Assembly (NCBI RefSeq): GCF_964188315.1
Contig: NC_135656.1
Coordinates: 1,116,001 to 1,180,000 of the forward strand
Source: Podarcis muralis
Lineage: Eukaryota
DNA length: 64,000 nucleotides
Direction: 5' to 3'
Part shown: positions 1 through 64,000 of the stretch, one piece after another
How the letters are laid out: the number at the start of each line of letters is the position of its first letter
Numbering within the stretch: the stretch's first letter is position 1
Notes under the pieces: generated by a model
The model's input: only the letters and a program-made list of their open reading frames with translations
Database searches by the model: none
What the model was told of the DNA's origin: nothing
Made by a program: the position numbers and the translations under genes

Positions 1-672
1 TCTGCCAGGTATACACGGTCTCCATCTTCCTCTTGCTCATAAACACCAACTAGAACCATCTTGCTCTTGTTTTCAAATTTCTCCTCTTGCTGGGTTATAA
101 TATGAGCGGCAAATTGAGGAACTTTATCAGGAAATATAAAGATCTATTTCCTTCCCTCTCCTCCCCCTATTTCTTAGGAAGATCAGGGGAAATTCAGACA
201 CGCGCAGTCCTCATTTCAGGGAATAAATTTCCTTAAGAAGGAACATCAGTTTCTGACCCTTCCTCCTCCCAGTCTGCTCCCTCTTCTCCCTCTGACCACT
301 CATCATCATCATCCCACCAAAAGCTGTAGCCATAAATAAAATAATTGTTTAAGCCCCACACTTTGTTAATGTTTTCTATGGTGACTTAGACACATGAGTG
401 TGTGCATGCACATGCGAGTATCTCAAAGAGATGGGGCACTCGTGTACTACAGCTGCTGTTGTAACAATGGCTGCTGCCTGGGCAGGGGAGGGGGTGTTGA
501 GCCCTGCAGCCCCCTCCCCAAAGTTTCAACCTGTGCCCCCAACCATGCATCTTCTCCACTCTTCCCTTACGATGCCTGCATTGGAATCACATGTTCACTT
601 CCCCATAACTGCAGCATGAAAATTTATTTGGAAAGTGCTGACTCCAAACGTGCAAACACCCAAGAACGTCTT

Positions 673-1205
673 AGAATCATAGAATCATAGAGTTGGAAGA
701 GACCACAAGGGCCATCGAGTCCAACCCCCTGCCAAGCAGGAAACACCATCAGAGCACTCCTGACATATGGTTGTCAAGCCTCTGCTTAAAGACCTCCAAA
801 GACGGAGACTCCACCACACTCCTTGGCAGCAAATTCCACTGTCGAACAGCTCTTACTGTCAGGAAGTTCTTCCTAATGTTTAGGTGGAATCTTCTTTCTT
901 GTAGTTTGGATCCATTGCTCCGTGTCCACTTCTCTGGAGCAGCAGAAAACAACCTTTCTCCCTCCTCTATATGACATCCTTTTATATATTTGAACATGGC
1001 TCTCATATCACCCCTTAACCTCCTCTTCTCCAGGCTAAACATGCCCAGCTCCCTTAGCCGTTCCTCATAAGGCATCGTTTCCAGGCCTTTGACCATTTTG
1101 GTTGCCCTCCTCTGGACACGTTCCAGTTTGTCAGTGTCCTTCTTGAACTGTGGTGCCCAGAACTGGACACAGTACTCCAGGTGAGGTCCGACCAGAGCAG
1201 AATAC
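673..1205 (-). mobile_element. CR1 LINE, 5'-truncated 3' fragment
   Basis: Translation [16 protein letters not shown]...[11 protein letters not shown]...[14 protein letters not shown] is a CR1 ORF2 C-terminus. It has an (ATTCTATG)n-type tail at ~673-690 and is nearly identical to the 3' end of the CR1 at 26170-26710. Confidence 0.95.
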
Positions 1206-1481
1206 TTACTCATCCTTTCCTTATAAAATGGCTTGTTCTCTTTGTCTTTTAAGGCCCTGCCCCAGTTTATCAAAATCACAAAGCTTTGATTAACTGAATA
1301 TTGAAACCACTATAAATCCCCCCCCCCAAAAAAACTGTATTGCCTGCCTGCTAATGCTGGAAGCCATTCAAATTTTCCAAGGCCATCCAGTGCTATTTTG
1401 AGGCTATTTGAGTGCTATTTTGAGGTTATCTGAGCTCCTTTTGAATAAGGCCCTAGCACACGGCTAGAGAAGATAACTCAA

Positions 1482-3311
1482 ATGGTACTTACAAGACAGA
1501 ATTATAAAGAACTGGGGATTCCTCTAGCTCAAGCACAAGCTGTTGAACCCCCTGCCCCAAAGAAAAAGCAGGCAAAAATTCCATATTATTTTAAACCAAA
1601 AGAAGAAGAAATAAAAAGAAATAAAAACACAGAGAGCCTGCATTTGCACGAATGGTCTGTCGACCGTACCTTGTTCGGAAGGGGCATGGAAGCAGAGGGT
1701 GGAGGAGGAAAAGGAGTCGACCTGGCAACCGAGTTAAAGCAGGCAACTACAGAAAATACAGCCCTTGAGGCCCGACCGGAACAGGAGCCTCAACTGGGAA
1801 ACCCAGAAGCCAGGTCAAGGGAATCCACTCACCAATCTATGCTTGGAGGAAAGGGGGGGTCTCCTGCCCCGACTGAGGTGGAGGAGTGGCTAAACGACAC
1901 AAGAGTTCGACATCCAGATCTGGGCAGCTTTAATTACATAATGACAGGGTTGTACAAAGATCTGTTGGAAGAACATCAAACTCAGCTAATTAAAGAACTG
2001 GGGCCAATTAAAAACTTTATTTCAGAATGTTTGGGTTTGCTCACCTCCCTGATTGAACTAATCAGGAGGAAAGAGGACTGCCACTTTCACAAAGAAGCCA
2101 GCAACAAGCCAAATGGAAATAAAATCCAGCCCAACATCAAAGAAAGGAAAACAAGCAGAGCCAAACTAGTCCAAGGGAAAGTACTGGCCACTAGGAAACC
2201 TTCCTTAAAGGGAAAGAGATCAATGCATAAGAAGAAGCCGAAGAATGTGAAGATGGGCCGAAAGGCTAAGCTGCCCTCCTGGACTGGGAAAATGAACTTC
2301 TCAAAGTTGTTCAAGATTCTGGAGAACTCAAGCACAAAGAACCCCAGCATAACAACGCCAAATAAGAGCCAAAGCCCAAACATTTTAAATAAACATCAGG
2401 TGGCTAGCCCTCCAAGGCTAGTAAAACAATCGCTGCCCTCTAGTGGCAAACTAAAGAAAACTCCAGACCCAAAGCAAGAAACTCCCCAGAAGGGAGCACA
2501 AAAGAGCCAGAACTTAATTTTAATTAAACATAAACTAGTCCTCCTCCCCCTCTTCAAGCATGGAGGCCTTTCCACACCTGCACAACAGAGAATTTATATA
2601 CTTAAGAAAATTGACTTAGTCATCAGAGGCCTTATTCCAGCAGAAAATATTGTCAGCGTGAAATTTCTTCCTTTTGATAAGGCCCAAAACAGAGTTGTGG
2701 TGACCTTTAAGGACTGGTCGGTAACTAAACAAATCTTGGACAAGAGGGACAGGCTCCAGAGGGCTGGCCTGTTGGTGACCCGCCTATTCGAAGAGTCCGG
2801 CGTTCCACCATCCCTCTTAGGAACACGCAAGCCTACTAGTCTGCGCACAGAATTGGAAATGGCTTCTGAAAACTACAAACAAGGCCAACTGGAGGCAGTC
2901 AATATTTCCAAACAGAAGGCTAGGCTCCAAAAAATCTTACTCCCTTCCAATGAACCCAAAAAAGATATCTTAAACGAGAAGGAGATGTTATTTTTAGCCT
3001 CCCTTGAGCAGATTCAACAGTCCCAGGATGCGTTAATAGCTAGGTTACAAACCATAAAAAAATCCTTACTCCTCCAAGGCTTTTCTGCTCCTTTGGAATT
3101 TAATTTTGCTACTAACACGACAAAGCCCTTATCCAACGAAGACTGGACGCGGTGCCGGTTCCTGTCCCCCGAAGAAGTGGGTTCTCCCACACAACCCTTA
3201 ATACCTCAAACAACAATACACCAGGCAGACCTTGCCATGCCGATGAGTAGGAACGGTTCAATCTTTGTGGACGCCTCAGGATCCTTAGATGACATTCAGG
3301 TGGAGGATTGA
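1482..3311 (+). CDS. LINE ORF1, 609 aa, K/P/Q-rich with a putative RRM-like segment
   Basis: Open ATG-initiated frame directly upstream of the endonuclease. The segment IVSVKFL...RVVVTFKD...KRDRLQRAGLLVTRLF resembles the RRM/CTD of LINE ORF1 proteins. Confidence 0.75.
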   Translation: MVLTRQNYKELGIPLAQAQAVEPPAPKKKQAKIPYYFKPKEEEIKRNKNTESLHLHEWSVDRTLFGRGMEAEGGGGKGVDLATELKQATTENTALEARPEQEPQLGNPEARSRESTHQSMLGGKGGSPAPTEVEEWLNDTRVRHPDLGSFNYIMTGLYKDLLEEHQTQLIKELGPIKNFISECLGLLTSLIELIRRKEDCHFHKEASNKPNGNKIQPNIKERKTSRAKLVQGKVLATRKPSLKGKRSMHKKKPKNVKMGRKAKLPSWTGKMNFSKLFKILENSSTKNPSITTPNKSQSPNILNKHQVASPPRLVKQSLPSSGKLKKTPDPKQETPQKGAQKSQNLILIKHKLVLLPLFKHGGLSTPAQQRIYILKKIDLVIRGLIPAENIVSVKFLPFDKAQNRVVVTFKDWSVTKQILDKRDRLQRAGLLVTRLFEESGVPPSLLGTRKPTSLRTELEMASENYKQGQLEAVNISKQKARLQKILLPSNEPKKDILNEKEMLFLASLEQIQQSQDALIARLQTIKKSLLLQGFSAPLEFNFATNTTKPLSNEDWTRCRFLSPEEVGSPTQPLIPQTTIHQADLAMPMSRNGSIFVDASGSLDDIQVED

Positions 3312-3820
3312 AAGACAGATACAGCGAGGGGACACCATGCCGGGGAAACAAAACTCACTAGGTTAGTACCTACCACAAATGATCTTAACAGCTCACTCCA
3401 CCTCAAAAACATTCATTCCATCATCCTAAAGAACAAACGGAGGAGTCTACCTTTGTTCCCCTCACCACCATATTTCCACATCTTATCGTGGAATGTGGCG
3501 GGCTGGCTGTCTAAGCAGGGTGATGCTGATTTTCTGGATTTCCTCTCAAAATTCCAGATTATTTGTTTACAAGAGACCTGGTGCCTAGACTCTCATCCCC
3601 CTTACTTACAGGGCTATGTGGCTTTTGCTACCCCTGCGAAAAAACTAAATAACCGTGGCCGACCTAGCGGCGGTTTGGTCACTTTTATTCCTATAGAGCA
3701 AGGGTACAGGGTGCGACAACTGCAGTGGATGAAGAGTAACAATTTTCAGATTTTACTTATCTCCAATAACACAGGAGGAGATTTTCTATGTTTCAACGTT
3801 TATATTCCCCCCATGTGTAC

Positions 3821-4211
3821 TCTGAAGTTGATTGATTGTTTTGGCGTGACCCCCGCTAATTGATTTACGATCCACAATTAGCTTTAGCACTTTACTGCCG
3901 TCCGACGCGCTTCCCTCAGCTGCGCCACTTAGCTCCGTTGTCCAGTCACGCCCAGCAGAGTTGAACACAGCGGGAAAGCTATCACGTCCTTTGACAAACA
4001 CACACACAGTACAGGTTTGTCTATTTACAGTTGTTTATTCCAACATTTCTCCGGAAACCCAGGACTGCTTGCAGCCATGACAAAACTGCTTCCTTTCCCT
4101 CTCACAGCACAGAGAGGAACAGATCGAAACTCCTCCCAGCTTCGAAAAACTGACGTCAGAATGGTGTGGCATCATGGGAACAATTTAACCTGTTAAGTTC
4201 CAAACCCCACA
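3821..4211 (-). repeat. 3' LTR of the copia element
   Basis: Direct repeat of 7128-7518, preceded on the minus strand by the PPT. It contains AATAAA on the minus strand. Confidence 0.97.
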
Positions 4212-6864
4212 CCCCCCTTTGCCGCACATTCTGACAAGACCCTTTTGAGTTCAACACCTTTCCCTTTGCCTTGTGCCTCTTTCCAGCATTTTTCCCAGGC
4301 ACCTGTTGAACCCCTTCAACACTCTCAGAATCACACTGTGCGAAACCTATCCACGCACTTGTGGCCTGATATCTTTCAGGTGGAATACCCTTTGTTGTGC
4401 GACTGGACCTTCTAGGCACAAACTCAGATGTTACTTCTGACTCACCGCCACCAGAAGGTGTGTCCTCAGCATCACGGGATTCCCCCTCTGATTTAAAGCG
4501 TTTTCGAATCCTCTCCATTACACTCACAGGAGAACTAGGCTCGCTTTTGGGTGCTCTCTTAACATCTTGTGGAGAAGCTACAGAAACCTCATCCTGCTCC
4601 TGACTTTGGTCAGTGACCTGCTCGTCATCATCGGATTCTGAACCCTGATCGTGGACCTGGTCCTCATCACCGGGATCAGCCTCTGCCTCCCTTTCCTCCT
4701 CAGAATCAGATAGGCATTCTGAGAGCAGATCACGCTGGACAGCAGTTTTTGACCTTTTATCCTGCTCATAGAACTCAGCGTGTTTACTGATCAGCACCTT
4801 ACTCTGATCACCTGATGGATATGCAAACCTCCATGCACGTGCTTCTGGCTCATACCCGCAGAAGATCATTTTTCGGAACTTGGATCCATCTGGCCCCTGC
4901 AAAGCAGTAGGTACCGGCACAGACGCACTTGCACCAAACATTCGCAAAAAATGAATCTGGGGTTTCCTGCCATGCAACAACCCAAAAGGTGTGTCACCTA
5001 TCAGTGAATTGTAGGTACGATTCCAGGTGAAGCCCACATACTTGATTGCCTCCAGCCAAAACCTTGGAGGTAACCCAGCATCTGCCAGCATCACCTGTGC
5101 AGCCTGAACCAGAGCCTCACTTCTCAGCTCTGCCACCCCTCTCTGATTGGGTGAAGTCACTGTGTGACGTATCCCTTTCTTGTGAAAGAATTTCTGCAAA
5201 GCAGACCCTGTAAATTGAGCTCCTCTATCACTGGTGACTGCTTGCACTCTGGTGGAAAACCTTTGTTCCACCTCCTCAATCCATCCTTTGATCAGCTGTG
5301 CTGCATCATCCTTGGATTTGAGACCATGGGTCCAGGAATTCTGCGTAAAATTATCCTGCACCGTCAGGAGAAACCTTGCACCTCCCAGACTTGCTTCCCT
5401 TACAGGACCCCACAAATCTATGTGGACCAGTTCAAAAGGTTTTGCGGTTACCCTCTTCACCTTTGGATAACTGCACCCCTTTACCTTTGCCAGTTTGCAA
5501 GTTTCACATCTTACAGCACATCCACATTCTGTAATTTTACAACCTTTGGAAACCTCAGGCAGCACCTGTAGTTCTTCTAGAGAACCATGAGCTGTTTTTG
5601 TGTGCCACGCATGGGCACATGTCACGTGGTTGTTGATTTTAGCACGTAGAGCCTGTGCTTTCCCAACCTTCCCCTCACCCTCCAGAGGTGATTTAAGAAC
5701 AAAGAGATCATTCTGCCCCCTTTTAACCTTGGCAAATATCCTCCCTCCTTTGGAGATTGTGCAGACAGCATCTTCGAAACAAACCTTAAACCCCTTTTTC
5801 AACAAATAAGGCACAGATAAAAGACAGTGGTGCATCCCAGGAACGGTACAAAAGTCCAACTTCTCCTGTAAAATAGAAACATACATTTTGCCAGCATTAG
5901 TTACATTCTTTTTCTGCCCATTTGCAAAAAGTACAGTTTTTCCAGCCGGAATTGCCGTGCAATTCCACATCTCGACAGCAGGGGTATCTGGAATCAAATT
6001 GCAGTTCGCTGCAGAGTCGATTACAAAACAAAGCTCTGAGCCTGTCCCACAGCTGGTTGAGCTGTCCTCAGACAAAGCCAGACTAGCTGCTAGTTGATAA
6101 GCCTCCTCACGTTGTTTTCCACGTCCTTCTCTTGCGTTCCCACGCTGGCCTGTCTTCCCAGGCCTGTTGCCATGGAAACCCGACTGGTTCCCATGAGAGT
6201 TCAGCTGGTTGACCTTGGCAACATCCTGTCTTGCCACTCTGCTCCGGTGGGGGCAATCTCGACGTACGTGGTCAGCTGACTTGCAAATGTAGCAACAACA
6301 AACTTCAGTGGAAAAACACTGCCCGGGGCTCCCAGCTGGCCTGGCCTTCCTCCTTCTGGAACGGCGCCTCCCACCAGCCTGGCCCCCCTTGAAGCTGCTC
6401 TTCGTTTCAGCACAAGTGGAAAGTCTTTTAAACTCGCCTTTGGAACTCTTCACCCTCCCGATCTGTGCACCAGCGCTCCTTGAGGCTGATTGGGGAATAG
6501 GGGCTTCTAGTCCAGCGTCTGCAGGGCTCTGGCCTCCCGCTGAAGCTTCACACAAACCTTTCAGCACATTCCAGGCAGCCCACGCTGATTTCACACCCTC
6601 CAAGTGGGGTCTCAGCGATGCATCAACGCATGCTCTGAGCATATCCAGCTCTCTTTGCATTTTCTGCTGGCTATCTTCAGGCAACGTAGCGTCACAGCCT
6701 GCAACGTCTCCAGCCGCTTTGGCGCTGGGGGTTGGTGGTAGTGGCTCCCTCTGGCTTGCTCCCCAAAGCCCATGGACCAGGAACCACCCCTTTATTCTTT
6801 GCCTCCAGGTTGCCCAACTCTTTAGAGTGAGCTTTTCCACCGGTATGTCCTGGCTCTCTGCCAT
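4156..6864 (-). CDS. Copia gag-protease-integrase polyprotein lacking RT/RNaseH (~900 aa, stop inside the 3' LTR)
   Basis: The first real ATG is at 6864 (MAESQ). Gag N-terminus KLTLKSWATWRQRI..GLW, zinc knuckle CYICKSADHVRRDC, protease FVIDSAAN, HHCC (WHTKTAH..CETC), integrase core HIDLWGP/SDRGAQF/GVAE. The IN-after-PR order is copia-type. Confidence 0.92.
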   Translation of the reverse strand: MAESQDIPVEKLTLKSWATWRQRIKGWFLVHGLWGASQREPLPPTPSAKAAGDVAGCDATLPEDSQQKMQRELDMLRACVDASLRPHLEGVKSAWAAWNVLKGLCEASAGGQSPADAGLEAPIPQSASRSAGAQIGRVKSSKGEFKRLSTCAETKSSFKGGQAGGRRRSRRRKARPAGSPGQCFSTEVCCCYICKSADHVRRDCPHRSRVARQDVAKVNQLNSHGNQSGFHGNRPGKTGQRGNAREGRGKQREEAYQLAASLALSEDSSTSCGTGSELCFVIDSAANCNLIPDTPAVEMWNCTAIPAGKTVLFANGQKKNVTNAGKMYVSILQEKLDFCTVPGMHHCLLSVPYLLKKGFKVCFEDAVCTISKGGRIFAKVKRGQNDLFVLKSPLEGEGKVGKAQALRAKINNHVTCAHAWHTKTAHGSLEELQVLPEVSKGCKITECGCAVRCETCKLAKVKGCSYPKVKRVTAKPFELVHIDLWGPVREASLGGARFLLTVQDNFTQNSWTHGLKSKDDAAQLIKGWIEEVEQRFSTRVQAVTSDRGAQFTGSALQKFFHKKGIRHTVTSPNQRGVAELRSEALVQAAQVMLADAGLPPRFWLEAIKYVGFTWNRTYNSLIGDTPFGLLHGRKPQIHFLRMFGASASVPVPTALQGPDGSKFRKMIFCGYEPEARAWRFAYPSGDQSKVLISKHAEFYEQDKRSKTAVQRDLLSECLSDSEEEREAEADPGDEDQVHDQGSESDDDEQVTDQSQEQDEVSVASPQDVKRAPKSEPSSPVSVMERIRKRFKSEGESRDAEDTPSGGGESEVTSEFVPRRSSRTTKGIPPERYQATSAWIGFAQCDSESVEGVQQVPGKNAGKRHKAKGKVLNSKGSCQNVRQRGVWGLELNRLNCSHDATPF

Positions 6865-7127
6865 CTTCTCCCGTTCTCCCAAGGGGCCCAAGCTTACTTA
6901 CAATCAGTTTCAGCTTCTCTGGCTCTCCCTTCCGTGGAGAAACGTTTTTCCAGCTGCTCTTCAGCTCCGAGCTGCTTCTTAGCTTTTAGCTCTGTGTCTC
7001 AGCAGCTCTCATGCCTCTCAGAAGCAGGCAATTATCTCACCACCTTCTGCCGTAGCTCCGTTGCTCTAAATCGCAACTTCAAAGCTCCCGTGATAGCTTT
7101 ACAATCGGTGATTAAGGATCCATAACC

Positions 7128-7518
7128 TCTGAAGTTGATTGATTGTTTTGGCGTGACCCCCGCTAATTGATTTACGATCCACAATTAGCTTTAGCACTTT
7201 ACTGCCGTCCGACGCGCTTCCCTCAGCTGCGCCACTTAGCTCCGTTGTCCAGTCACGCCCAGCAGAGTTGAACACAGCGGGAAAGCTATCACGTCCTTTG
7301 ACAAACACACACACAGTACAGGTTTGTCTATTTACAGTTGTTTATTCCAACATTTCTCCGGAAACCCAGGACTGCTTGCAGCCATGACAAAACTGCTTCC
7401 TTTCCCTCTCACAGCACAGAGAGGAACAGATCGAAACTCCTCCCAGCTTCGAAAAACTGACGTCAGAATGGTGTGGCATCATGGGAACAATTTAACCTGT
7501 TAAGTTCCAAACCCCACA
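7128..7518 (-). repeat. 5' LTR of the copia element
   Basis: Direct repeat of 3821-4211. It begins TGTGGGG, ends CTTCAGA and is followed immediately by the PBS. Confidence 0.97.
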
Positions 7519-10500
7519 TGTACTTCCTCTCAGACAGTACAAATCTGGGAAGATTTGGAGTCATGCTTGGAGAAGGCCAAAATAGAATTTCCTGACTGGA
7601 ACATCCTGCTGGCAGGTGACTTTAACGCTAGGATAGGCAGTGACATCAATTCGTATGGCTCCAAAACCCAGTTTTTACCAGAGGCAGACTGGTTTATCCC
7701 TTGGAGTTCTGATGAAAAGGTCCTGAATAAGGCAGGTAATACATTACTGGAGATTGCCTTTAAGCATAATTTATACAACCTGCATGGCACTTACATGGAT
7801 AGGTCAGGAGGTTTCTTCTCTTTTATCGGCCCTCGTGGTGCAAGTGTGATTGACCATATCCTGGTCTCTCCAACAATTTTGGAGAGGGCACAGGGTCTCA
7901 GCACTTTTAACAGAACTGAGAGCGACCATCTTCCTAGAGCAATCTCACTAACTCCCCTCGAATCAGGAGGATTACAACATCTACATTGTGCAGTCCCTCC
8001 TCAAGCACCGGCCCCACGCAGGCGCAAATGGAACAGCGAGCTGGAGCTTAAAATTAAACAACACCTGCACTCTCCAGATTTATTGGCTCTGAGAGACCAG
8101 TGTCTTTTACCTAACTTTGATCCTTTTTCATTATATCAGCGGGTCTCAGGGTCTCTTTTCCCATTTCTTATAAACACCAGGCCTCCCAAACAACATAACA
8201 AATCGGGGGTCTGGTTTGATAAAGACTGCCGGAAGCTAAGATCCCTGCTTAGGAAACAACAAAACAAGGTAAAACAGGAGAGGACTCTGTCATCTATGGT
8301 AAACTTCCACAGATGGCACTCTTACTATAAAAACACCTTAAAACTCAAGAAATCCCTTTATAGGAAGGAACAATGGGAGGCACTTGATAAGGCGATTAAA
8401 TCGCGAGACGATAGAAAATTTTGGGCAATAGTAGCACAGGGAGTCTCATCCAAAGGAAAAATTGTAAACAGCAGTATTCCATCCGATGTGTGGTATCAAC
8501 ACTTTTCCAAGCTATACACACCCTCAAATACTGCTAATTCGAGTCCGTCCCTCCCATTGAAGAATGATCATCTAGCTAGTTGGGATCCGGTTACGGAATC
8601 AGAGTGCCTACAGCTAATTAAAACTTTAAAAAATGGCAAAGCTCCTGGTGAGGATATGATCCCCCCTGAGGTTTTTAAATCAAATGCCCAATGGTGGGCC
8701 ATCTTTTTGGCCAAACTTTTTACGGCAATAAACAACACATGTAAAATCCCAGCAAATTGGAAACTAAGTGTGGTAGCCCCTATCTACAAGAAGGGAGACA
8801 TTCAAGATCCAGCAAACTACCGCCCTGTAAGCCTTCTGGACACTGCATACAAACTTTAGACCCGGTACTTATTAAACAAGCTGGTAGATTGGGCGGACCA
8901 TTCTAACCTGTTCAACCAGGAACAGGCAGGATTTAGAAAGGGCCACAATACGATAGGTCACTGTATGGTACTACAGACCCTGGTAGCTAAATATGCAAAA
9001 GCGTATAAGAGCAGACTCTTCGTGGCCTTCGTTGACTTGACATCTGCCTTTGACTCAATCTGTAGAGATAGACTATGGAAAAAATTATATGAAACGGATA
9101 TTGACAGACGACTTTTAAAAATTCTCAGAGAGTTACACACAGATATTACAGTCAAAATCAGAACTGGGCCATCGGGAACTCTTACGGACCCACTGCCATT
9201 GGGGAAAGGGGTCAAACAGGGATGCCTGCTAGCCCCATTTCTTTTTAACTTTTATATAAACGACATTGTTCAGTACATGGCAAAGTACAAGTCATCGGCT
9301 CCAGCCCTTGAAGGTAAACGTCTGAATATATTGCTATATGCCGATGACATGGCTTTAATGGCACTCACCCGAAGAGGCCTACGCAGCATGCTGGAGGGGA
9401 TCGCAGCCTACTGTTCCCATAACTCACTAAAGATAAACTATGACAAAACAAAAATTGTGGTGTTCACTAGAGCTCGCCACACCTTTAGATGGTCTTTAGA
9501 TGAACATGTGATTGAACAGTGCCCTTTTTTTAAATATCTGGGTGTTACATTCCAGGCTACATCTAGTTGGTTAGCCCACTTTAAGGCTGTAACCATCCTA
9601 ACACGAAGAACAATTGGTGTCCTGCTTAATTTCTTTCATACCCGGGGAGGACAATTGGTGATCCCAGCATTAAGAGCTTTTGTTGGGAAAGCTATTCCCC
9701 AGATGTTATATGGGATAGAACTCTGGGGGTGGAACCAGAGGCTGTTGGAACGGCTCGAAATTTTGCAAAATTATTATCTCAGGAGGATTCTAGGCCTTCC
9801 TCAAGGAACCCCAGCAGCTTTCTTGAGGGTGGAGGTTGGATTACCCTCTGTGTCTGCCAGGGCCCATTTAAGATTCCTACGATTTTACATCAACCTTGCA
9901 AATACCTCAAACACCTTATTAGCCAAACAAGCCTTTGTATCTCTTCAAAAGAACACCACTTGGCATCAAAACCTATCTGAGATCCTGGTTAGATACACCC
10001 TACCGGAGTTTAATATCCTCAAACTGTGGAGCCCGGACAAAGTTCGGGAATGGATCCTGCAGAGAGACGCTCTGTTAGATATCACAAAAATACAGAACCC
10101 AGGGTCCTCCCACTGGCTTCCCCGACTGAAAACAGTCAAAACCTGCGCCAATTACTTAGCGAATATCACCAATCCCACCCTTCGGAGAGCCTTCACCATG
10201 GCCTGTTTTCAAACCATTCCTACGGCCTATCTGTCAGGCAGATATGCAAAAATCCCAGTAGAGCAGCGTATATGTCCTTGTCATATGAGAACCAAAGAGG
10301 ATCTCATACATTACATGTTGTATTGTCCTATCTATTCAGCCTTCAGGGATGCGATGTTACAAACTATTCCCAAATCAATAGTCAACTCTGAGGACCAAGT
10401 AAAGTTTTTACTGGTGGACGCTGATCCACGGATTTCTCACGTGGTAGCAGTCTTTGTGGTGAAGGCTATGAAAACTAGGGTATGGTTCCTGGATGAAACG

Positions 10501-11029
10501 GTGAGGTCCCTTCCATTGATCTCCTAACCTGTTGCTGTATCTTCTTTCCTGAATGGTGGGGTTTTTTGGGTAGTTTCCTTGCTGGGATAGCATGACATGA
10601 ATTTTAGCTTACTTTTATAATTTTATTGTTTATCTTTTAACAATGTTTTATGGTATTTTGTGTAAAGGCATGGACCTCACAAATTTAATAAACTTGTTGT
10701 TGTTGTAATGATGGAAGTTTGAATGACTTGAGGTGTATTGCTCTTTCAGAAAGCACAGTGACTCAGGTGGAATGAAGTGGGCACAGAGCCAGGGGGTGAA
10801 ATGACCCTCATTCCCTCACTGGATGTGCAGAGAGGTCTGTTGCCTCTTTAGGATTGTTAGGGCTCAGGAATTGGCTCTAGTACTGAGGTTTGGGGTTCAT
10901 TCTCTGGGTAGCAAGTTAAATCTCACGGCAGTCAGCTAGTCTCAGATCAGGACCTTTGAATCTTTGGATAAAAATCCTGCTTTAAAAGAAAGACCACTCA
11001 ATGTATCATTAGGATTTTACCTGCTCATC

Positions 11030-11455
11030 CTTTGTCTCCCATTCCAATAATATTTTATACCTTTAGACAGCACTTTTACATTCCATTCCAACAGGTCTCT
11101 CTCCAGTTGTGATATTTGTTCCCCAAATCCTCATATCCTATCTTTCTTAAATACTTCATTCAAATGATATTGTATCCATGTTGTTAATTTCCCTGATAAT
11201 TCCTTAAATTATTTTAATTTATACTCTCCTCCCTCGTTTTAATAAATTTCTATAAGTTGTCCACCCTTCTATCATGTTCTATTTCTTTACTGCTATAGCT
11301 TCCAATGGTGAGAGCCAAAGTGGTGTTTTTACCTCTAATAAATTCTTGTATTTATCCCATACGCTATAGAATTTTTTCCTAATTATATGATTTGTAAATC
11401 CTTTATGAACTTTCACCTTTTCATACCATAAATATGCGTGCCAACCAAAAATATT
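11030..11455 (-). mobile_element. Old L1 ORF2 fragment
   Basis: The reverse strand reads FTNHIIRKKFYSVWDKYKNLLEVKTPLWLSPLEAIAVKK*, similar to the post-RT region of lizard L1. It is degraded and the boundaries are approximate. Confidence 0.6.
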
Positions 11456-11463
11456 GTCATGAC

Positions 11464-11614
11464 CAGTGCTTTTTTTCCTGGGGGGATGCAGGGGTACACA
11501 TACCCCTAAACATTTTGTGAATCTAAGTTTGGCCTCATTGAGGGGCAGGATTTCAATATGAGTAGGAAAATGAGAGTACCCCTAAACTTTTTTTTTTAAG
11601 AAAAAAAAGCACTG
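11464..11614. mobile_element. hAT-type MITE
   Basis: TIRs CAGTGCTTTTTTT/AAAAAAAGCACTG and an 8-bp TSD GTCATGAC/ATCATGAC (7/8 match). Confidence 0.8.
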
Positions 11615-12978
11615 ATCATGACTTTCTAAGTCTAGAACAGTGGTACCTTGGTACTTGAACGGCTTGGCTCCAGAAACTGTGTCTGTGGTATTTGAAATGA
11701 GGAAGAGACATCACCTTCATGGGTTACCATGTGGAGCTTTGGAACAGGGAGAGCAAGTTCCAGGACACACAATGGACTCCTCTGGGGTCCTGTTCTCATC
11801 ACACACTGCCTTGGCATAATGGGAAGGAAAAGGAGATTCAAATCCTGTTGTCCTTGTAAACAGCAAGTGGTGGGGCAATCAGGATTGTCCTTCTTAAAGC
11901 TGCTCTAATGGGATGATGGGCTGCTGGTCAGTGAGAGAGGATTTGCTTTGTATGCAGAAAATTACCTGTTCAATCCCCAGCATCTTCAGGTAGTGCAGTG
12001 AATGTCCCCTGTCTAAACCCCCCCCCCCCAAAGACACCACTGAAGGACAGAATGGGGGGTGTTTGTGTGAGAGGGATCCTCTCCCTCCCCCCACTGAGAT
12101 CTTGATCTAAATCAGCCCTCTCAGTGTCTTCTCATAAAGGTAAATCTGTGCAGAGTCCCAAGCAAAGGATCCAATGTTGCCAGGATTGTGTACACAGACA
12201 GTTTAAAGTGGATCTGATATATTCCAGGTATACGTGGTTTTCACATTGCCCACACAATGTTATACTCATCCAAGTGGCAGCCTGCATTCTCCCCTCCCAT
12301 ATTTAATTCAGGTTTTTGATCAGTGGATAATGCAGTAGGGTAAGAAAATCCCATATAAAATCAAATATTAGCTAACTGTGGATCTTTTTAAAAAAAGAAA
12401 AAGAAAAAAAGATGTGTAGTGATGTTTTGCTGGGTGCCATCTGTCACAACACACTGCTGACAGGGCCCTTTGTGACACACATGGTGGTGCTTTGGGCTGC
12501 TATCGTTGTTTTTTACCCACTGGACTGGTCTACTGGTGAATATACACATTTAAAGGCTGCTAAACAAATACCTTCCCACATGCCCACAGTGGACCTCAGT
12601 GTTCCAGAACTCAGGCAGAGTGAGGGACCAACATCACGTGGTGTCAAAGTATCTCACCAAGCATCACCCACTTGGGGTTTTATTTCAGTGTCAAGCCAAG
12701 CTTCAAGGTATACAGACTGAAAGCCTATCAAATCCATTTGGCATAGCTGCTGCTGAGGTGCCAAAATAATTAAAGAGAAGAAATCTTGAATACAGTAGTT
12801 AGCAGGGATCTTCAGCGTCAGCCAGGAGTTAACCAAAAAGTAGTCAAATGGTTTTCAAACTCAAGTTATCTTTAGAGCACCTCTTTGATTATATTAGGGA
12901 AGTGACATTTCTGTGTGGGGAAATCCCACAGCGCCTGGCCATTGAGCCTCAGAGGCCTGCCTGGGCGAGGTTCCGTGC

Positions 12979-15900
12979 TTAGGTCCCCTTGCCCTGCTTC
13001 CCGCTCGGCATGGGCTTCTCACAGATGTAGTAGCACAGGTAGCTGCAATAGACGTCGTTCCATTCCCCAGAACCCCAGAGATGCGCACAGTCTTCGTTCC
13101 CACTGTTATTCGGTTCCCCTGGCTTCCAGTACCTGCATTGAATGTTAAATACTTTGAAAAATATCAAAAATCCAAGATATACAGAATTTGATAGACTTCC
13201 CTCTTGATGTCTTTTTCATGGCCAAAAAGCAGTTTGGGTGGGGTGCAGGAAGAGAGATTTGGACTGGGGCCATAGTGCCTGAGAGGTCTAATCATGCAAC
13301 AGAACTGATCCAAGTCCTCTGGCTATTAGTCACAAATATATTGGGGTAGTGGTGTTCTTGCACTGTGCCCCTGTGTTTGAACAGGATTGCAGTGCTCCAC
13401 TCTTCCCCCTTATGCCATTTTCTCACTGAAATCATCTCCACTGCCATATCTTGCTGTAGGCAGTCCATGAGGACTATTTTTCAGAGCATCTATGGTGGAT
13501 TTCAGTTCAAAAATGAAAAAAAAAGATCCAAGGACATACTTAAGGGGATGTAGAGTTTGACCCTTTAGAAAAGCATTTCCCAACCTATATGTTGTTGGAC
13601 TACAAATCCCATCAGCCTGGATCATTGTCTATGCTGGCTGGGGATGATGGGGACAGTAGTCCAACATTTGGGGTCCCAAGGCTGGGAACAGTCAGTGTAG
13701 AAGGAAGCTTTTGGTGAGGTTCTGCTTGAAAGAACATCAGTCATGTGAGAATTCCTGCTGGCAGAATCTGAGAAGAGAATGCCATTTCCAAATTTGTTTT
13801 GACCGCACTTGATGCCAGCTGCATAACAAAAGGGATGACAACTGCTCAGTGCTTACGTGAAGCCCGAGTAGTAACTGCTGCCATCAACCCATCTCCACAG
13901 TCCTTCAGTATCTCTGTCCGTGAGGCCCATCCAATAACGGTCATTCCTGGTCCGGGTCATAAGGAAATTCTGCATGAGAAAGAAAAATCAGATAAATGTG
14001 GCCATGAGAGTACATGGACTTTCTGTTGGAAGATGACGTTTAGGAGGATCCAGAATCAGTTTCTCGGCCATTGCTGTGTTGGGTTCCACAGGGTTCAGTT
14101 CTGCCATGGGTACTGCATCAGCGTAGAGCTTTATGCAGCCAAAGTAGTATGACCCATGTGCAAGAAGGAGGCATCAACAGACTGGTGGTGGTCCCTAAGG
14201 TTAGCAGAAGTACATTTTGTCGGGGGGCGGGGGAGAAAACCAAAACAGCTCAATGAGATCTGAGAATGCTCAGTGAAACACTGCCTGGCTGTTTGTGTGC
14301 AGGAAATGAAAGCTGGGTGTCAGGGAGTATTGGACTGGAGGCTCCTGGCAGAGGGTGCAGTTTCCTGGCTGGCTGGCCCTCTGAAAGCACGCCATGTGGC
14401 AACATTTTGTGGTGAGCATGGCTGGCCACTCAAGGCCCCTCCAGCACAGAACCTGGTGGGAAGAGTTGCAGCTCAGTGGCAGAGCATCTGCATTGCTTCC
14501 TGAAGGTCCTGGGATCCATCACCTGGCAGCTTCAGGTCGAGCTGGAAAAAGACTCCTGCCTGAAATCATGGAGTGCTGCTGAGAGTCAATGTAAACAATC
14601 CTGAACTAGATGGATCATTGGTCTGACGTGATCTAAGGCTGCTTCCTAGGTTTCTATGTTGAAAAGCACAGCACAGCACAGAGCACAAGTAGCCGGTTTA
14701 TCAAGGAAGAGGCAAATCCTCCCAAGTTGAATTCACTGGAAAATTTTGAAGGCATTCAGAGCCAGGTACAGGTGTACAGAAACACATCCACTGGGCCAAC
14801 CATGGACAGTATGTTGATACAGGGGAACATCCGTAGTGGCGGTCAAACTGACTTTCAGAGATGTTTGTCCACAATTTTCTTTTTGAGGAACCCCTGATAA
14901 GCATTCAGGAAAACCCCAGGTTCTCTGGAGCCCAGTTTGGAAACTGTAGCCTGGCTGTGATCGGGAGATGCATGCCAAGTAAGTTGGAATAAGGCAACTA
15001 AGCCCCCCAATCTCTCTGGGTGCAATGGTTTCCCCCAACTTTCCCTGATTCCTCCAACTCCAGCACACCAGCCCTGGCCATTTCCTTTCTTTTTACCTGT
15101 TCAGGCATACTATCAATGACAACCAGCTTTGAATTTCTGACAGCGCAATCATCCCTGGCCTGCATCCAGTTAGTTTTCTGCAGGGAGAAGTAGTAGCATT
15201 TTCCATTGTGGTATTCCCATTCTCTAGTGTCAGGATTGCATGGGAACACTGAGCAAAGGAAAGAGAGACAACATTAGCCAATGGCTTGAAAAGTAAAGTA
15301 AAGCTTAGAGATGTCTGAGAGCACAGAAAGTGCAGTAGGCTGTATCTAGCTATGCAGTCGTCCATCTATTTAAAGGAGGAGGAGCTGGCAAAGTGGTGCC
15401 CTCCAGATGATGTTTGAATGCAGCTCCTACGTTCATAAGAAGAGCTCTGTTGGATCAGGACCAGGGCCCAACTAGTTCAGCATCCTGGTCTCACAGTGGT
15501 AAGCAGATGCCTATGGGAAGCCCACAAACAGTCCTCTCTGCACTTGTAATTTCCCAGAAAATGGAAGTTCAGAAGTTGGCTGCCTCCAAAAATGAACATT
15601 CTGGCTGGGACTGGTGGTAATCAGCCTGCTTTCACATGACAGTTAATTCCGTTTTAACAACTGTTCCAGACCCTCCAACATGTCATGACAAAAAACTGGG
15701 ACACCATCTTCCGGGGCTGCACTTCTGCACAAGTTACATGACCTGTGCAAGATTGCAGTCCTGAAAAAACACTTTATTAGGGCACAGTGCCCCAAATATA
15801 TTGCCTCCCCCCCCCAAATAAAAACTTTTCTTAGGGGAAAATTGCAGTGCGAAATCAAGCAATATTGCAGCGCCCAAAATGTTTGCCATGCTCTCACGAG

Positions 15901-18900
15901 AAAAAACAGGATTTCTCATTTCCTGGGACGGTTGAGGGCTATGCTGTTCCCTAACTGTAAAGTTCTGTATTATATGTGAGCTTTCACAAAAGCCACTTCT
16001 GGAACTGTAGAGGAGTATAGTGCAAGTTTAGTGCCCATTTCTGTCTTATTTGCTCCCAGAAAAAAATCTGTTTGCAAATAATATGGAAACAAATGCTAAA
16101 CTTGCACCATATTCCACTATAACTCTGGAAGTGGCTTTTAGATCATGTGAAAGCTCAAATATAACATGAATTGCAAGTGGAGAGTGCTGTTCTGGACTCA
16201 AAGGGTCTTTGGACAGGTTCAGCAAGGCGCTTCTGATATTCCTTTTATACTTGAGATCAATTAGGAGAGGTTTGAAAGCTCATAAGAGAAAATCACTGAG
16301 GGCCACCATGGCTATGTGAGGCGCCACTCCCTAGGTTTCAAGCTCTGCTCCCTGATGTTTAGGGTCTGAGATTCAGCAGAACTGATCACCCTAGAGAAGA
16401 ATATAAGTTTGGGGTGGGGGGAAGTAGGCTGTAAGCAGAGACCTTTCTAACCCCTGGATCCAGCAAGTGTTAAAATATAAGTCCGGCTAGTTTCCAGTGT
16501 TGAGGTGATAGTCCAGGTGATGGGCCATTAAGGAAAACAAAGTGGATCTCTGAGAGGGTATTTAGGAAAAAGACAAAGGCAAGAGTTGAGAGTTCAGTGA
16601 GTGAGCCAGAGGGAAAAGGAGCAAGCTGGAGAGAGAGTCAGAGCAACAATTGAGAACATTGTTTGATACTTTCTGTTTGGAATCCAAGGCTGTGGCTATG
16701 CGAGAAACCAGACCTTCTTGGGCTTTTAATGCTGTGATCCCCTCCATTGTAGGATCGGGTTGCATATGTATTTGTAAATAAATCATAGAGACACCACAGT
16801 CTCCGCTAAGCCCCATTCCCAAAGGAAACATGAACCTTGGGTGAGAATCTGGAAGACCTTGGATCTCACACCATGCAGGGATTGGAGTGGCAGGCAACAA
16901 TATGTTACAAGACTTACATTCATAATCATGTCCCGTTCGTGGCTTTGGACTCTCATCAATCAATTCACTCAGTTCTGATGAAAGTGTTGTTGCTTAAAAT
17001 TTTAAAAGAGGAAAAGGGGGAAATGTTAGAAATTTAAAGCTGAAATGAAACATATTACATGGCAGACGTTATGATGCACGGAGGTGTGATATGGTTTATT
17101 ATTATTGAGAGACAGCAAATCAGGAGAGGTTTAGCGATGAAATGCTTAGTAATAACTTTGAATGTCAGTGTCATGCTAATCAATCAATTAACTTTGAAAC
17201 AATGCCTCTCTTTCCCACACCCCTCCAAACATCACAAAGTGGTTTGAAGTTGGCATTACGCTAATTGTATAACAAATTATCTCCTAATATAAGAGGGGGC
17301 AGGGTTTCTGTTGAGTCAGGTGATTAGCTGTGGGAGGAGCTTATCAGAGCTCGCAGGGCAGCAGCTGAAGAAGGTGCAAAAAAGGTTTTTATTGTGTGTG
17401 TTACTTGTGGCTGATTAGCTGCTCTCCCTGTGCAAAGGTCAGAGGGGGCAGGGTTTCTGTTGAGTCAGGTGATTAGCTGTGGGAGGAGCTTATCAGAGCT
17501 CGCAGGGCAGCGGCGCGCAGTTTGATCCATCTTTTAGATTTAGGGGAGCTAGTCTCAAACGTTTGTTGGGGGAGACCTAGGTTTTTTTGGGGGGGGTTAT
17601 TTGTCCTGTCTTCACGCTTTTTATGATGGAGGACCACTGTAGTCACCCCCAACGACACGTTTTCAAGATGGAGGGTGAGGGAACAGCTGCAGTCGCCTGC
17701 AGTTCCTGCGCAATGTTTGCCATCTTGCCAAAGGTTGCAGGAAGCTTTACCTGCAGCAATTGTATGTTGATTGCCCTCTTAGAAGACAAAGTCCAACAAC
17801 TGGAGAAACGTGTAGCTACGCTCCAAAGAATTAGAGAGCTGGAGCTCTTCTTGGAAGCAACAGAGATTGTCCCCCACATAGTTCCGGGCAAAGACCTGGT
17901 TTCCTGGGACAAATGACCGTGGTGCGTTGGCACAGCCTGGGGGTTCAGCCACGGCAAAGTCTGGGTGTAGCCGGTCGAGCGGTGACCTGAGGCGGCGGCC
18001 CATAAGCAGTTCCGCAGGACTCCTCCCTGTGGCCGCATGAGGGGTGATGTGTTGCGCGAACAAGTATTCGGCGACCCGCTCATGCCAGTCTCCCCGGTCC
18101 AGGCGCGCCAGTGCCTCTTTTGTCGAGCGCACCATTCTTTCCGCTTGCCCGTTGCTGGATGGATGAAAGGGTGCCGTTAGGGCATGGCGGATGCCCAGTC
18201 CCAAAAGATACCGCTCAAACGTGCCTGATGTGAACTGCGGTCCGTTGTCAGAGACAAGGACATCAGGACACCCATGCGTTGCAAACAGGCCTCGCAGCAC
18301 CCGGATGACAGCTTCGGTAGTGGTGGAGGGCATCAGGGCGACCTCCAGCCATTTGGAATAGGCGTCCACCACTACCATAAAGGTCCGGCCGTGAAAGGGG
18401 CCAGCCAGATCGATGTGCACCCTCGACCAGGGTGTCTTTGGCGTCTCCCACGTGTATCCCTTAGCTGCCGGTGGTGCAGGCCTCGACTCCTGGCACGCTT
18501 GACAGGCGGACACCCAGGCAGTGATGGCATCGTCCATATTAGGCCACCAGACGTAACACCGAGCCAACGCCTTCATTTTGACAATTCCCGGGTGGCCAAC
18601 GTGCAGAGCCTCCAGGACGCGCTGACGGAGTCCCTGGGGAATCACGACGCGGTCTCCCCACAGCAGACAGCCGCGATGAGCTGAGAGTTCATGTTGTCTG
18701 GTTGCGAAGGGCTGGAACTCCGATGCAAAGGGCCCTTGTGGCCACCCCCTCCACACCCAGTTGAGCACCCGGCTGATGGTGCGATCCTGGGCAGATGCGG
18801 AGGCCACAGTGGCAGCCGACACAGGCGCTGCCGGAAGATCCTCAATCAGAAGGAGCGATGAAGCTGGAGCCGGGTCTTCCACAAATGCTGGAAGAGGGCA

Positions 18901-21900
18901 ACGGCTGAGGGCGTCGGCATGGCCCATCGATTTCCCCGGGCGGTGGATGAGCCGGTAGTGGTAGGCAGCCAGGAAAACAGTCCATCGCAGCATGCGTGGT
19001 GAGAGGACCGGTGGAGTTGGACGATCACCGGCGAGGAGGCCCAGGAGTGGCTTGTGGTCAGTGATGAGGTCAAAAGTCCTGCCATAGAGGTATTCATGAA
19101 ACCTCTTCACTCCAGCCACAAGTGCCAATGCCTCCTTGTCGAGCTGGCTGTAATTCCGTTCCGTCAGAGATAGTGTCCTGGAAAAGTAGGCGAGCGGTGC
19201 TTCTCTTCCATCTGGAAAACGGTGACTAAGGACAGCCCCGATGCCAAAAGGTGAGGCGTCGCAGGCAAGGACCAGCGGCCTGGATTCACTGTACTGTACC
19301 AGCACACTGTCCGAAGAAAGGAGAGCCTTGACCGCGTTGAAGGCCGCCGTCTCCCGATGACCCCAGGCCCAAGGCGTCTTAGTGCTAAGGAGTCGGTGAA
19401 GAGGCTCAGCCACTGTGGCTTTGTGGGGCAGGAACATGTTATAAAAGTTCAGCAGCCCCAGGAACGCCTGCAACTCCGTTTTGTTCTTTGGAGTGGGGGC
19501 CTGCTGGATAGCGCGGATCTTGGATGTGGTTGGATGAAGACCGGAGGCATCGATAAGATAGCCCAGGAACTCTACCTGTGGAACGGCGATCTGGCACTTC
19601 TCCCTTTTTACCTTGAGCCCGGCCTCCTGGAACCTGGTCAGCACGGCACGGAGGCGCTCGAACAGCTGCTGGTGTGAGTCTGCAGACACCAAGACATCAT
19701 CAAAATATGGTACCACGCCCGGAAGCCCTTGCAGGAGACGCTCCATAAGGCCTTGGAAGATGCCAGGAGCCACACTCACCCCGAACTGCAACCGGCGGCA
19801 ACGGAATGCCCCCCGGTGGGTGACGATCGTCTGGGCTTCAGCAGTGGCATCATCGACTGGCAGTTGTTGATAGGCTTGGGCAAGGTCCAGCTTAGCGAAG
19901 ACCTTACCCTCACCCAGGGAATGCAGCAGGTGTTGGACAACAGGAACCGGATAAGCATGCTGCTGAAGTGCCTTGTTGATCGTGCACTTGTAGTCAGCGC
20001 AGATTCTCACCGACCCATCTGGCTTGACAGGCGTGACGATGGGGGTTTCCCACTTTGCGTGGTCAACCGGCTCCAAAACTCCTTGGGCGATCAGTTTGTC
20101 CAGTTGTTCGTCCACCTTAGCCTTGAGAGCAAAGGGAACCCGGCGTGGCTTTAGCTTGATGGGGGCGACTTGTGGATCCAGGCTAAAGGAGATGGGCGTA
20201 CCTGTATATTGGCCCAAGGTGCCGTCAAAAACCTCGGCAAAGTCTTTGACCAGACCCTCAGTCTCTGCGTTAGAGATGCAGTTGATGCCGGTGACTTCCA
20301 GGCCGAGGGCATCAAACCAGTCTAGCCCTAGGAGGCTTGGCCGCTGACCTTCGACCACCACCAACCGGAGCAGGCCCGAAAAATCCTTGAAGGCGATCCG
20401 GAACCGGCCAACGCCTACCACGGGAACGTCGTTTCCCTGGTAGTCTCTCAGGTGTACGCGGTGAGAGTCGAGTTGCCTTTTGGACACTCTGGGTACCAGT
20501 CTTTTGATGGTGCTCCATGACACGATGGACAGGGCAGACCCGGTGTCGATCTCCATGTCACATGGAGCTCCTTCAATGAGCACCGTGACGTTCAGCTTGC
20601 GTCTCGTAGGCGAGTCGGTTTGGCCAATCGTGGTTCCAGACGGGCAGCGGCAGTTGGTGAGAGCGAAACAACTTTCCTTGGCAGACTGGAGTGAAGACTT
20701 GGACTTGCGAGTCGATGAAGGGGGGTTGTCAGACGGAGCCGATCGGCAGACCTTAGCGATGTGGCCCCTTCTGGAACACCTCCTACAGATGGCGTCTCTG
20801 AATCGACACTTGGCACGGGAATGGTTGCCTCCGCAGCCAGCACATTCCGGTTGGCCCTTGGACTTCTGTTGGAACTTCCTGCGCTCCCGCTTTGTCTGGT
20901 GCACATCATCGTCTTCACTGGAGGATGCCTCCTCACTGCTGGCCTCTTCATGATGCACCGGAACGGGCTCCCTAGCAAGACGCAGGCTGCTGGACTTGCG
21001 GATCTCCTGAGCGGAGCGTTCAGCAGCTTCTGAGGCCACAGCCTCCTCAATGGCTTTCTGTAGCGTGAGGTCTGGCTTGGCTAGGAGACGCCGTTGCAGA
21101 TGGATGTCCCGGACCCCGCAGACGATTCGATCCATCAGGGCATCGTCTAAGTCTCGGAACTCACAGTGCATTGCAGCCTGTCGCAGGGCGGTGGTGTAGT
21201 TGTTGATTGACTCCCCCTCTGCCTGGTTCCTGTGGTAGAACGCATGGCGGGCAGCAATCTTGGACGGCTTTGGTGCGTAGTGGTTGCGGAGCTTCTCTTG
21301 GATCGTGTCCCATGGTGATGCCTGGACTGCTTCAGGCGCAACCAACGCTCGGGCCGTCTCAAACACCTCAGGCCCACAGAGGCTGAGGAATAGGCCCCGC
21401 TTCCGATCCTGTGATACTGCTGTCAGTTCGTTGGCTTGGAGGTAGCAGTCGAACCGAGCGAGGTAGGAGTCCCATGATTCAGAGGCTGGCGCAAACGGCG
21501 GTAGAGGCACAAGTGAAGCCATGATTCCGATGCCGGCGTGAAGGGCGATGGATGGAACACAGTGCTCTAGCCAGAACAGTCAGCTCTGAACTGGTTCTGC
21601 CCAGTGATTTCGCTCAGTGATTTCGCTCTGTGATTCAGCTCAGTGATTCAGCTCAGTTCAGAGGCTGGCCGCATCTGGCTGTGCTCTGATGTCCATCTAT
21701 CCCACCTTCGTCGCCAGTATTAAGTCGTGGGTTGACATAGCAGCCGGCACAGCAATTTCTTCAAGTAGCTCTTTATTCTGGTAAGCTGGAATAGAACTGA
21801 CTGTGAACAGCTCAGCCGGCCTGTATTTATAGGCAGCCGGCTGTCACATTGTAACCACAACAGCTCAGAGTTCCCGCCTAAAATAACTGCCGCGGACCTG

Positions 21901-24900
21901 AGTGAAAACTATCTACAGACCTGAGTGAAAACTATATACAGTATCCCCCTGTTGGCCCAGGGTGAAACTACACTACATAACAAATTGTATGTTGATTGCC
22001 CTCTTAGAAGACAAAGTCCAACAACTGGAGAAACGTGTAGCTACGCTCCAAAGAATTAGAGAGCTGGAGCTCTTCTTGGAAGCAACAGAGAACACCGTCT
22101 CCACCAAGGAGGAGACAGGGGACACCCCTGAGAAGGAGGCTAGTTCACCAACACAGGTGCCAGATATATGGAGAAACGTGACTCAAAGAAGTAGGAGGCC
22201 CAGGGTTCGCTCTGATTGTTTAGAAATACACAATCACTTTGAAGTCCTCTCCCCTAGCATGGAAGACGAAGAACAGACGCCATTTGAGGATCTCTCCCTC
22301 ATTACAGTCAATCAGGTATATGAAGACGAGCAGCAAAGTCAGTCCTCAGGGAATGTGCAGGCGACCTTGGAACGGACAGCTCACGGAAGAACCCCGACCA
22401 AACCTAAGAGGAGGCGTGTAGTGGTGATAGGGGATTCCCTACTGAGGGAAACAGAAGCAGTGATCTGTGGGCCTGACAAGATGTCTCGGGAGGTGTGCTG
22501 TCTCCCCGGGGCTAAGATCCAAGATGTAACTGAACGACTGCAAGGAATCATAAAACCCACTGACAAATACCCCTTCCTCTTGGTTCATGTGGGAACCAAT
22601 GACACTGCAAGCAATAGCCTCCAGAAGATCAAAAGAGACTATGAGGCTCTGGGCAGGAAATTGAAGCAATTAAATGCACAAATTGTCATCTCATCTGTCC
22701 TCCCAGTTGAACGATGTGGCCCAGGGAGAGAGGGAAAAATAGTGGAAGTGAACAGCTGGCTTCGCAAATGGTGTAAACAGGAACGGTTTGGATTCTTAGA
22801 TCATGGACTGCAGTTTCTTGAAGATGGACTTCTGGCAAGCGATGGGCTGCACCTCACAGCGGTTGGGAGGAATGTTTTTGCCAAAAATCTCAGAAACCTC
22901 ATCAGGAGGGCTTTAAACTGACTAATGTGGGGGAGGGAGACAGTGCTCCTGAAGGTAGGAGTCTATCAATTGATGAAGATGATCATCCAAATGTCATAGA
23001 CCAAATGGAGCAAACACCACACAGACCTAGTGGTGGGAGGAAAAAATCCTTAAATAAGAGACACGGGGGAATGATTAATGGACTTCAATGTCTGTACACT
23101 AATGCGCAAAGCATGGGAAATAAACAAGATGAGCTTGAGCTCTTGGTACAGCAAACTAAATATAGGCATCACTGAAACCTGGTGGGATAAGTCCCACGAT
23201 TGGAATGTAATAATGGAGGGATACAATCTAATTCAGAGAAACAGACCAGACAAGAAAGGAGGAGGAGTGGCGTTATATGTCAGGGATGTGTATACCTGTG
23301 AAGAGATCCAAGATTTAGAACCTCAAAGCCAAAGTGAGAGCATTTGGGTCAAAATTAAGGGAGAGAAGAATAACAGAGACCTCATTGTGGGAGTTTACTA
23401 TAGATCCCCAAGCCAAACGGAGGACATAGATGATGCCTTCCTGGAACAGATGGCCAAGCATGCAAAAGGAAGGGAGATAGTAGTAATGGGGGACTTCAAT
23501 TACCCGGATATTTGTTGGATGTCAAACTCAGCCAAGAGCATAAGGTCAAACAGATTCCTCACTGCCCTTGCAGACAACTTCATTGTCCAGAAAGTGGGAG
23601 AAGCAACAAGAGGAACAGCCATTTTAGATCTGGTCCTAACCAATGTTGATGACCTGGTTAGTGGGGTAGAAGTGGAAGGATCATTAGGTGCGAGTGATCA
23701 TGCTCTTCTGAAGTTTACTTTACAGCGGAAAGGAGCAGCCAAGCATACTAGGACTCAATTTCTTGACTTTAAGAAAGCCGACTTCATAAAATTTAGGGAA
23801 GTGCTGGGTGAGATCCCATGGACAGTAATACTAAAAGAAAAGGGAGTTCATGATGGCTGGGAGTTTGTTAAGAGGGAGATAGTAAAAGCACAACTTCAGG
23901 CAATACCAATGAGACGGAAACATGGAAGGCGCCTAAAGAAGCCAGGGTGGCTATCTAAAGAACTTTTAACTGAGTTAAGATTAAAAAAGGATGTGTACAA
24001 AAAATGGAAAAGGGGGGAAACCACCAAAGAGGAATTCAAACAAATAGCCAGCACATGTAGACACAAAGTCAGAAAAGCTAAAGCACAGAATGAACTCAGG
24101 CTTGCTAGAGAGGTTAAAAGCAACAAAAAAAAGGCTTTTATGGGTATGTCCGTAGCAAAAGGAAGAACAAAGAAACAGTGGGGTCACTCAGAGGAGAAGA
24201 TGGTGAAATGCAAACAGGGGACACAGAAAGGGCTGAACTCCTCAATGCCTTCTTTGCCTCAGTCTTCTCCGATAAAGAAAACAATGCCCGACCTGAAGAA
24301 TTTGGAGCAAATGATTCAGCAGAGGAAACACAGCTCAGAATAACTAAGGAGATAGTACAAGAATACTTGGCTAGTTTAGATGTAGTCAAGTCTCCAGGGC
24401 CAGATGAACTGCATCCAAGAGTATTAAAAGAACTGGCAGATGTGATCTCAGAACCACTGGCAGTCATCTTTGAGAATTCCTGGAGAACAGGCGAAGTCCC
24501 AGCAGACTGGAGGAGGGCAAATGTTGTCCCTATTTTCAAAAAGGGGAAAAGAGAGGACCCAAATAATTACCGCCCAGTCAGTCTGACATCAATACCAGGG
24601 AAGATTCTGGAGCAGATCATTAAGCAAACAGTCTGTGAGCACCTAGAAAGGAATGCTGTGATCACCAATAGTCAGCATGGATTTCTGAAAAATAAGTCGT
24701 GTCAGACTAACCTGATCTCATTTTTTGACAGAATTACAAGCCTAGTAGATGAAGGGAACGCAGTGGATGTAGCCTACCTTGATTTCAGCAAGGCATTCGA
24801 CAAGGTGCCCCATGATATTCTTGTAAAGAAGCTGGTAAAATGCGGTCTTGACTATGCTACCACTCAGTGGATTTGTAACTGGCTGACTGACCGAACCCAA

Positions 24901-27900
24901 AGGGTGCTCATCAATGGTTCCTCTTCATCCTGGAGAAGAGTGACTAGTGGGGTGCCACAGGGTTCTGTCTTGGGCCCGGTCTTATTCAACATCTTTATCG
25001 ACGACTTGGAAGATGGACTCAAGGGCATCCTGATCAAATTTGCAGATGACACCTGTCAGGGGTTCAGGGAGTGAGGCACAGATGAGGGAGGAGACTGAGA
25101 GCGAGGGGGAAGAATCCAGGAACGAGGAGGAGGAGGATGACAATGACTTGAGGGCTTCCATGAGTCTCTCAAGTGAATTGGAGGATTCCCAAAAGGGGCG
25201 CCCCTGGTCAGGCCAAGGGGAGCCACAGGGGGGACTCGTCAGGAGCAGGGGAGCAGCAGGGAAACCCCGAGTGGGAGTGGGAGATCGGGGCAGGCTTCCC
25301 AGCCGGAACGGAGTGAAGAGGGTGGAGTTCCCAGTGTGACAGGCGGAGCAGAGCAGGAAGCAGAGAGGGGAAGGAGATCGGGGCAGGACGTCCTGCCGGA
25401 AGGGGCGGAGAGTAGTACAGAGAGTAGTATAACTGTCGAGAGGAAGGTCAGGGGTAGCGAACGCGCGCCAAGTTCAAATGTGGAGGCGCGCGGAAATGCG
25501 GAGAGCCCGGAGGAGGAGCCTGGTCCCAAAGCATGGAGGAGGGGGGAGCAGGCGTCTGGGGACTCAGCGTTAGGGGAAAGCAGGAGGGAAGGAACCCAGG
25601 GGGGCAGAAAGACCCTGCGGAAAAGGAAGGACAGGAAGAGGTGGACCAGCACAAGCCTCTTAAACTGGTGTAGAGGCGGAACTGATTCAGAGGGGACTTC
25701 AGCAGTCTAAGCATAACAGACGTGGGGCTGCGCGCCTCGGCTGTGGAACAAACAATGTACTTCAATAAAGACTTTTGTAAATAAAGTGGACTTGGCGTTG
25801 GTCTCTTGTGAGCTGGGACCTGAGGCGGCCCTGACAACACCAAACTGGGAGGGGTGGCTAACACCCCAGAGGACAGGATCACACTTCAAAATGACCTTGA
25901 CAGATTAGAGAACTGGGCCAAAACAAACAAGATGAACTTTAACAGGGAGAAATGTAAAGTATTGCACTTGGGCAAAAAAAACGAGAGGCACAAATACAAG
26001 ATGGGTGACACCTGGCTTGAGAGCAGTACATGTGAAAAGGATCTAGGAGTCTTGGTTGACCACAAACTTGACATGAGCCAACAGTGTGACGCGGCAGCTA
26101 AAAAAGCCAATGCAATTCTGGGCTGCATCAATAGGAGTATAGCATCTAGATCAAGGGAAGTAATAGTGCCACTGTATTCTGCTCTGGTCAGACCTCAATT
26201 GGAGTACTGTGTCCAGTTCTGGGCACCACAGTTCAAGAAGGACACTGACAAACTGGAACGTGTCCAGAGGAGGGCAACCAAAATGGTCAAAGGCCTGGAA
26301 ACGATGCCTTATGAGGAACGGCTAAGGGAGCTGGGCATGTTTAGCCTGGAGAAGAGGAGGTTAAGGGGTGATATGATAGCCATGTTCAAATATATAAAAG
26401 GATGTCACATAGAGGAGGGAGAAAGGCTGTTTTCTGCTGCTCCAGAGAAGCGGACATGGAGCAATGGATCCAAACTACAAGAAAGAAGATTCCACCTAAA
26501 CATTAGGAAGAACCTCCTGACAGTAAGAGCTGTTTGACAGTGGAATTTGCTGCCAAGGAGTGTGGTGGAGTCTCCGTCTTTGGAGGTCTTTAAGCAGAGG
26601 CTTGACAACCATATGTCAGGAGTGCTCTGATGGTGTTTCCTGCTTGGCAGGGGGTTGGACTCGATGGCCCTTGTGGTCTATTCCAACTCTATGATCATAT
26701 GATTCTATGATAAGGGTGGGAAACCTGTGGCCCTGCAGATGTGGACTGCAACTCCTGTTATAGACGCCCCCATATATAAGATTTCCCCTATTTTGGGGGA
26801 CTCTGATTTAAGAAAATGGGGGATGGTCCCTGTGTATAAGACACCCCCAAATTTTGGACATTATTTTCAGGGGGAAACGTAGTCTTATACACGGAAAAAT
26901 ACGGTATTTTATTTCATAAAACCACTTGATTGTAAACCTCAAAGTGCTTTACAAAAAGATAAAACAATAAAATTAAGAAAAAAGTCACAACCCTAGTTTA
27001 AAATAATTGAGTAGACTTATCTAAACAAGAATATTTTAGCAGGTGCCAAAAAGAGTACAGTGAAGCCTGCTTGATCTCAATAGGCAGGGAGTTCCAAAGT
27101 GCAGGTGAAGACCCAGTTCTTATAAATGTGGAACGGGCATTATGTGACGCCTGTTGTAGTGCCAGTTCTTTCAATCAATGTGGTTGAGTGGCGCATGTGC
27201 AGTAATCTATTGACCATGTTTGTTTGGGTTGATGGGCGATGGAGACCAGTAACACGAGTAACAATGGGAACATTATATTAGACCTTTTATGGGCCTCTAC
27301 ACAGACCAGAACCTTGTTGGTTGTGTTGCGGCCGCTTTACCGCCAGGATCTACCATGGGATGAGGCAGCTTTTCCTTCCCAGGTGTCTGCTTCTGCTCTG
27401 TGGGTCCTGGACTCTCCCAGCTCTGTCCTTTGGGGCATCTCGACTCTTCCAGCCAAGGTTCCCTCACGCAAGAGTTGTCTGGGTTCCTCTTACCCTGCTC
27501 TTAGCTCCAGCCAGGCCTTAGGGATCCAGCCCCTGGTCATCCAATAAAGTTTCACTTGAGGATCCCGGATATTTCTCCCCTGCTGCCCTATTTTTGGCAC
27601 CGCAAGCTAGAAGTTCACCCCACAGCATCCTTGTTCTCGCCATCCCTTTCCAGCCTAGCAGAACATGGACAGTTACTCTCCCAGGCCATTGCTTAGCAAC
27701 TTGGTGAGATGGGGTGGATGCTTCAGAGAAGAGAGTGTGGCCTCCCTCACTGACCAGTCTAACCAGGAGACATGCACGAAAACCCACCCTGCTCCTCCTG
27801 GCCTGGGAAGTCAGGAGATAAGAGAACTTCAATAATGTGTCACCTGCATGCAATATGCCCCCTTTTTCGGTCTGGACAATTTCGCTGGCTTTCCATCCCT

Positions 27901-30835
27901 ACCTCTGCCCCTCTTACATCAGGTGGTAAAAGCCCTCAAGGAAAGCAGGAAAGAACCTGCCTGTGGGATTCAGCTCTCTCACCAGGAGAAACTTCAACTA
28001 GAGGCCCTCAGACCACCACTAGGGTAATGGGAAACGTAGTCCAGAAACTTATGGGGACCATAGTTTGAAGAACCCTGAGTTAGTGGATGGGGGCCAGCCA
28101 ACACGCTACCCACTTCATAAGGATGTTGTACTGGGACATTTTGGGGAGAAAAGAAGAAGAAGAAGAGTTTGGATTTGATATCCCGCCTTTCACTCCCTTT
28201 AAGGAGTCTCAAAGCGGCTAACATTCTCCTTTCCCTTCCTCCCCCACAACAAACACTCTGTGAGGTGAGTGGGGCTGAGAGACTTCAAAGAAGTGTGACT
28301 GGCCCAAGGTCACCCAGCAGCTGCATGTGGAGGAGCGGAGACACAAACCCGGTTCCCCAGATTACGAGACTACCGCTCTTAAACACTACACCACACTGGC
28401 TCTCTGCTCTTAGCTCCAGCCAGGCCTTAGGGATCCAGCCCCTGGTCATCCAATAAAGTTTCACTTGAGGATCCCGGATATTTCTCCCCTGTGGCAGATG
28501 ATGTGGCAGATGATGGCAGATGATGGCAGACTGCTGCTTCCTCATCCCCACCAGTGGCAAGTCTGTCTCCATGAACCCTTAAAAATCCCCCAATTGCCAA
28601 AACAGGACCCCCATCAAATCATCACCTGTGAATGGAGTGGTAAATGTTGGCAGTGGATTTTTGCCTCCCGCTAGACTCCATTTACCCTTCCCTGGAGACC
28701 CTGAGGCAAGGACTCTTGGCGCTTCAGGTCAGATTTCCAAAAGTTGGCAGCACTACAACTGAGCACAAATCAGCTTTCACTTCCCTTCATTTAGTGATTT
28801 TGCTCATTTTTGTTTAGGTGATAGTTATTTTTCTATCTAGTTTAGTCAGATTGATTCACACCCTATGCCATTATGAGCAGGGCTGATTATTGTTGTGCCA
28901 GTTGTGCTAGAAATATTTATATTGAGGGGCAGCATAGAAATCTTTAAAATAAATATATAAATTCATTCATAGTTATTAAAGAATAATAAACCAACACATA
29001 CACCTCCCTTTGTTTCTGATGGAGACAAAGCCAAGAAACAATGTCCTTCATAGATGAAATGTTTTGAACGATAAAGAGGGAAATGGTCAAAGTACCTTTG
29101 GAAAGAGCCACGATGCAGAAAACAGCAGCTCCCAGGACAGAGACCATCAGCAGGATGCAGATGTGGAAGAGCGGCCTCCGGGTGAAATTAAGGTAACTTC
29201 TTTCTTTAAATAAAGAAAAGAAAAAGAAGAAAAAGATATAGCCATTCTTCCATGACTGCTGGAATCATGCAAGAACCTTTATTCCAACAGAGTTTCCAGC
29301 AAGAGCTTTGAGTTGAGGATATGCACCCATTGTGAGCGCATTGTGATGAGTGTGCCAGGCCCCTGTAATCCCTGGATGGTGCAAGTGTTAAAATCTAATC
29401 TAGCTCTGTGCTAGATGGCAAATGGGTGGGGCCCCTCACTCAGCTCAGAGATACCGTAGTTGGAAGGATAAAGCCTGAATTGAGAGTTGAGAGTTGCTCT
29501 GATGTGAGCTACAAGCAAAACAGCAAATGGGAAGCGAGAGGCAGAGCAATGATTGATTTCTGTTGGAATCCAAGGTTGTGGCTACCGGAGAAACAAGACC
29601 CTTGCTGTGAACTCCTCCATCGTAGGCTCAGGTTGTATATAGGAGCAAATAAACCATATATCATAAAGACACCAGAGTCTCCGCTGTGCCTCATTTCCAA
29701 AAGGAAACACAAGCCCCTGGTAAGTGCCTGGGATCCCTGGAATCTTGCACCCCCCACCCCCCGGAGACTGGGGTGGTGTGCAGCGGTATCACACTTGCCT
29801 TGGTGCAGCCTTTCTTGCTATCTTACTGCGCTTGCATGATGTCTTGAAACTTTCTTGAAGTATCAGCTGTGTTGCTTGCTGTGCTGCTGCAGCCTTGTGT
29901 TGATTTTGTGGGGGGAGGGGTTATTATTATGAACTAATAAAGCAGAATAAATATTGCACTATGGTGGGGTTAAGAAACAAACATGCCCACAATAAAGCAG
30001 CAGTCTTGGAAGGGCCCCTGGAGTCACTTTCGCCCCTCCACCTCTGATTTCCTTAGCTGCTTCTGTGCCCGGCAACCTGGCCTGATCATTAAAAGAACCT
30101 CTGGATGGCCTTTTTTCTTAAGCATTCATTCGGATTTGCTATTACAAAGCTTACAGGTCTTTATTTAGCAGGCATCCTTTGTTTGCAGGGAGGTTCAGTG
30201 ACAAAAGAGGGACAAAGGATTTGCTTGCAGGTCTTCCCATTAGCCATTTGCTCACTGCACATTTTTCAGTGCATTTCCACCTGTCACTTTCCTAACTGTA
30301 AAAAAATCTTTTTTTAAAAAAGTGAATTTGTTGCAGTAAGTTGACTAGAGTGCTTTAATTCACATTATTTGTGCAAACCTCAATTTCCAGTAATATATGT
30401 GGAACCAGGAAGTGCTCAGCTCCCTAAAGTAGAATAGTGAAAGCAATTATTTCTTGGCCCGTTAACTCCATCTTGTCTAACACCCCCCTCCCGCCCTGCC
30501 TTGCATATTTTCAACATAGACTTAATAAGCATCTTTGAAAGCCTGTTGGCTGAAAAATAAATCTGTCTTGTGGCATTAGACAAGCACATATGTTGCAGCA
30601 CAGAAAACAGGGGGGAAAGCACAAGACAGAATAAACAAACAAATAAACAAATACATAAATGAACTATTGGACAAGGTACAATAGTGTCAAATTGAGATCT
30701 GAGCCAGAGACTTCCTTGCCACAGTCAACTCTCTTAACTGCGACAGAATTAAGCTTGCGCTTAAGTGCCAAAGAGGAGGAGAAAATATTTACCTTTATAT
30801 GTCTGGAAGTCATCTTGCATTTTTTCTTCCTCCAT
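12979..30835 (-). CDS. C-type lectin gene A, type II membrane, CLEC4G(LSECtin)/CD209-like, 214 aa
   Basis: Exons 30835-30793 ([14 protein letters not shown]), 29203-29096 (TM: [36 protein letters not shown]), 16992-16918 (neck), 15248-15097, 13969-13857 and 13132-12979 (CTLD with WMGL, EPN, WND). All introns are GT-AG with compatible phases 1,1,1,0,2, total 645 nt. RRPLF...LSK resembles the CLEC4G TM exon. AATAAA lies on the minus strand near 12680. Confidence 0.88.
14455..14650 (+). mobile_element. tRNA-derived SINE, degraded (related copies at ~11900-12000 minus, ~39225-39360 minus, ~50975-51065 plus)
   Basis: A-box-like AGCTCAGTGGCAGAGCA head followed by a body shared among the copies (...CCTGAAA.CATGGAG.GCTGCTG...). 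Confidence 0.7.
15966..16166. repeat. Foldback/MITE remnant
   Basis: Nested inverted repeats GTGAGCTTTCAC/GTGAAAGCTCA, AAAGCCACTTC/GAAGTGGCTTT and TGCAAGTTTAG/CTAAACTTGCA. Confidence 0.7.
16430..16870 (+). mobile_element. Degraded solo-LTR-like dispersed repeat (relatives at ~29350-29750, 37596-38011, ~47100-47480)
   Basis: TG...CA ends. Blocks shared between copies: CAAGTGTTAAAAT, GGAATCCAAGG.TGTGGCTA, GTAAATAAA...GACACCA.AGTCTC. No TSD was found. Confidence 0.55.
17292..17511 (+). repeat. Two identical 71-bp monomers in the CR1 5'UTR (17292-17362, 17441-17511)
   Basis: AGAGGGGGCAGGGTTTCTGTTGAGTCAGG...CGCAGGGCAGC occurs twice with a 149-bp period. Confidence 0.9.
17779..21522 (-). CDS. Gypsy gag-pol polyprotein (Gag/Zn knuckles, PR, RT, RNaseH, IN), uninterrupted up to the truncation
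   Basis: Motifs [68 protein letters not shown] and NGQAERMV. The last ~29 codons come from antisense CR1. Confidence 0.96.
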   Translation of the reverse strand: MASLVPLPPFAPASESWDSYLARFDCYLQANELTAVSQDRKRGLFLSLCGPEVFETARALVAPEAVQASPWDTIQEKLRNHYAPKPSKIAARHAFYHRNQAEGESINNYTTALRQAAMHCEFRDLDDALMDRIVCGVRDIHLQRRLLAKPDLTLQKAIEEAVASEAAERSAQEIRKSSSLRLAREPVPVHHEEASSEEASSSEDDDVHQTKRERRKFQQKSKGQPECAGCGGNHSRAKCRFRDAICRRCSRRGHIAKVCRSAPSDNPPSSTRKSKSSLQSAKESCFALTNCRCPSGTTIGQTDSPTRRKLNVTVLIEGAPCDMEIDTGSALSIVSWSTIKRLVPRVSKRQLDSHRVHLRDYQGNDVPVVGVGRFRIAFKDFSGLLRLVVVEGQRPSLLGLDWFDALGLEVTGINCISNAETEGLVKDFAEVFDGTLGQYTGTPISFSLDPQVAPIKLKPRRVPFALKAKVDEQLDKLIAQGVLEPVDHAKWETPIVTPVKPDGSVRICADYKCTINKALQQHAYPVPVVQHLLHSLGEGKVFAKLDLAQAYQQLPVDDATAEAQTIVTHRGAFRCRRLQFGVSVAPGIFQGLMERLLQGLPGVVPYFDDVLVSADSHQQLFERLRAVLTRFQEAGLKVKREKCQIAVPQVEFLGYLIDASGLHPTTSKIRAIQQAPTPKNKTELQAFLGLLNFYNMFLPHKATVAEPLHRLLSTKTPWAWGHRETAAFNAVKALLSSDSVLVQYSESRPLVLACDASPFGIGAVLSHRFPDGREAPLAYFSRTLSLTERNYSQLDKEALALVAGVKRFHEYLYGRTFDLITDHKPLLGLLAGDRPTPPVLSPRMLRWTVFLAAYHYRLIHRPGKSMGHADALSRCPLPAFVEDPAPASSLLLIEDLPAAPVSAATVASASAQDRTISRVLNWVWRGWPQGPFASEFQPFATRQHELSAHRGCLLWGDRVVIPQGLRQRVLEALHVGHPGIVKMKALARCYVWWPNMDDAITAWVSACQACQESRPAPPAAKGYTWETPKTPWSRVHIDLAGPFHGRTFMVVVDAYSKWLEVALMPSTTTEAVIRVLRGLFATHGCPDVLVSDNGPQFTSGTFERYLLGLGIRHALTAPFHPSSNGQAERMVRSTKEALARLDRGDWHERVAEYLFAQHITPHAATGRSPAELLMGRRLRSPLDRLHPDFAVAEPPGCANAPRSFVPGNQVFARNYVGDNLCCFQEELQLSNSLERSYTFLQLLDFVF
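17866..21982 (-). mobile_element. Ty3/Gypsy LTR retrotransposon, 5' LTR present, 3' end missing
   Basis: 5' LTR ~21718-21982 starting TGTTATG. PBS TGGCGACGAAGG (21705-21716). The sequence breaks off in the integrase C-terminus (ARNYVGD) with no PPT or 3' LTR. Confidence 0.95.
22922..26537 (+). pseudogene. CR1 ORF2 (APE + RT), frameshifted and interrupted by a solo LTR
   Basis: Motifs [63 protein letters not shown] and FADDT|KLGG. Confidence 0.95.
25054..25836 (+). mobile_element. Solo LTR, 783 bp
   Basis: 8-bp terminal inverted repeat TGTCAGGG...CCCTGACA and 5-bp TSD ACACC (25049-25053, 25837-25841). AATAAA occurs twice near 25765-25783. Excision restores FADDTKLGG. Confidence 0.92.
26760..26906. 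mobile_element. Partial Tc1/pogo-type MITE end
   Basis: It terminates in GTCTTATACACGGAAAAATACGGTA, a typical Tigger/pogo-like terminus. The partner end was not found. Confidence 0.5.
27495..28491. repeat. 88-bp perfect direct repeat pair (27495-27582, 28404-28491)
   Basis: CTGCTCTTAGCTCCAGCC...ATATTTCTCCCCTG is present twice, 821 bp apart. Confidence 0.93.
28150..28403 (-). mobile_element. tRNA-derived squamate SINE
   Basis: The reverse strand starts AGAGCCAGTGTGGTGTAGTG.TTAAGAGCGGTAG and ends in a (TTC)n tail. It is the same family as 53673-53922. Confidence 0.9.
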
Positions 30836-31189
30836 CTTGCAGAAGTCCTTTCCCCCCTCCAGATCTTGACTTTCCAAAATGAGGACTTTACAGTTTACCT
30901 TGGCTATTCCATGAGAAGAGTTAATCAGTAACTTGCATGGATGGCAGAGACCACACCTCTGCCCCTCTGCCCTCAGCCTGCCTGCCAGTTTTTAAAATGC
31001 AGTGGCAGCTGAAACATCCTTCATTGAACTGTGGTCCAGAGAGTTCTTAGACAACATGGTAATGAATTTAGTGCCTGTTCAAAATCTCTGTGGGTGGAAA
31101 TCAGTGCTATAGTCTCCTTCCATGAAGTATCAGCCTTGATCCGAATGGGCAGTGTGTGTATGTATGTATGTATGTATGTACAGTATGTA

Positions 31190-31219
<30 letters not shown>

Positions 31220-31220
<1 letters not shown>

Positions 31221-32010
31221 AGAGTTGGAAAGGATCCCAAGGGTCATCTAGTCCAACCCCCTGCAATGCAGGAAACTCAACTCAAGCACCCATGGCAGAT
31301 GGCTACCCAAGCTCTGATTAAAAACCTCCAAGAAAGGAGAGTCCACCACCCTCTGTGGGGGACTGTTCCAGCTTTGCCAGAAAGTTCTTCCTGATGTTTA
31401 GTTGGAATCTCCTTTCTTGTCACTTGAAGCCATGGGTTCGAGTCCTACCCTCCAGAGCAGGAGAAAACCAGTGTGACCCATCTTCCATGTCACAGCCCTT
31501 GAGATACTTGAAGATGGCTCTCATATGTCCTCTCAGTCTCCTCTTTTCCAGGCTAAACATCCCCAACTCCCTCAACCGTTCCTCATAAGGCTGGTTTCCA
31601 GACCCTTGATCATCTTGGTCGCCCTCCTCTGCACACCTTTCAGCTGGTCAGTACAGGTAGCGACCATTTTTCCAAGCGTGTCCACTTGATGCACTTCACA
31701 TACATGCTTGCTTCTGGCGACCCTGAAGTGGCCCCCAAATGGAGCTGGGGGCGGAATGGGACGGGGTGGTCTTATGCATGCTCTGCTGGTGCATGCAGGG
31801 GTCAGGAACAGAACCCCTGTGCAAAATGGTTGCTGCCTGAATCCTTCTTAAATTGTGGTGCCCAGAACTGGACACAGTATTCCAGGTGTGGTCTCACCAA
31901 GGCAGAAGGGAGTGGCGCCACTTCTTCCTTTGACCTGGACACTCGACATCCATTGATGCAGCCTAGAATGGTGTTTTTTGCTGTTGCATCACACTGTTGA
32001 CTCATGTTGG
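31220..32010 (-). mobile_element. Older CR1 3' fragment with a nested MITE (31654-31839)
   Basis: CR1 3' end plus the translation [22 protein letters not shown]. The MITE has 17-bp TIRs CAGGTAGCGACCATTTT/AAAATGGTTGCTGCCTG (2 mismatches). A (TATG)n(TAAA)n microsatellite lies at ~31155-31220. Confidence 0.8.
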
Positions 32011-32563
32011 GCCTGGGAGTAAAGAGGCAGGGCCCAGGGGTTAAAAACCAGAGCTAGAAATCTGATGCCCCCCCCTAATGTTTGCTGGGTGATGGGAGTT
32101 GTAGTTCAGCAGCAACTAGAAGGACAAAAGTTCTCCATATCTGAGCAAAAACAAGGAAACTGGAGGAGGAAACTGTGACTCTCTACAGGTTGGATTGATT
32201 GATTGATTTCATAAAATTTATACAACACTTTACAAAGAAAAAATATCACAAATTTGAAACATTCGAAAGTTTAAATACTAAAATAGATTAATGTTACCTC
32301 AACTTTCTAAGCACCTGGCTAGGCTTGTCTAAACAGGAAAATAGAATAGTGAAGGCACCTGATCTCAACAGGCCAGGATGTCCAAAGTGTAGGTGCTTCA
32401 ACACTGGTCCTCCTCTCCTGCTCCTCTCTCTCTCTCTGATTTCTGGCCATTGGCAGAAATCAAGGTTAGGAGGCAAACACAGTTGAAATCAATAGTCCTT
32501 GTTAGTTTAGGCTGCAATAAGTGTAAATATTATTACACTTTCTAATCAGGGAACAGATCACTG

Positions 32564-32566
<3 letters not shown>

Positions 32567-32607
<41 letters not shown>

Positions 32608-32837
32608 ACCTCAGTTTATGAACTTAATCCCTTCTGGAAGTCCATTCTTAAACCGAAACCGTTCTTAAACCGAGGCGTGGTTTCCCTAATGAGGCCTCCC
32701 ACTGCCGGTGCCCTTTCACCATTCAGATTCCGTTCTTAGACCGAGGTAAAGTTCACAAACTGGGACACTACTTCCGGTTTTGTGCAGTTCATTTCATAAA
32801 CCAAATCGTTCTTAAACAGGACTGTTCTTAAGCCAAG

Positions 32838-32908
<71 letters not shown>
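32567..32908. repeat. (CA)n, Tigger-like MITE fragment, then (GT)n(GA)n
   Basis: Microsatellites flank GTACCTCAG...TTCTTAA, which resembles the MITE at 47482-47696. Confidence 0.7.
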
Positions 32909-32911
<3 letters not shown>

Positions 32912-35335
32912 GTTTAGCTTTCCACTGATTGCATTTTTTGGTCAGTAAGTCCACTCTGAAAAGTTCATAGAAAGGGGTGGTGTAATAAATACTGAAAATA
33001 TTCACGTAATAAATGAAAGGTGCCATCCTATACTTGCGAAACCCTGGTATGCCAGAGGAACTCAGGATACACGGCAGCAGAGTGACAAGGATTGCCAGAA
33101 AAAGCCCAGTGAGATGGGGGAGGATCACCCCCAGACTGCACTGGTGTGTGAGGCAGTCAGTTGCAGGTGGAAGTCAAGGAGGGAGAGGACAGATGACGGC
33201 CAATGGCTCCTTCTGGGATCTACCCAGCAGGGCAAGCCTCTCTGGCCAAATTGCAGGGAGGGGGATGCTCTGCATGCTGATTTTTGTCCTGGCTCTATTC
33301 TTTGGTGACTTGACAAAATGAGTCGCCTCTGACCTTGTGCTCTCCACATGTTATGAGTCTTGAGGCATCACCAAGCTCAGGAGTGGCATGGCAGCTGGAT
33401 GACATAAGGGGGTGGGGGGAGGCTGAGACTGGAGACCAGAGACTGGAGGAGATGGGCACTTTGCCCCAGGCTGGGGAAGCAGGATGCCCATCTCTCTTCT
33501 TTCCTCCTTGGGGATGGGGATGCCACAGAGTCAGAAGGGGAGGGCACAGCCTGGTCACCCAGCACCCGATGGCACTCCCACTGGGGGGAACAGTTGCATC
33601 CTCCCCAACTCATGCTCAGGGATCTTGCAAGGCACACGAGTTGTGAGTAGGTCTGCCTTGCTCTATAGCCCTGCTGCTCCTATAGATTTGGAACGGGTGC
33701 CGAAGCAGCAAGCAGTCGTCATGACTTGTCTGTGAGGTGCTCATATGATAAACATTACTTATGCACATAGCAAGCTACATAAACTGGCGCCCACAGCCCA
33801 GTTAACTCACCCCTGACTTAGAGGCCCTTTCCCAACTCTCATCCATCTCTCAGATAAGGAAGCAGCTGACAGGCAGGCAGCGTGAAAAGACTCTCTTTTC
33901 CCAGCTAGCTATTTCCCAGCTAGCTATGAGCTAGTGGAGGTCCCACTGCTGACCTCCGGCCTTATGCCAGCAGAGCAGTGGCATTTCTCCCTTCCAACCA
34001 GTGTCCTATGAGCATATGTCTCCTCTGTTGGGAGACATAGTTTCCTGGATGATATGTATTCCTACCTATCGGCTCAAGGGCCAGGCATCCTTTGAAAGTC
34101 CTGCCTCAGGCTCAGAGAGCTCCTGACCATCAGCCTCAGGTTCTGCAGGTTCCTGGCCACCAACCCCAGGGCTTAGTGTCAGGAACATGGAAGACCAGTT
34201 CCCCAGCTGGTGGTACAGCAGGCCTAGAGCTCAAGGCTAGGGCTAAGCCATACACAGAGTTCAAGACTGTTAGCTGTGGTTTTTTTTAAAGACTTAGGTG
34301 TGAGAAGGTCAAGCAGTAATGGGCAGCATCTAATGAAGTTCCAGAGTCCAGAGACAGGCTGAGCTAAATCCCAGTGGTCAAGACAACACTTCCACCCTAC
34401 CCTAAAGGTTGGTACCATATGGTCAGGGACTGGTCAGATGAGGAGGAGGGGTGGACACCAACCACCACCCCAGGAGGCTTCTGGGCAGGAGGCAGGTGCA
34501 GTTAGCATGGACCCAGATGCGTGGTGGTGGCACGCTAGGAAATAATAGAGGAACAGGAGCAAGCTAGCAGGTGCTCCAGTCCTACACAGAGACAGGAGTC
34601 TGAAGTGGGAGAAACAGCACAGCAGGCAGTGGACACAATATCAGTTGAAAGCCTGGTAGAACCTCCTCCTCCTCCTCCTCCTTGAACCAGGCATTCTTAG
34701 GGCGGAAAGTCAAAGAGAGACAGAAAGAGTCCTTTGCTGGCAGCAGGAGGGGTTGGGAAGCTAGGAAGTACCGCAAGGGGGGGTGGAGCAGGCATTCTGA
34801 GCAAAGTCTCAAGATTGGGGGAGCATAATTCATGGCCTCTCTGTGTATTTCTGTTGATTTAAATAAAAGAACTGAAAGAAGCTCTCTGTGTCTCTGATTT
34901 CACTAGGCTCCCGGCACATACCTGCTGTGCAAATACGTATCAATATTGGGGGGTATCTTTTATATGAAATTTCATGTGGGTGTTTTCAAAAGGGTCAGTC
35001 ACTAAAATAACAAAACAACACATGTGGCAGCTGCATTTATATAATACTTTATAGTGTTGAAAGTGCTTTTCTTACATCACCTCAGGAACCCTGTAAGGAA
35101 GGACAGAATTATTTCCCACAGTTTGGAAGAAACAATTGCTTAAGAATTTCTATGTCAGCAGTAAATCTGACATTTTCCCCAAATAATTGGGTTTTTAAAT
35201 GAAATCTTGAAAGTTTGTTTGATATTTTAAAAATAATAATGATAATAATGTTTTCCTGACATTGCTTTTTTTGGAGCTGTCACCAGGTTAGGGTTTGCAG
35301 TGGCTCATATTAAGCATGAAGATCAAGGCAGGTGT

Positions 35336-38300
35336 TCAGGTTCTCTTGGATGCAGGTGTCGGCTTCACTGGTAAGGCTTTCTCACAGACATAGAAGGATT
35401 CAGAACTGCAGGTGTAGTCATTCCATTCCCCGCTGATCCAAAGTTGGCCACAGTCCTCATCCTGGTTTTGATAACTGTTGGGTTCTCCTTGCTTCCAGTT
35501 CCTGTGATGGAAGCAAGATGTCTGTCTCTCTCTGAGCATCATCAGCATTATCATCACCACCAAAAATTCACTAAACCTATTTATGTTCACCCACTAGGAA
35601 TTCTAGGCCACTGTTTCCCAAACCTCTAACAGATTAATACTTTCCTCCCTAAATTAAAATTGAAAGCCTATTTACTTTTACAACTAAAAGTATTTATTCC
35701 CTGTACACGTCTACTCAGAGATGAGCTTCACACTGTGTCTGTTGGGGCTCAAGTGGGCATAGGATTGCAGCCTATAATATATTATTATTTTTTAATAATA
35801 TTATTATAGGGTTATTATATTATTGTTCCATAGGGTTGCAGCCTTCCAAACACAGGACCGGTGTGACCAAGTTGCTTCCCATATGAAAAACTGGCAGTGA
35901 CACTGTCACCCCTTGTGACCTCCAGTCACTGAGAAACAGCCGTGAGGGGGCCGTGGCCTCGGGAGTGGGGGGTGCAGGACTAGGTGGGCCTTTGGCCTAG
36001 TCCCACAATGACCCCAGAGGAGTTGCCCAGTGCTTACTTGAAGCCTGTCCTGTAATTGCTGCCGTCCAGCCATTTCCACTCGCCTTCTGAGTGTTGGTCA
36101 TGGAGTCCAATCCAATAGCGCTCATTCCTGGTCCGTGTCTGTATGAAATTCTGCAAGAGGCAAATCCAAAATACAGAAATATGGGGCTGTGTCAAGCCAA
36201 GGCATCCCGTTAACGCAAGCACTTCCATCTTCCTCTCCTTTTCCTCACCCTCCCTCCCAATTTTTTCCTGGGGTTCTCCAATGTCCAGAGCAGACTTGGG
36301 GTGTGTGTGTGGGGGGTACAGGGACAGGAATTCCACTGTGTAGGCGGAAGTGCCTGTGTCGATGGGGCCAGTTCTCTTCTTGCAACCATTGCTTCTGTGT
36401 TTGCATGAAGATGAAGTTTCTGGGCTGCCTACTTTGCAGAGAAGGAGAAGAGTTGCTCCGCTGCAACCAATGGGCAAGAGCACTTTGCCTGCCTTAGGCA
36501 AGTGAGTGAGTGATCAAGGAAAATATGTTTCACATCTTGTTACCTGTTTGGCCAAATTGTTAATGATGACCAGCTGAGAGTGCTGCTGTTCACACTGCGC
36601 TTTGGCTATGTGCCAGGACACGGCCTTCAGGGAGAAGTAGTAGCATTTCCCACTGAAATATTCCCATTGTCTGGTGTCGGCACCACACGGAAACACTGAG
36701 CAAAGGAAAAAGACGAGAGAGAGAGAGAGAACTTGGCACTAGCCTAGCTAGTGACGCAGCGTTGTGTGTTCAGTGCTGCAGACGTAGTGTTGAACTGTAA
36801 CCGTAACAAACTACAGCTCCCAGGATTCTTGGGGAGGGGGCAAACCATGTACTTTGAATGTGCTGTGTTCAATGTGCTCTAGATGGTGCATAGGCAGCAT
36901 AAATTAAATACATCTATCCTTTTTAAACTGACTTATTTATTATTACATTTTTATTCCACCTTTCTTCCAAGGATCTCAAGGTAGCATAGGTGGTTCCCCA
37001 CTCCCCTGCTTTATCCTCACAACAGTCCTGTGAGGTAGGTTAGGCTGAGAGGCATTGCAGGGCTCAGTGCTTCATGCCTGGTTTCTCAGGTTCAAGTCCA
37101 ACACTGCAGACACCTCTCCACATGGCTTCCCATCTATAAATTTTAATTTGCACAGTTTATTCTGCAATGTATTTACATGACTAATGTGACTCCAGGTATG
37201 GACACGTAACACTAATCTCAAAAAAGAAAACTTTTTAATTTTAAGTCATTAAGTAAATAAGTTACAGGATGCATAGGTCAGAAGTACTGTCTTGCCGATT
37301 ATGATCACTTCACAAGGAGAGGCTGAAATCAGTTCATTTATAAAAAACAGAAACGGGTAGTTTTTAGAAACAACTCTCTTACTTTGAGCTTCTTGTGGGA
37401 TCACCTAAAAGGACTTGGAGCAGAATTTGGGTGGAGGCTGGGAAGGCAGCCCCTCCCTGCAAAGGGGAATACAGTGTTATAAGCTTGGGGTTGGTTTGGA
37501 TGGTGTTTTGGGGTCCCCTCCAAGCCTGTGGTTTTCCATCTGTAAGATGAGATTCTGTAGCAGAAGGAACCATTTTCTTTGTTAATGGCCAAGCTTGTTA
37601 AGGGTCAAGAACACTAGCTAACCAAAGAGAGGAGCGGTGGAATCACCTGACCAAGATCTCCCCCAGAAATCCCAGAAGAGGATTTGGATCCTAGATCCTG
37701 GTGGTGGACAACCAGGCACACCCCAGAGGAAGGGAAGAGCTTTAATAGAGAGACTGGCGTTTCCCTGTAGTCCTCTGATCTGTGATGGAGCTGTTCTCTT
37801 GGTCAGCTCCCTTGACCCAGAGGTGGGGGGAGGTCTGGAAGCCTAATGGGGGAGCAAATCTGTTAATGCTGTGAGTCTTTCCATCTTATGCTCGGGATGT
37901 ATATATGTGTAAATAGAACCCTATATCAAAACACACCAGTCTCTCCTGTGACCTTCATTTCAGGGAAACTGAACCTGAGGTAAATGCCGACACCCCTGAA
38001 GTCTCTCAACACTTGGAGACTGAGGTCTTTGTAGCAACAGAAACTTACAGTGAAAATCATGTCCGTAGGGATCCTTCGCAAGGGCTGTGTGGAGCTTGCT
38101 GATTTCTGAGGATGCTAATGCAACTGGCGTGATAAAGAGGGGGAGAAAAATATATGTCAGAATCTTCCTTCATCCTGCTACCCATTTCCAGTTACATAAG
38201 AGTAGGAATGCCAAGCCAGCATGAAAAGGTCATCCTTGTTATGGGTGTTTTTTTAACCTTTGAACCTTTTGGCAGCTTTTTTTGTATAACAGGCAAAGGG

Positions 38301-41300
38301 CAGAATCGACCTTGTGCTCACAGAATGGCTTTGGATCCACCTCTGGTGGCTGAAAAGGAGGGAAGAGGACTTTCCCTCTCACCCATCACACCATCTCCCT
38401 CCTAATTCTGAAGGAGCCCCAAATCTGGAGCCCATTGCGAGGAAGGCATTGTAGGGCAGAGTGGGGCTCCAGGGACACCATTTCTCCTCTTCTGGCATGA
38501 CTGGAGAGGCATCCACAGAATGTGAAATCAAATCATGCGGCTTCCTGCAGAGAATCCTGGAAACTGCAGCTCACCTCTCACAGAGCTACAATTCCCAGCA
38601 CAGTTAACAAACAACAGTTCCCAGGATTCTTTGGGGGAAAGAAATGTGCTTGAAATTTATGGTATGGATAAGTCACCTCCTGCCATCTCCGACCATGCTG
38701 GTTGTGCCCAACAGGAAATCCTGTAGGCAGGGGCAGCAGAGGCACCAGCAGAAGTGCCAGAGAGATCTTGCAAGACTGCTCTGCTGGCTGAGATGGCAGC
38801 CTGAGGTGTCCATGGGGATGCTGCTTGTTTGGCTTCTGCCGCCTGAGGCGGCTCTTTCACCCTGCCTCATGGGTGGGCCAGTGCTGTCTGGAGGGCACCA
38901 GGCTGAGGAAGGCTGTGCTGGAAAAAAGCGCCTTTGGGAGGTGCAAGGGGACCAATTGGAGTCCACCCAAAATGCTGGACTGGCTGTCAGAATTTGGGGA
39001 TGTACTGATATATTTAAAAAGTTAAAATCATCAGTATCATTTTCAGTGAGTGTGTATGTTTGAACCTGTAGCCCACACATAAACACTCAAGTGCCATCTT
39101 TTTTACCTCTACCGGAGCACGCAAGGCTGTTCTGTATGTTTCCTTGATCGCTGCATCTTCTGCACTCTCAGGGTTGGGAACATAGGAATCTGCCTTATAA
39201 TGGACCTTCTTGCTTAGTGTGGACTGCACTGGCTGGCAGCAGCTCTCCAAGGTTTCTGACCACGGACATTCTCAGCCATATCTGGAGGTGCTGGGGACTG
39301 AACCTGGGACTTTCTGGACACCAAGGAGATGCTCTGACATTGAGCTGCAGAGCTTTCCCAAAGGCATCCTCACTGTAGCAGTTTGGCTGGGTCAGCTTTT
39401 ATGCCCCAGATTCTGTACAGCTCTTTCCTGCCTCAGAACCAAATCACAGCCTCTGAATCTGCCAGCCAAAGGAGGGTAGGGAGAGTTGTCACAGGAGCCT
39501 GCCAGTCAGTATCACACAGCTCAAAGTTGGAGTTAAATCTTAGCAAAACCACAATCTCCACAGACTTAGCTAAATGTCAGGCCTAATGAGCACAGGCCCC
39601 TTCATGGATCACTGCCTTGACGTGGCGAAGGGGCTTGAATAACTCAGAGAAGCTATGAGCTATGCCGTGCAGGGCCACCCAAGATGAACAGGTCATAGTG
39701 GAGAGTTTTGACCAAACGTGATCCACCTGGAGCAGGAACCGGCAAGCCACTCCAGTATCCCTGCCAAGAAAACTCCATGGACAAAGACAACAGGCATATA
39801 AAAGTTATGACGCTGGAAGATGAGCCCCTCAGGTCAGAAGGTGTCCAACATGCTACTGGGGAAGAGCGGAGGAGAAGTACAAGTAGATCCAGAGCTGATG
39901 AAGCGGCTGGGCCAAAGCCAAAAGAAGGCTCAGTTGTGGATATGCCTGGAAGCGAAAGGAAAGTCCAATGCTGTAAAGAAAAATATTGCATAGGAACCTG
40001 GAATGTAAGAACCATGAACCTGGGTAAGTTGGAGGTGGTCAAAAATGAGATGGCAAGAATAAATATTGACATCCTGGACATCAGTGAACTAAAATGGATG
40101 GGAATGGGCGAATTCAGTTCGGATGACCATCATATCTACTACTGTGGGCAAGAATCCCGTAAAAGAAATGGAGTGGCCCTCATAGTCAACAAAAGAGTGG
40201 CGAAAGCTGTACTGGGATGCAATCTCAAAAATGATAGAATGATCTCGAGACGAATCCAAGGCAGACCTTTTAACATTACAGTAATCCAAGTTTATGCACC
40301 AACCACTGGTGCTTTAGAAACTGAAATTGACCAGTTCTGTGAAGACTTACAACACCTTATAGAAATGACACCAAAGAAGGATGTTCTTCTCATTATAGGG
40401 GATTGGAATGCTAAAGTAGGGAGGCAAGAGATAAAAGGAACAACTGGCAAGTTTGGCCTTGGAGATCAAAACGAAGCAGGGCAAAGGCTAATAGAGTTCT
40501 GTCAAGAGAACAAGCTGGTCATCACAAACACGCTTTTCCAACAACACAAGAGACGACTCTACACATGGACATCACCAGATGGGCAGCATCGAAATCAGAT
40601 TGATTATATTCTCTGCAGCCAAAGATGGAGAAGCTCTATACAGTCAGCAAAAACAAGACCTGGAGCTGACTGTGGCTCAGATCGTCAGCTTCTTATAGCA
40701 AAATTCAAGTTTAAACTGAAGAAAGTAGGAAAAACCACTGGGCTGGTAAGATACAATCTAAATCAAATCCCTTATGAATACACGGTGGAAATGAGGAACA
40801 GGTTTAAGGATTTAGATTTGGTGGACAGAGTGCCTGAAGGACTATGGATGGAGGCTCGTAACATTGTACAGGAGGCAGCAACGAAAACCATCCCAATGAA
40901 AAGGAAATGCAAGAAAGCAAAGTGGCTGTCCAACGAGGCCTTACAAATAGCGGGGGAGGGAAGGCAAGCAAAATGCGAGAGAGATAGTGAAAGATACAGG
41001 AAAATGAATGCAGATTTCCAAAAAATAGCAAGGAGAGACAAGAAGGCCTTCTTAAATGAGCAATGCAAAAAAATAGAGGAAAACAATAGAATGGGGAAAA
41101 CCAGAGATCTGTTCAAGAAAATTGGAGATATGAAAGGAACATTTCGTACAAAGATTACCATAATAAAGGACAAAAGTGGTAAGGACCTAACAGAAGCAGA
41201 AGACATCAAGAAGAGGTGGCAAGAATACACAGAGGAATTATACCAGAAAGATATGGATGTCTCGTACACCACAGGAAGTGTGGTTGCTGACCTTGAGCCA

Positions 41301-44300
41301 AACATCCTGGAGAGTGAAGTCAAATGGGCCTTAGGAAGCACTGCTACTAAAAGGCCCATGGAAGTGATGATATTTCAGCTGAACTATTTAAAATTTTAAA
41401 AGATGAGATAGGATTCCAGGTGGAAAAATCGAAACTAGAAACAGAACTGTTAGAACCTAAGACTAAGGTGCTTTCAAGAATGTATAACTTGCTGTTGAAA
41501 TGGAATACACAGGATGAAACAGTCAAATCAGCTATGATAAAATGGGCACAGGACATTGGATATAATATCATGTTTGCTGACTGGGAAAGGTTATGGACCA
41601 CCGGTGTGAAGTTTACGGCATGTAATGCTTTGAAAGAAAATATTATGAAAATGATATACAGGTGGTACATGACCCCAGTCAAGCTTGCAAAAATATATCA
41701 TTTGCATGACAATAAATGTTGGAAGTGTAAGGAGACTGAAGGAACATTCTTTCACCTATGGTGGACCTGCCCGAGAGTGAAGGCCTTCTGGGAAATGATC
41801 TATAATGAACTAAAAAAGGTATTTAAGTATACCTTTCCTAAGAAACCAGAGGCCTTCCTTCTGGGTATTGTCGACCAGAAGGTGTTAAAGAAGGATAGAA
41901 CCTTTTTTATGTATGCAACAACAGCAGCAAGAATACTCATCGCAAAGCACTGGAAGACACAAGACTTGCCCACACTGGAAGAATGGCAAACGCAACTGAT
42001 AGACTATATGGAGCTGGCCGAGATGACTGGCAGAATTCGAGACCTGGGAAAAGAGGAGGTGGAAGAGGACTGGAAGAAGTTTAAAGATTACCTACAAAGA
42101 CTTTATAAATTGTTTGAATGTTAAGAAAGTGCATGAAAGGAAGGAACTTGGCATCAGTAGCCTAGATGAGAAATGTATGAGAATAAGTTGAACCATAAAG
42201 ATGAGATTCGAAGTAAGGTTATGTAGTCAAATACTTGATGGAAATATTTAATGCTAGAGGCATAACACATTAGATTTAGAACACAAGATCTGAAATAAGG
42301 TAATAAATTGCGGAACATAACTTTTGTTCGGAGAACGCAGGAAAGGGAGACGTGAGGAAGTCCAGAGGATTTTGAAAAAATGTATGAAAGGTTGTGATTT
42401 GTTATCTTTCTTCTTCTTTATACTTTCTGTGTTTGTTATATGCTTGGTGATTTTCTTTTCTTAAAAAATGCAATAAAAATATTAAATAAATAAATAAATA
42501 AAATTTTAAAAGATGATGCTCATAAGGTGCTACACTCAATATGCCAGCAAATTTGGAAAACTCAGCAGCGGCCAGAGGATTGGAGAAGATCAGTCTACAT
42601 CCCAATCCCAAAGAAGGGCAGTGCCAAAGAATGCTCCAACTACCGCACAATTGCACTCATTTCACACGCTAGCAAGGTTATGCTTAAAATTCTACAAGAC
42701 AGGCTTAAGCAGTATGTGGACCGAGAATTCCCAGAAGTACAAGCTGGATTTCAAAGGGGCAGAGGAACCAGAGACCAAATTGCAAACGTGCGCTGGATTA
42801 TGGAGAAAGCTAGAGAGTTCCAGAAAGACATCTACTTCTCCTTCATTGACTACACAAAAGCCTTTGAAATGGGAGTGCCTGATCACCTCATCTGTCTCCT
42901 GAGAAATCTCTGTCTGGGACAAGAAGCTACAGTTAGAACTGGATATGGAACAACTGATTGGTTCAAAATTGGGAAAGGAGTACGACAAGGCTGTATATTG
43001 TCTCCCTGCTTATTTAACTTATATGCAGAATTCATCATGCAAAAGGCTGGGCTGGATGAATCCCAAGCCGGAATTAAGATTGCCGGAAGAAATATCAACA
43101 ATCTCAGATATGCAGATGACACAACCTTGATGGCAGAAAGTGAGGAGGAATTAAAGAACCTTTTAATGAGGGTGAAAGAGGAGAGCGCAACATATGGTCT
43201 GAAGCTCAACATCAAAAAAACAAAGATCATGGCCACTGGTCCCATCACCTCCAGGCAAATCGAAGGGGAAGAAATGGAGGCAGTGAGAGATTTTATTTTC
43301 TTGGGCTCCATTATCACTGCAGATGGTGACAGCAGTCACAAAATCAAAAGACGCCTGCTTCTTGGGAGAAAAGCGATGACAAACCTAGACAGCATCTTAA
43401 AAAGCAGAGACATCACCTTGCCAACAAAGGTCCGTAAAATTAAAGCCACGGATTTCCCAGTAGTGATGTATGGAAGTGAGAGCTGGACCATAAAGAAGGC
43501 TGATCGCCGAAGAATTTATGCTTTTGAATTATGGTGCTGGAGGAGACTCTTGAGAGTCCCATGGACTGCAAGAAGATCAAACGTATCCATTCTGAAGGAA
43601 ATCAGCCCTGAGTGCTCACTGGAAGGACAGATCGTGAAGCTGAGGCTCCAATAATTTGGCCACCTCATGAGAAGAGAAGACTCCCTGGAAAAGACCCTCA
43701 TGTTGGGAAAGATGGAGGGCAGAAGGAGAAGGGGACGACAGAGGACGAGATGGTTGGACAGTGTTCTCGAAGCTACCAGCATGAGTTTGACCAAACTGCG
43801 GGAGGCAGTGAAAGACAGGAGTGCATGGCGTGCTCTGGTCCATGGGGTCACGAAGAGTCGGACACGACTAAACAACAACAACAACGAGCACAGGAGCTCA
43901 TTCCTGGTGGTCTTACTCCATGAAAACCAGTTGCTGAGACCCTACCCCCTCACAGCCATCTAAAATTCCCTCCTCTCTAGGGCTTTTCCCAAGCAGTCAG
44001 AGACTGCACCCACATGCAGCCAACCTCTCCTCTGCCCTTTTCATGCCTTTCTTGCTTCTGGGAGACAGGAGGGAGGGGAGCTTGTCACAACAGGAGGGGG
44101 AGATACCTGTGACTCTTCCCCAGTTGGACTCATCTCTACCTTTTGACTTCCCTCCTCTCACTCACCTGCTTCAGCTTCTGATCTTCTCTCTGCCACAGGC
44201 TCTCCAGTTCACTATGCCCTATAGCCCCTTCGGTTCCTGACACCTCCTCTACCCAGTCTTCCCCAACTTCTCCCTGCAACCACACATTGTCCCACTGCCA

Positions 44301-45037
44301 CTTCCTAGGCTCTGAGCCTTCTTTCTATGGTGGTTTCCCAGCTGGTTCTTCCCACCGTTCCTCTATGTCCAACCAGTCCGTGACAAGAGTGTTTGCTGCA
44401 GGCTCTGCTGCTACCTGAGCCCATAAACTCCACCCAAAACAGTTCTCTGATTTACAGATGACATGATGTAGGCAGTAAAGGAGAAAACGTACCTTTGGAG
44501 AGGGCCACCACAAAGCCAATGACAATCAGCAGGTAGGAGACACCCAACAGTGCATAGATCAGGAGAAATGGCCTCTGAATAAGATTTCTCCCTTCATAAG
44601 AGGAAAATGAGATGATGGGAACTTGACCCTATGCAGACTTCTCTTTGGTAAAAAGTAAGGTAAAAAGTATTGGCCTTCAAGAAAGGATTATGGCTGGTGC
44701 ATTTTCCCTTCATAGGAGCTTCTAATCACTTTTACATGCATACAGAGATGGAGGAGAATTTTGTTAGGTCTGCATGTTAAAGCTAACCAACCTAATCTGC
44801 ACCTATGGGACAAATACCTGGATCCAAACCAGAGATGGATAAATCCACTAAGCTCAGTTTCTCCTGGTTTCTCATTTTTCCATTCTTAAATTCAATTTTC
44901 CACATTTCACACTGCATCAGTGTGCAATTTTTTAAAAAGTCCTCACAAAAATTTGTGTGAACTGAACATAATTTCTCCACCATTCCTAATCAGAACATAA
45001 TTCTTCCCTACACTGAATTTTGAGATAACAGTTCTTG

Positions 45038-45073
<36 letters not shown>

Positions 45074-46577
45074 CAAAAGGGAGGTGCCGTGGGTTAAACC
45101 ACAGAGCCTAGGTACCGCTCTGGCGGGAAGGTAAACGGTGTTTCCGTGCGCTGCTCTGGGTCCCCAGAAGCGGCTTTGTCATGCTGGCCACATGACCTGG
45201 AAGCTGTACGCTGGCTCCCTCGGCCAGTAAAACGAGATGAGCGCGGCAACCCCAGAGTCGGTCATGACTGGACCTAACGGTCAGGGGTCCCTTTATGTTT
45301 AGAAATGTGTACACTGAGATATGTGTATTTAAATACTATCCTGTGACAAAGTATCTAAATACAATTCTTATTTGATTGATGCACGCATTGTATTTATACC
45401 CCATCTTTTTCTTCCAACCAGCTTAAGGTGACATACATGGTTCCCCTCCTCCTTATTCCATTGACACAACAACCGTGTGAGGCAGGTTTGTCTGAGAGGC
45501 AGTGATTGGCCCAAGGTCACCCGTCCAATTTTTTGTATGGATTAAAAAAAAAGATGAAAGTGGAAGCTGGATAGAAGGGACTTATGAATGCAGAATTGAC
45601 AGAGCCTGGAAGTAGACTAATCCATCCCTCGCTCTGTGCATCTGGAGATATACTCCCCCCGCCTCATTTGGACTGAGGTCGGCTCTTCTAATTTATTTTA
45701 TTGAGAGGGTAAATAGAGAGACTAACCATTTGTGGTTAATGATTTAGAAATGTGGCATTCAACCTTTTTAGGCCATCAAAAAAATTTGCTTCATTAACCA
45801 CAAATGGCTAGTCACTAATTTTGATGGGCAAAAAATGTAGCAAGCAAATATGTTCTGCGTGTGGCACAGAAGTCGCAGCTCAGTGAGTGGGGACGGAATG
45901 AAGTTCTTTTGTGCTCATTGAGGCTGCTTGCCAAAGCAGCGGGCCTAAGACGACCACTTCACCCAGACGTGCAAATCTGCAAAGCCTTGTGGTTTCAGCG
46001 TCTGCTCCTTGGCTCTTCAGGCTGGGGTGAGGATTTCCACACACACTCACTGGGGCTGCCAAAATGAATGTATTCTTTAGGGCAAGGAATAATTAGCAAG
46101 CCTAACTGCAAGGGTCCACTTAAGTGTTGTAAGGCAACTGACTGCCACCAACACTTCAAATGAAAAAAGAAATAGCAAATCAATATAGTAGTATTCAGTT
46201 CAAAATACAAAATCCAAGAAACATTAAAAGCACCCGAAAAAAGCAGCAAACTCAGCAGCATTCCAAGTTAAAAGTGACTTTAAAAACAGGTTAAATTCAA
46301 AGATCTTTGCTTGGGGCTGAACAAAGCTCCAAACAAGCATAACTTGGGAGAATGTTCCAGAGATCGTGGGCTCCACCACCATCCCTAGACTTGCTGCACT
46401 TCAAGCGGATTTAGTCACCTGGAGAGGATCCTTCCCAAGAGCTGATGGATCTCACTGATTGGCCGATCCTTCAGGAAAAAGCTACAAAACCTTTGGCAAA
46501 TGCCAAACAAGGGGAACAGGGAGATCATCTTTACCTTTAGAAGTTCGAAAGTTATCTGCATACTTTTCTTCATCCAT
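35336..46577 (-). CDS. C-type lectin gene B, paralog of gene A, CLEC4G/CD209-like, 215 aa
   Basis: Exons 46577-46535 (MDEEKYADNFRTSK), 44591-44493 (TM: RNLIQRPFLLIYALLGVSYLLIVIGFVVALSK), 38123-38049 (neck), 36695-36544, 36150-36038 and 35501-35336 (WIGL, EPN, WND). All introns are GT-AG. Exon sizes 43/99/75/152/113/166 versus 43/108/75/152/113/154 in gene A. Confidence 0.88.
39597..43885 (+). mobile_element. Full-length BovB (RTE) LINE, ~3.2 kb without the nested L1
   Basis: APE motif IGTWNVRTMNLGKLEVVKNEM, RT motifs [14 protein letters not shown] and RYADDT, (CAA)n tail. 9-bp TSD GAGCACAGG (39588-39596, 43886-43894). It has frameshifts/stops and is antisense in intron 2 of lectin B. Confidence 0.96.
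41407..42500 (+). mobile_element. L1 3' fragment inserted in BovB
   Basis: L1 ORF2 C-terminus KCWKCKETEGTFFHLWWTC, AATAAA plus a (TAAA)n tail, and a TSD of at least 16 bp, AAATTTTAAAAGATGA (41391-41406, 42501-42516). Confidence 0.95.
45078..45298 (+). mobile_element. Sauria SINE, internally deleted
   Basis: GTGGGTTAAACCACAGAGCCTAGG...GCTGGCCACATGACC.GGAAGC...GGTCAGGGGTCCCTTTA matches the Sauria SINE as I recall it. It follows an (AT)n run. Confidence 0.85.
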
Positions 46578-47481
46578 CTCAGGAAGCTGTGTGAGGGAAA
46601 GGTGTTGTTTGCCTTTGGTGTTGTTTTGAAACACTTTTGAAAATAGGGACTTTTGTCATTTTACTGGGGTTGCTCTGCATAGATGGTTAATGATTAATTT
46701 AGGAGAAACCCCTGTTCTCCTATCCTCAGACTACCTCTTTCCAGAACATACCTCCCCCTTGAAAGCATGCCCATTGCACACAAATCCAGCAAGGTTCATG
46801 GGCAACTACTCGTCTTTTGATGAATCTGTAGCAGAATTTTGCAATTGTACCAGATTAGCAGAAGCCGGGTCATTGTTCCCTGTTCTCAGCTATGTAATTT
46901 CGGGAAATGGGATCACCCTAAGGCGGACGCCTGAAGGTGATTTTACTAGCTGCACGGGTTGATATGGGAGAACACAATCCTATCATTTTCCTGGGCTCAA
47001 GCTGTGAAGACTCGAATGTTAAAAGCAGTACTTTGAACTGTGTCTGGGAATAAAACTACAACTGGCGTAGTCATGAAAAGATACTCTAATTATTTTGGGG
47101 TGTTAATCAGGATGCCAGACCTGGATGCCAATCCCTGGATCTGGCAAGTGCTAGAATTTAATCAAGGCTTCCATTCTTGGAACAGCCAGGCTAGTTTTCT
47201 GGGGAGTTGACAGCCTGGGTGATGAGCCATTAAGGGGGATTCAGGGGCAAATGGGTGGGGGCCCCTCTCTCAACAGATAAAAGTCAGAGTTTGGAGCAGT
47301 GATGTGACCTAGAAGCAAAGCAGTGAGCTGGAATCAGAGCAATGCAGAAAGCAATGAGTGATTTATGTCTGAATCTAAGGCTGTGGCTGTGGGGGAAGCA
47401 AGGCACTTTTGGGGTGCTGTGAACCCCTCCAGCATAGGCTCAGGTTGTATATATGTGTAAATAAACCACACATCATTAATA

Positions 47482-47696
47482 CAGTGGTACCTCAGGTTAA
47501 GAACTTAATTCGTTCTGGAGGTCCATTCTTAACCTGAAACTGTTCTTAACCTGAGGTACCACTTTAGCTAATGGGGCCTCCCGCTGCCGGAGCCCGATTT
47601 CTGTTCTCATCCTGAAGCAAAGTTCTTAACCTGAGGTTCTATTTCTGCATTAGCGGAGTCTGTAACCTGAAGTGTCTGTAACCCGAGGTACCACTG
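47482..47696. mobile_element. Tigger/pogo-like MITE
   Basis: TIRs CAGTGGTACCTC/GAGGTACCACTG, with TA on the left flank. Confidence 0.85.
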
Positions 47697-49308
47697 TGCA
47701 ACACAGTCTCCACTGTGCCTCAAAAGTAAACACAAACTGGGTGATGTGGCACCCTGAGGACAAAATTTGGCACCCCCTAAATGTTTATTATTTTTTATGG
47801 ATCTTCTCAGTAGGTATTATTATTATTATTATTATTTTGCACCCCCTCAGCTTGAGGTTCTTTGTGGGGGAACCACCTGTACCTCCCCCAACAAACTGAG
47901 GTTGATGTTCAATAGCTTGGGGGAGAAGATGCTTTTCTTGCCTTTATTTCCTTTATTTTGTACACGAGTAATAAGTGCAGGTGGCTAAGACTTTAAGATC
48001 AGAAGGACCCTAAATCTCTCTTGTGGCATTCCAGCAGTTAGCAGACAGCAACAGCAGTCTAAATCAATAGCTACTGTTGGTTTAGGCTACTTGTCAATAT
48101 TATAATGCTTTCTAACCCAGGGAACAGTTAAGGAAGCTGTTTCCTGGATGATACATTATGTGTGCACATAGGATTTTTCAGAGGTGTAGAATCTTATCTA
48201 TGGCATGGAATTTAGGTTAAAATGCATGTTACACAAGAGCACAGTCTGGAGAAATTATTCGAAGTTGAGCTAATGGGGGGGTGTGTGTGTGTGCTTGGAT
48301 ACAGCACTTCCTTGCTTCTCTGCTAATTTCCCTAATACTTCTTCTTGTGCATAAAAATGTTTTTTGTTTTTTAAGAACCTCTTTCAGTCTTGAATGTTTC
48401 CTCTATCTATTCCATCCAGACATTTAGAAGCTTCTGTTACCATCTTTCATTAACACAGCTTGTTGTGTTGGCTGAACTCAGTCTCAACAATCGCCTGTTT
48501 AATACAAACCAATGTAAAACCATGGGTTGTGAAGCTGGCTTGTTTCAACAAAGCACAGTTAAGATTAACCAGAGGTGTGGATGTAACCCTAAACTGCAGT
48601 TAATAAAAAAATGGAAGCAAATGCTTTCAGTCACCTCATTCACACCATAGGAGAGGAATCCATGAGAGGCTTAATTCTCATAATGGCAAACCACCATTTA
48701 TGTCTATTATGCCTTCCAGTTGATGAATACCAGATTCCTGCCCTAACCAGGAAGTGAGGGCATCTTCTGAGTGGATTACCACTGGCTTTTCCCTAAAACA
48801 ACATGAGATCTTTCTTGTGAACTTTCTTGATGTATAAGGCAAATAGGAAGTTAGACTACATTTTACTAAAAGCAGGCCCACTGCAATGAATGGACTCAAG
48901 TCTGCTACGCTTTGCTCTGAGTGGGACTTACATTGAAAAGGATGATCAACTGTAAAGCCAATGGACTTCAGTTCAGTATGCTGTGCAATGGATGTTTATT
49001 TTTTTAGGTAAATAAACTGATATGATAACACTCTTGAAGTTTAGGCATGTTTCCTTTCAGAGGTGCAATCATCTTGCCAGTTGGATCTACTCTGAGTATA
49101 ATTAGCACTGGATACAACCCTCAGCTTTTCTGCTGTGACGATGTTCCAGAGCACATGAAGCCACACTTTGAAAGTCATGTTGTCAATGAGTGTGCAGCTC
49201 CTTGCCATTTCTCTCTGGGTTGCCATCAACTTAAATGAGATCAAGACTATGCATGTGATGGTTTCATTGCCTCTTGCTCCCCAGAGCTTCTCCACAATGT
49301 GCACAGGC

Positions 49309-52300
49309 TCACGGTGTAGACACCGCACTGGAATCTCCAAGGGAGACAGCACTTGTCACAACACAGCCTGGCAAATCCGCCTGGATTTTGTGGATGACCT
49401 GGTCTTGGAACTCTAACCCCCTTATATCAAGATGTCTGAGCCGGGGCAATTTCTGGCAAACGGCCACAATGGCTTCTGAGGAAAGCTTGCAACAGGCCTC
49501 CAGGCAGAGGTCCTCCAAGTCTAGCAAGCTGCTTAAACAAGGAAGACCTCTGTTTTCCAGAGAAGGATTGTCCCCGAGGTCCAAACTTTGCAGGTGCCTC
49601 ATGTGGAACGCAATGACATGTGTGAGTAAATTGCCAATGCTACAGCGACGCAGGGTGAGGTGTTCTAGGCCTCCCAGGTGTGGTGCTGCTGCCTGGAAAC
49701 CTGCAACAGTTATCCGGTACGCCTCGGACAGGACCAGAGTCTTGAGATTGCCCTGGATGGAGATGTTCAGCAGGTGCTGGCTGGAGAAGGCAGGGACATT
49801 CTGGATTACAAGGTGCTGAATCTGTGGAAAGGCAGGGCAGGTCTTCGAGGCTTCAGACACTTTGAACCACAGAGAAGGGATCTCACAGGAGCTCAGTTCC
49901 AGGGTCGTGACAGAGGAAGGGATGCAATCATAGGAGAGTGAGCGAAGGTCCGTCTCTGTCAGGCACAGGCGGTGGAGATTGGGGCATTGCCTGCCCAAGG
50001 CCTGCATTAGTGCTGGGGTAAAAACTTCTTGCTTGCGAATGGAGTGGAGGCATCCCCGTGCCTTCAGCGCCCGCAGGCTGCCTCGAAGATTGTTCCGCAG
50101 CAAGTGCCATAGGGCCTTGGAGGACATCTAAGTACAGGGAAGTGAAGTTTGCATGCATATCAAAAGCCACATGGGCACACGAGGAAGAGAGCACTACAAC
50201 TGCCAAATCACTGCCAGACCAACTAACGCAAGGCTGCAAGGCTGTCCTCATTTAGCTGGAGACAGGCCCATGCAACTCTGTGGGACTCGCACCTTGGGGG
50301 AACATAAAGGGCAACAGATGGCGGAACATGCACAGTTTGCAGCCAATTTCCTAATGTCACATCCACACTGCATATTTAAAGTTTCCCCTACCCCCGAAAT
50401 CCCAGGAACTAGAGTTTGTTAACGGTGCTTGGAATTATGGTTCTGTGAAGGGTAAACTACAGCTTCCATTGTTCTTTAGGAGGAAGCCATGTGCTTTATA
50501 ATGTGGATGTCAAATGTACTGGCAAAATGTTGAAGTTTCCAAAATGTTGTTTCATTTGCTGTTTGGGAACTCAGGAAAGGGATGGAAATGTTTCATTTTA
50601 ATTTAGATGCATGCAGGGAGAAGGGGGTGGGACCTCAGAAGCAAATCTCACTGTGCTCAATGAGGCTGACTTCTTAGAAATTTTAGGATTATAGCCTAAG
50701 ATTCCAGTGACTAAGGACAAAGCCTGCCCTCATCCTCCCCTGACTAATAAATCTAAAATAAATTGTACAAAATAGTGTATTAAATTTACAGAATTTTGTA
50801 CATTAAGTACATTACTTTAATTTGCATAATTTATACAGGTTGGCAGAAAGTCTCATGCCTGCTGTCCGCTAGATCATTTTGCTCCAGGATACTGGATATC
50901 TGGCTAAAGTCATCCTCTAGCGTTTTCGCACTGACTCTGATCTGGCATAGCCTGCTCCTCACATGGGGGAAGGGCCAGAGGTCAGTGGCAGAACACTTGC
51001 TTTGCCTGCAGAAGGTCCCAGTTTCCATTCCTGGCATCTCCAGGTGGAAACCCTGGAAAGCTGCAGCCAATCATTGTACAGTGGTACCTCTGGTTGCGAA
51101 CAGGATCCGTTCTGGAGGCCCGTTTGCAACATGAAAAGAAGGCAACCCGCGTCTGCGCATGCGCGGGTTGAGATTCACCGCTTCTGCGCATGCACGTGAC
51201 ATCATTTTGCACGTCTGTGCATGTGCGAGCGGCGAAACCCAGAAGTAACCCTTTCCGGTACTTCTGGGTCGCCGTGGGACGTATCCTGAAAGAACATAAC
51301 ATGAAGCGGATGTAACTTGAGGTATGACTGTACATAGTACTTGGCTAGATGGGCCTCTTCTCTAACTTGGTGTAGGGCAGCTCCCTATGCGCCTACCTAC
51401 CCAGGTCTGTTGCCACAACTACCCAGCAACTAGTTTAAGATGGAGGGCAGGCATTTTTACCTTGTAAGGCGTTAGGTCCAAGTATCTCCACAGCAATTTG
51501 TCCCGCACCAAGCGACGCCATCGTCTGCAGACTCTGCAGAAAGACGAGAATAGCTGAGTCATTGTCATGGGCCTGAGATGAAACAGCCAGGTTGATCATC
51601 TGGCATCCTGCCATACCTGGGGTTGCTATATTTCAAAAAGTGAAAATTGGGACAGAAAAGTTGTTGGGCTTTTTTGGTTTTGCCCAAATCTCGAACAATT
51701 GAACAAACTGTAAGTTTTTGAACTAATTTTAAGGGAAATCACCAAAAACAACACTGCCAACATGGGCTGCCATACACCCATATTGTCCCAGATGTTTCAA
51801 TGATTTCCACCTGAATGCTGTTTCCAGCTGTTTTTGATTGCCAGCTATATCCAGGAAATTCCGGACATATGGTAAGCCTAGCCAAACGGCACAGAACCAA
51901 GGGGGGCAACCATACTGCTTGAATAATTACATTGCCTGAAATTAACTTTCCTGGAATCTGTACAGCAGATGACTGCTGCTTAGACTCCTCTTTGATCTGA
52001 TGTGGCCGTGAGAGGAGAACAGCTGTGTGATAAGGGAGAAAGGCTGAAGGAGGTTGAGGAGGAGGCTTGGAGCTGAGCAGGCAGAAGGTAAAAAGTGTGT
52101 ATTAAACTGAAGTTAACAGAGTAATTCCCAGTTGTGATGGATGGAAGTGACAGCTGGACCATAAAGAAGGCTGATCGCCGAAGAATTGATGCTTTTGAAT
52201 TATGATGCTGGAGGAGACTCTTGAGAGTCCCATGGACTGCAAGAAGATCAAACCTCTCCATTCTGAAGGAAATCAGCCCTGAGTGCTCACTGGAAGGACA

Positions 52301-53168
52301 GATTCTGAAGCTGAGGCTCCAGTACTTTGGCCACCTCATGAGAAGAGAAGACTCCCTGGAAAAGACCCTGATGTTGGGAAAGATGGAGGGCACAAGGAGA
52401 AGGGGACCACAGAGGACGAGATGGTTGGATAGTGTTTTCGAGGTTACCAGCATGAGTTTGACCAAACTGCGGGAGGTAGTGGAGGACAGAGGTGCCTGGC
52501 GTGCTCTGGCCCATGGGGTCACGAAGAGTCGGACACGACTAAACGACTAAACAACAACAACAGAGTAATTTAGTTTATAGAGATTTTTTGCACTGATATT
52601 TTGGATATGGCTGGGGCTAGAAATGGGATTGATCTTAACGTTGTGTGGTTTTTAGAACCGTTAGCCATTTTGAGTTTCTTTTGCAAAATATGAAGTATAT
52701 AAACTTTTAAAATAATATGGGGGGGAATAAACACATGAATAACCGCCTCCGATAATTTCACATTCGATAATGATGGCATAATGTGAACAGCTCAGTGGGC
52801 AGAGCACGAGGCTTAATCTGCGGGCCGTGGGTTCGATTCCTGCCTTGCAGGGCGTTGGACTAGTCACTAGAGGGCCCTCGCGGCCCCGCCCCGTCCTAGT
52901 TCCAGCGTGCCAACCACAACGCCCCTGCAGGCGAGCCTGGGCATTGCAGCCCCGCCCTGGCCAGGAAGCGGCTCGAGAGGACGGAGAGCGGCAGCCGCAG
53001 GATGGACCGAACCACTCTGTGGAAGTGGGGGGGGGGAGGAAACCATGAAGCCGGGAGAAGGGAAGGAAACACCCACCGGGCCCCGCCCAGCCGGTCGCGC
53101 GGCGGCAGGCACTCCAGAATCCGGAGCAGGAGCGAGTCCGGGAGGGCGCAGAGGCCTGGCCGCTCCAT
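49309..53168 (-). CDS. FBXL12: F-box/LRR protein 12, 327 aa
   Basis: Exons 53168-53077 (F-box LPDSLLLRILECLPPRDRL), 51533-51461 (VCRRWRRLVRDKLLWRYLDL) and 50127-49309 (MSSKALWHLLR plus LRRs). Introns are GT-AG with phases 2 and 0. The structure matches human FBXL12 as I recall it, and the gene is head-to-head with UBL5. Confidence 0.93.
51079..51330. mobile_element. Tigger/pogo-like MITE in FBXL12 intron 2
   Basis: TIRs CAGTGGTACCTC/GAGGTATGACTG with a TA duplication. Confidence 0.85.
52127..52558 (+). mobile_element. BovB 3' fragment in FBXL12 intron 1
   Basis: RT C-terminus [14 protein letters not shown], (CAA)n tail and a 12-bp TSD AACAGAGTAATT (52115-52126, 52559-52570). Confidence 0.95.
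52784..52880 (+). mobile_element. tRNA-head/CR1-tail SINE (other copies ~59705-59830 and ~60745-60890, minus)
   Basis: AGCTCAGTGG.CAGAGCA...GGTTCGATTCC head followed by CR1-like TTGCAGGG.GTTGGACTAG. Confidence 0.7.
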
Positions 53169-53500
53169 TCCGCCGCCGTTGGTTCCTTCCGCGGGCTGCT
53201 CCGGCCTCGCTTCCGCTTCCTCTGGGAGAGAGTCCCCCGGAAGTAGCTCTCGTGGTTCCTCTTCCGGGGCGTCGCTTCCGTTTGCGCCTGGTCTCCGGCT
53301 GTCAAGAGTCCGCTGAATTCAGGTAGGTCCGGGGCGGCAAGCGGGGATCCTCCGGGGCCGGAGACGGGGCGGGCCTCCCGTCGCCCCACCCCAGGCCTCT
53401 GGCCCTGCTGGCGGGGTCGGGTGGGGGCTGGAGGGCAACCCGCGCGGCCTCTCCCGGGGCCGCCCAGGCGCTGCGCTGAGTTGCTCTGCCCGCGAGTCTC
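52880..53500. promoter_or_regulatory. CpG island and FBXL12/UBL5 bidirectional promoter
   Basis: CpG-dense. The FBXL12 ATG (53168, minus) is ~150 bp from the UBL5 non-coding exon 1 donor (CAG|GTAGGT at 53322/53323). Several ETS-type CCGGAAG/CTTCCG motifs lie at ~53200-53280. Confidence 0.85.
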
Positions 53501-53672
53501 TTGCGTTGAGAGGCAGCCTTTATTTTGTATGCTTCCGGTGCGGTTCATTTCGAGCTCTTTGCTATGTCGCTTTAAATGTGCTTGTGCCTGGTGGGGTTAT
53601 TGGTTCGTTTCGTTAGTGTGCTTGTTTTTATTGTGTTCTCTGTGGTTTTATTGTGTTCTCTGTGGTGTTCTC

Positions 53673-53922
53673 AGCCAGTGTGGTGTAGTGGTTAAGAGCG
53701 GTAGACTCGTAATCTGGGGAACCGGGTTCGCGTCTCCGCTCCTCCACCTGCAGCTGCTGGGTGACCTTGGGCCAGTCTCCCTTCTCTGAAGTCTCTCAGC
53801 CCCACTCACCTCACAGAGTGTTTGTTGTGGGGGAGGAAGGGGAAAGGAGAATGTTAGCCGCTTTGAGACTCCTGAAGGGGAGTGAAAGGCGGGATATCAA
53901 ATCCAAACTCTTCTTCTTCTTC
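53673..53922 (+). mobile_element. tRNA-derived squamate SINE in UBL5 intron 1
   Basis: AGCCAGTGTGGTGTAGTGGTTAAGAGCGG...GGTTCG...(TTC)n, the same family as 28150-28403. Confidence 0.9.
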
Positions 53923-54483
53923 TTTTATTCTGCATTTTTATGCTGTGAACCACCCTGAGATCTTCAGATGAAGGGCGGTATGCAAATTTAATAAATGATA
54001 GTAATAATAATAATAATTGTTTGGAATTTATCTGAGGATAAATGTACAGAATGTGAATCCATCCCTTTGCAGTTGGATTGTTGAAAGAGTGGTTATTGTG
54101 TAACTGTAAAATATTGGGGGACAACTAGAAGTGGATTCCTGTGTTTTATCCTAGTTATGTGCCTTTGAGAGTTGTGAATAAAGACAACATTTCCCATGAT
54201 GTTAACGTTCTGGAGGGAGAAGTTGTACTGGTAACACTTCTCTATCTTAATTTTCTTTAATCATCAGTATTCCCTGTCAGTTGAGAAAGCATCCCCCCAT
54301 TTTCTTTCGATTCTGCTTTTAAAAACTGTATACCCCAAGTATACAGGACCAAGTGGCATAAGACATACACTTTTAAACAAATGAATCATCCTGTCTTTTC
54401 TTCCCAACAGAGCCTCAGAAGGCAGGAGGCCAAAGGTCTCCTTGCTCAGCAGTTTCTTGGGGTTGTTCTGGTACCTGATCGGG

Positions 54484-57400
54484 ATGATTGAAGTGGTTTG
54501 CAACGATCGGCTGGGCAAGAAAGTGAGAGTGAAGTGCAAGTATCCAAAGCTCAAAAGAAGTAGCTTCTGCTGGAGGCTCGAATGGCATCTTCCTGCCCTA
54601 TATGCAGCAATCGTGTTTTATTTGAGGCTCTGGTGTATGAAAAAAGAGGAGGCAAGGTAGTGATCACTTGGGACGTGAACATGGTTTGAATGGAGGTTCC
54701 ATTTTTTAATTGTGTAGCTGTTGTTTAGTCGTTTAGTCATGTCCGACTCTTCATGACCCCATGGACCAGAGCACGCCAGGCACTCCTGTCTTTCACTGCC
54801 TCCTGCAGTTTGGTCAAACTCATGCTGGTAGCTTCGAGAACACTGTCCCACCATCTTGTCCTCTGTCGTCCCCTTCTCCTTTCCCAACATGAGGGTCTTT
54901 TCCAGGGAGTCTTCTCTTCTCATGAGGTGGCCAAAGTATTGGAGCCTCAGCTTCAGGATCAGTCCTTCCAGTGAGCGCTCAGGGCTGATTTCCTTCAGAA
55001 TGCATAGGTTTGATCTTCTTGCAGTCCATGGGACTCTCAAGAGTCTCCTCCAGCACCAAAATTCAAAAGTATCAATTCTTCGGCGATCAGCCTTCTTTAT
55101 GGTCCAGCTCTCACTTCCATACATCACTCCTGGGAAAACCATAGCTTTAACTATACAGACCTTTGTTGGCAATGTGATGTCTCTGCTTTTTAAGATGTTA
55201 TCTAGGTTTGTCATCACTTTTCTCCCAAGAAGCAGGCGTCTTTTAATTTGGTGACTGCTGTCACCATCTGCAGTGATCATGGAGCCCAAGAAAGTAATAT
55301 CTCTCACTGACTCCATTTCTTCCCCTTCGATTTGCCTGGAAGTGATGGGACCAGTGGCCATGATCTTTGTTTTTTTGATGTTGAGCTTCAGACCATATTT
55401 TGTGCTATCCTCTTTCACCCTCATTAAAAGGTTCTTTAATTCCTCCTCACTTTCTGCCATCAAGGTTGTGTCATCTGCATATCTGAGGTTGTTGATATTT
55501 CTTCCAACGATCTTAATTCTGACTAGGGATTCATCCAGTCCAGCCTTTCGCATGATGAATTCTGCATATAAGTTAAATAAGCAGGGAGACAATATACAGC
55601 CTTGTCGTACTCCTTTCCCAATTTTGAACCAATCTGTTGTTCCATATCCAGTTCTAACTGTAGCTTCTTGTCCCACATAGAGATTTCTCAGGAGACAGAT
55701 GAGGCACTCCCATTTCTTTAAGAACTTGCCATAGTTTGCTGTGGTCGACACAGTCAAAGGCTTTTGCATAGTCAATGAAGGAGAAGTAGATGTTTTTCTG
55801 GAACTCTCTAGCTTTCTCCATAATCCAGTGCACGTTTGCAATTTGGTCTCTGGTTCCTCTGCCCCTTTGAAATCCAGCTTGCACTTCTGGGAGTTCTCGG
55901 TCCACATACTGCTTAAGCCTGCCTTGTAGAATTTTAAGCATAACCTTGCTAGCATGCGAAATGATTGCAATTGTGCGGTAGTTGGAGCATTCTTTGGCAC
56001 TGCCCTTCTTTGGGATTGGGATGTAGGATCTTCTCCAATCCTCTGGCCACTGCTGAGTTTTCCAAATTTGCTGGCATATTGAGTGTAGCACCTTAACAGC
56101 ATCATCTTTTAAAATTTTAAATAGTTCAGCTGGAATGTCATCACTTCCACTGACCTTGTTATTAGCGATGCTTTCTAAGGCCCATTTGACTTCACTCTCC
56201 AGGATGTCTGGCTCAAGGTCAGCAACCACACTACCTGGGGTGTACGAGACATCCATATCTTTCTGGTATAATTCCTCTGTGTATTCTTGCCACCTCTTCT
56301 TGATGTCTTCTGCTTCTGTTAGGTCCTTACCACTTTTATCCTTCATTATGGTAATTTTTGCATGAAATGTTCCTTTCATATCTCCAATTTTCTTGAATAG
56401 ATCTCTGGTTTTTCCCATTCTATTGTTTTCCTCTCTTTCTTTGCATTGCTCCTTTAAGAGGGCCCTCTTGTTTCTCCTTGCTATTTTTTGGAAATCTGCA
56501 TTCAATTTCCTGTATCTTTCACTATCTCCCTCACATTTTGCTTGCCTTCTCTCCCCCGCTATAGCTACAGTCAGCTCCAGATCTTGTTTTTGCTTCTCCA
56601 TGTTTGGCTGCAGAATTGTGTAGCTAGCAAGAAGATATAATAAGATATCTCTTACTGTGAGTGCAGGGTTTATGGGAGGGGTGGTACCTTTGGTTGGGGA
56701 ACACGTTGTGCTCCTTCTGGGGTAGTTTATTCACCTTTGGTCCCCACACTGCACTCGGCTCTCGCCTGTGGCTCCTAGAAGCTGTCAGCATGTGGAATCA
56801 GCCACACCCCAGGAAACAGCTTAGACTGGCTGGGGAAACCTGGTTAGGGTAGCCAACAGGAGAGGCAATGGGTATGTGAAAATGGAGGTGAAAAAGTGCC
56901 CAGGCTTAAGTACCCAGGCTTCAGCTCAGTTGGGATTGAGTATTTAAGATCTCACAGAAGAGCTGGGGAGTAAAGAGAAAGGGAGAACTGGCACTGTTTA
57001 GGGAGAAGATTTCAGGTTTAAGGCAGGCATCCCCAAACGTAGCCCTCCAGATGTTTTGGGACACATTTCCCATCATCCTTGACCACTGGTCCTGTTAGCT
57101 AGGGATGATGGAAGTTGTAGTCCCAACGCATCTGGAGGGCCAAGTTTGGGGGTGCCTGGTCTAAGGGAATGGGTGGTTTGTGGGTGCAGGAAACCTTTGG
57201 GTGACTGAAGCAGCACAATCATGCCTTTTCATAAATTGTGACACACATTTTATGGTTGGAGATGAGGAAAGGGTTCTGTCATAAGTGTATGGATTGTGCA
57301 TATGTGTATGTTTGGATCGTACATGTCTAACTCAGGAGTGGGAAAGCTGTGGCCCTCCAGGCGGTGCTGGACTGAAATCTTCCTCCTCTCTATTTATTGG

Positions 57401-59395
57401 CAATTCTGCCTGGGGCTGATGGGAGCTGGAGTCCAAAAACATTTGAAGGGTCAGAGGTTAGTCACCCTTTGTTTATGTGGTATCCACCCTGAGCTTGTAA
57501 CATCCAAATATGTTTCTTCTCCCATGTATTTGCAAGCATAACTCGAGGCCACTGTGTGTGATATACATGTGTACACAGCCCCAATTGTGTTGGGCATCCA
57601 GGTACTAAATTGCTTGGGACTGGTAGATGGTGCACAATCTACACATAGTCTGCTTACTGCTTTTGATTTAAGACATCCTTTCCTTAACTCGTACCACCAC
57701 TCAGCTCTGACGACACCATTAGGGACTTGAAAAAGCTCATTGCTGCGCAGACTGGCACACGGTGGGACAAGATTGTGTTGAAGAAATGGTGAGTAGAAAT
57801 GAGCAAAGCATCAGGGCCCCTCAGGCAGTTCCCTCAGCTTGTTCTTAGCACTAACAATGCAATAGCACAGTGCATGCTTTCAGTACAAGAAGCCCAGATC
57901 TCCAGGTTTCCACACATGATTACAGACCTGCATGGATGTTATACTGCTTAGTATTGATCTTCGTAAACCACTTACAGTATTTGTATAGTTCCTTTCAACC
58001 GTAGTGGTTCTTCAAAGCAATTATCATCAAAAACAGCAATTGATAATATCAATTAAAAGCAATTAATTTTAAAGTATAATGAGCAATACCAAAACAAGGA
58101 AAATATGAAAGTGGCACAAAGTTCCAAAATTGCCAGGTAAAAATCAAACAGAAGAGCCGTGATAAAATAAATAAGTCTTTCTTGCCCTCTGAGAGGAATA
58201 GAAAGAATGTGCCAACCATACTTGGAGGAAAAGAGAATCTCATAGCTTAGGGGCAGGCCGTTGAAAAGGCCTTACTCTTCATTGATGATAGGCTAAACTC
58301 CATAGTTGCAATGTGGAGTGGGCCTGATGGATAGTTTTTAATGTCTAGGGTGGGTGTGCCTCATATAGAAAGAGGCTGGGGAAACCCAGCCACATGAAAT
58401 TGTTGTTGTTGTTGTTAAGGACCAATTCCATTTAGGACTTTCAAGGCCAAATCCTTCAACCTGAGTTGCAGTAAGAAACAAATCTCTTAAAAATCCATCA
58501 TGTTAGTTGTCAAAATTTTAACAATGTCATAATTGCTGTATTTTATTGAGCTGTGTAACAAATTACGGTTGACTAACTGCCTTTCTTGTTAATGTTTTAG
58601 GTATACAATTTTCAAGGACCATGTTTCATTGGCAGACTGTATCCTTAAAAAATCTTGGTGATTTGCGGTAAATTAATAGGCTGGCCAGGTGGGTCCAGAG
58701 GGGGTAGGGGCAGGGAAAGGAAAGAAGGGGGTAATACTCTTCAGCTTGAATTGAGCAGATTTCGATCATGGTTAATTTATTTCTTTTTTACTCCAGTTGA
58801 GTGGGGTATAAATAATAACAATAAAAAATAATAAATAATTTACATAAATAAATTTATGTAAACTATTTCTCTACTACTTTATATCTATAAAATAATAATA
58901 ATCACTTTCCCACCATGCACATAGACAGAAACTTGCTAGATGATCTCTGGAATCATTGTGCTTAATAATTTTCATACGTATCCAAGTGTGTAATGAACAG
59001 ATGAACAACTTTTAAAGATGTGTAGATTGGTTTCTACTTATGAATGCTTTCCATAAAATATTGAAGTGAATTCACAGTAAAGACAACAATAAAACAATTA
59101 AAAACAGTACCATAAGTTTTAAAATATGACTACTCTGTGCAGTTGGGCAGCATTTAGAGCGAATCTGTTGGGATGTATATGTGCTTGGATAATTCATAAA
59201 TTAAGTATGAATTTCAGCACCTAGGATAAATTTGAAAAGTATCATTATTCTGGCATTGTGGTAGATTTTTCCCATCATATACATCAAGCCCAATTTATAA
59301 AAATACAGAAATATTTTTCAGTGGAATTTCACCTTAACTCCTCACTTCCAGATGAAATTCATGATGGCATGAACCTAGAACTATATTATCAGTAG
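54484..59395 (+). CDS. UBL5: Ubiquitin-like protein 5 (Hub1), 73 aa
   Basis: Exons 54484-54539, 57705-57788, 58601-58638 and 59352-59395 total 222 nt and give [79 protein letters not shown] lies near 59595. Confidence 0.98.
54540..57704 (+). other. UBL5: U12-type (minor spliceosome) GT-AG intron of UBL5
   Basis: 5' site GTATCCAA and branch TCCTTAAC at 57681-57688, with the branch A 17 nt from the AG and no real polypyrimidine tract. Confidence 0.85.
54720..56613 (-). mobile_element. 5'-truncated BovB within the UBL5 U12 intron
   Basis: BovB RT translation, (CAA)n-type tail at ~54720 and a 12-bp TSD AATTGTGTAGCT (54708-54719, 56614-56625). Confidence 0.95.
58639..59351 (+). other. UBL5: Second U12-type GT-AG intron of UBL5
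   Basis: Consensus 5' site GTATCCTT and branch ACCTTAAC at 59331-59338, ~14 nt before the AG. Confidence 0.92.
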
Positions 59396-60169
59396 TTTCG
59401 TTGTGGCAAGTGCTGCCTTTTCTCTGTCTGTTTTTTTTCATTCTTCGTTTCTCATTTGACAAACTCTTGAGTATTTGGTTGCATGAGGTTTAGTTAAGAG
59501 TATTTTATCCCTGAGCGCAATATACCACGAATGAATACCAGGAAACTTGTATTCAGACTGTCTTTTATTGTTTTGGTTTTTAAAAAATCTTTATAATAAA
59601 CGTGACCCGATATGTGTGACCTGACTCTGTGTGCAGTGTATCTTTAAAACACAGAAACCTTAAGTGAAAACGATATCTATAATACGTGGTGCATGGGTGG
59701 GCAGGCCTGAGTGGAGAGAGAGTTGGAAGGGGCCCATAGGGCCATCTAGTCCACCCCTGCAATGCAGGAATCTTTTTGTCCAATGTGGGGCTCGAACCTG
59801 CGACCCTGAGATGAAGAGTCTGGACTATCCAGACTCTCATGAGTTATTTAGAAATTAACCCGGGATAGTGGAAGATGGGGGAATCGAGAGTGGGTGTGCA
59901 GGCAGCGGGCGCCTGGCAAAAGGAACCAAATATTCTCCACCTTTTTGGTCTCTAGGTATAGCTGCCAACGTTTTCCTTTTTTTAAGGGAAATTCCCTTAT
60001 TCCTAATAGGATTCCTCGCAAGAAAAGGGAAAAGTTGACAGCTATGTCTCTAGGCCTCAACCTTCTCAACCTCCGCCCTCCAGATGCTTTTGGCCTACAA
60101 CTCCCATGATCCCTAGCTAGCAGACCCAGTGGTCAGGGATGCTGGGCATTGTAGTCTCAAACCATGTGG

Positions 60170-60700
60170 CGGGCCGAGGTTGAGGAAGCGTCTAGGCCAC
60201 CATCCCGACGGGCCGCGGGCGGATTGGGCGCCTCTTTCTCTGGTAGGCGGGGCTTTCTCTCCTCCCTCCCAACTCACTGCGACCAATAGCGGGCGCGGAG
60301 CTCTGTGGCCTAGAGGGCGAGCGCGCGTGCGCCGCCGCCGTTGCTAGGCGAAGGTGGGCGTGGCCGGCTCTGCGCTTGTGCTCTGTGAGGCGAGGCAAGA
60401 TGGCGGAGGAGGAGAAGCTCCCCGCGGGCTGGGAGAAGCGCATGAGCCGCAGCTCCGGTACCGCCGCGGAAGAGGGAAAGGGGCGGCGGGCGGGCGGAGG
60501 GCGAGGGCCCGGCAGGAGGGTGGATGGGCCTCGGGGGAGAAGGAGGGCGGAGAGGCGCCCTTCGCGGTCGGGGCCGGTCGCCTCGGAGGCCCTTTCGCGC
60601 CCCGGAGGGGAGGCGGGAGAGGGGCTGCGGGGAGGTGTCTCTTTCAGGGGGCGGTGGCGGGGATAACGGGGCCGATGGGGATTGCGGGGGGGGGAGGAGC
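60170..60700 (+). promoter_or_regulatory. PIN1 CpG island promoter
   Basis: CpG-dense, with an inverted CCAAT (ATTGG ~60223), CCAAT (~60283), GC boxes and a YY1-type CAAGATGGCGG over the start codon. Confidence 0.8.
60400..60457 (+). CDS. PIN1: Peptidyl-prolyl isomerase Pin1, coding exon 1 only (start of the WW domain)
   Basis: MAEEEKLPAGWEKRMSRSS+G, then a GT donor at 60458 (phase 1). It lies downstream of UBL5 as in human. Later exons are not in the window. Confidence 0.96.
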
Positions 60701-60919
60701 TTGTGGGACACAAGAATAAGAATAGCAACAGCGACGCAGTCGTAGAACCATAGAAGTATAGCGGTGGAAGTGACCCCCAGGGTCATCTAGTCCAGCCCCC
60801 TACAATGCAAGAATCTTCCCCAACGTGGGGCTTGAACCCATGACCCCGGCATTAAAGGTCTCGTGCTCTGCTGACTGAGCTGGCTCAGAGAGAACAATCG
60901 TGGTTTCTCACTGCTTTTC

Positions 60920-61225
60920 ATAGAATCGTAGAGTTGGAAGGGATCCCAGGATCATCTAGTCCACCCCCCCCCCCCCCCCGCAATGCAGGAATCTCATCCG
61001 AAGCATCCATGACAGATGGCCAGCCAACCTCTGATTAAAAACCTCTAAGGAAGGAGAGTCCACCACCCTCCATCCTGAAGTAAAACAGCTCTTGTCTTCA
61101 GAAACTTTTTTCTGATGTTTTGTTGGAATCTCCTTTCTTATAACTTGAAGCCATGGGTTCAAGTCTTACCCTCCAGAGCCGGAGAAAACAAGCTTGCTCC
61201 ATGTTCCACATGGTAGCCCTTCAGA
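60920..61225 (-). mobile_element. CR1 3' fragment in PIN1 intron 1
   Basis: CATAGAATCGTAGAGTTGGAAGGG tail and the translation VVDSPSLEVFNQRLAGHLS. Confidence 0.8.
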
Positions 61226-61383
61226 TATTGGAACATGGCTTCTTCCTTCCTACTCCTATTCCCTCCCCCCATTTATTTCTCCCCCTGCCCCTTTTTCATC
61301 CACCAAAAAAATATCCTGAGGGCTCAGGACCACTTACACTGTTCTGATAATAATAATAAATAACACAGCCCCATGGAAAAATA

Positions 61384-62050
61384 CAGTGGTGCCCTGCAAG
61401 ACGAACGCCTCGCAAGACGGAAAACCCGCTAGACGAAAGGGTTTTCCGTTTTGGAGGCGCTTCGCAAAACGAATTTCCCTATGGGCTTCCTTCGCAAGAC
61501 GAAAGCCCATAGGGAAATCTCCGGGACAGCGGGGAAGCACAGCGCGTCTTCCCCACTGTCCTCGGACCTCCTCCGAAGGCTGGCGGCGGGGCGGAGAGAC
61601 CTCCTCCCGCCGCCAGCCTTCGTTTCTCCGCTATCCCGGACGGCTTTTGAAGGCAGGCGGGGGGGAGCAAAGACTTTCGCCCCCCGCCGACCTTCAGAAG
61701 AGGTCCAGGACCTCTTCTGAAGGCCGGCGGGGGGGGGGGCGAAAGTCTTTGCTCCCCCCTGCCTGCCTTCCCGGGGGCTTTTAAATCGCCCCGGACAGCG
61801 GAGAAGTCTCCGCTGTCCCGGGGTTTTTTAAAATGCTGGGGGTGGGAAGAAAACCCCTTGTCCCCCCCCAGCCTTCAGAAGAGGTCGGGGGACAGACTGT
61901 CCCCGGACCTGGTCTGAAGTCGGTTTCCATAGGAACACATTGATTGATTTTCAATGCATTCCTATGGGAAACCGTGCTTCGCAAGACGAAAAACTCGCAA
62001 GAAGAAAAAACTTGCGGAACGAATTAATTTCGTCTTGCAACGCACCACTG
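61384..62050. mobile_element. Tigger/pogo-like MITE, 667 bp, GC-rich core
   Basis: TIRs CAGTGGTG.....GCAAGACGAA / TTCGTCTTGC..CGCACCACTG with TA duplicated on both sides. Confidence 0.85.
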
Positions 62051-62139
62051 TATGGTGGTTTCTTCCTCCCTACTCCCACATCCCCCCCAATTATTTTTCT
62101 TCTCTTTCCCCACCCCACAAAAAAACCATACCCTGAAGG

Positions 62140-62300
62140 CCAAGGACTGTAATACAGTGCCCCCAGTTCCTGTTCCCTGGAGCCAGTCCAGGAGAGTACC
62201 ATGGTCAATGGTATCAAATGCCAGTGAGAGATCAAGAATCAGGAGCAAGATCACACTCCCCCTGTACCGCTCTCTGCAAAGGTGACCATCAGGGGGACCA
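62140..62300 (-). mobile_element. Old L2 RT fragment (another at ~14075-14160, plus)
   Basis: LDLSLAFDTIDHGTLLDWLQGTGTGGTVLQ matches the L2 RT motif. The other copy reads WVPQGSVLP. Confidence 0.7.
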
Positions 62301-62799
62301 AGGCTGACTCAGTTCTATAGCCAGGCCTGAACCCATATTGGAATGGATCTGAATAATTATGTCATCCAAGAATGCTGCCTCACTACCACCTCTCTCTCCC
62401 CCCGCCCCCGTGGGTATGGGCATCTGGGTTGTATTTAAGCATTGGTTTTATCAGCAGCTATCTTTCATGAGTTTATCCAATGCCTTTGGAAAGCCATTCT
62501 GAGTCAGTGACCATCAACATCCCATAAGTGAAGCATTGTGCAAAATACTTGCTTCTGTGGTCTTGAATTTCCAGCTAGTCAGTATAACTGGGTCACTGTA
62601 CATTCTATTCTTATGAGAAACACAATATCTTTTTAAGTTTTCTTAATATTAGCCCTGTTATCACTCCAGTAATTTGTTTTTAAAAGTAAAATAATAATAA
62701 TACTGTAATAATAATTTTTATTTATACCCCACCCTCTCCAACCGAGACCGGGCTCAGGGTGGCTAACACCAAATAAATAAAGTACATTAAAAACAAAAT

Positions 62800-63900
62800 T
62801 AAACACTCAGGTGTAGCCTTTACATATAGAGAAAGTAGTCCAATCACTTCAATGTCTTTCCTACACCTTTTCCAACTACAATATATTTTTTGAGATGTGG
62901 GGGATTAGAACTTCATTAGGTGAATATATAGCAGCATTCTCCCAATCTGATGCCCTACAGATGTGCAGAGCGACGAATTTTATAAGCTCCAGCCAATAGT
63001 GAGGACATGTGCTGGCTGGGGCTGATTTGAGTTGAAGTCCAAAGTATTTGGAGGGCACCAGGTTTGTGGAAATGTGTACCAAATTGCACATGTCCTCAGT
63101 ATTGGGGTATATGAAGGGACATAAGAAGAGCCCCCGTTAGACAAGTCCAAAGGCCCACCTAGTCCAACATCTTACTCGTTCAGTGGCCAACTAGATGCAT
63201 ATGAGAAGCCTGCAAGTTTGATGCCAGCTTTCTATGTTCACTTCCTTTCCTAATCCCAACATGAAAGCCACCCTTTTCCCACTGCTGCTGCACATAGAGT
63301 TCATTATTTTTTAACCATGTACCATGATGCAACGACATCTTTCCTGGATAGTCACATTGCTGTATGTATGAAAATGGCTTTGTTGTTACTATTGCTCCAG
63401 TTTGTTTCATTTTAAAATGACATTAAACCTCATTTGCCGTTTTCTTGCCATTCACCCATTTGTAAAGACTTCCAAAAGGATTGCTCCATTTCGCTCAAGC
63501 CTTTGCCATCCTAAATAGTCTGTCTGCAAACTTGGCAAAGTTTGCTCACCTCTGTTTCTGTGTCATGCAGATCCTCCAAGAAGCATCTGTTCCAATACAG
63601 ATCCTCACTGCTTATTTCCTTCCATTGTGAATATTGGCGTGTTCCTGTCCTCTGTTTCCCATTGTTTTACCAGTTTTTGTTCTGTAAGGGCATTTGCCCT
63701 TTCACTCAGTGACTACTAAGGGTTTCTTCACTGGTGTTTTTGTTAAGAGACTTTTTGAAAAGCATTTTGGAACTCTAGGTATGATTATCCCTGGCTGCAC
63801 ATGATTACCAACACTCAGAGAATTCTAAAAGGTTGTTGAGGCAGGACTGCACTGCAGAAGCCATGCTGATTCTTCTTAGTGATGCTTGTTCTATGTTAAA
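62800..63900 (-). mobile_element. Ancient degraded CR1 fragments
   Basis: Patches resemble reverse-strand CR1 RT (ATCTGCAAACTTGG, AAAGCATTTTGG, CCTTTTCCAACT). There is no open frame and the boundaries are uncertain. Confidence 0.45.
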
Positions 63901-64000
63901 TTGTACTTTGAATTGTGTTTTCTACCAGTTTATATAGGACAGAAGCTAGGCCAATAGGGTTGTTAGTTATGGACTCCCCTCTGCTTCTCCTTTCTTCCTT

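Follow-up and report, generated by a model that had tools for sequence, protein, structure and literature searches.

Non-autonomous LTR elements are usually seen as decaying hitch-hikers. Barley BARE-2, a Gag-defective copia element, reportedly takes its Gag from BARE-1. The mouse IAP 1-delta-1 element is described as an ERV that is non-autonomous and encodes gag and pol as one in-frame fusion, with a reported helping effect in cis (PMC6466679). The semi-autonomous elements of wheat and the TR-GAG elements have been proposed to contribute Gag (PMC9744471, PMC11302176, PMC13570524), and in cattle defective copies of the ERVK[2-1-LTR] D-type are described as dominating new insertions and recombining with competent ones (PMC10924933). 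Among the Ty1/copia elements of Lepidosauria, a survey reports only the Mtanga clade (PMC11889832), which is likely the parent group of the family described here. As presented, that survey classifies elements by RT/RNase H, so that a lineage lacking reverse transcriptase (RT) could not be placed in this way. It also reports copia elements to be abundant in squamates, and the view in the initial annotation that they are rare in amniotes does not hold for this group.

We have analyzed a window of 64,000 nucleotides from the lizard Podarcis muralis, which carries an RT-less Ty1/copia element of 3698 bp on the minus strand (3821 to 7518). Its 5' LTR (7128 to 7518, minus strand) and 3' LTR (3821 to 4211, minus strand) are both 391 bp long and do not differ from each other. 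The element is flanked by a perfect 5-bp target-site duplication (TSD), TGTAC, at 3816 to 3820 and 7519 to 7523 (plus strand). A PBS-like primer-binding-site core, GGTTATGG, adjoins the 5' LTR (7120 to 7127, minus strand) and is common to the RT-bearing copia families of the same genome; we take its pairing partner to be an internal part of the initiator tRNA-Met, and no tRNA gene was found in the window. A polypurine tract (PPT; 4212 to 4220, minus strand) directly precedes the 3' LTR. The single open frame runs on the minus strand from an ATG at 6864 and ends 56 nt into the 3' LTR (4156 to 6864, 902 aa; 913 codons from stop to stop, 4156 to 6897). The LTRs, TSD, PPT, open frame and lack of RT had been noted by the initial annotation and were confirmed. 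The paired LTRs, 5-bp TSD, PBS and PPT are those of the Ty1/copia class, as is the gag-protease-integrase order. In the nearest RT-bearing relatives RVT_2 lies behind rve; in the window element Pfam found rve, SH3_retrovirus and a weak zinc knuckle, but neither RVT_2 nor Retrotran_gag_2. The element thus has neither the RT-RNase H nor the two-domain capsid of an autonomous copia element. The LTR starts with TG and terminates in GA at the end of U5, rather than in the canonical CA; GA, TA or AA ends occur in 18 of 62 TSD-verified RT-less copies versus 2 of 12 RT-bearing copies. A protein search with the whole frame returned only distant copia matches (5, with 23-29% identity); the nearest named proteins come from Podarcis, in keeping with the lizard host that the initial annotation had proposed. 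The insertion lies inside a LINE (1449 to 10527, plus strand; ORF1 at 1449 to 3311), whose ORF2 endonuclease it splits and whose RT (8860 to 10527) follows one in-frame stop. The check for insertion polymorphism suggested earlier gave an empty site in four of four other runs.

The polyprotein, all of it on the minus strand, begins with what is predicted to be only the N-terminal domain of a capsid (6547 to 6864), with four predicted helices resembling residues 3-92 of the Drosophila copia capsid (structure comparison of the prediction: Z 10.1, rmsd 2.8, 89 residues aligned). The published N-terminal domain of the copia capsid is given as residues 1-90 (PMC11835246), and on the predicted model the Gag of the window element is cut at the border of the two capsid domains, after AWNVLKGLCE as had been described. 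The full Gag of a sister copy, L081, matches the copia capsid (8vvw) with E 4e-7, whereas the window copy matches the N-terminal domain only; an earlier and narrower Foldseek search with the short Gag gave nothing significant, the best match (E 2.8) being the copia capsid. The place of the C-terminal domain is taken by a linker predicted to be disordered (6301 to 6546), followed by a CCHC zinc knuckle (6250 to 6297, E 0.17), the protease (5683 to 6036) and the integrase (4759 to 5619), which has HHCC, a catalytic core with a 3-residue loop deletion and an SH3-like domain. The protease reads DSAA (6007 to 6018). This DSA motif is present as first described, but it is no sign of erosion, since 71 of 87 copies and the autonomous L161 carry it; the presence in L161 also rules out reading it as the mark of a dead protease. 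At the level of sequence, the predicted integrase domain departs from D,D(35)E spacing: as noted earlier, 32 residues separate D from E, a spacing found in 78 of 91 RT-less cores, while 16 of 18 RT-bearing cores have 35. An acidic linker and pre-RT tail (4237 to 4758) reach the junction of the RT-RNase H deletion near 4235. This tail had been taken for vestiges of the RT N-terminus, but LPxGKK and YKARLV are absent, and after PPERY it aligns with a linker, reading VQKLPQEEARKWHEAMQKEMNSMES in L164, that RT-bearing relatives have ahead of their RT. Splicing was considered as the source of the deletion and rejected; by eye, the junction keeps GT-like and AG-like flanks and a short microhomology.

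Related copies were sought through the integrase. The search, which scores only the best candidates, gave 139 matches, of which 92 were fetched and 47 left out. None of the 92 has RT, and the frames of all 139 are at most 983 aa long. RT-less copies measure 3464-3962 bp (75 copies); both ends could be placed in 78, and 62 of these have a perfect TSD. The recently active RT-less copia family proposed at the outset is thereby borne out, but it is much older and more structured than was then suggested. The RT-minus rows form one clade (support 100/100; 58 of 58 rows in a second tree) nested among RT-bearing families, and its subfamilies range from 60 to 99% integrase identity. The aligned subfamilies have the RT-RNase H deletion in the same junction region, and tail and junction are common to them and eroded further along the tree. 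The branch leading to the window copy is about six times longer than in RT-bearing relatives (0.99 versus 0.16 changes per site). Half a capsid is found in 39 of the 92 copies, including the window copy, and a full Gag in 38. The LTRs of short-Gag RT-less copies have a median divergence of 0, and 11 of 20 pairs are identical. One subfamily of seven copies has the catalytic E replaced by G, and six of these have a perfect TSD.

The initial annotation had suspected selection for an open frame; purifying selection acts on all retained domains. In the young clade omega is 0.19 for full Gag, 0.23 for short Gag, 0.34 for protease, 0.29, 0.34 and 0.48 for the parts of integrase and 0.54 for the linker; it is below 1 in seven of seven domains (p at most 0.002), a CpG-weighted neutral expectation is likewise rejected in all seven, and omega is 0.38 and 0.33 in copies recovered solely by their LTR. 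The protein therefore matters, and not merely an open frame. Compared with RT-bearing relatives, selection on integrase is about half as strong (0.30 versus 0.14), while the full GagA of RT-less copies is constrained as strongly as RT (0.15 versus 0.18). The predicted bias towards in-frame indels was also found, both overall (19 of 32 coding versus 11 of 76 in LTRs) and among shared indels (8 of 12 versus 5 of 50). A comparison of singleton with shared changes, asking if selection was stronger on inherited ones, gave 159:119 versus 123:129 (p 0.056). Frameshifted sisters had been named beforehand as a sign against a selected non-autonomous family, and they do occur: among 46 close sisters, 23 have an open frame and 20 a broken one, with four frameshifts each common to 2-3 copies, and of 11 copies found through the LTR four have a read-through frame. 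The other such sign, a sole deleted copy among full-length relatives, was not seen.

Taken together, the window element is probably a very recent insertion from an RT-less Ty1/copia lineage. This lineage likely has a single, ancient origin, likely borrows its RT from RT-bearing copia families, and likely keeps gag, protease and integrase for packaging and integration of its own RNA. The RNA would be co-packaged in mixed particles: short Gag, with its N-terminal domain and knuckle, could attach to a capsid made of full Gag and so bring its own RNA and enzymes into the particle. By analogy with mouse IAP 1-delta-1, the polyprotein likely acts in cis. The integrase may be weakened or dispensable for catalysis, because the subfamily without the catalytic glutamate still inserts cleanly, and the benefit of the polyprotein would be partial, because frameshifted copies spread too. 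We count against this explanation the proportions of open frames among close sisters and LTR-found copies, the relaxed omega of integrase, the long branch, the coverage of 92 of the 139 integrase matches and a weak RNA signal: raw reads from an unnamed tissue gave 55-115 matches in 10.5-12.8 million, of which 0-3 reached 99% identity or more, a low signal at the level of the family.

The RT-bearing relatives suggest, more tentatively, who the partners might be. The short-Gag module of N-terminal domain and zinc knuckle also occurs in RT-bearing sister families, RT-plus and RT-minus copies have short Gags that fall in one clade (SH 96), and the cassette is 86% identical between L156 and the L164 family. 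RT-less L137 shares a GagB cassette (96.1% identity, 641 nt) with L215, a member of an RT-bearing family. Judged from these alignments, segments are exchanged between RT-less copies and their RT-bearing sisters. In the L164 family 9 of 14 fetched copies have a frame of at least 1340 aa; eight of the nine are without the C-terminal domain of the capsid and the remaining one, L170, is without its 3' end. Around the L179 family, 20 more loci gave no frame above 1063 aa. Under reciprocal complementation, full-Gag RT-less copies would build the capsids, short-Gag RT-bearing copies would give RT together with a canonical integrase, and copies defective in both respects, like the window element, would ride on both. 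The strong constraint on RT-less full GagA agrees with this, as do the first 29 LTR bases of the window copy (U3), which match L179 best (z 8.8). Yet this genome also has a complete and active family, L173 (14 of 14 copies with full Gag and a frame of 1384-1385 aa, LTR divergence 0-0.8%), which has an identical PBS core and a similar PPT and could serve all defective classes. No cis element favours it (z 1.7 in U3; U5 weakly favours L164 and L171, z 3.6 and 4.1). L170 could also give full Gag and RT together, and LTRs of the L164 family are somewhat older than those of short-Gag RT-less copies (median divergence 0.48%, 1 of 11 identical). We regard such complementation as a possibility well short of even; it is compatible with the explanation preferred above, to which it would possibly add the identity of the partners. 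Equally tentative is its extension to a lacertid copia consortium, in which RT-less elements would donate the full capsid and RT-bearing ones the polymerase, and an ancient half-capsid adaptor used by both would dock the RNA and enzymes of a stowaway into particles that it cannot build; the window element would then parasitise both.

Selection could also act against harm, if the protein enters mixed particles and misfolded variants spoil their own carrier, an intact protein bringing no gain. Relaxed omega, the spread of broken copies and the success of a subfamily without its catalytic E are all consistent with this, but an element could avoid the cost by ceasing to be translated, and frames nevertheless stay open over about one change per integrase site, with shared coding indels mostly in frame; we think it unlikely. 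Still less probable is that selection acts on autonomous elements absent from the assembly, with RT-less copies as repeated short-lived deletion products. L215 does carry an independent RT deletion beginning at the same spot, as if the site were deletion-prone, and one assembly was searched with 47 integrase matches left unfetched. Against this stand the absence of RT from all 92 fetched copies across such diverged subfamilies, the short frames of all 139 matches, the shared and progressively eroded tail and junction, and the RT searches, where none of the loci fetched combined an RT family with this integrase. That the frame is open solely to avoid nonsense-mediated decay, the second of two causes offered by the initial annotation, is very improbable. 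In-frame indels would suit it, as would the stops of open copies, which lie within the 3' LTR in 33 of the 34 that were scored, but early-stop copies spread, the stops of RT-bearing relatives lie inside the LTR too (in 6 of 8 L164-family copies checked, so that this is no special feature of the RT-less frame), and omega below 1 in all domains contradicts it as sole cause; decay may still contribute.

In our preferred reading, the window family is like IAP 1-delta-1 as described, where a single open fusion frame is left after an internal deletion and the element is mobilised in trans with great success (PMC6466679); the window element has such an in-frame deletion and fusion frame. IAP 1-delta-1, however, is betaretrovirus-like, a single subtype and near its helper, whereas the window family is copia, has many subfamilies, is without the whole RT-RNase H but keeps protease and integrase, would have a helper at most ~53% identical, and its cis effect is one that we infer. 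With wheat RLG_Sabrina_SA, RLG_WHAM and RLG_Quinta (PMC9744471, PMC11302176) and TR-GAG (PMC13570524) it shares the lack of RT, a Gag kept intact and long persistence beside diverged partners. Those elements, as reported, are of plants and keep Gag or Gag-protease only; here protease and integrase are under selection, and Gag is full in some copies and halved in others, among them the window copy. The cattle elements resemble the family in the dominance of defective copies, but are described as retroviral, near their helper and with a swapped central segment, and the account given of them mentions no long-term selection on protein (PMC10924933). BARE-2 resembles the RT-plus, short-Gag sisters L164 and L179, whose Gag likely has to come in trans; unlike it, the window element is also without RT, and its short Gag forms a conserved half-capsid rather than a silent gene.

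In the literature searched, where coverage of subscription journals is thin, we found no description of this family or of a half-capsid non-autonomous element; Repbase, Dfam and supplements (e.g. of PMC11889832) may hold these families. A lineage without RT is still inserting, and its protease, its integrase and both forms of its Gag have stayed under selection while its integrase accumulated about one amino-acid change per site; a large active share of squamate copia diversity would escape RT-based surveys. Population genomics could test cis help, Gag donation and mutual dependence as contributions of defective retroelements to shared particles, in a vertebrate host that offers many natural domain combinations. 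Yeast Ty1 p22, a restriction factor made of the C-terminal domain, represents the other half of the capsid from the one conserved here.

The element at 3821-7518 of the window (minus strand) is a Ty1/copia retrotransposon with two identical 391-bp LTRs, the target site duplication (TSD) TGTAC and, inside these limits and on the same strand, the primer-site core GGTTATGG and a purine tract. Its single open frame has 913 codons (902 counted from the ATG); a domain search matched this frame to integrase and an SH3-like domain, whereas neither RT nor a copia Gag domain was found in it. All the features on which the initial annotation rested, namely the identical LTRs, perfect 5-bp TSD, purine tract, long open frame and absence of RT, were recovered. 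The U5 end is GA rather than CA (3821-3822). The element sits inside a LINE (RT at 8860-10527) and splits its endonuclease. A check for insertion polymorphism had been proposed, and contigs lacking the element, with 3815 joined to 7519, are present in all four of the other public runs, as an unbranched single contig in two (2086 and 1781 bases); these contigs are evidence of presence only. They point to a polymorphic and very recent insertion, although the join could come from a near-identical paralogous LINE instead. The host LINE (1449-10527) has an ORF1 of 620 codons and an ORF2 disrupted by the element and by a single stop (8857-8859). Among runs, contigs covering this LINE vary several-fold in depth, which suggests variable copy number.

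An LTR search gave 601 candidates, 40 of which were scored; 20 loci were fetched from it, seven of them with a single LTR and no integrase. An integrase search gave at least 139 scored matches at 59-100% identity, with every frame 983 aa or shorter. We examined 92 of these 139: the window copy, 11 reached through the LTR search and 80 chosen across identity bands. RT was found in none of the 92; 79 have two LTRs, and length was 3464-3962 bp in the 75 measured. Perfect 5-bp TSDs flank 62 of the 78 loci with both ends placed, with 59 distinct sequences, bearing out the proposal of a recently active RT-less family. Median LTR divergence is 0-0.8% in young subfamilies and 1.3-1.7% in old ones. Among the 62 TSD-verified copies, 18 have LTRs ending in GA, TA or AA and three have LTRs starting with TA; the integrase serving these copies tolerates non-CA ends.

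RT-minus copies form one clade within the RT-bearing lineage in an integrase tree in which the young clade was thinned to one copy in four (58/58 rows, SH 100), and again in a second tree (18/18 rows, 100/100). In this 18-row tree the summed path to the window copy is ~0.99 changes per site, versus 0.16 to the RT-bearing copy L164. The RT deletion fuses the pre-RT linker to the final bases ahead of the purine tract. Its junction is common to the RT-less subfamilies aligned, the youngest having been trimmed further later. The tail of the window element, earlier read as RT vestiges, is this linker by alignment with RT-bearing relatives. Locus L215 (G000:C4:3581500-3588500, 1553-6408), a young copy of the RT-bearing L179/L195 family with LTRs 99.8% alike, has lost an internal part of RT in a separate, in-frame deletion that begins at the same point of the linker as in the RT-less lineage. 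Two loci (L049, L040) hold a derivative of 3.2 kb whose LTRs are of the young-clade type (identical in L049), but whose internal part is nearer the old L191 group and has its integrase core deleted. Another RT-less copy, L043 (G000:C20:10621700-10631600), has LTRs 99.7% alike and a 5.3-kb insertion in its integrase. Most old RT-less and RT-bearing copies lie on G000 contig C20 (30 Mb), which also has blocks of repeated identical matches, a pattern that would fit a non-recombining sex chromosome.

Codon models, fitted to the 46 young-clade copies after merging of identical rows, gave omega values of 0.19 for full Gag, 0.23 for short Gag, 0.34 for protease, 0.54 for the linker and 0.29, 0.34 and 0.48 for the integrase parts. 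Omega = 1 was rejected in 7/7 domains (p 0.002 to 1e-17), as was, again in all seven, a neutral expectation calculated analytically with CpG mutation set at tenfold. LTR-reached copies, which are free of protein-score bias, gave 0.38 and 0.33. Over the whole RT-less lineage, integrase core omega is 0.30 versus 0.14 in RT-bearing relatives, and that of full Gag type A (GagA) is 0.15: the enzymes are relaxed and Gag is tight. Indels, tallied by hand and then tested statistically, are in frame in 19/32 cases in coding DNA versus 11/76 in LTRs (shared indels, 8/12 versus 5/50). The suggested selection to keep the frame is supported by the in-frame bias, and the low omega shows that the protein sequence itself is constrained, but an open frame is not a strict requirement: 23 young copies are open, 20 broken and three unscored, only 4/11 LTR-found copies are open, and four frameshifts are common to more than one young copy.

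Integrase core spacing is 32 in 78/91 RT-less copies. The catalytic E is replaced by G in seven copies, which were likely inserted by another integrase, since six have a perfect TSD. The protease motif DSAA occurs in 71/87 family members and also in the autonomous L161. Ty1 integrase reportedly has a role in reverse transcription (studies cited in PMC8487063), a lead on why a poorly catalytic integrase persists.

Two kinds of Gag occur among the 92 copies: short in 39 and full in 38 (31 type A, 7 type B), with 15 untyped. Full GagA resembles the Drosophila copia capsid in sequence and in fold. In the model of short Gag, four helices extend to residue 109 and are followed by disorder over 111-187 and then the zinc knuckle; the model aligns with copia capsid residues 3-92 (Z 10.1, rmsd 2.8). 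The copia N-terminal domain (residues 1-90) is described as forming the spokes at the centre of the capsomer, whose rim is occupied by the C-terminal domains (PMC11835246, in part). Short Gag alone would presumably be unable to close a shell, yet could join one. Short Gags from RT-minus and RT-plus copies form a single clade (SH 96), and in loci L046 and L085 the C-terminal capsid domain of a GagA has been lost a second time, recently, at the same border between domains. Across the integrase tree, neither Gag type nor LTR follows the branching but both are shuffled; locus L081 is 98.9% identical to the window copy in the integrase core, with an LTR 82% identical and a Gag of the other type.

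RT-bearing copia families are numerous in the genome (at least 150 scored matches). Among the nearest to the window element are the L164 family (52% identity in integrase; frames of at least 1340 aa in 9/14 fetched), the L179 family (no frame above 1063 aa in 20 further loci) and the broken L191 group, which is closest to the oldest RT-less subfamilies. RT-less copies have exchanged segments with the L179 family (96.1% over 641 nt) and the L164 family (86% over ~380 nt). If template switching, a route of exchange described in part of PMC6894440, caused these swaps, they would imply co-packaging of RT-less and RT-bearing RNAs. Reciprocal complementation, in which RT-less full-Gag copies give capsid and RT-bearing short-Gag copies give RT, is a rather unlikely arrangement. 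It draws on the L164 family, where eight of nine long-frame copies lack the C-terminal domain of the capsid (the ninth lacks its 3' end). However, the complete, young L173 family (14/14 intact), which has the primer-site core and purine tract in common with RT-less copies and almost no other DNA, is also present, so that there is more than one candidate RT donor.

RT-less coding LTR elements are already known: wheat Sabrina and WHAM (PMC9744471) and Quinta (PMC11302176), TR-GAG and beet families in which domains have decayed (PMC13570524), IAP 1-delta-1, whose fusion protein is reported to act in cis (PMC6466679), and cattle ERVK D-types (PMC10924933). The present lineage differs from these in long-term integrase and protease selection without RT, and in a conserved half-capsid common to RT-plus and RT-minus lineages; no description of either was among the papers listed by literature searches. 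Copia, earlier described as uncommon in amniotes, is no rarity here, because squamates yield 90% of Mtanga copia clusters (PMC11889832, in part).

RNA runs under the same species label gave 55-115 reads per 10.5-12.8 million. Most of these are partial matches at 90-99%, and two bulk libraries show an excess of sense reads. Between zero and three reads matched at 99% or better; the signal is weak and at the level of the family, with none of it assignable to the window copy. Podarcis lilfordi has the closest named proteins: a full GagA 81% identical to L081, and P0008, in which the short-Gag linker comes after an N-terminal domain. A lacertid is therefore the likely host. The tail typical of the RT-less L129/L137 subfamily also closes P0149, a protein with the label Podarcis muralis; it may derive from the same assembly and so is not counted as independent.

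Elsewhere in the window, a 272-codon frame at 49309-50127 (minus) has weak leucine-rich-repeat matches, with no close relative found by protein search, and is perhaps a host exon. A gypsy-type pol with a 1266-codon open frame (RT, RNase H, integrase) lies at 17779-21579 (minus), and further LINE pieces at 21929-26537, where 21929-22921 is a GDSL-esterase ORF1, 39699-43654 and 54618-56730.
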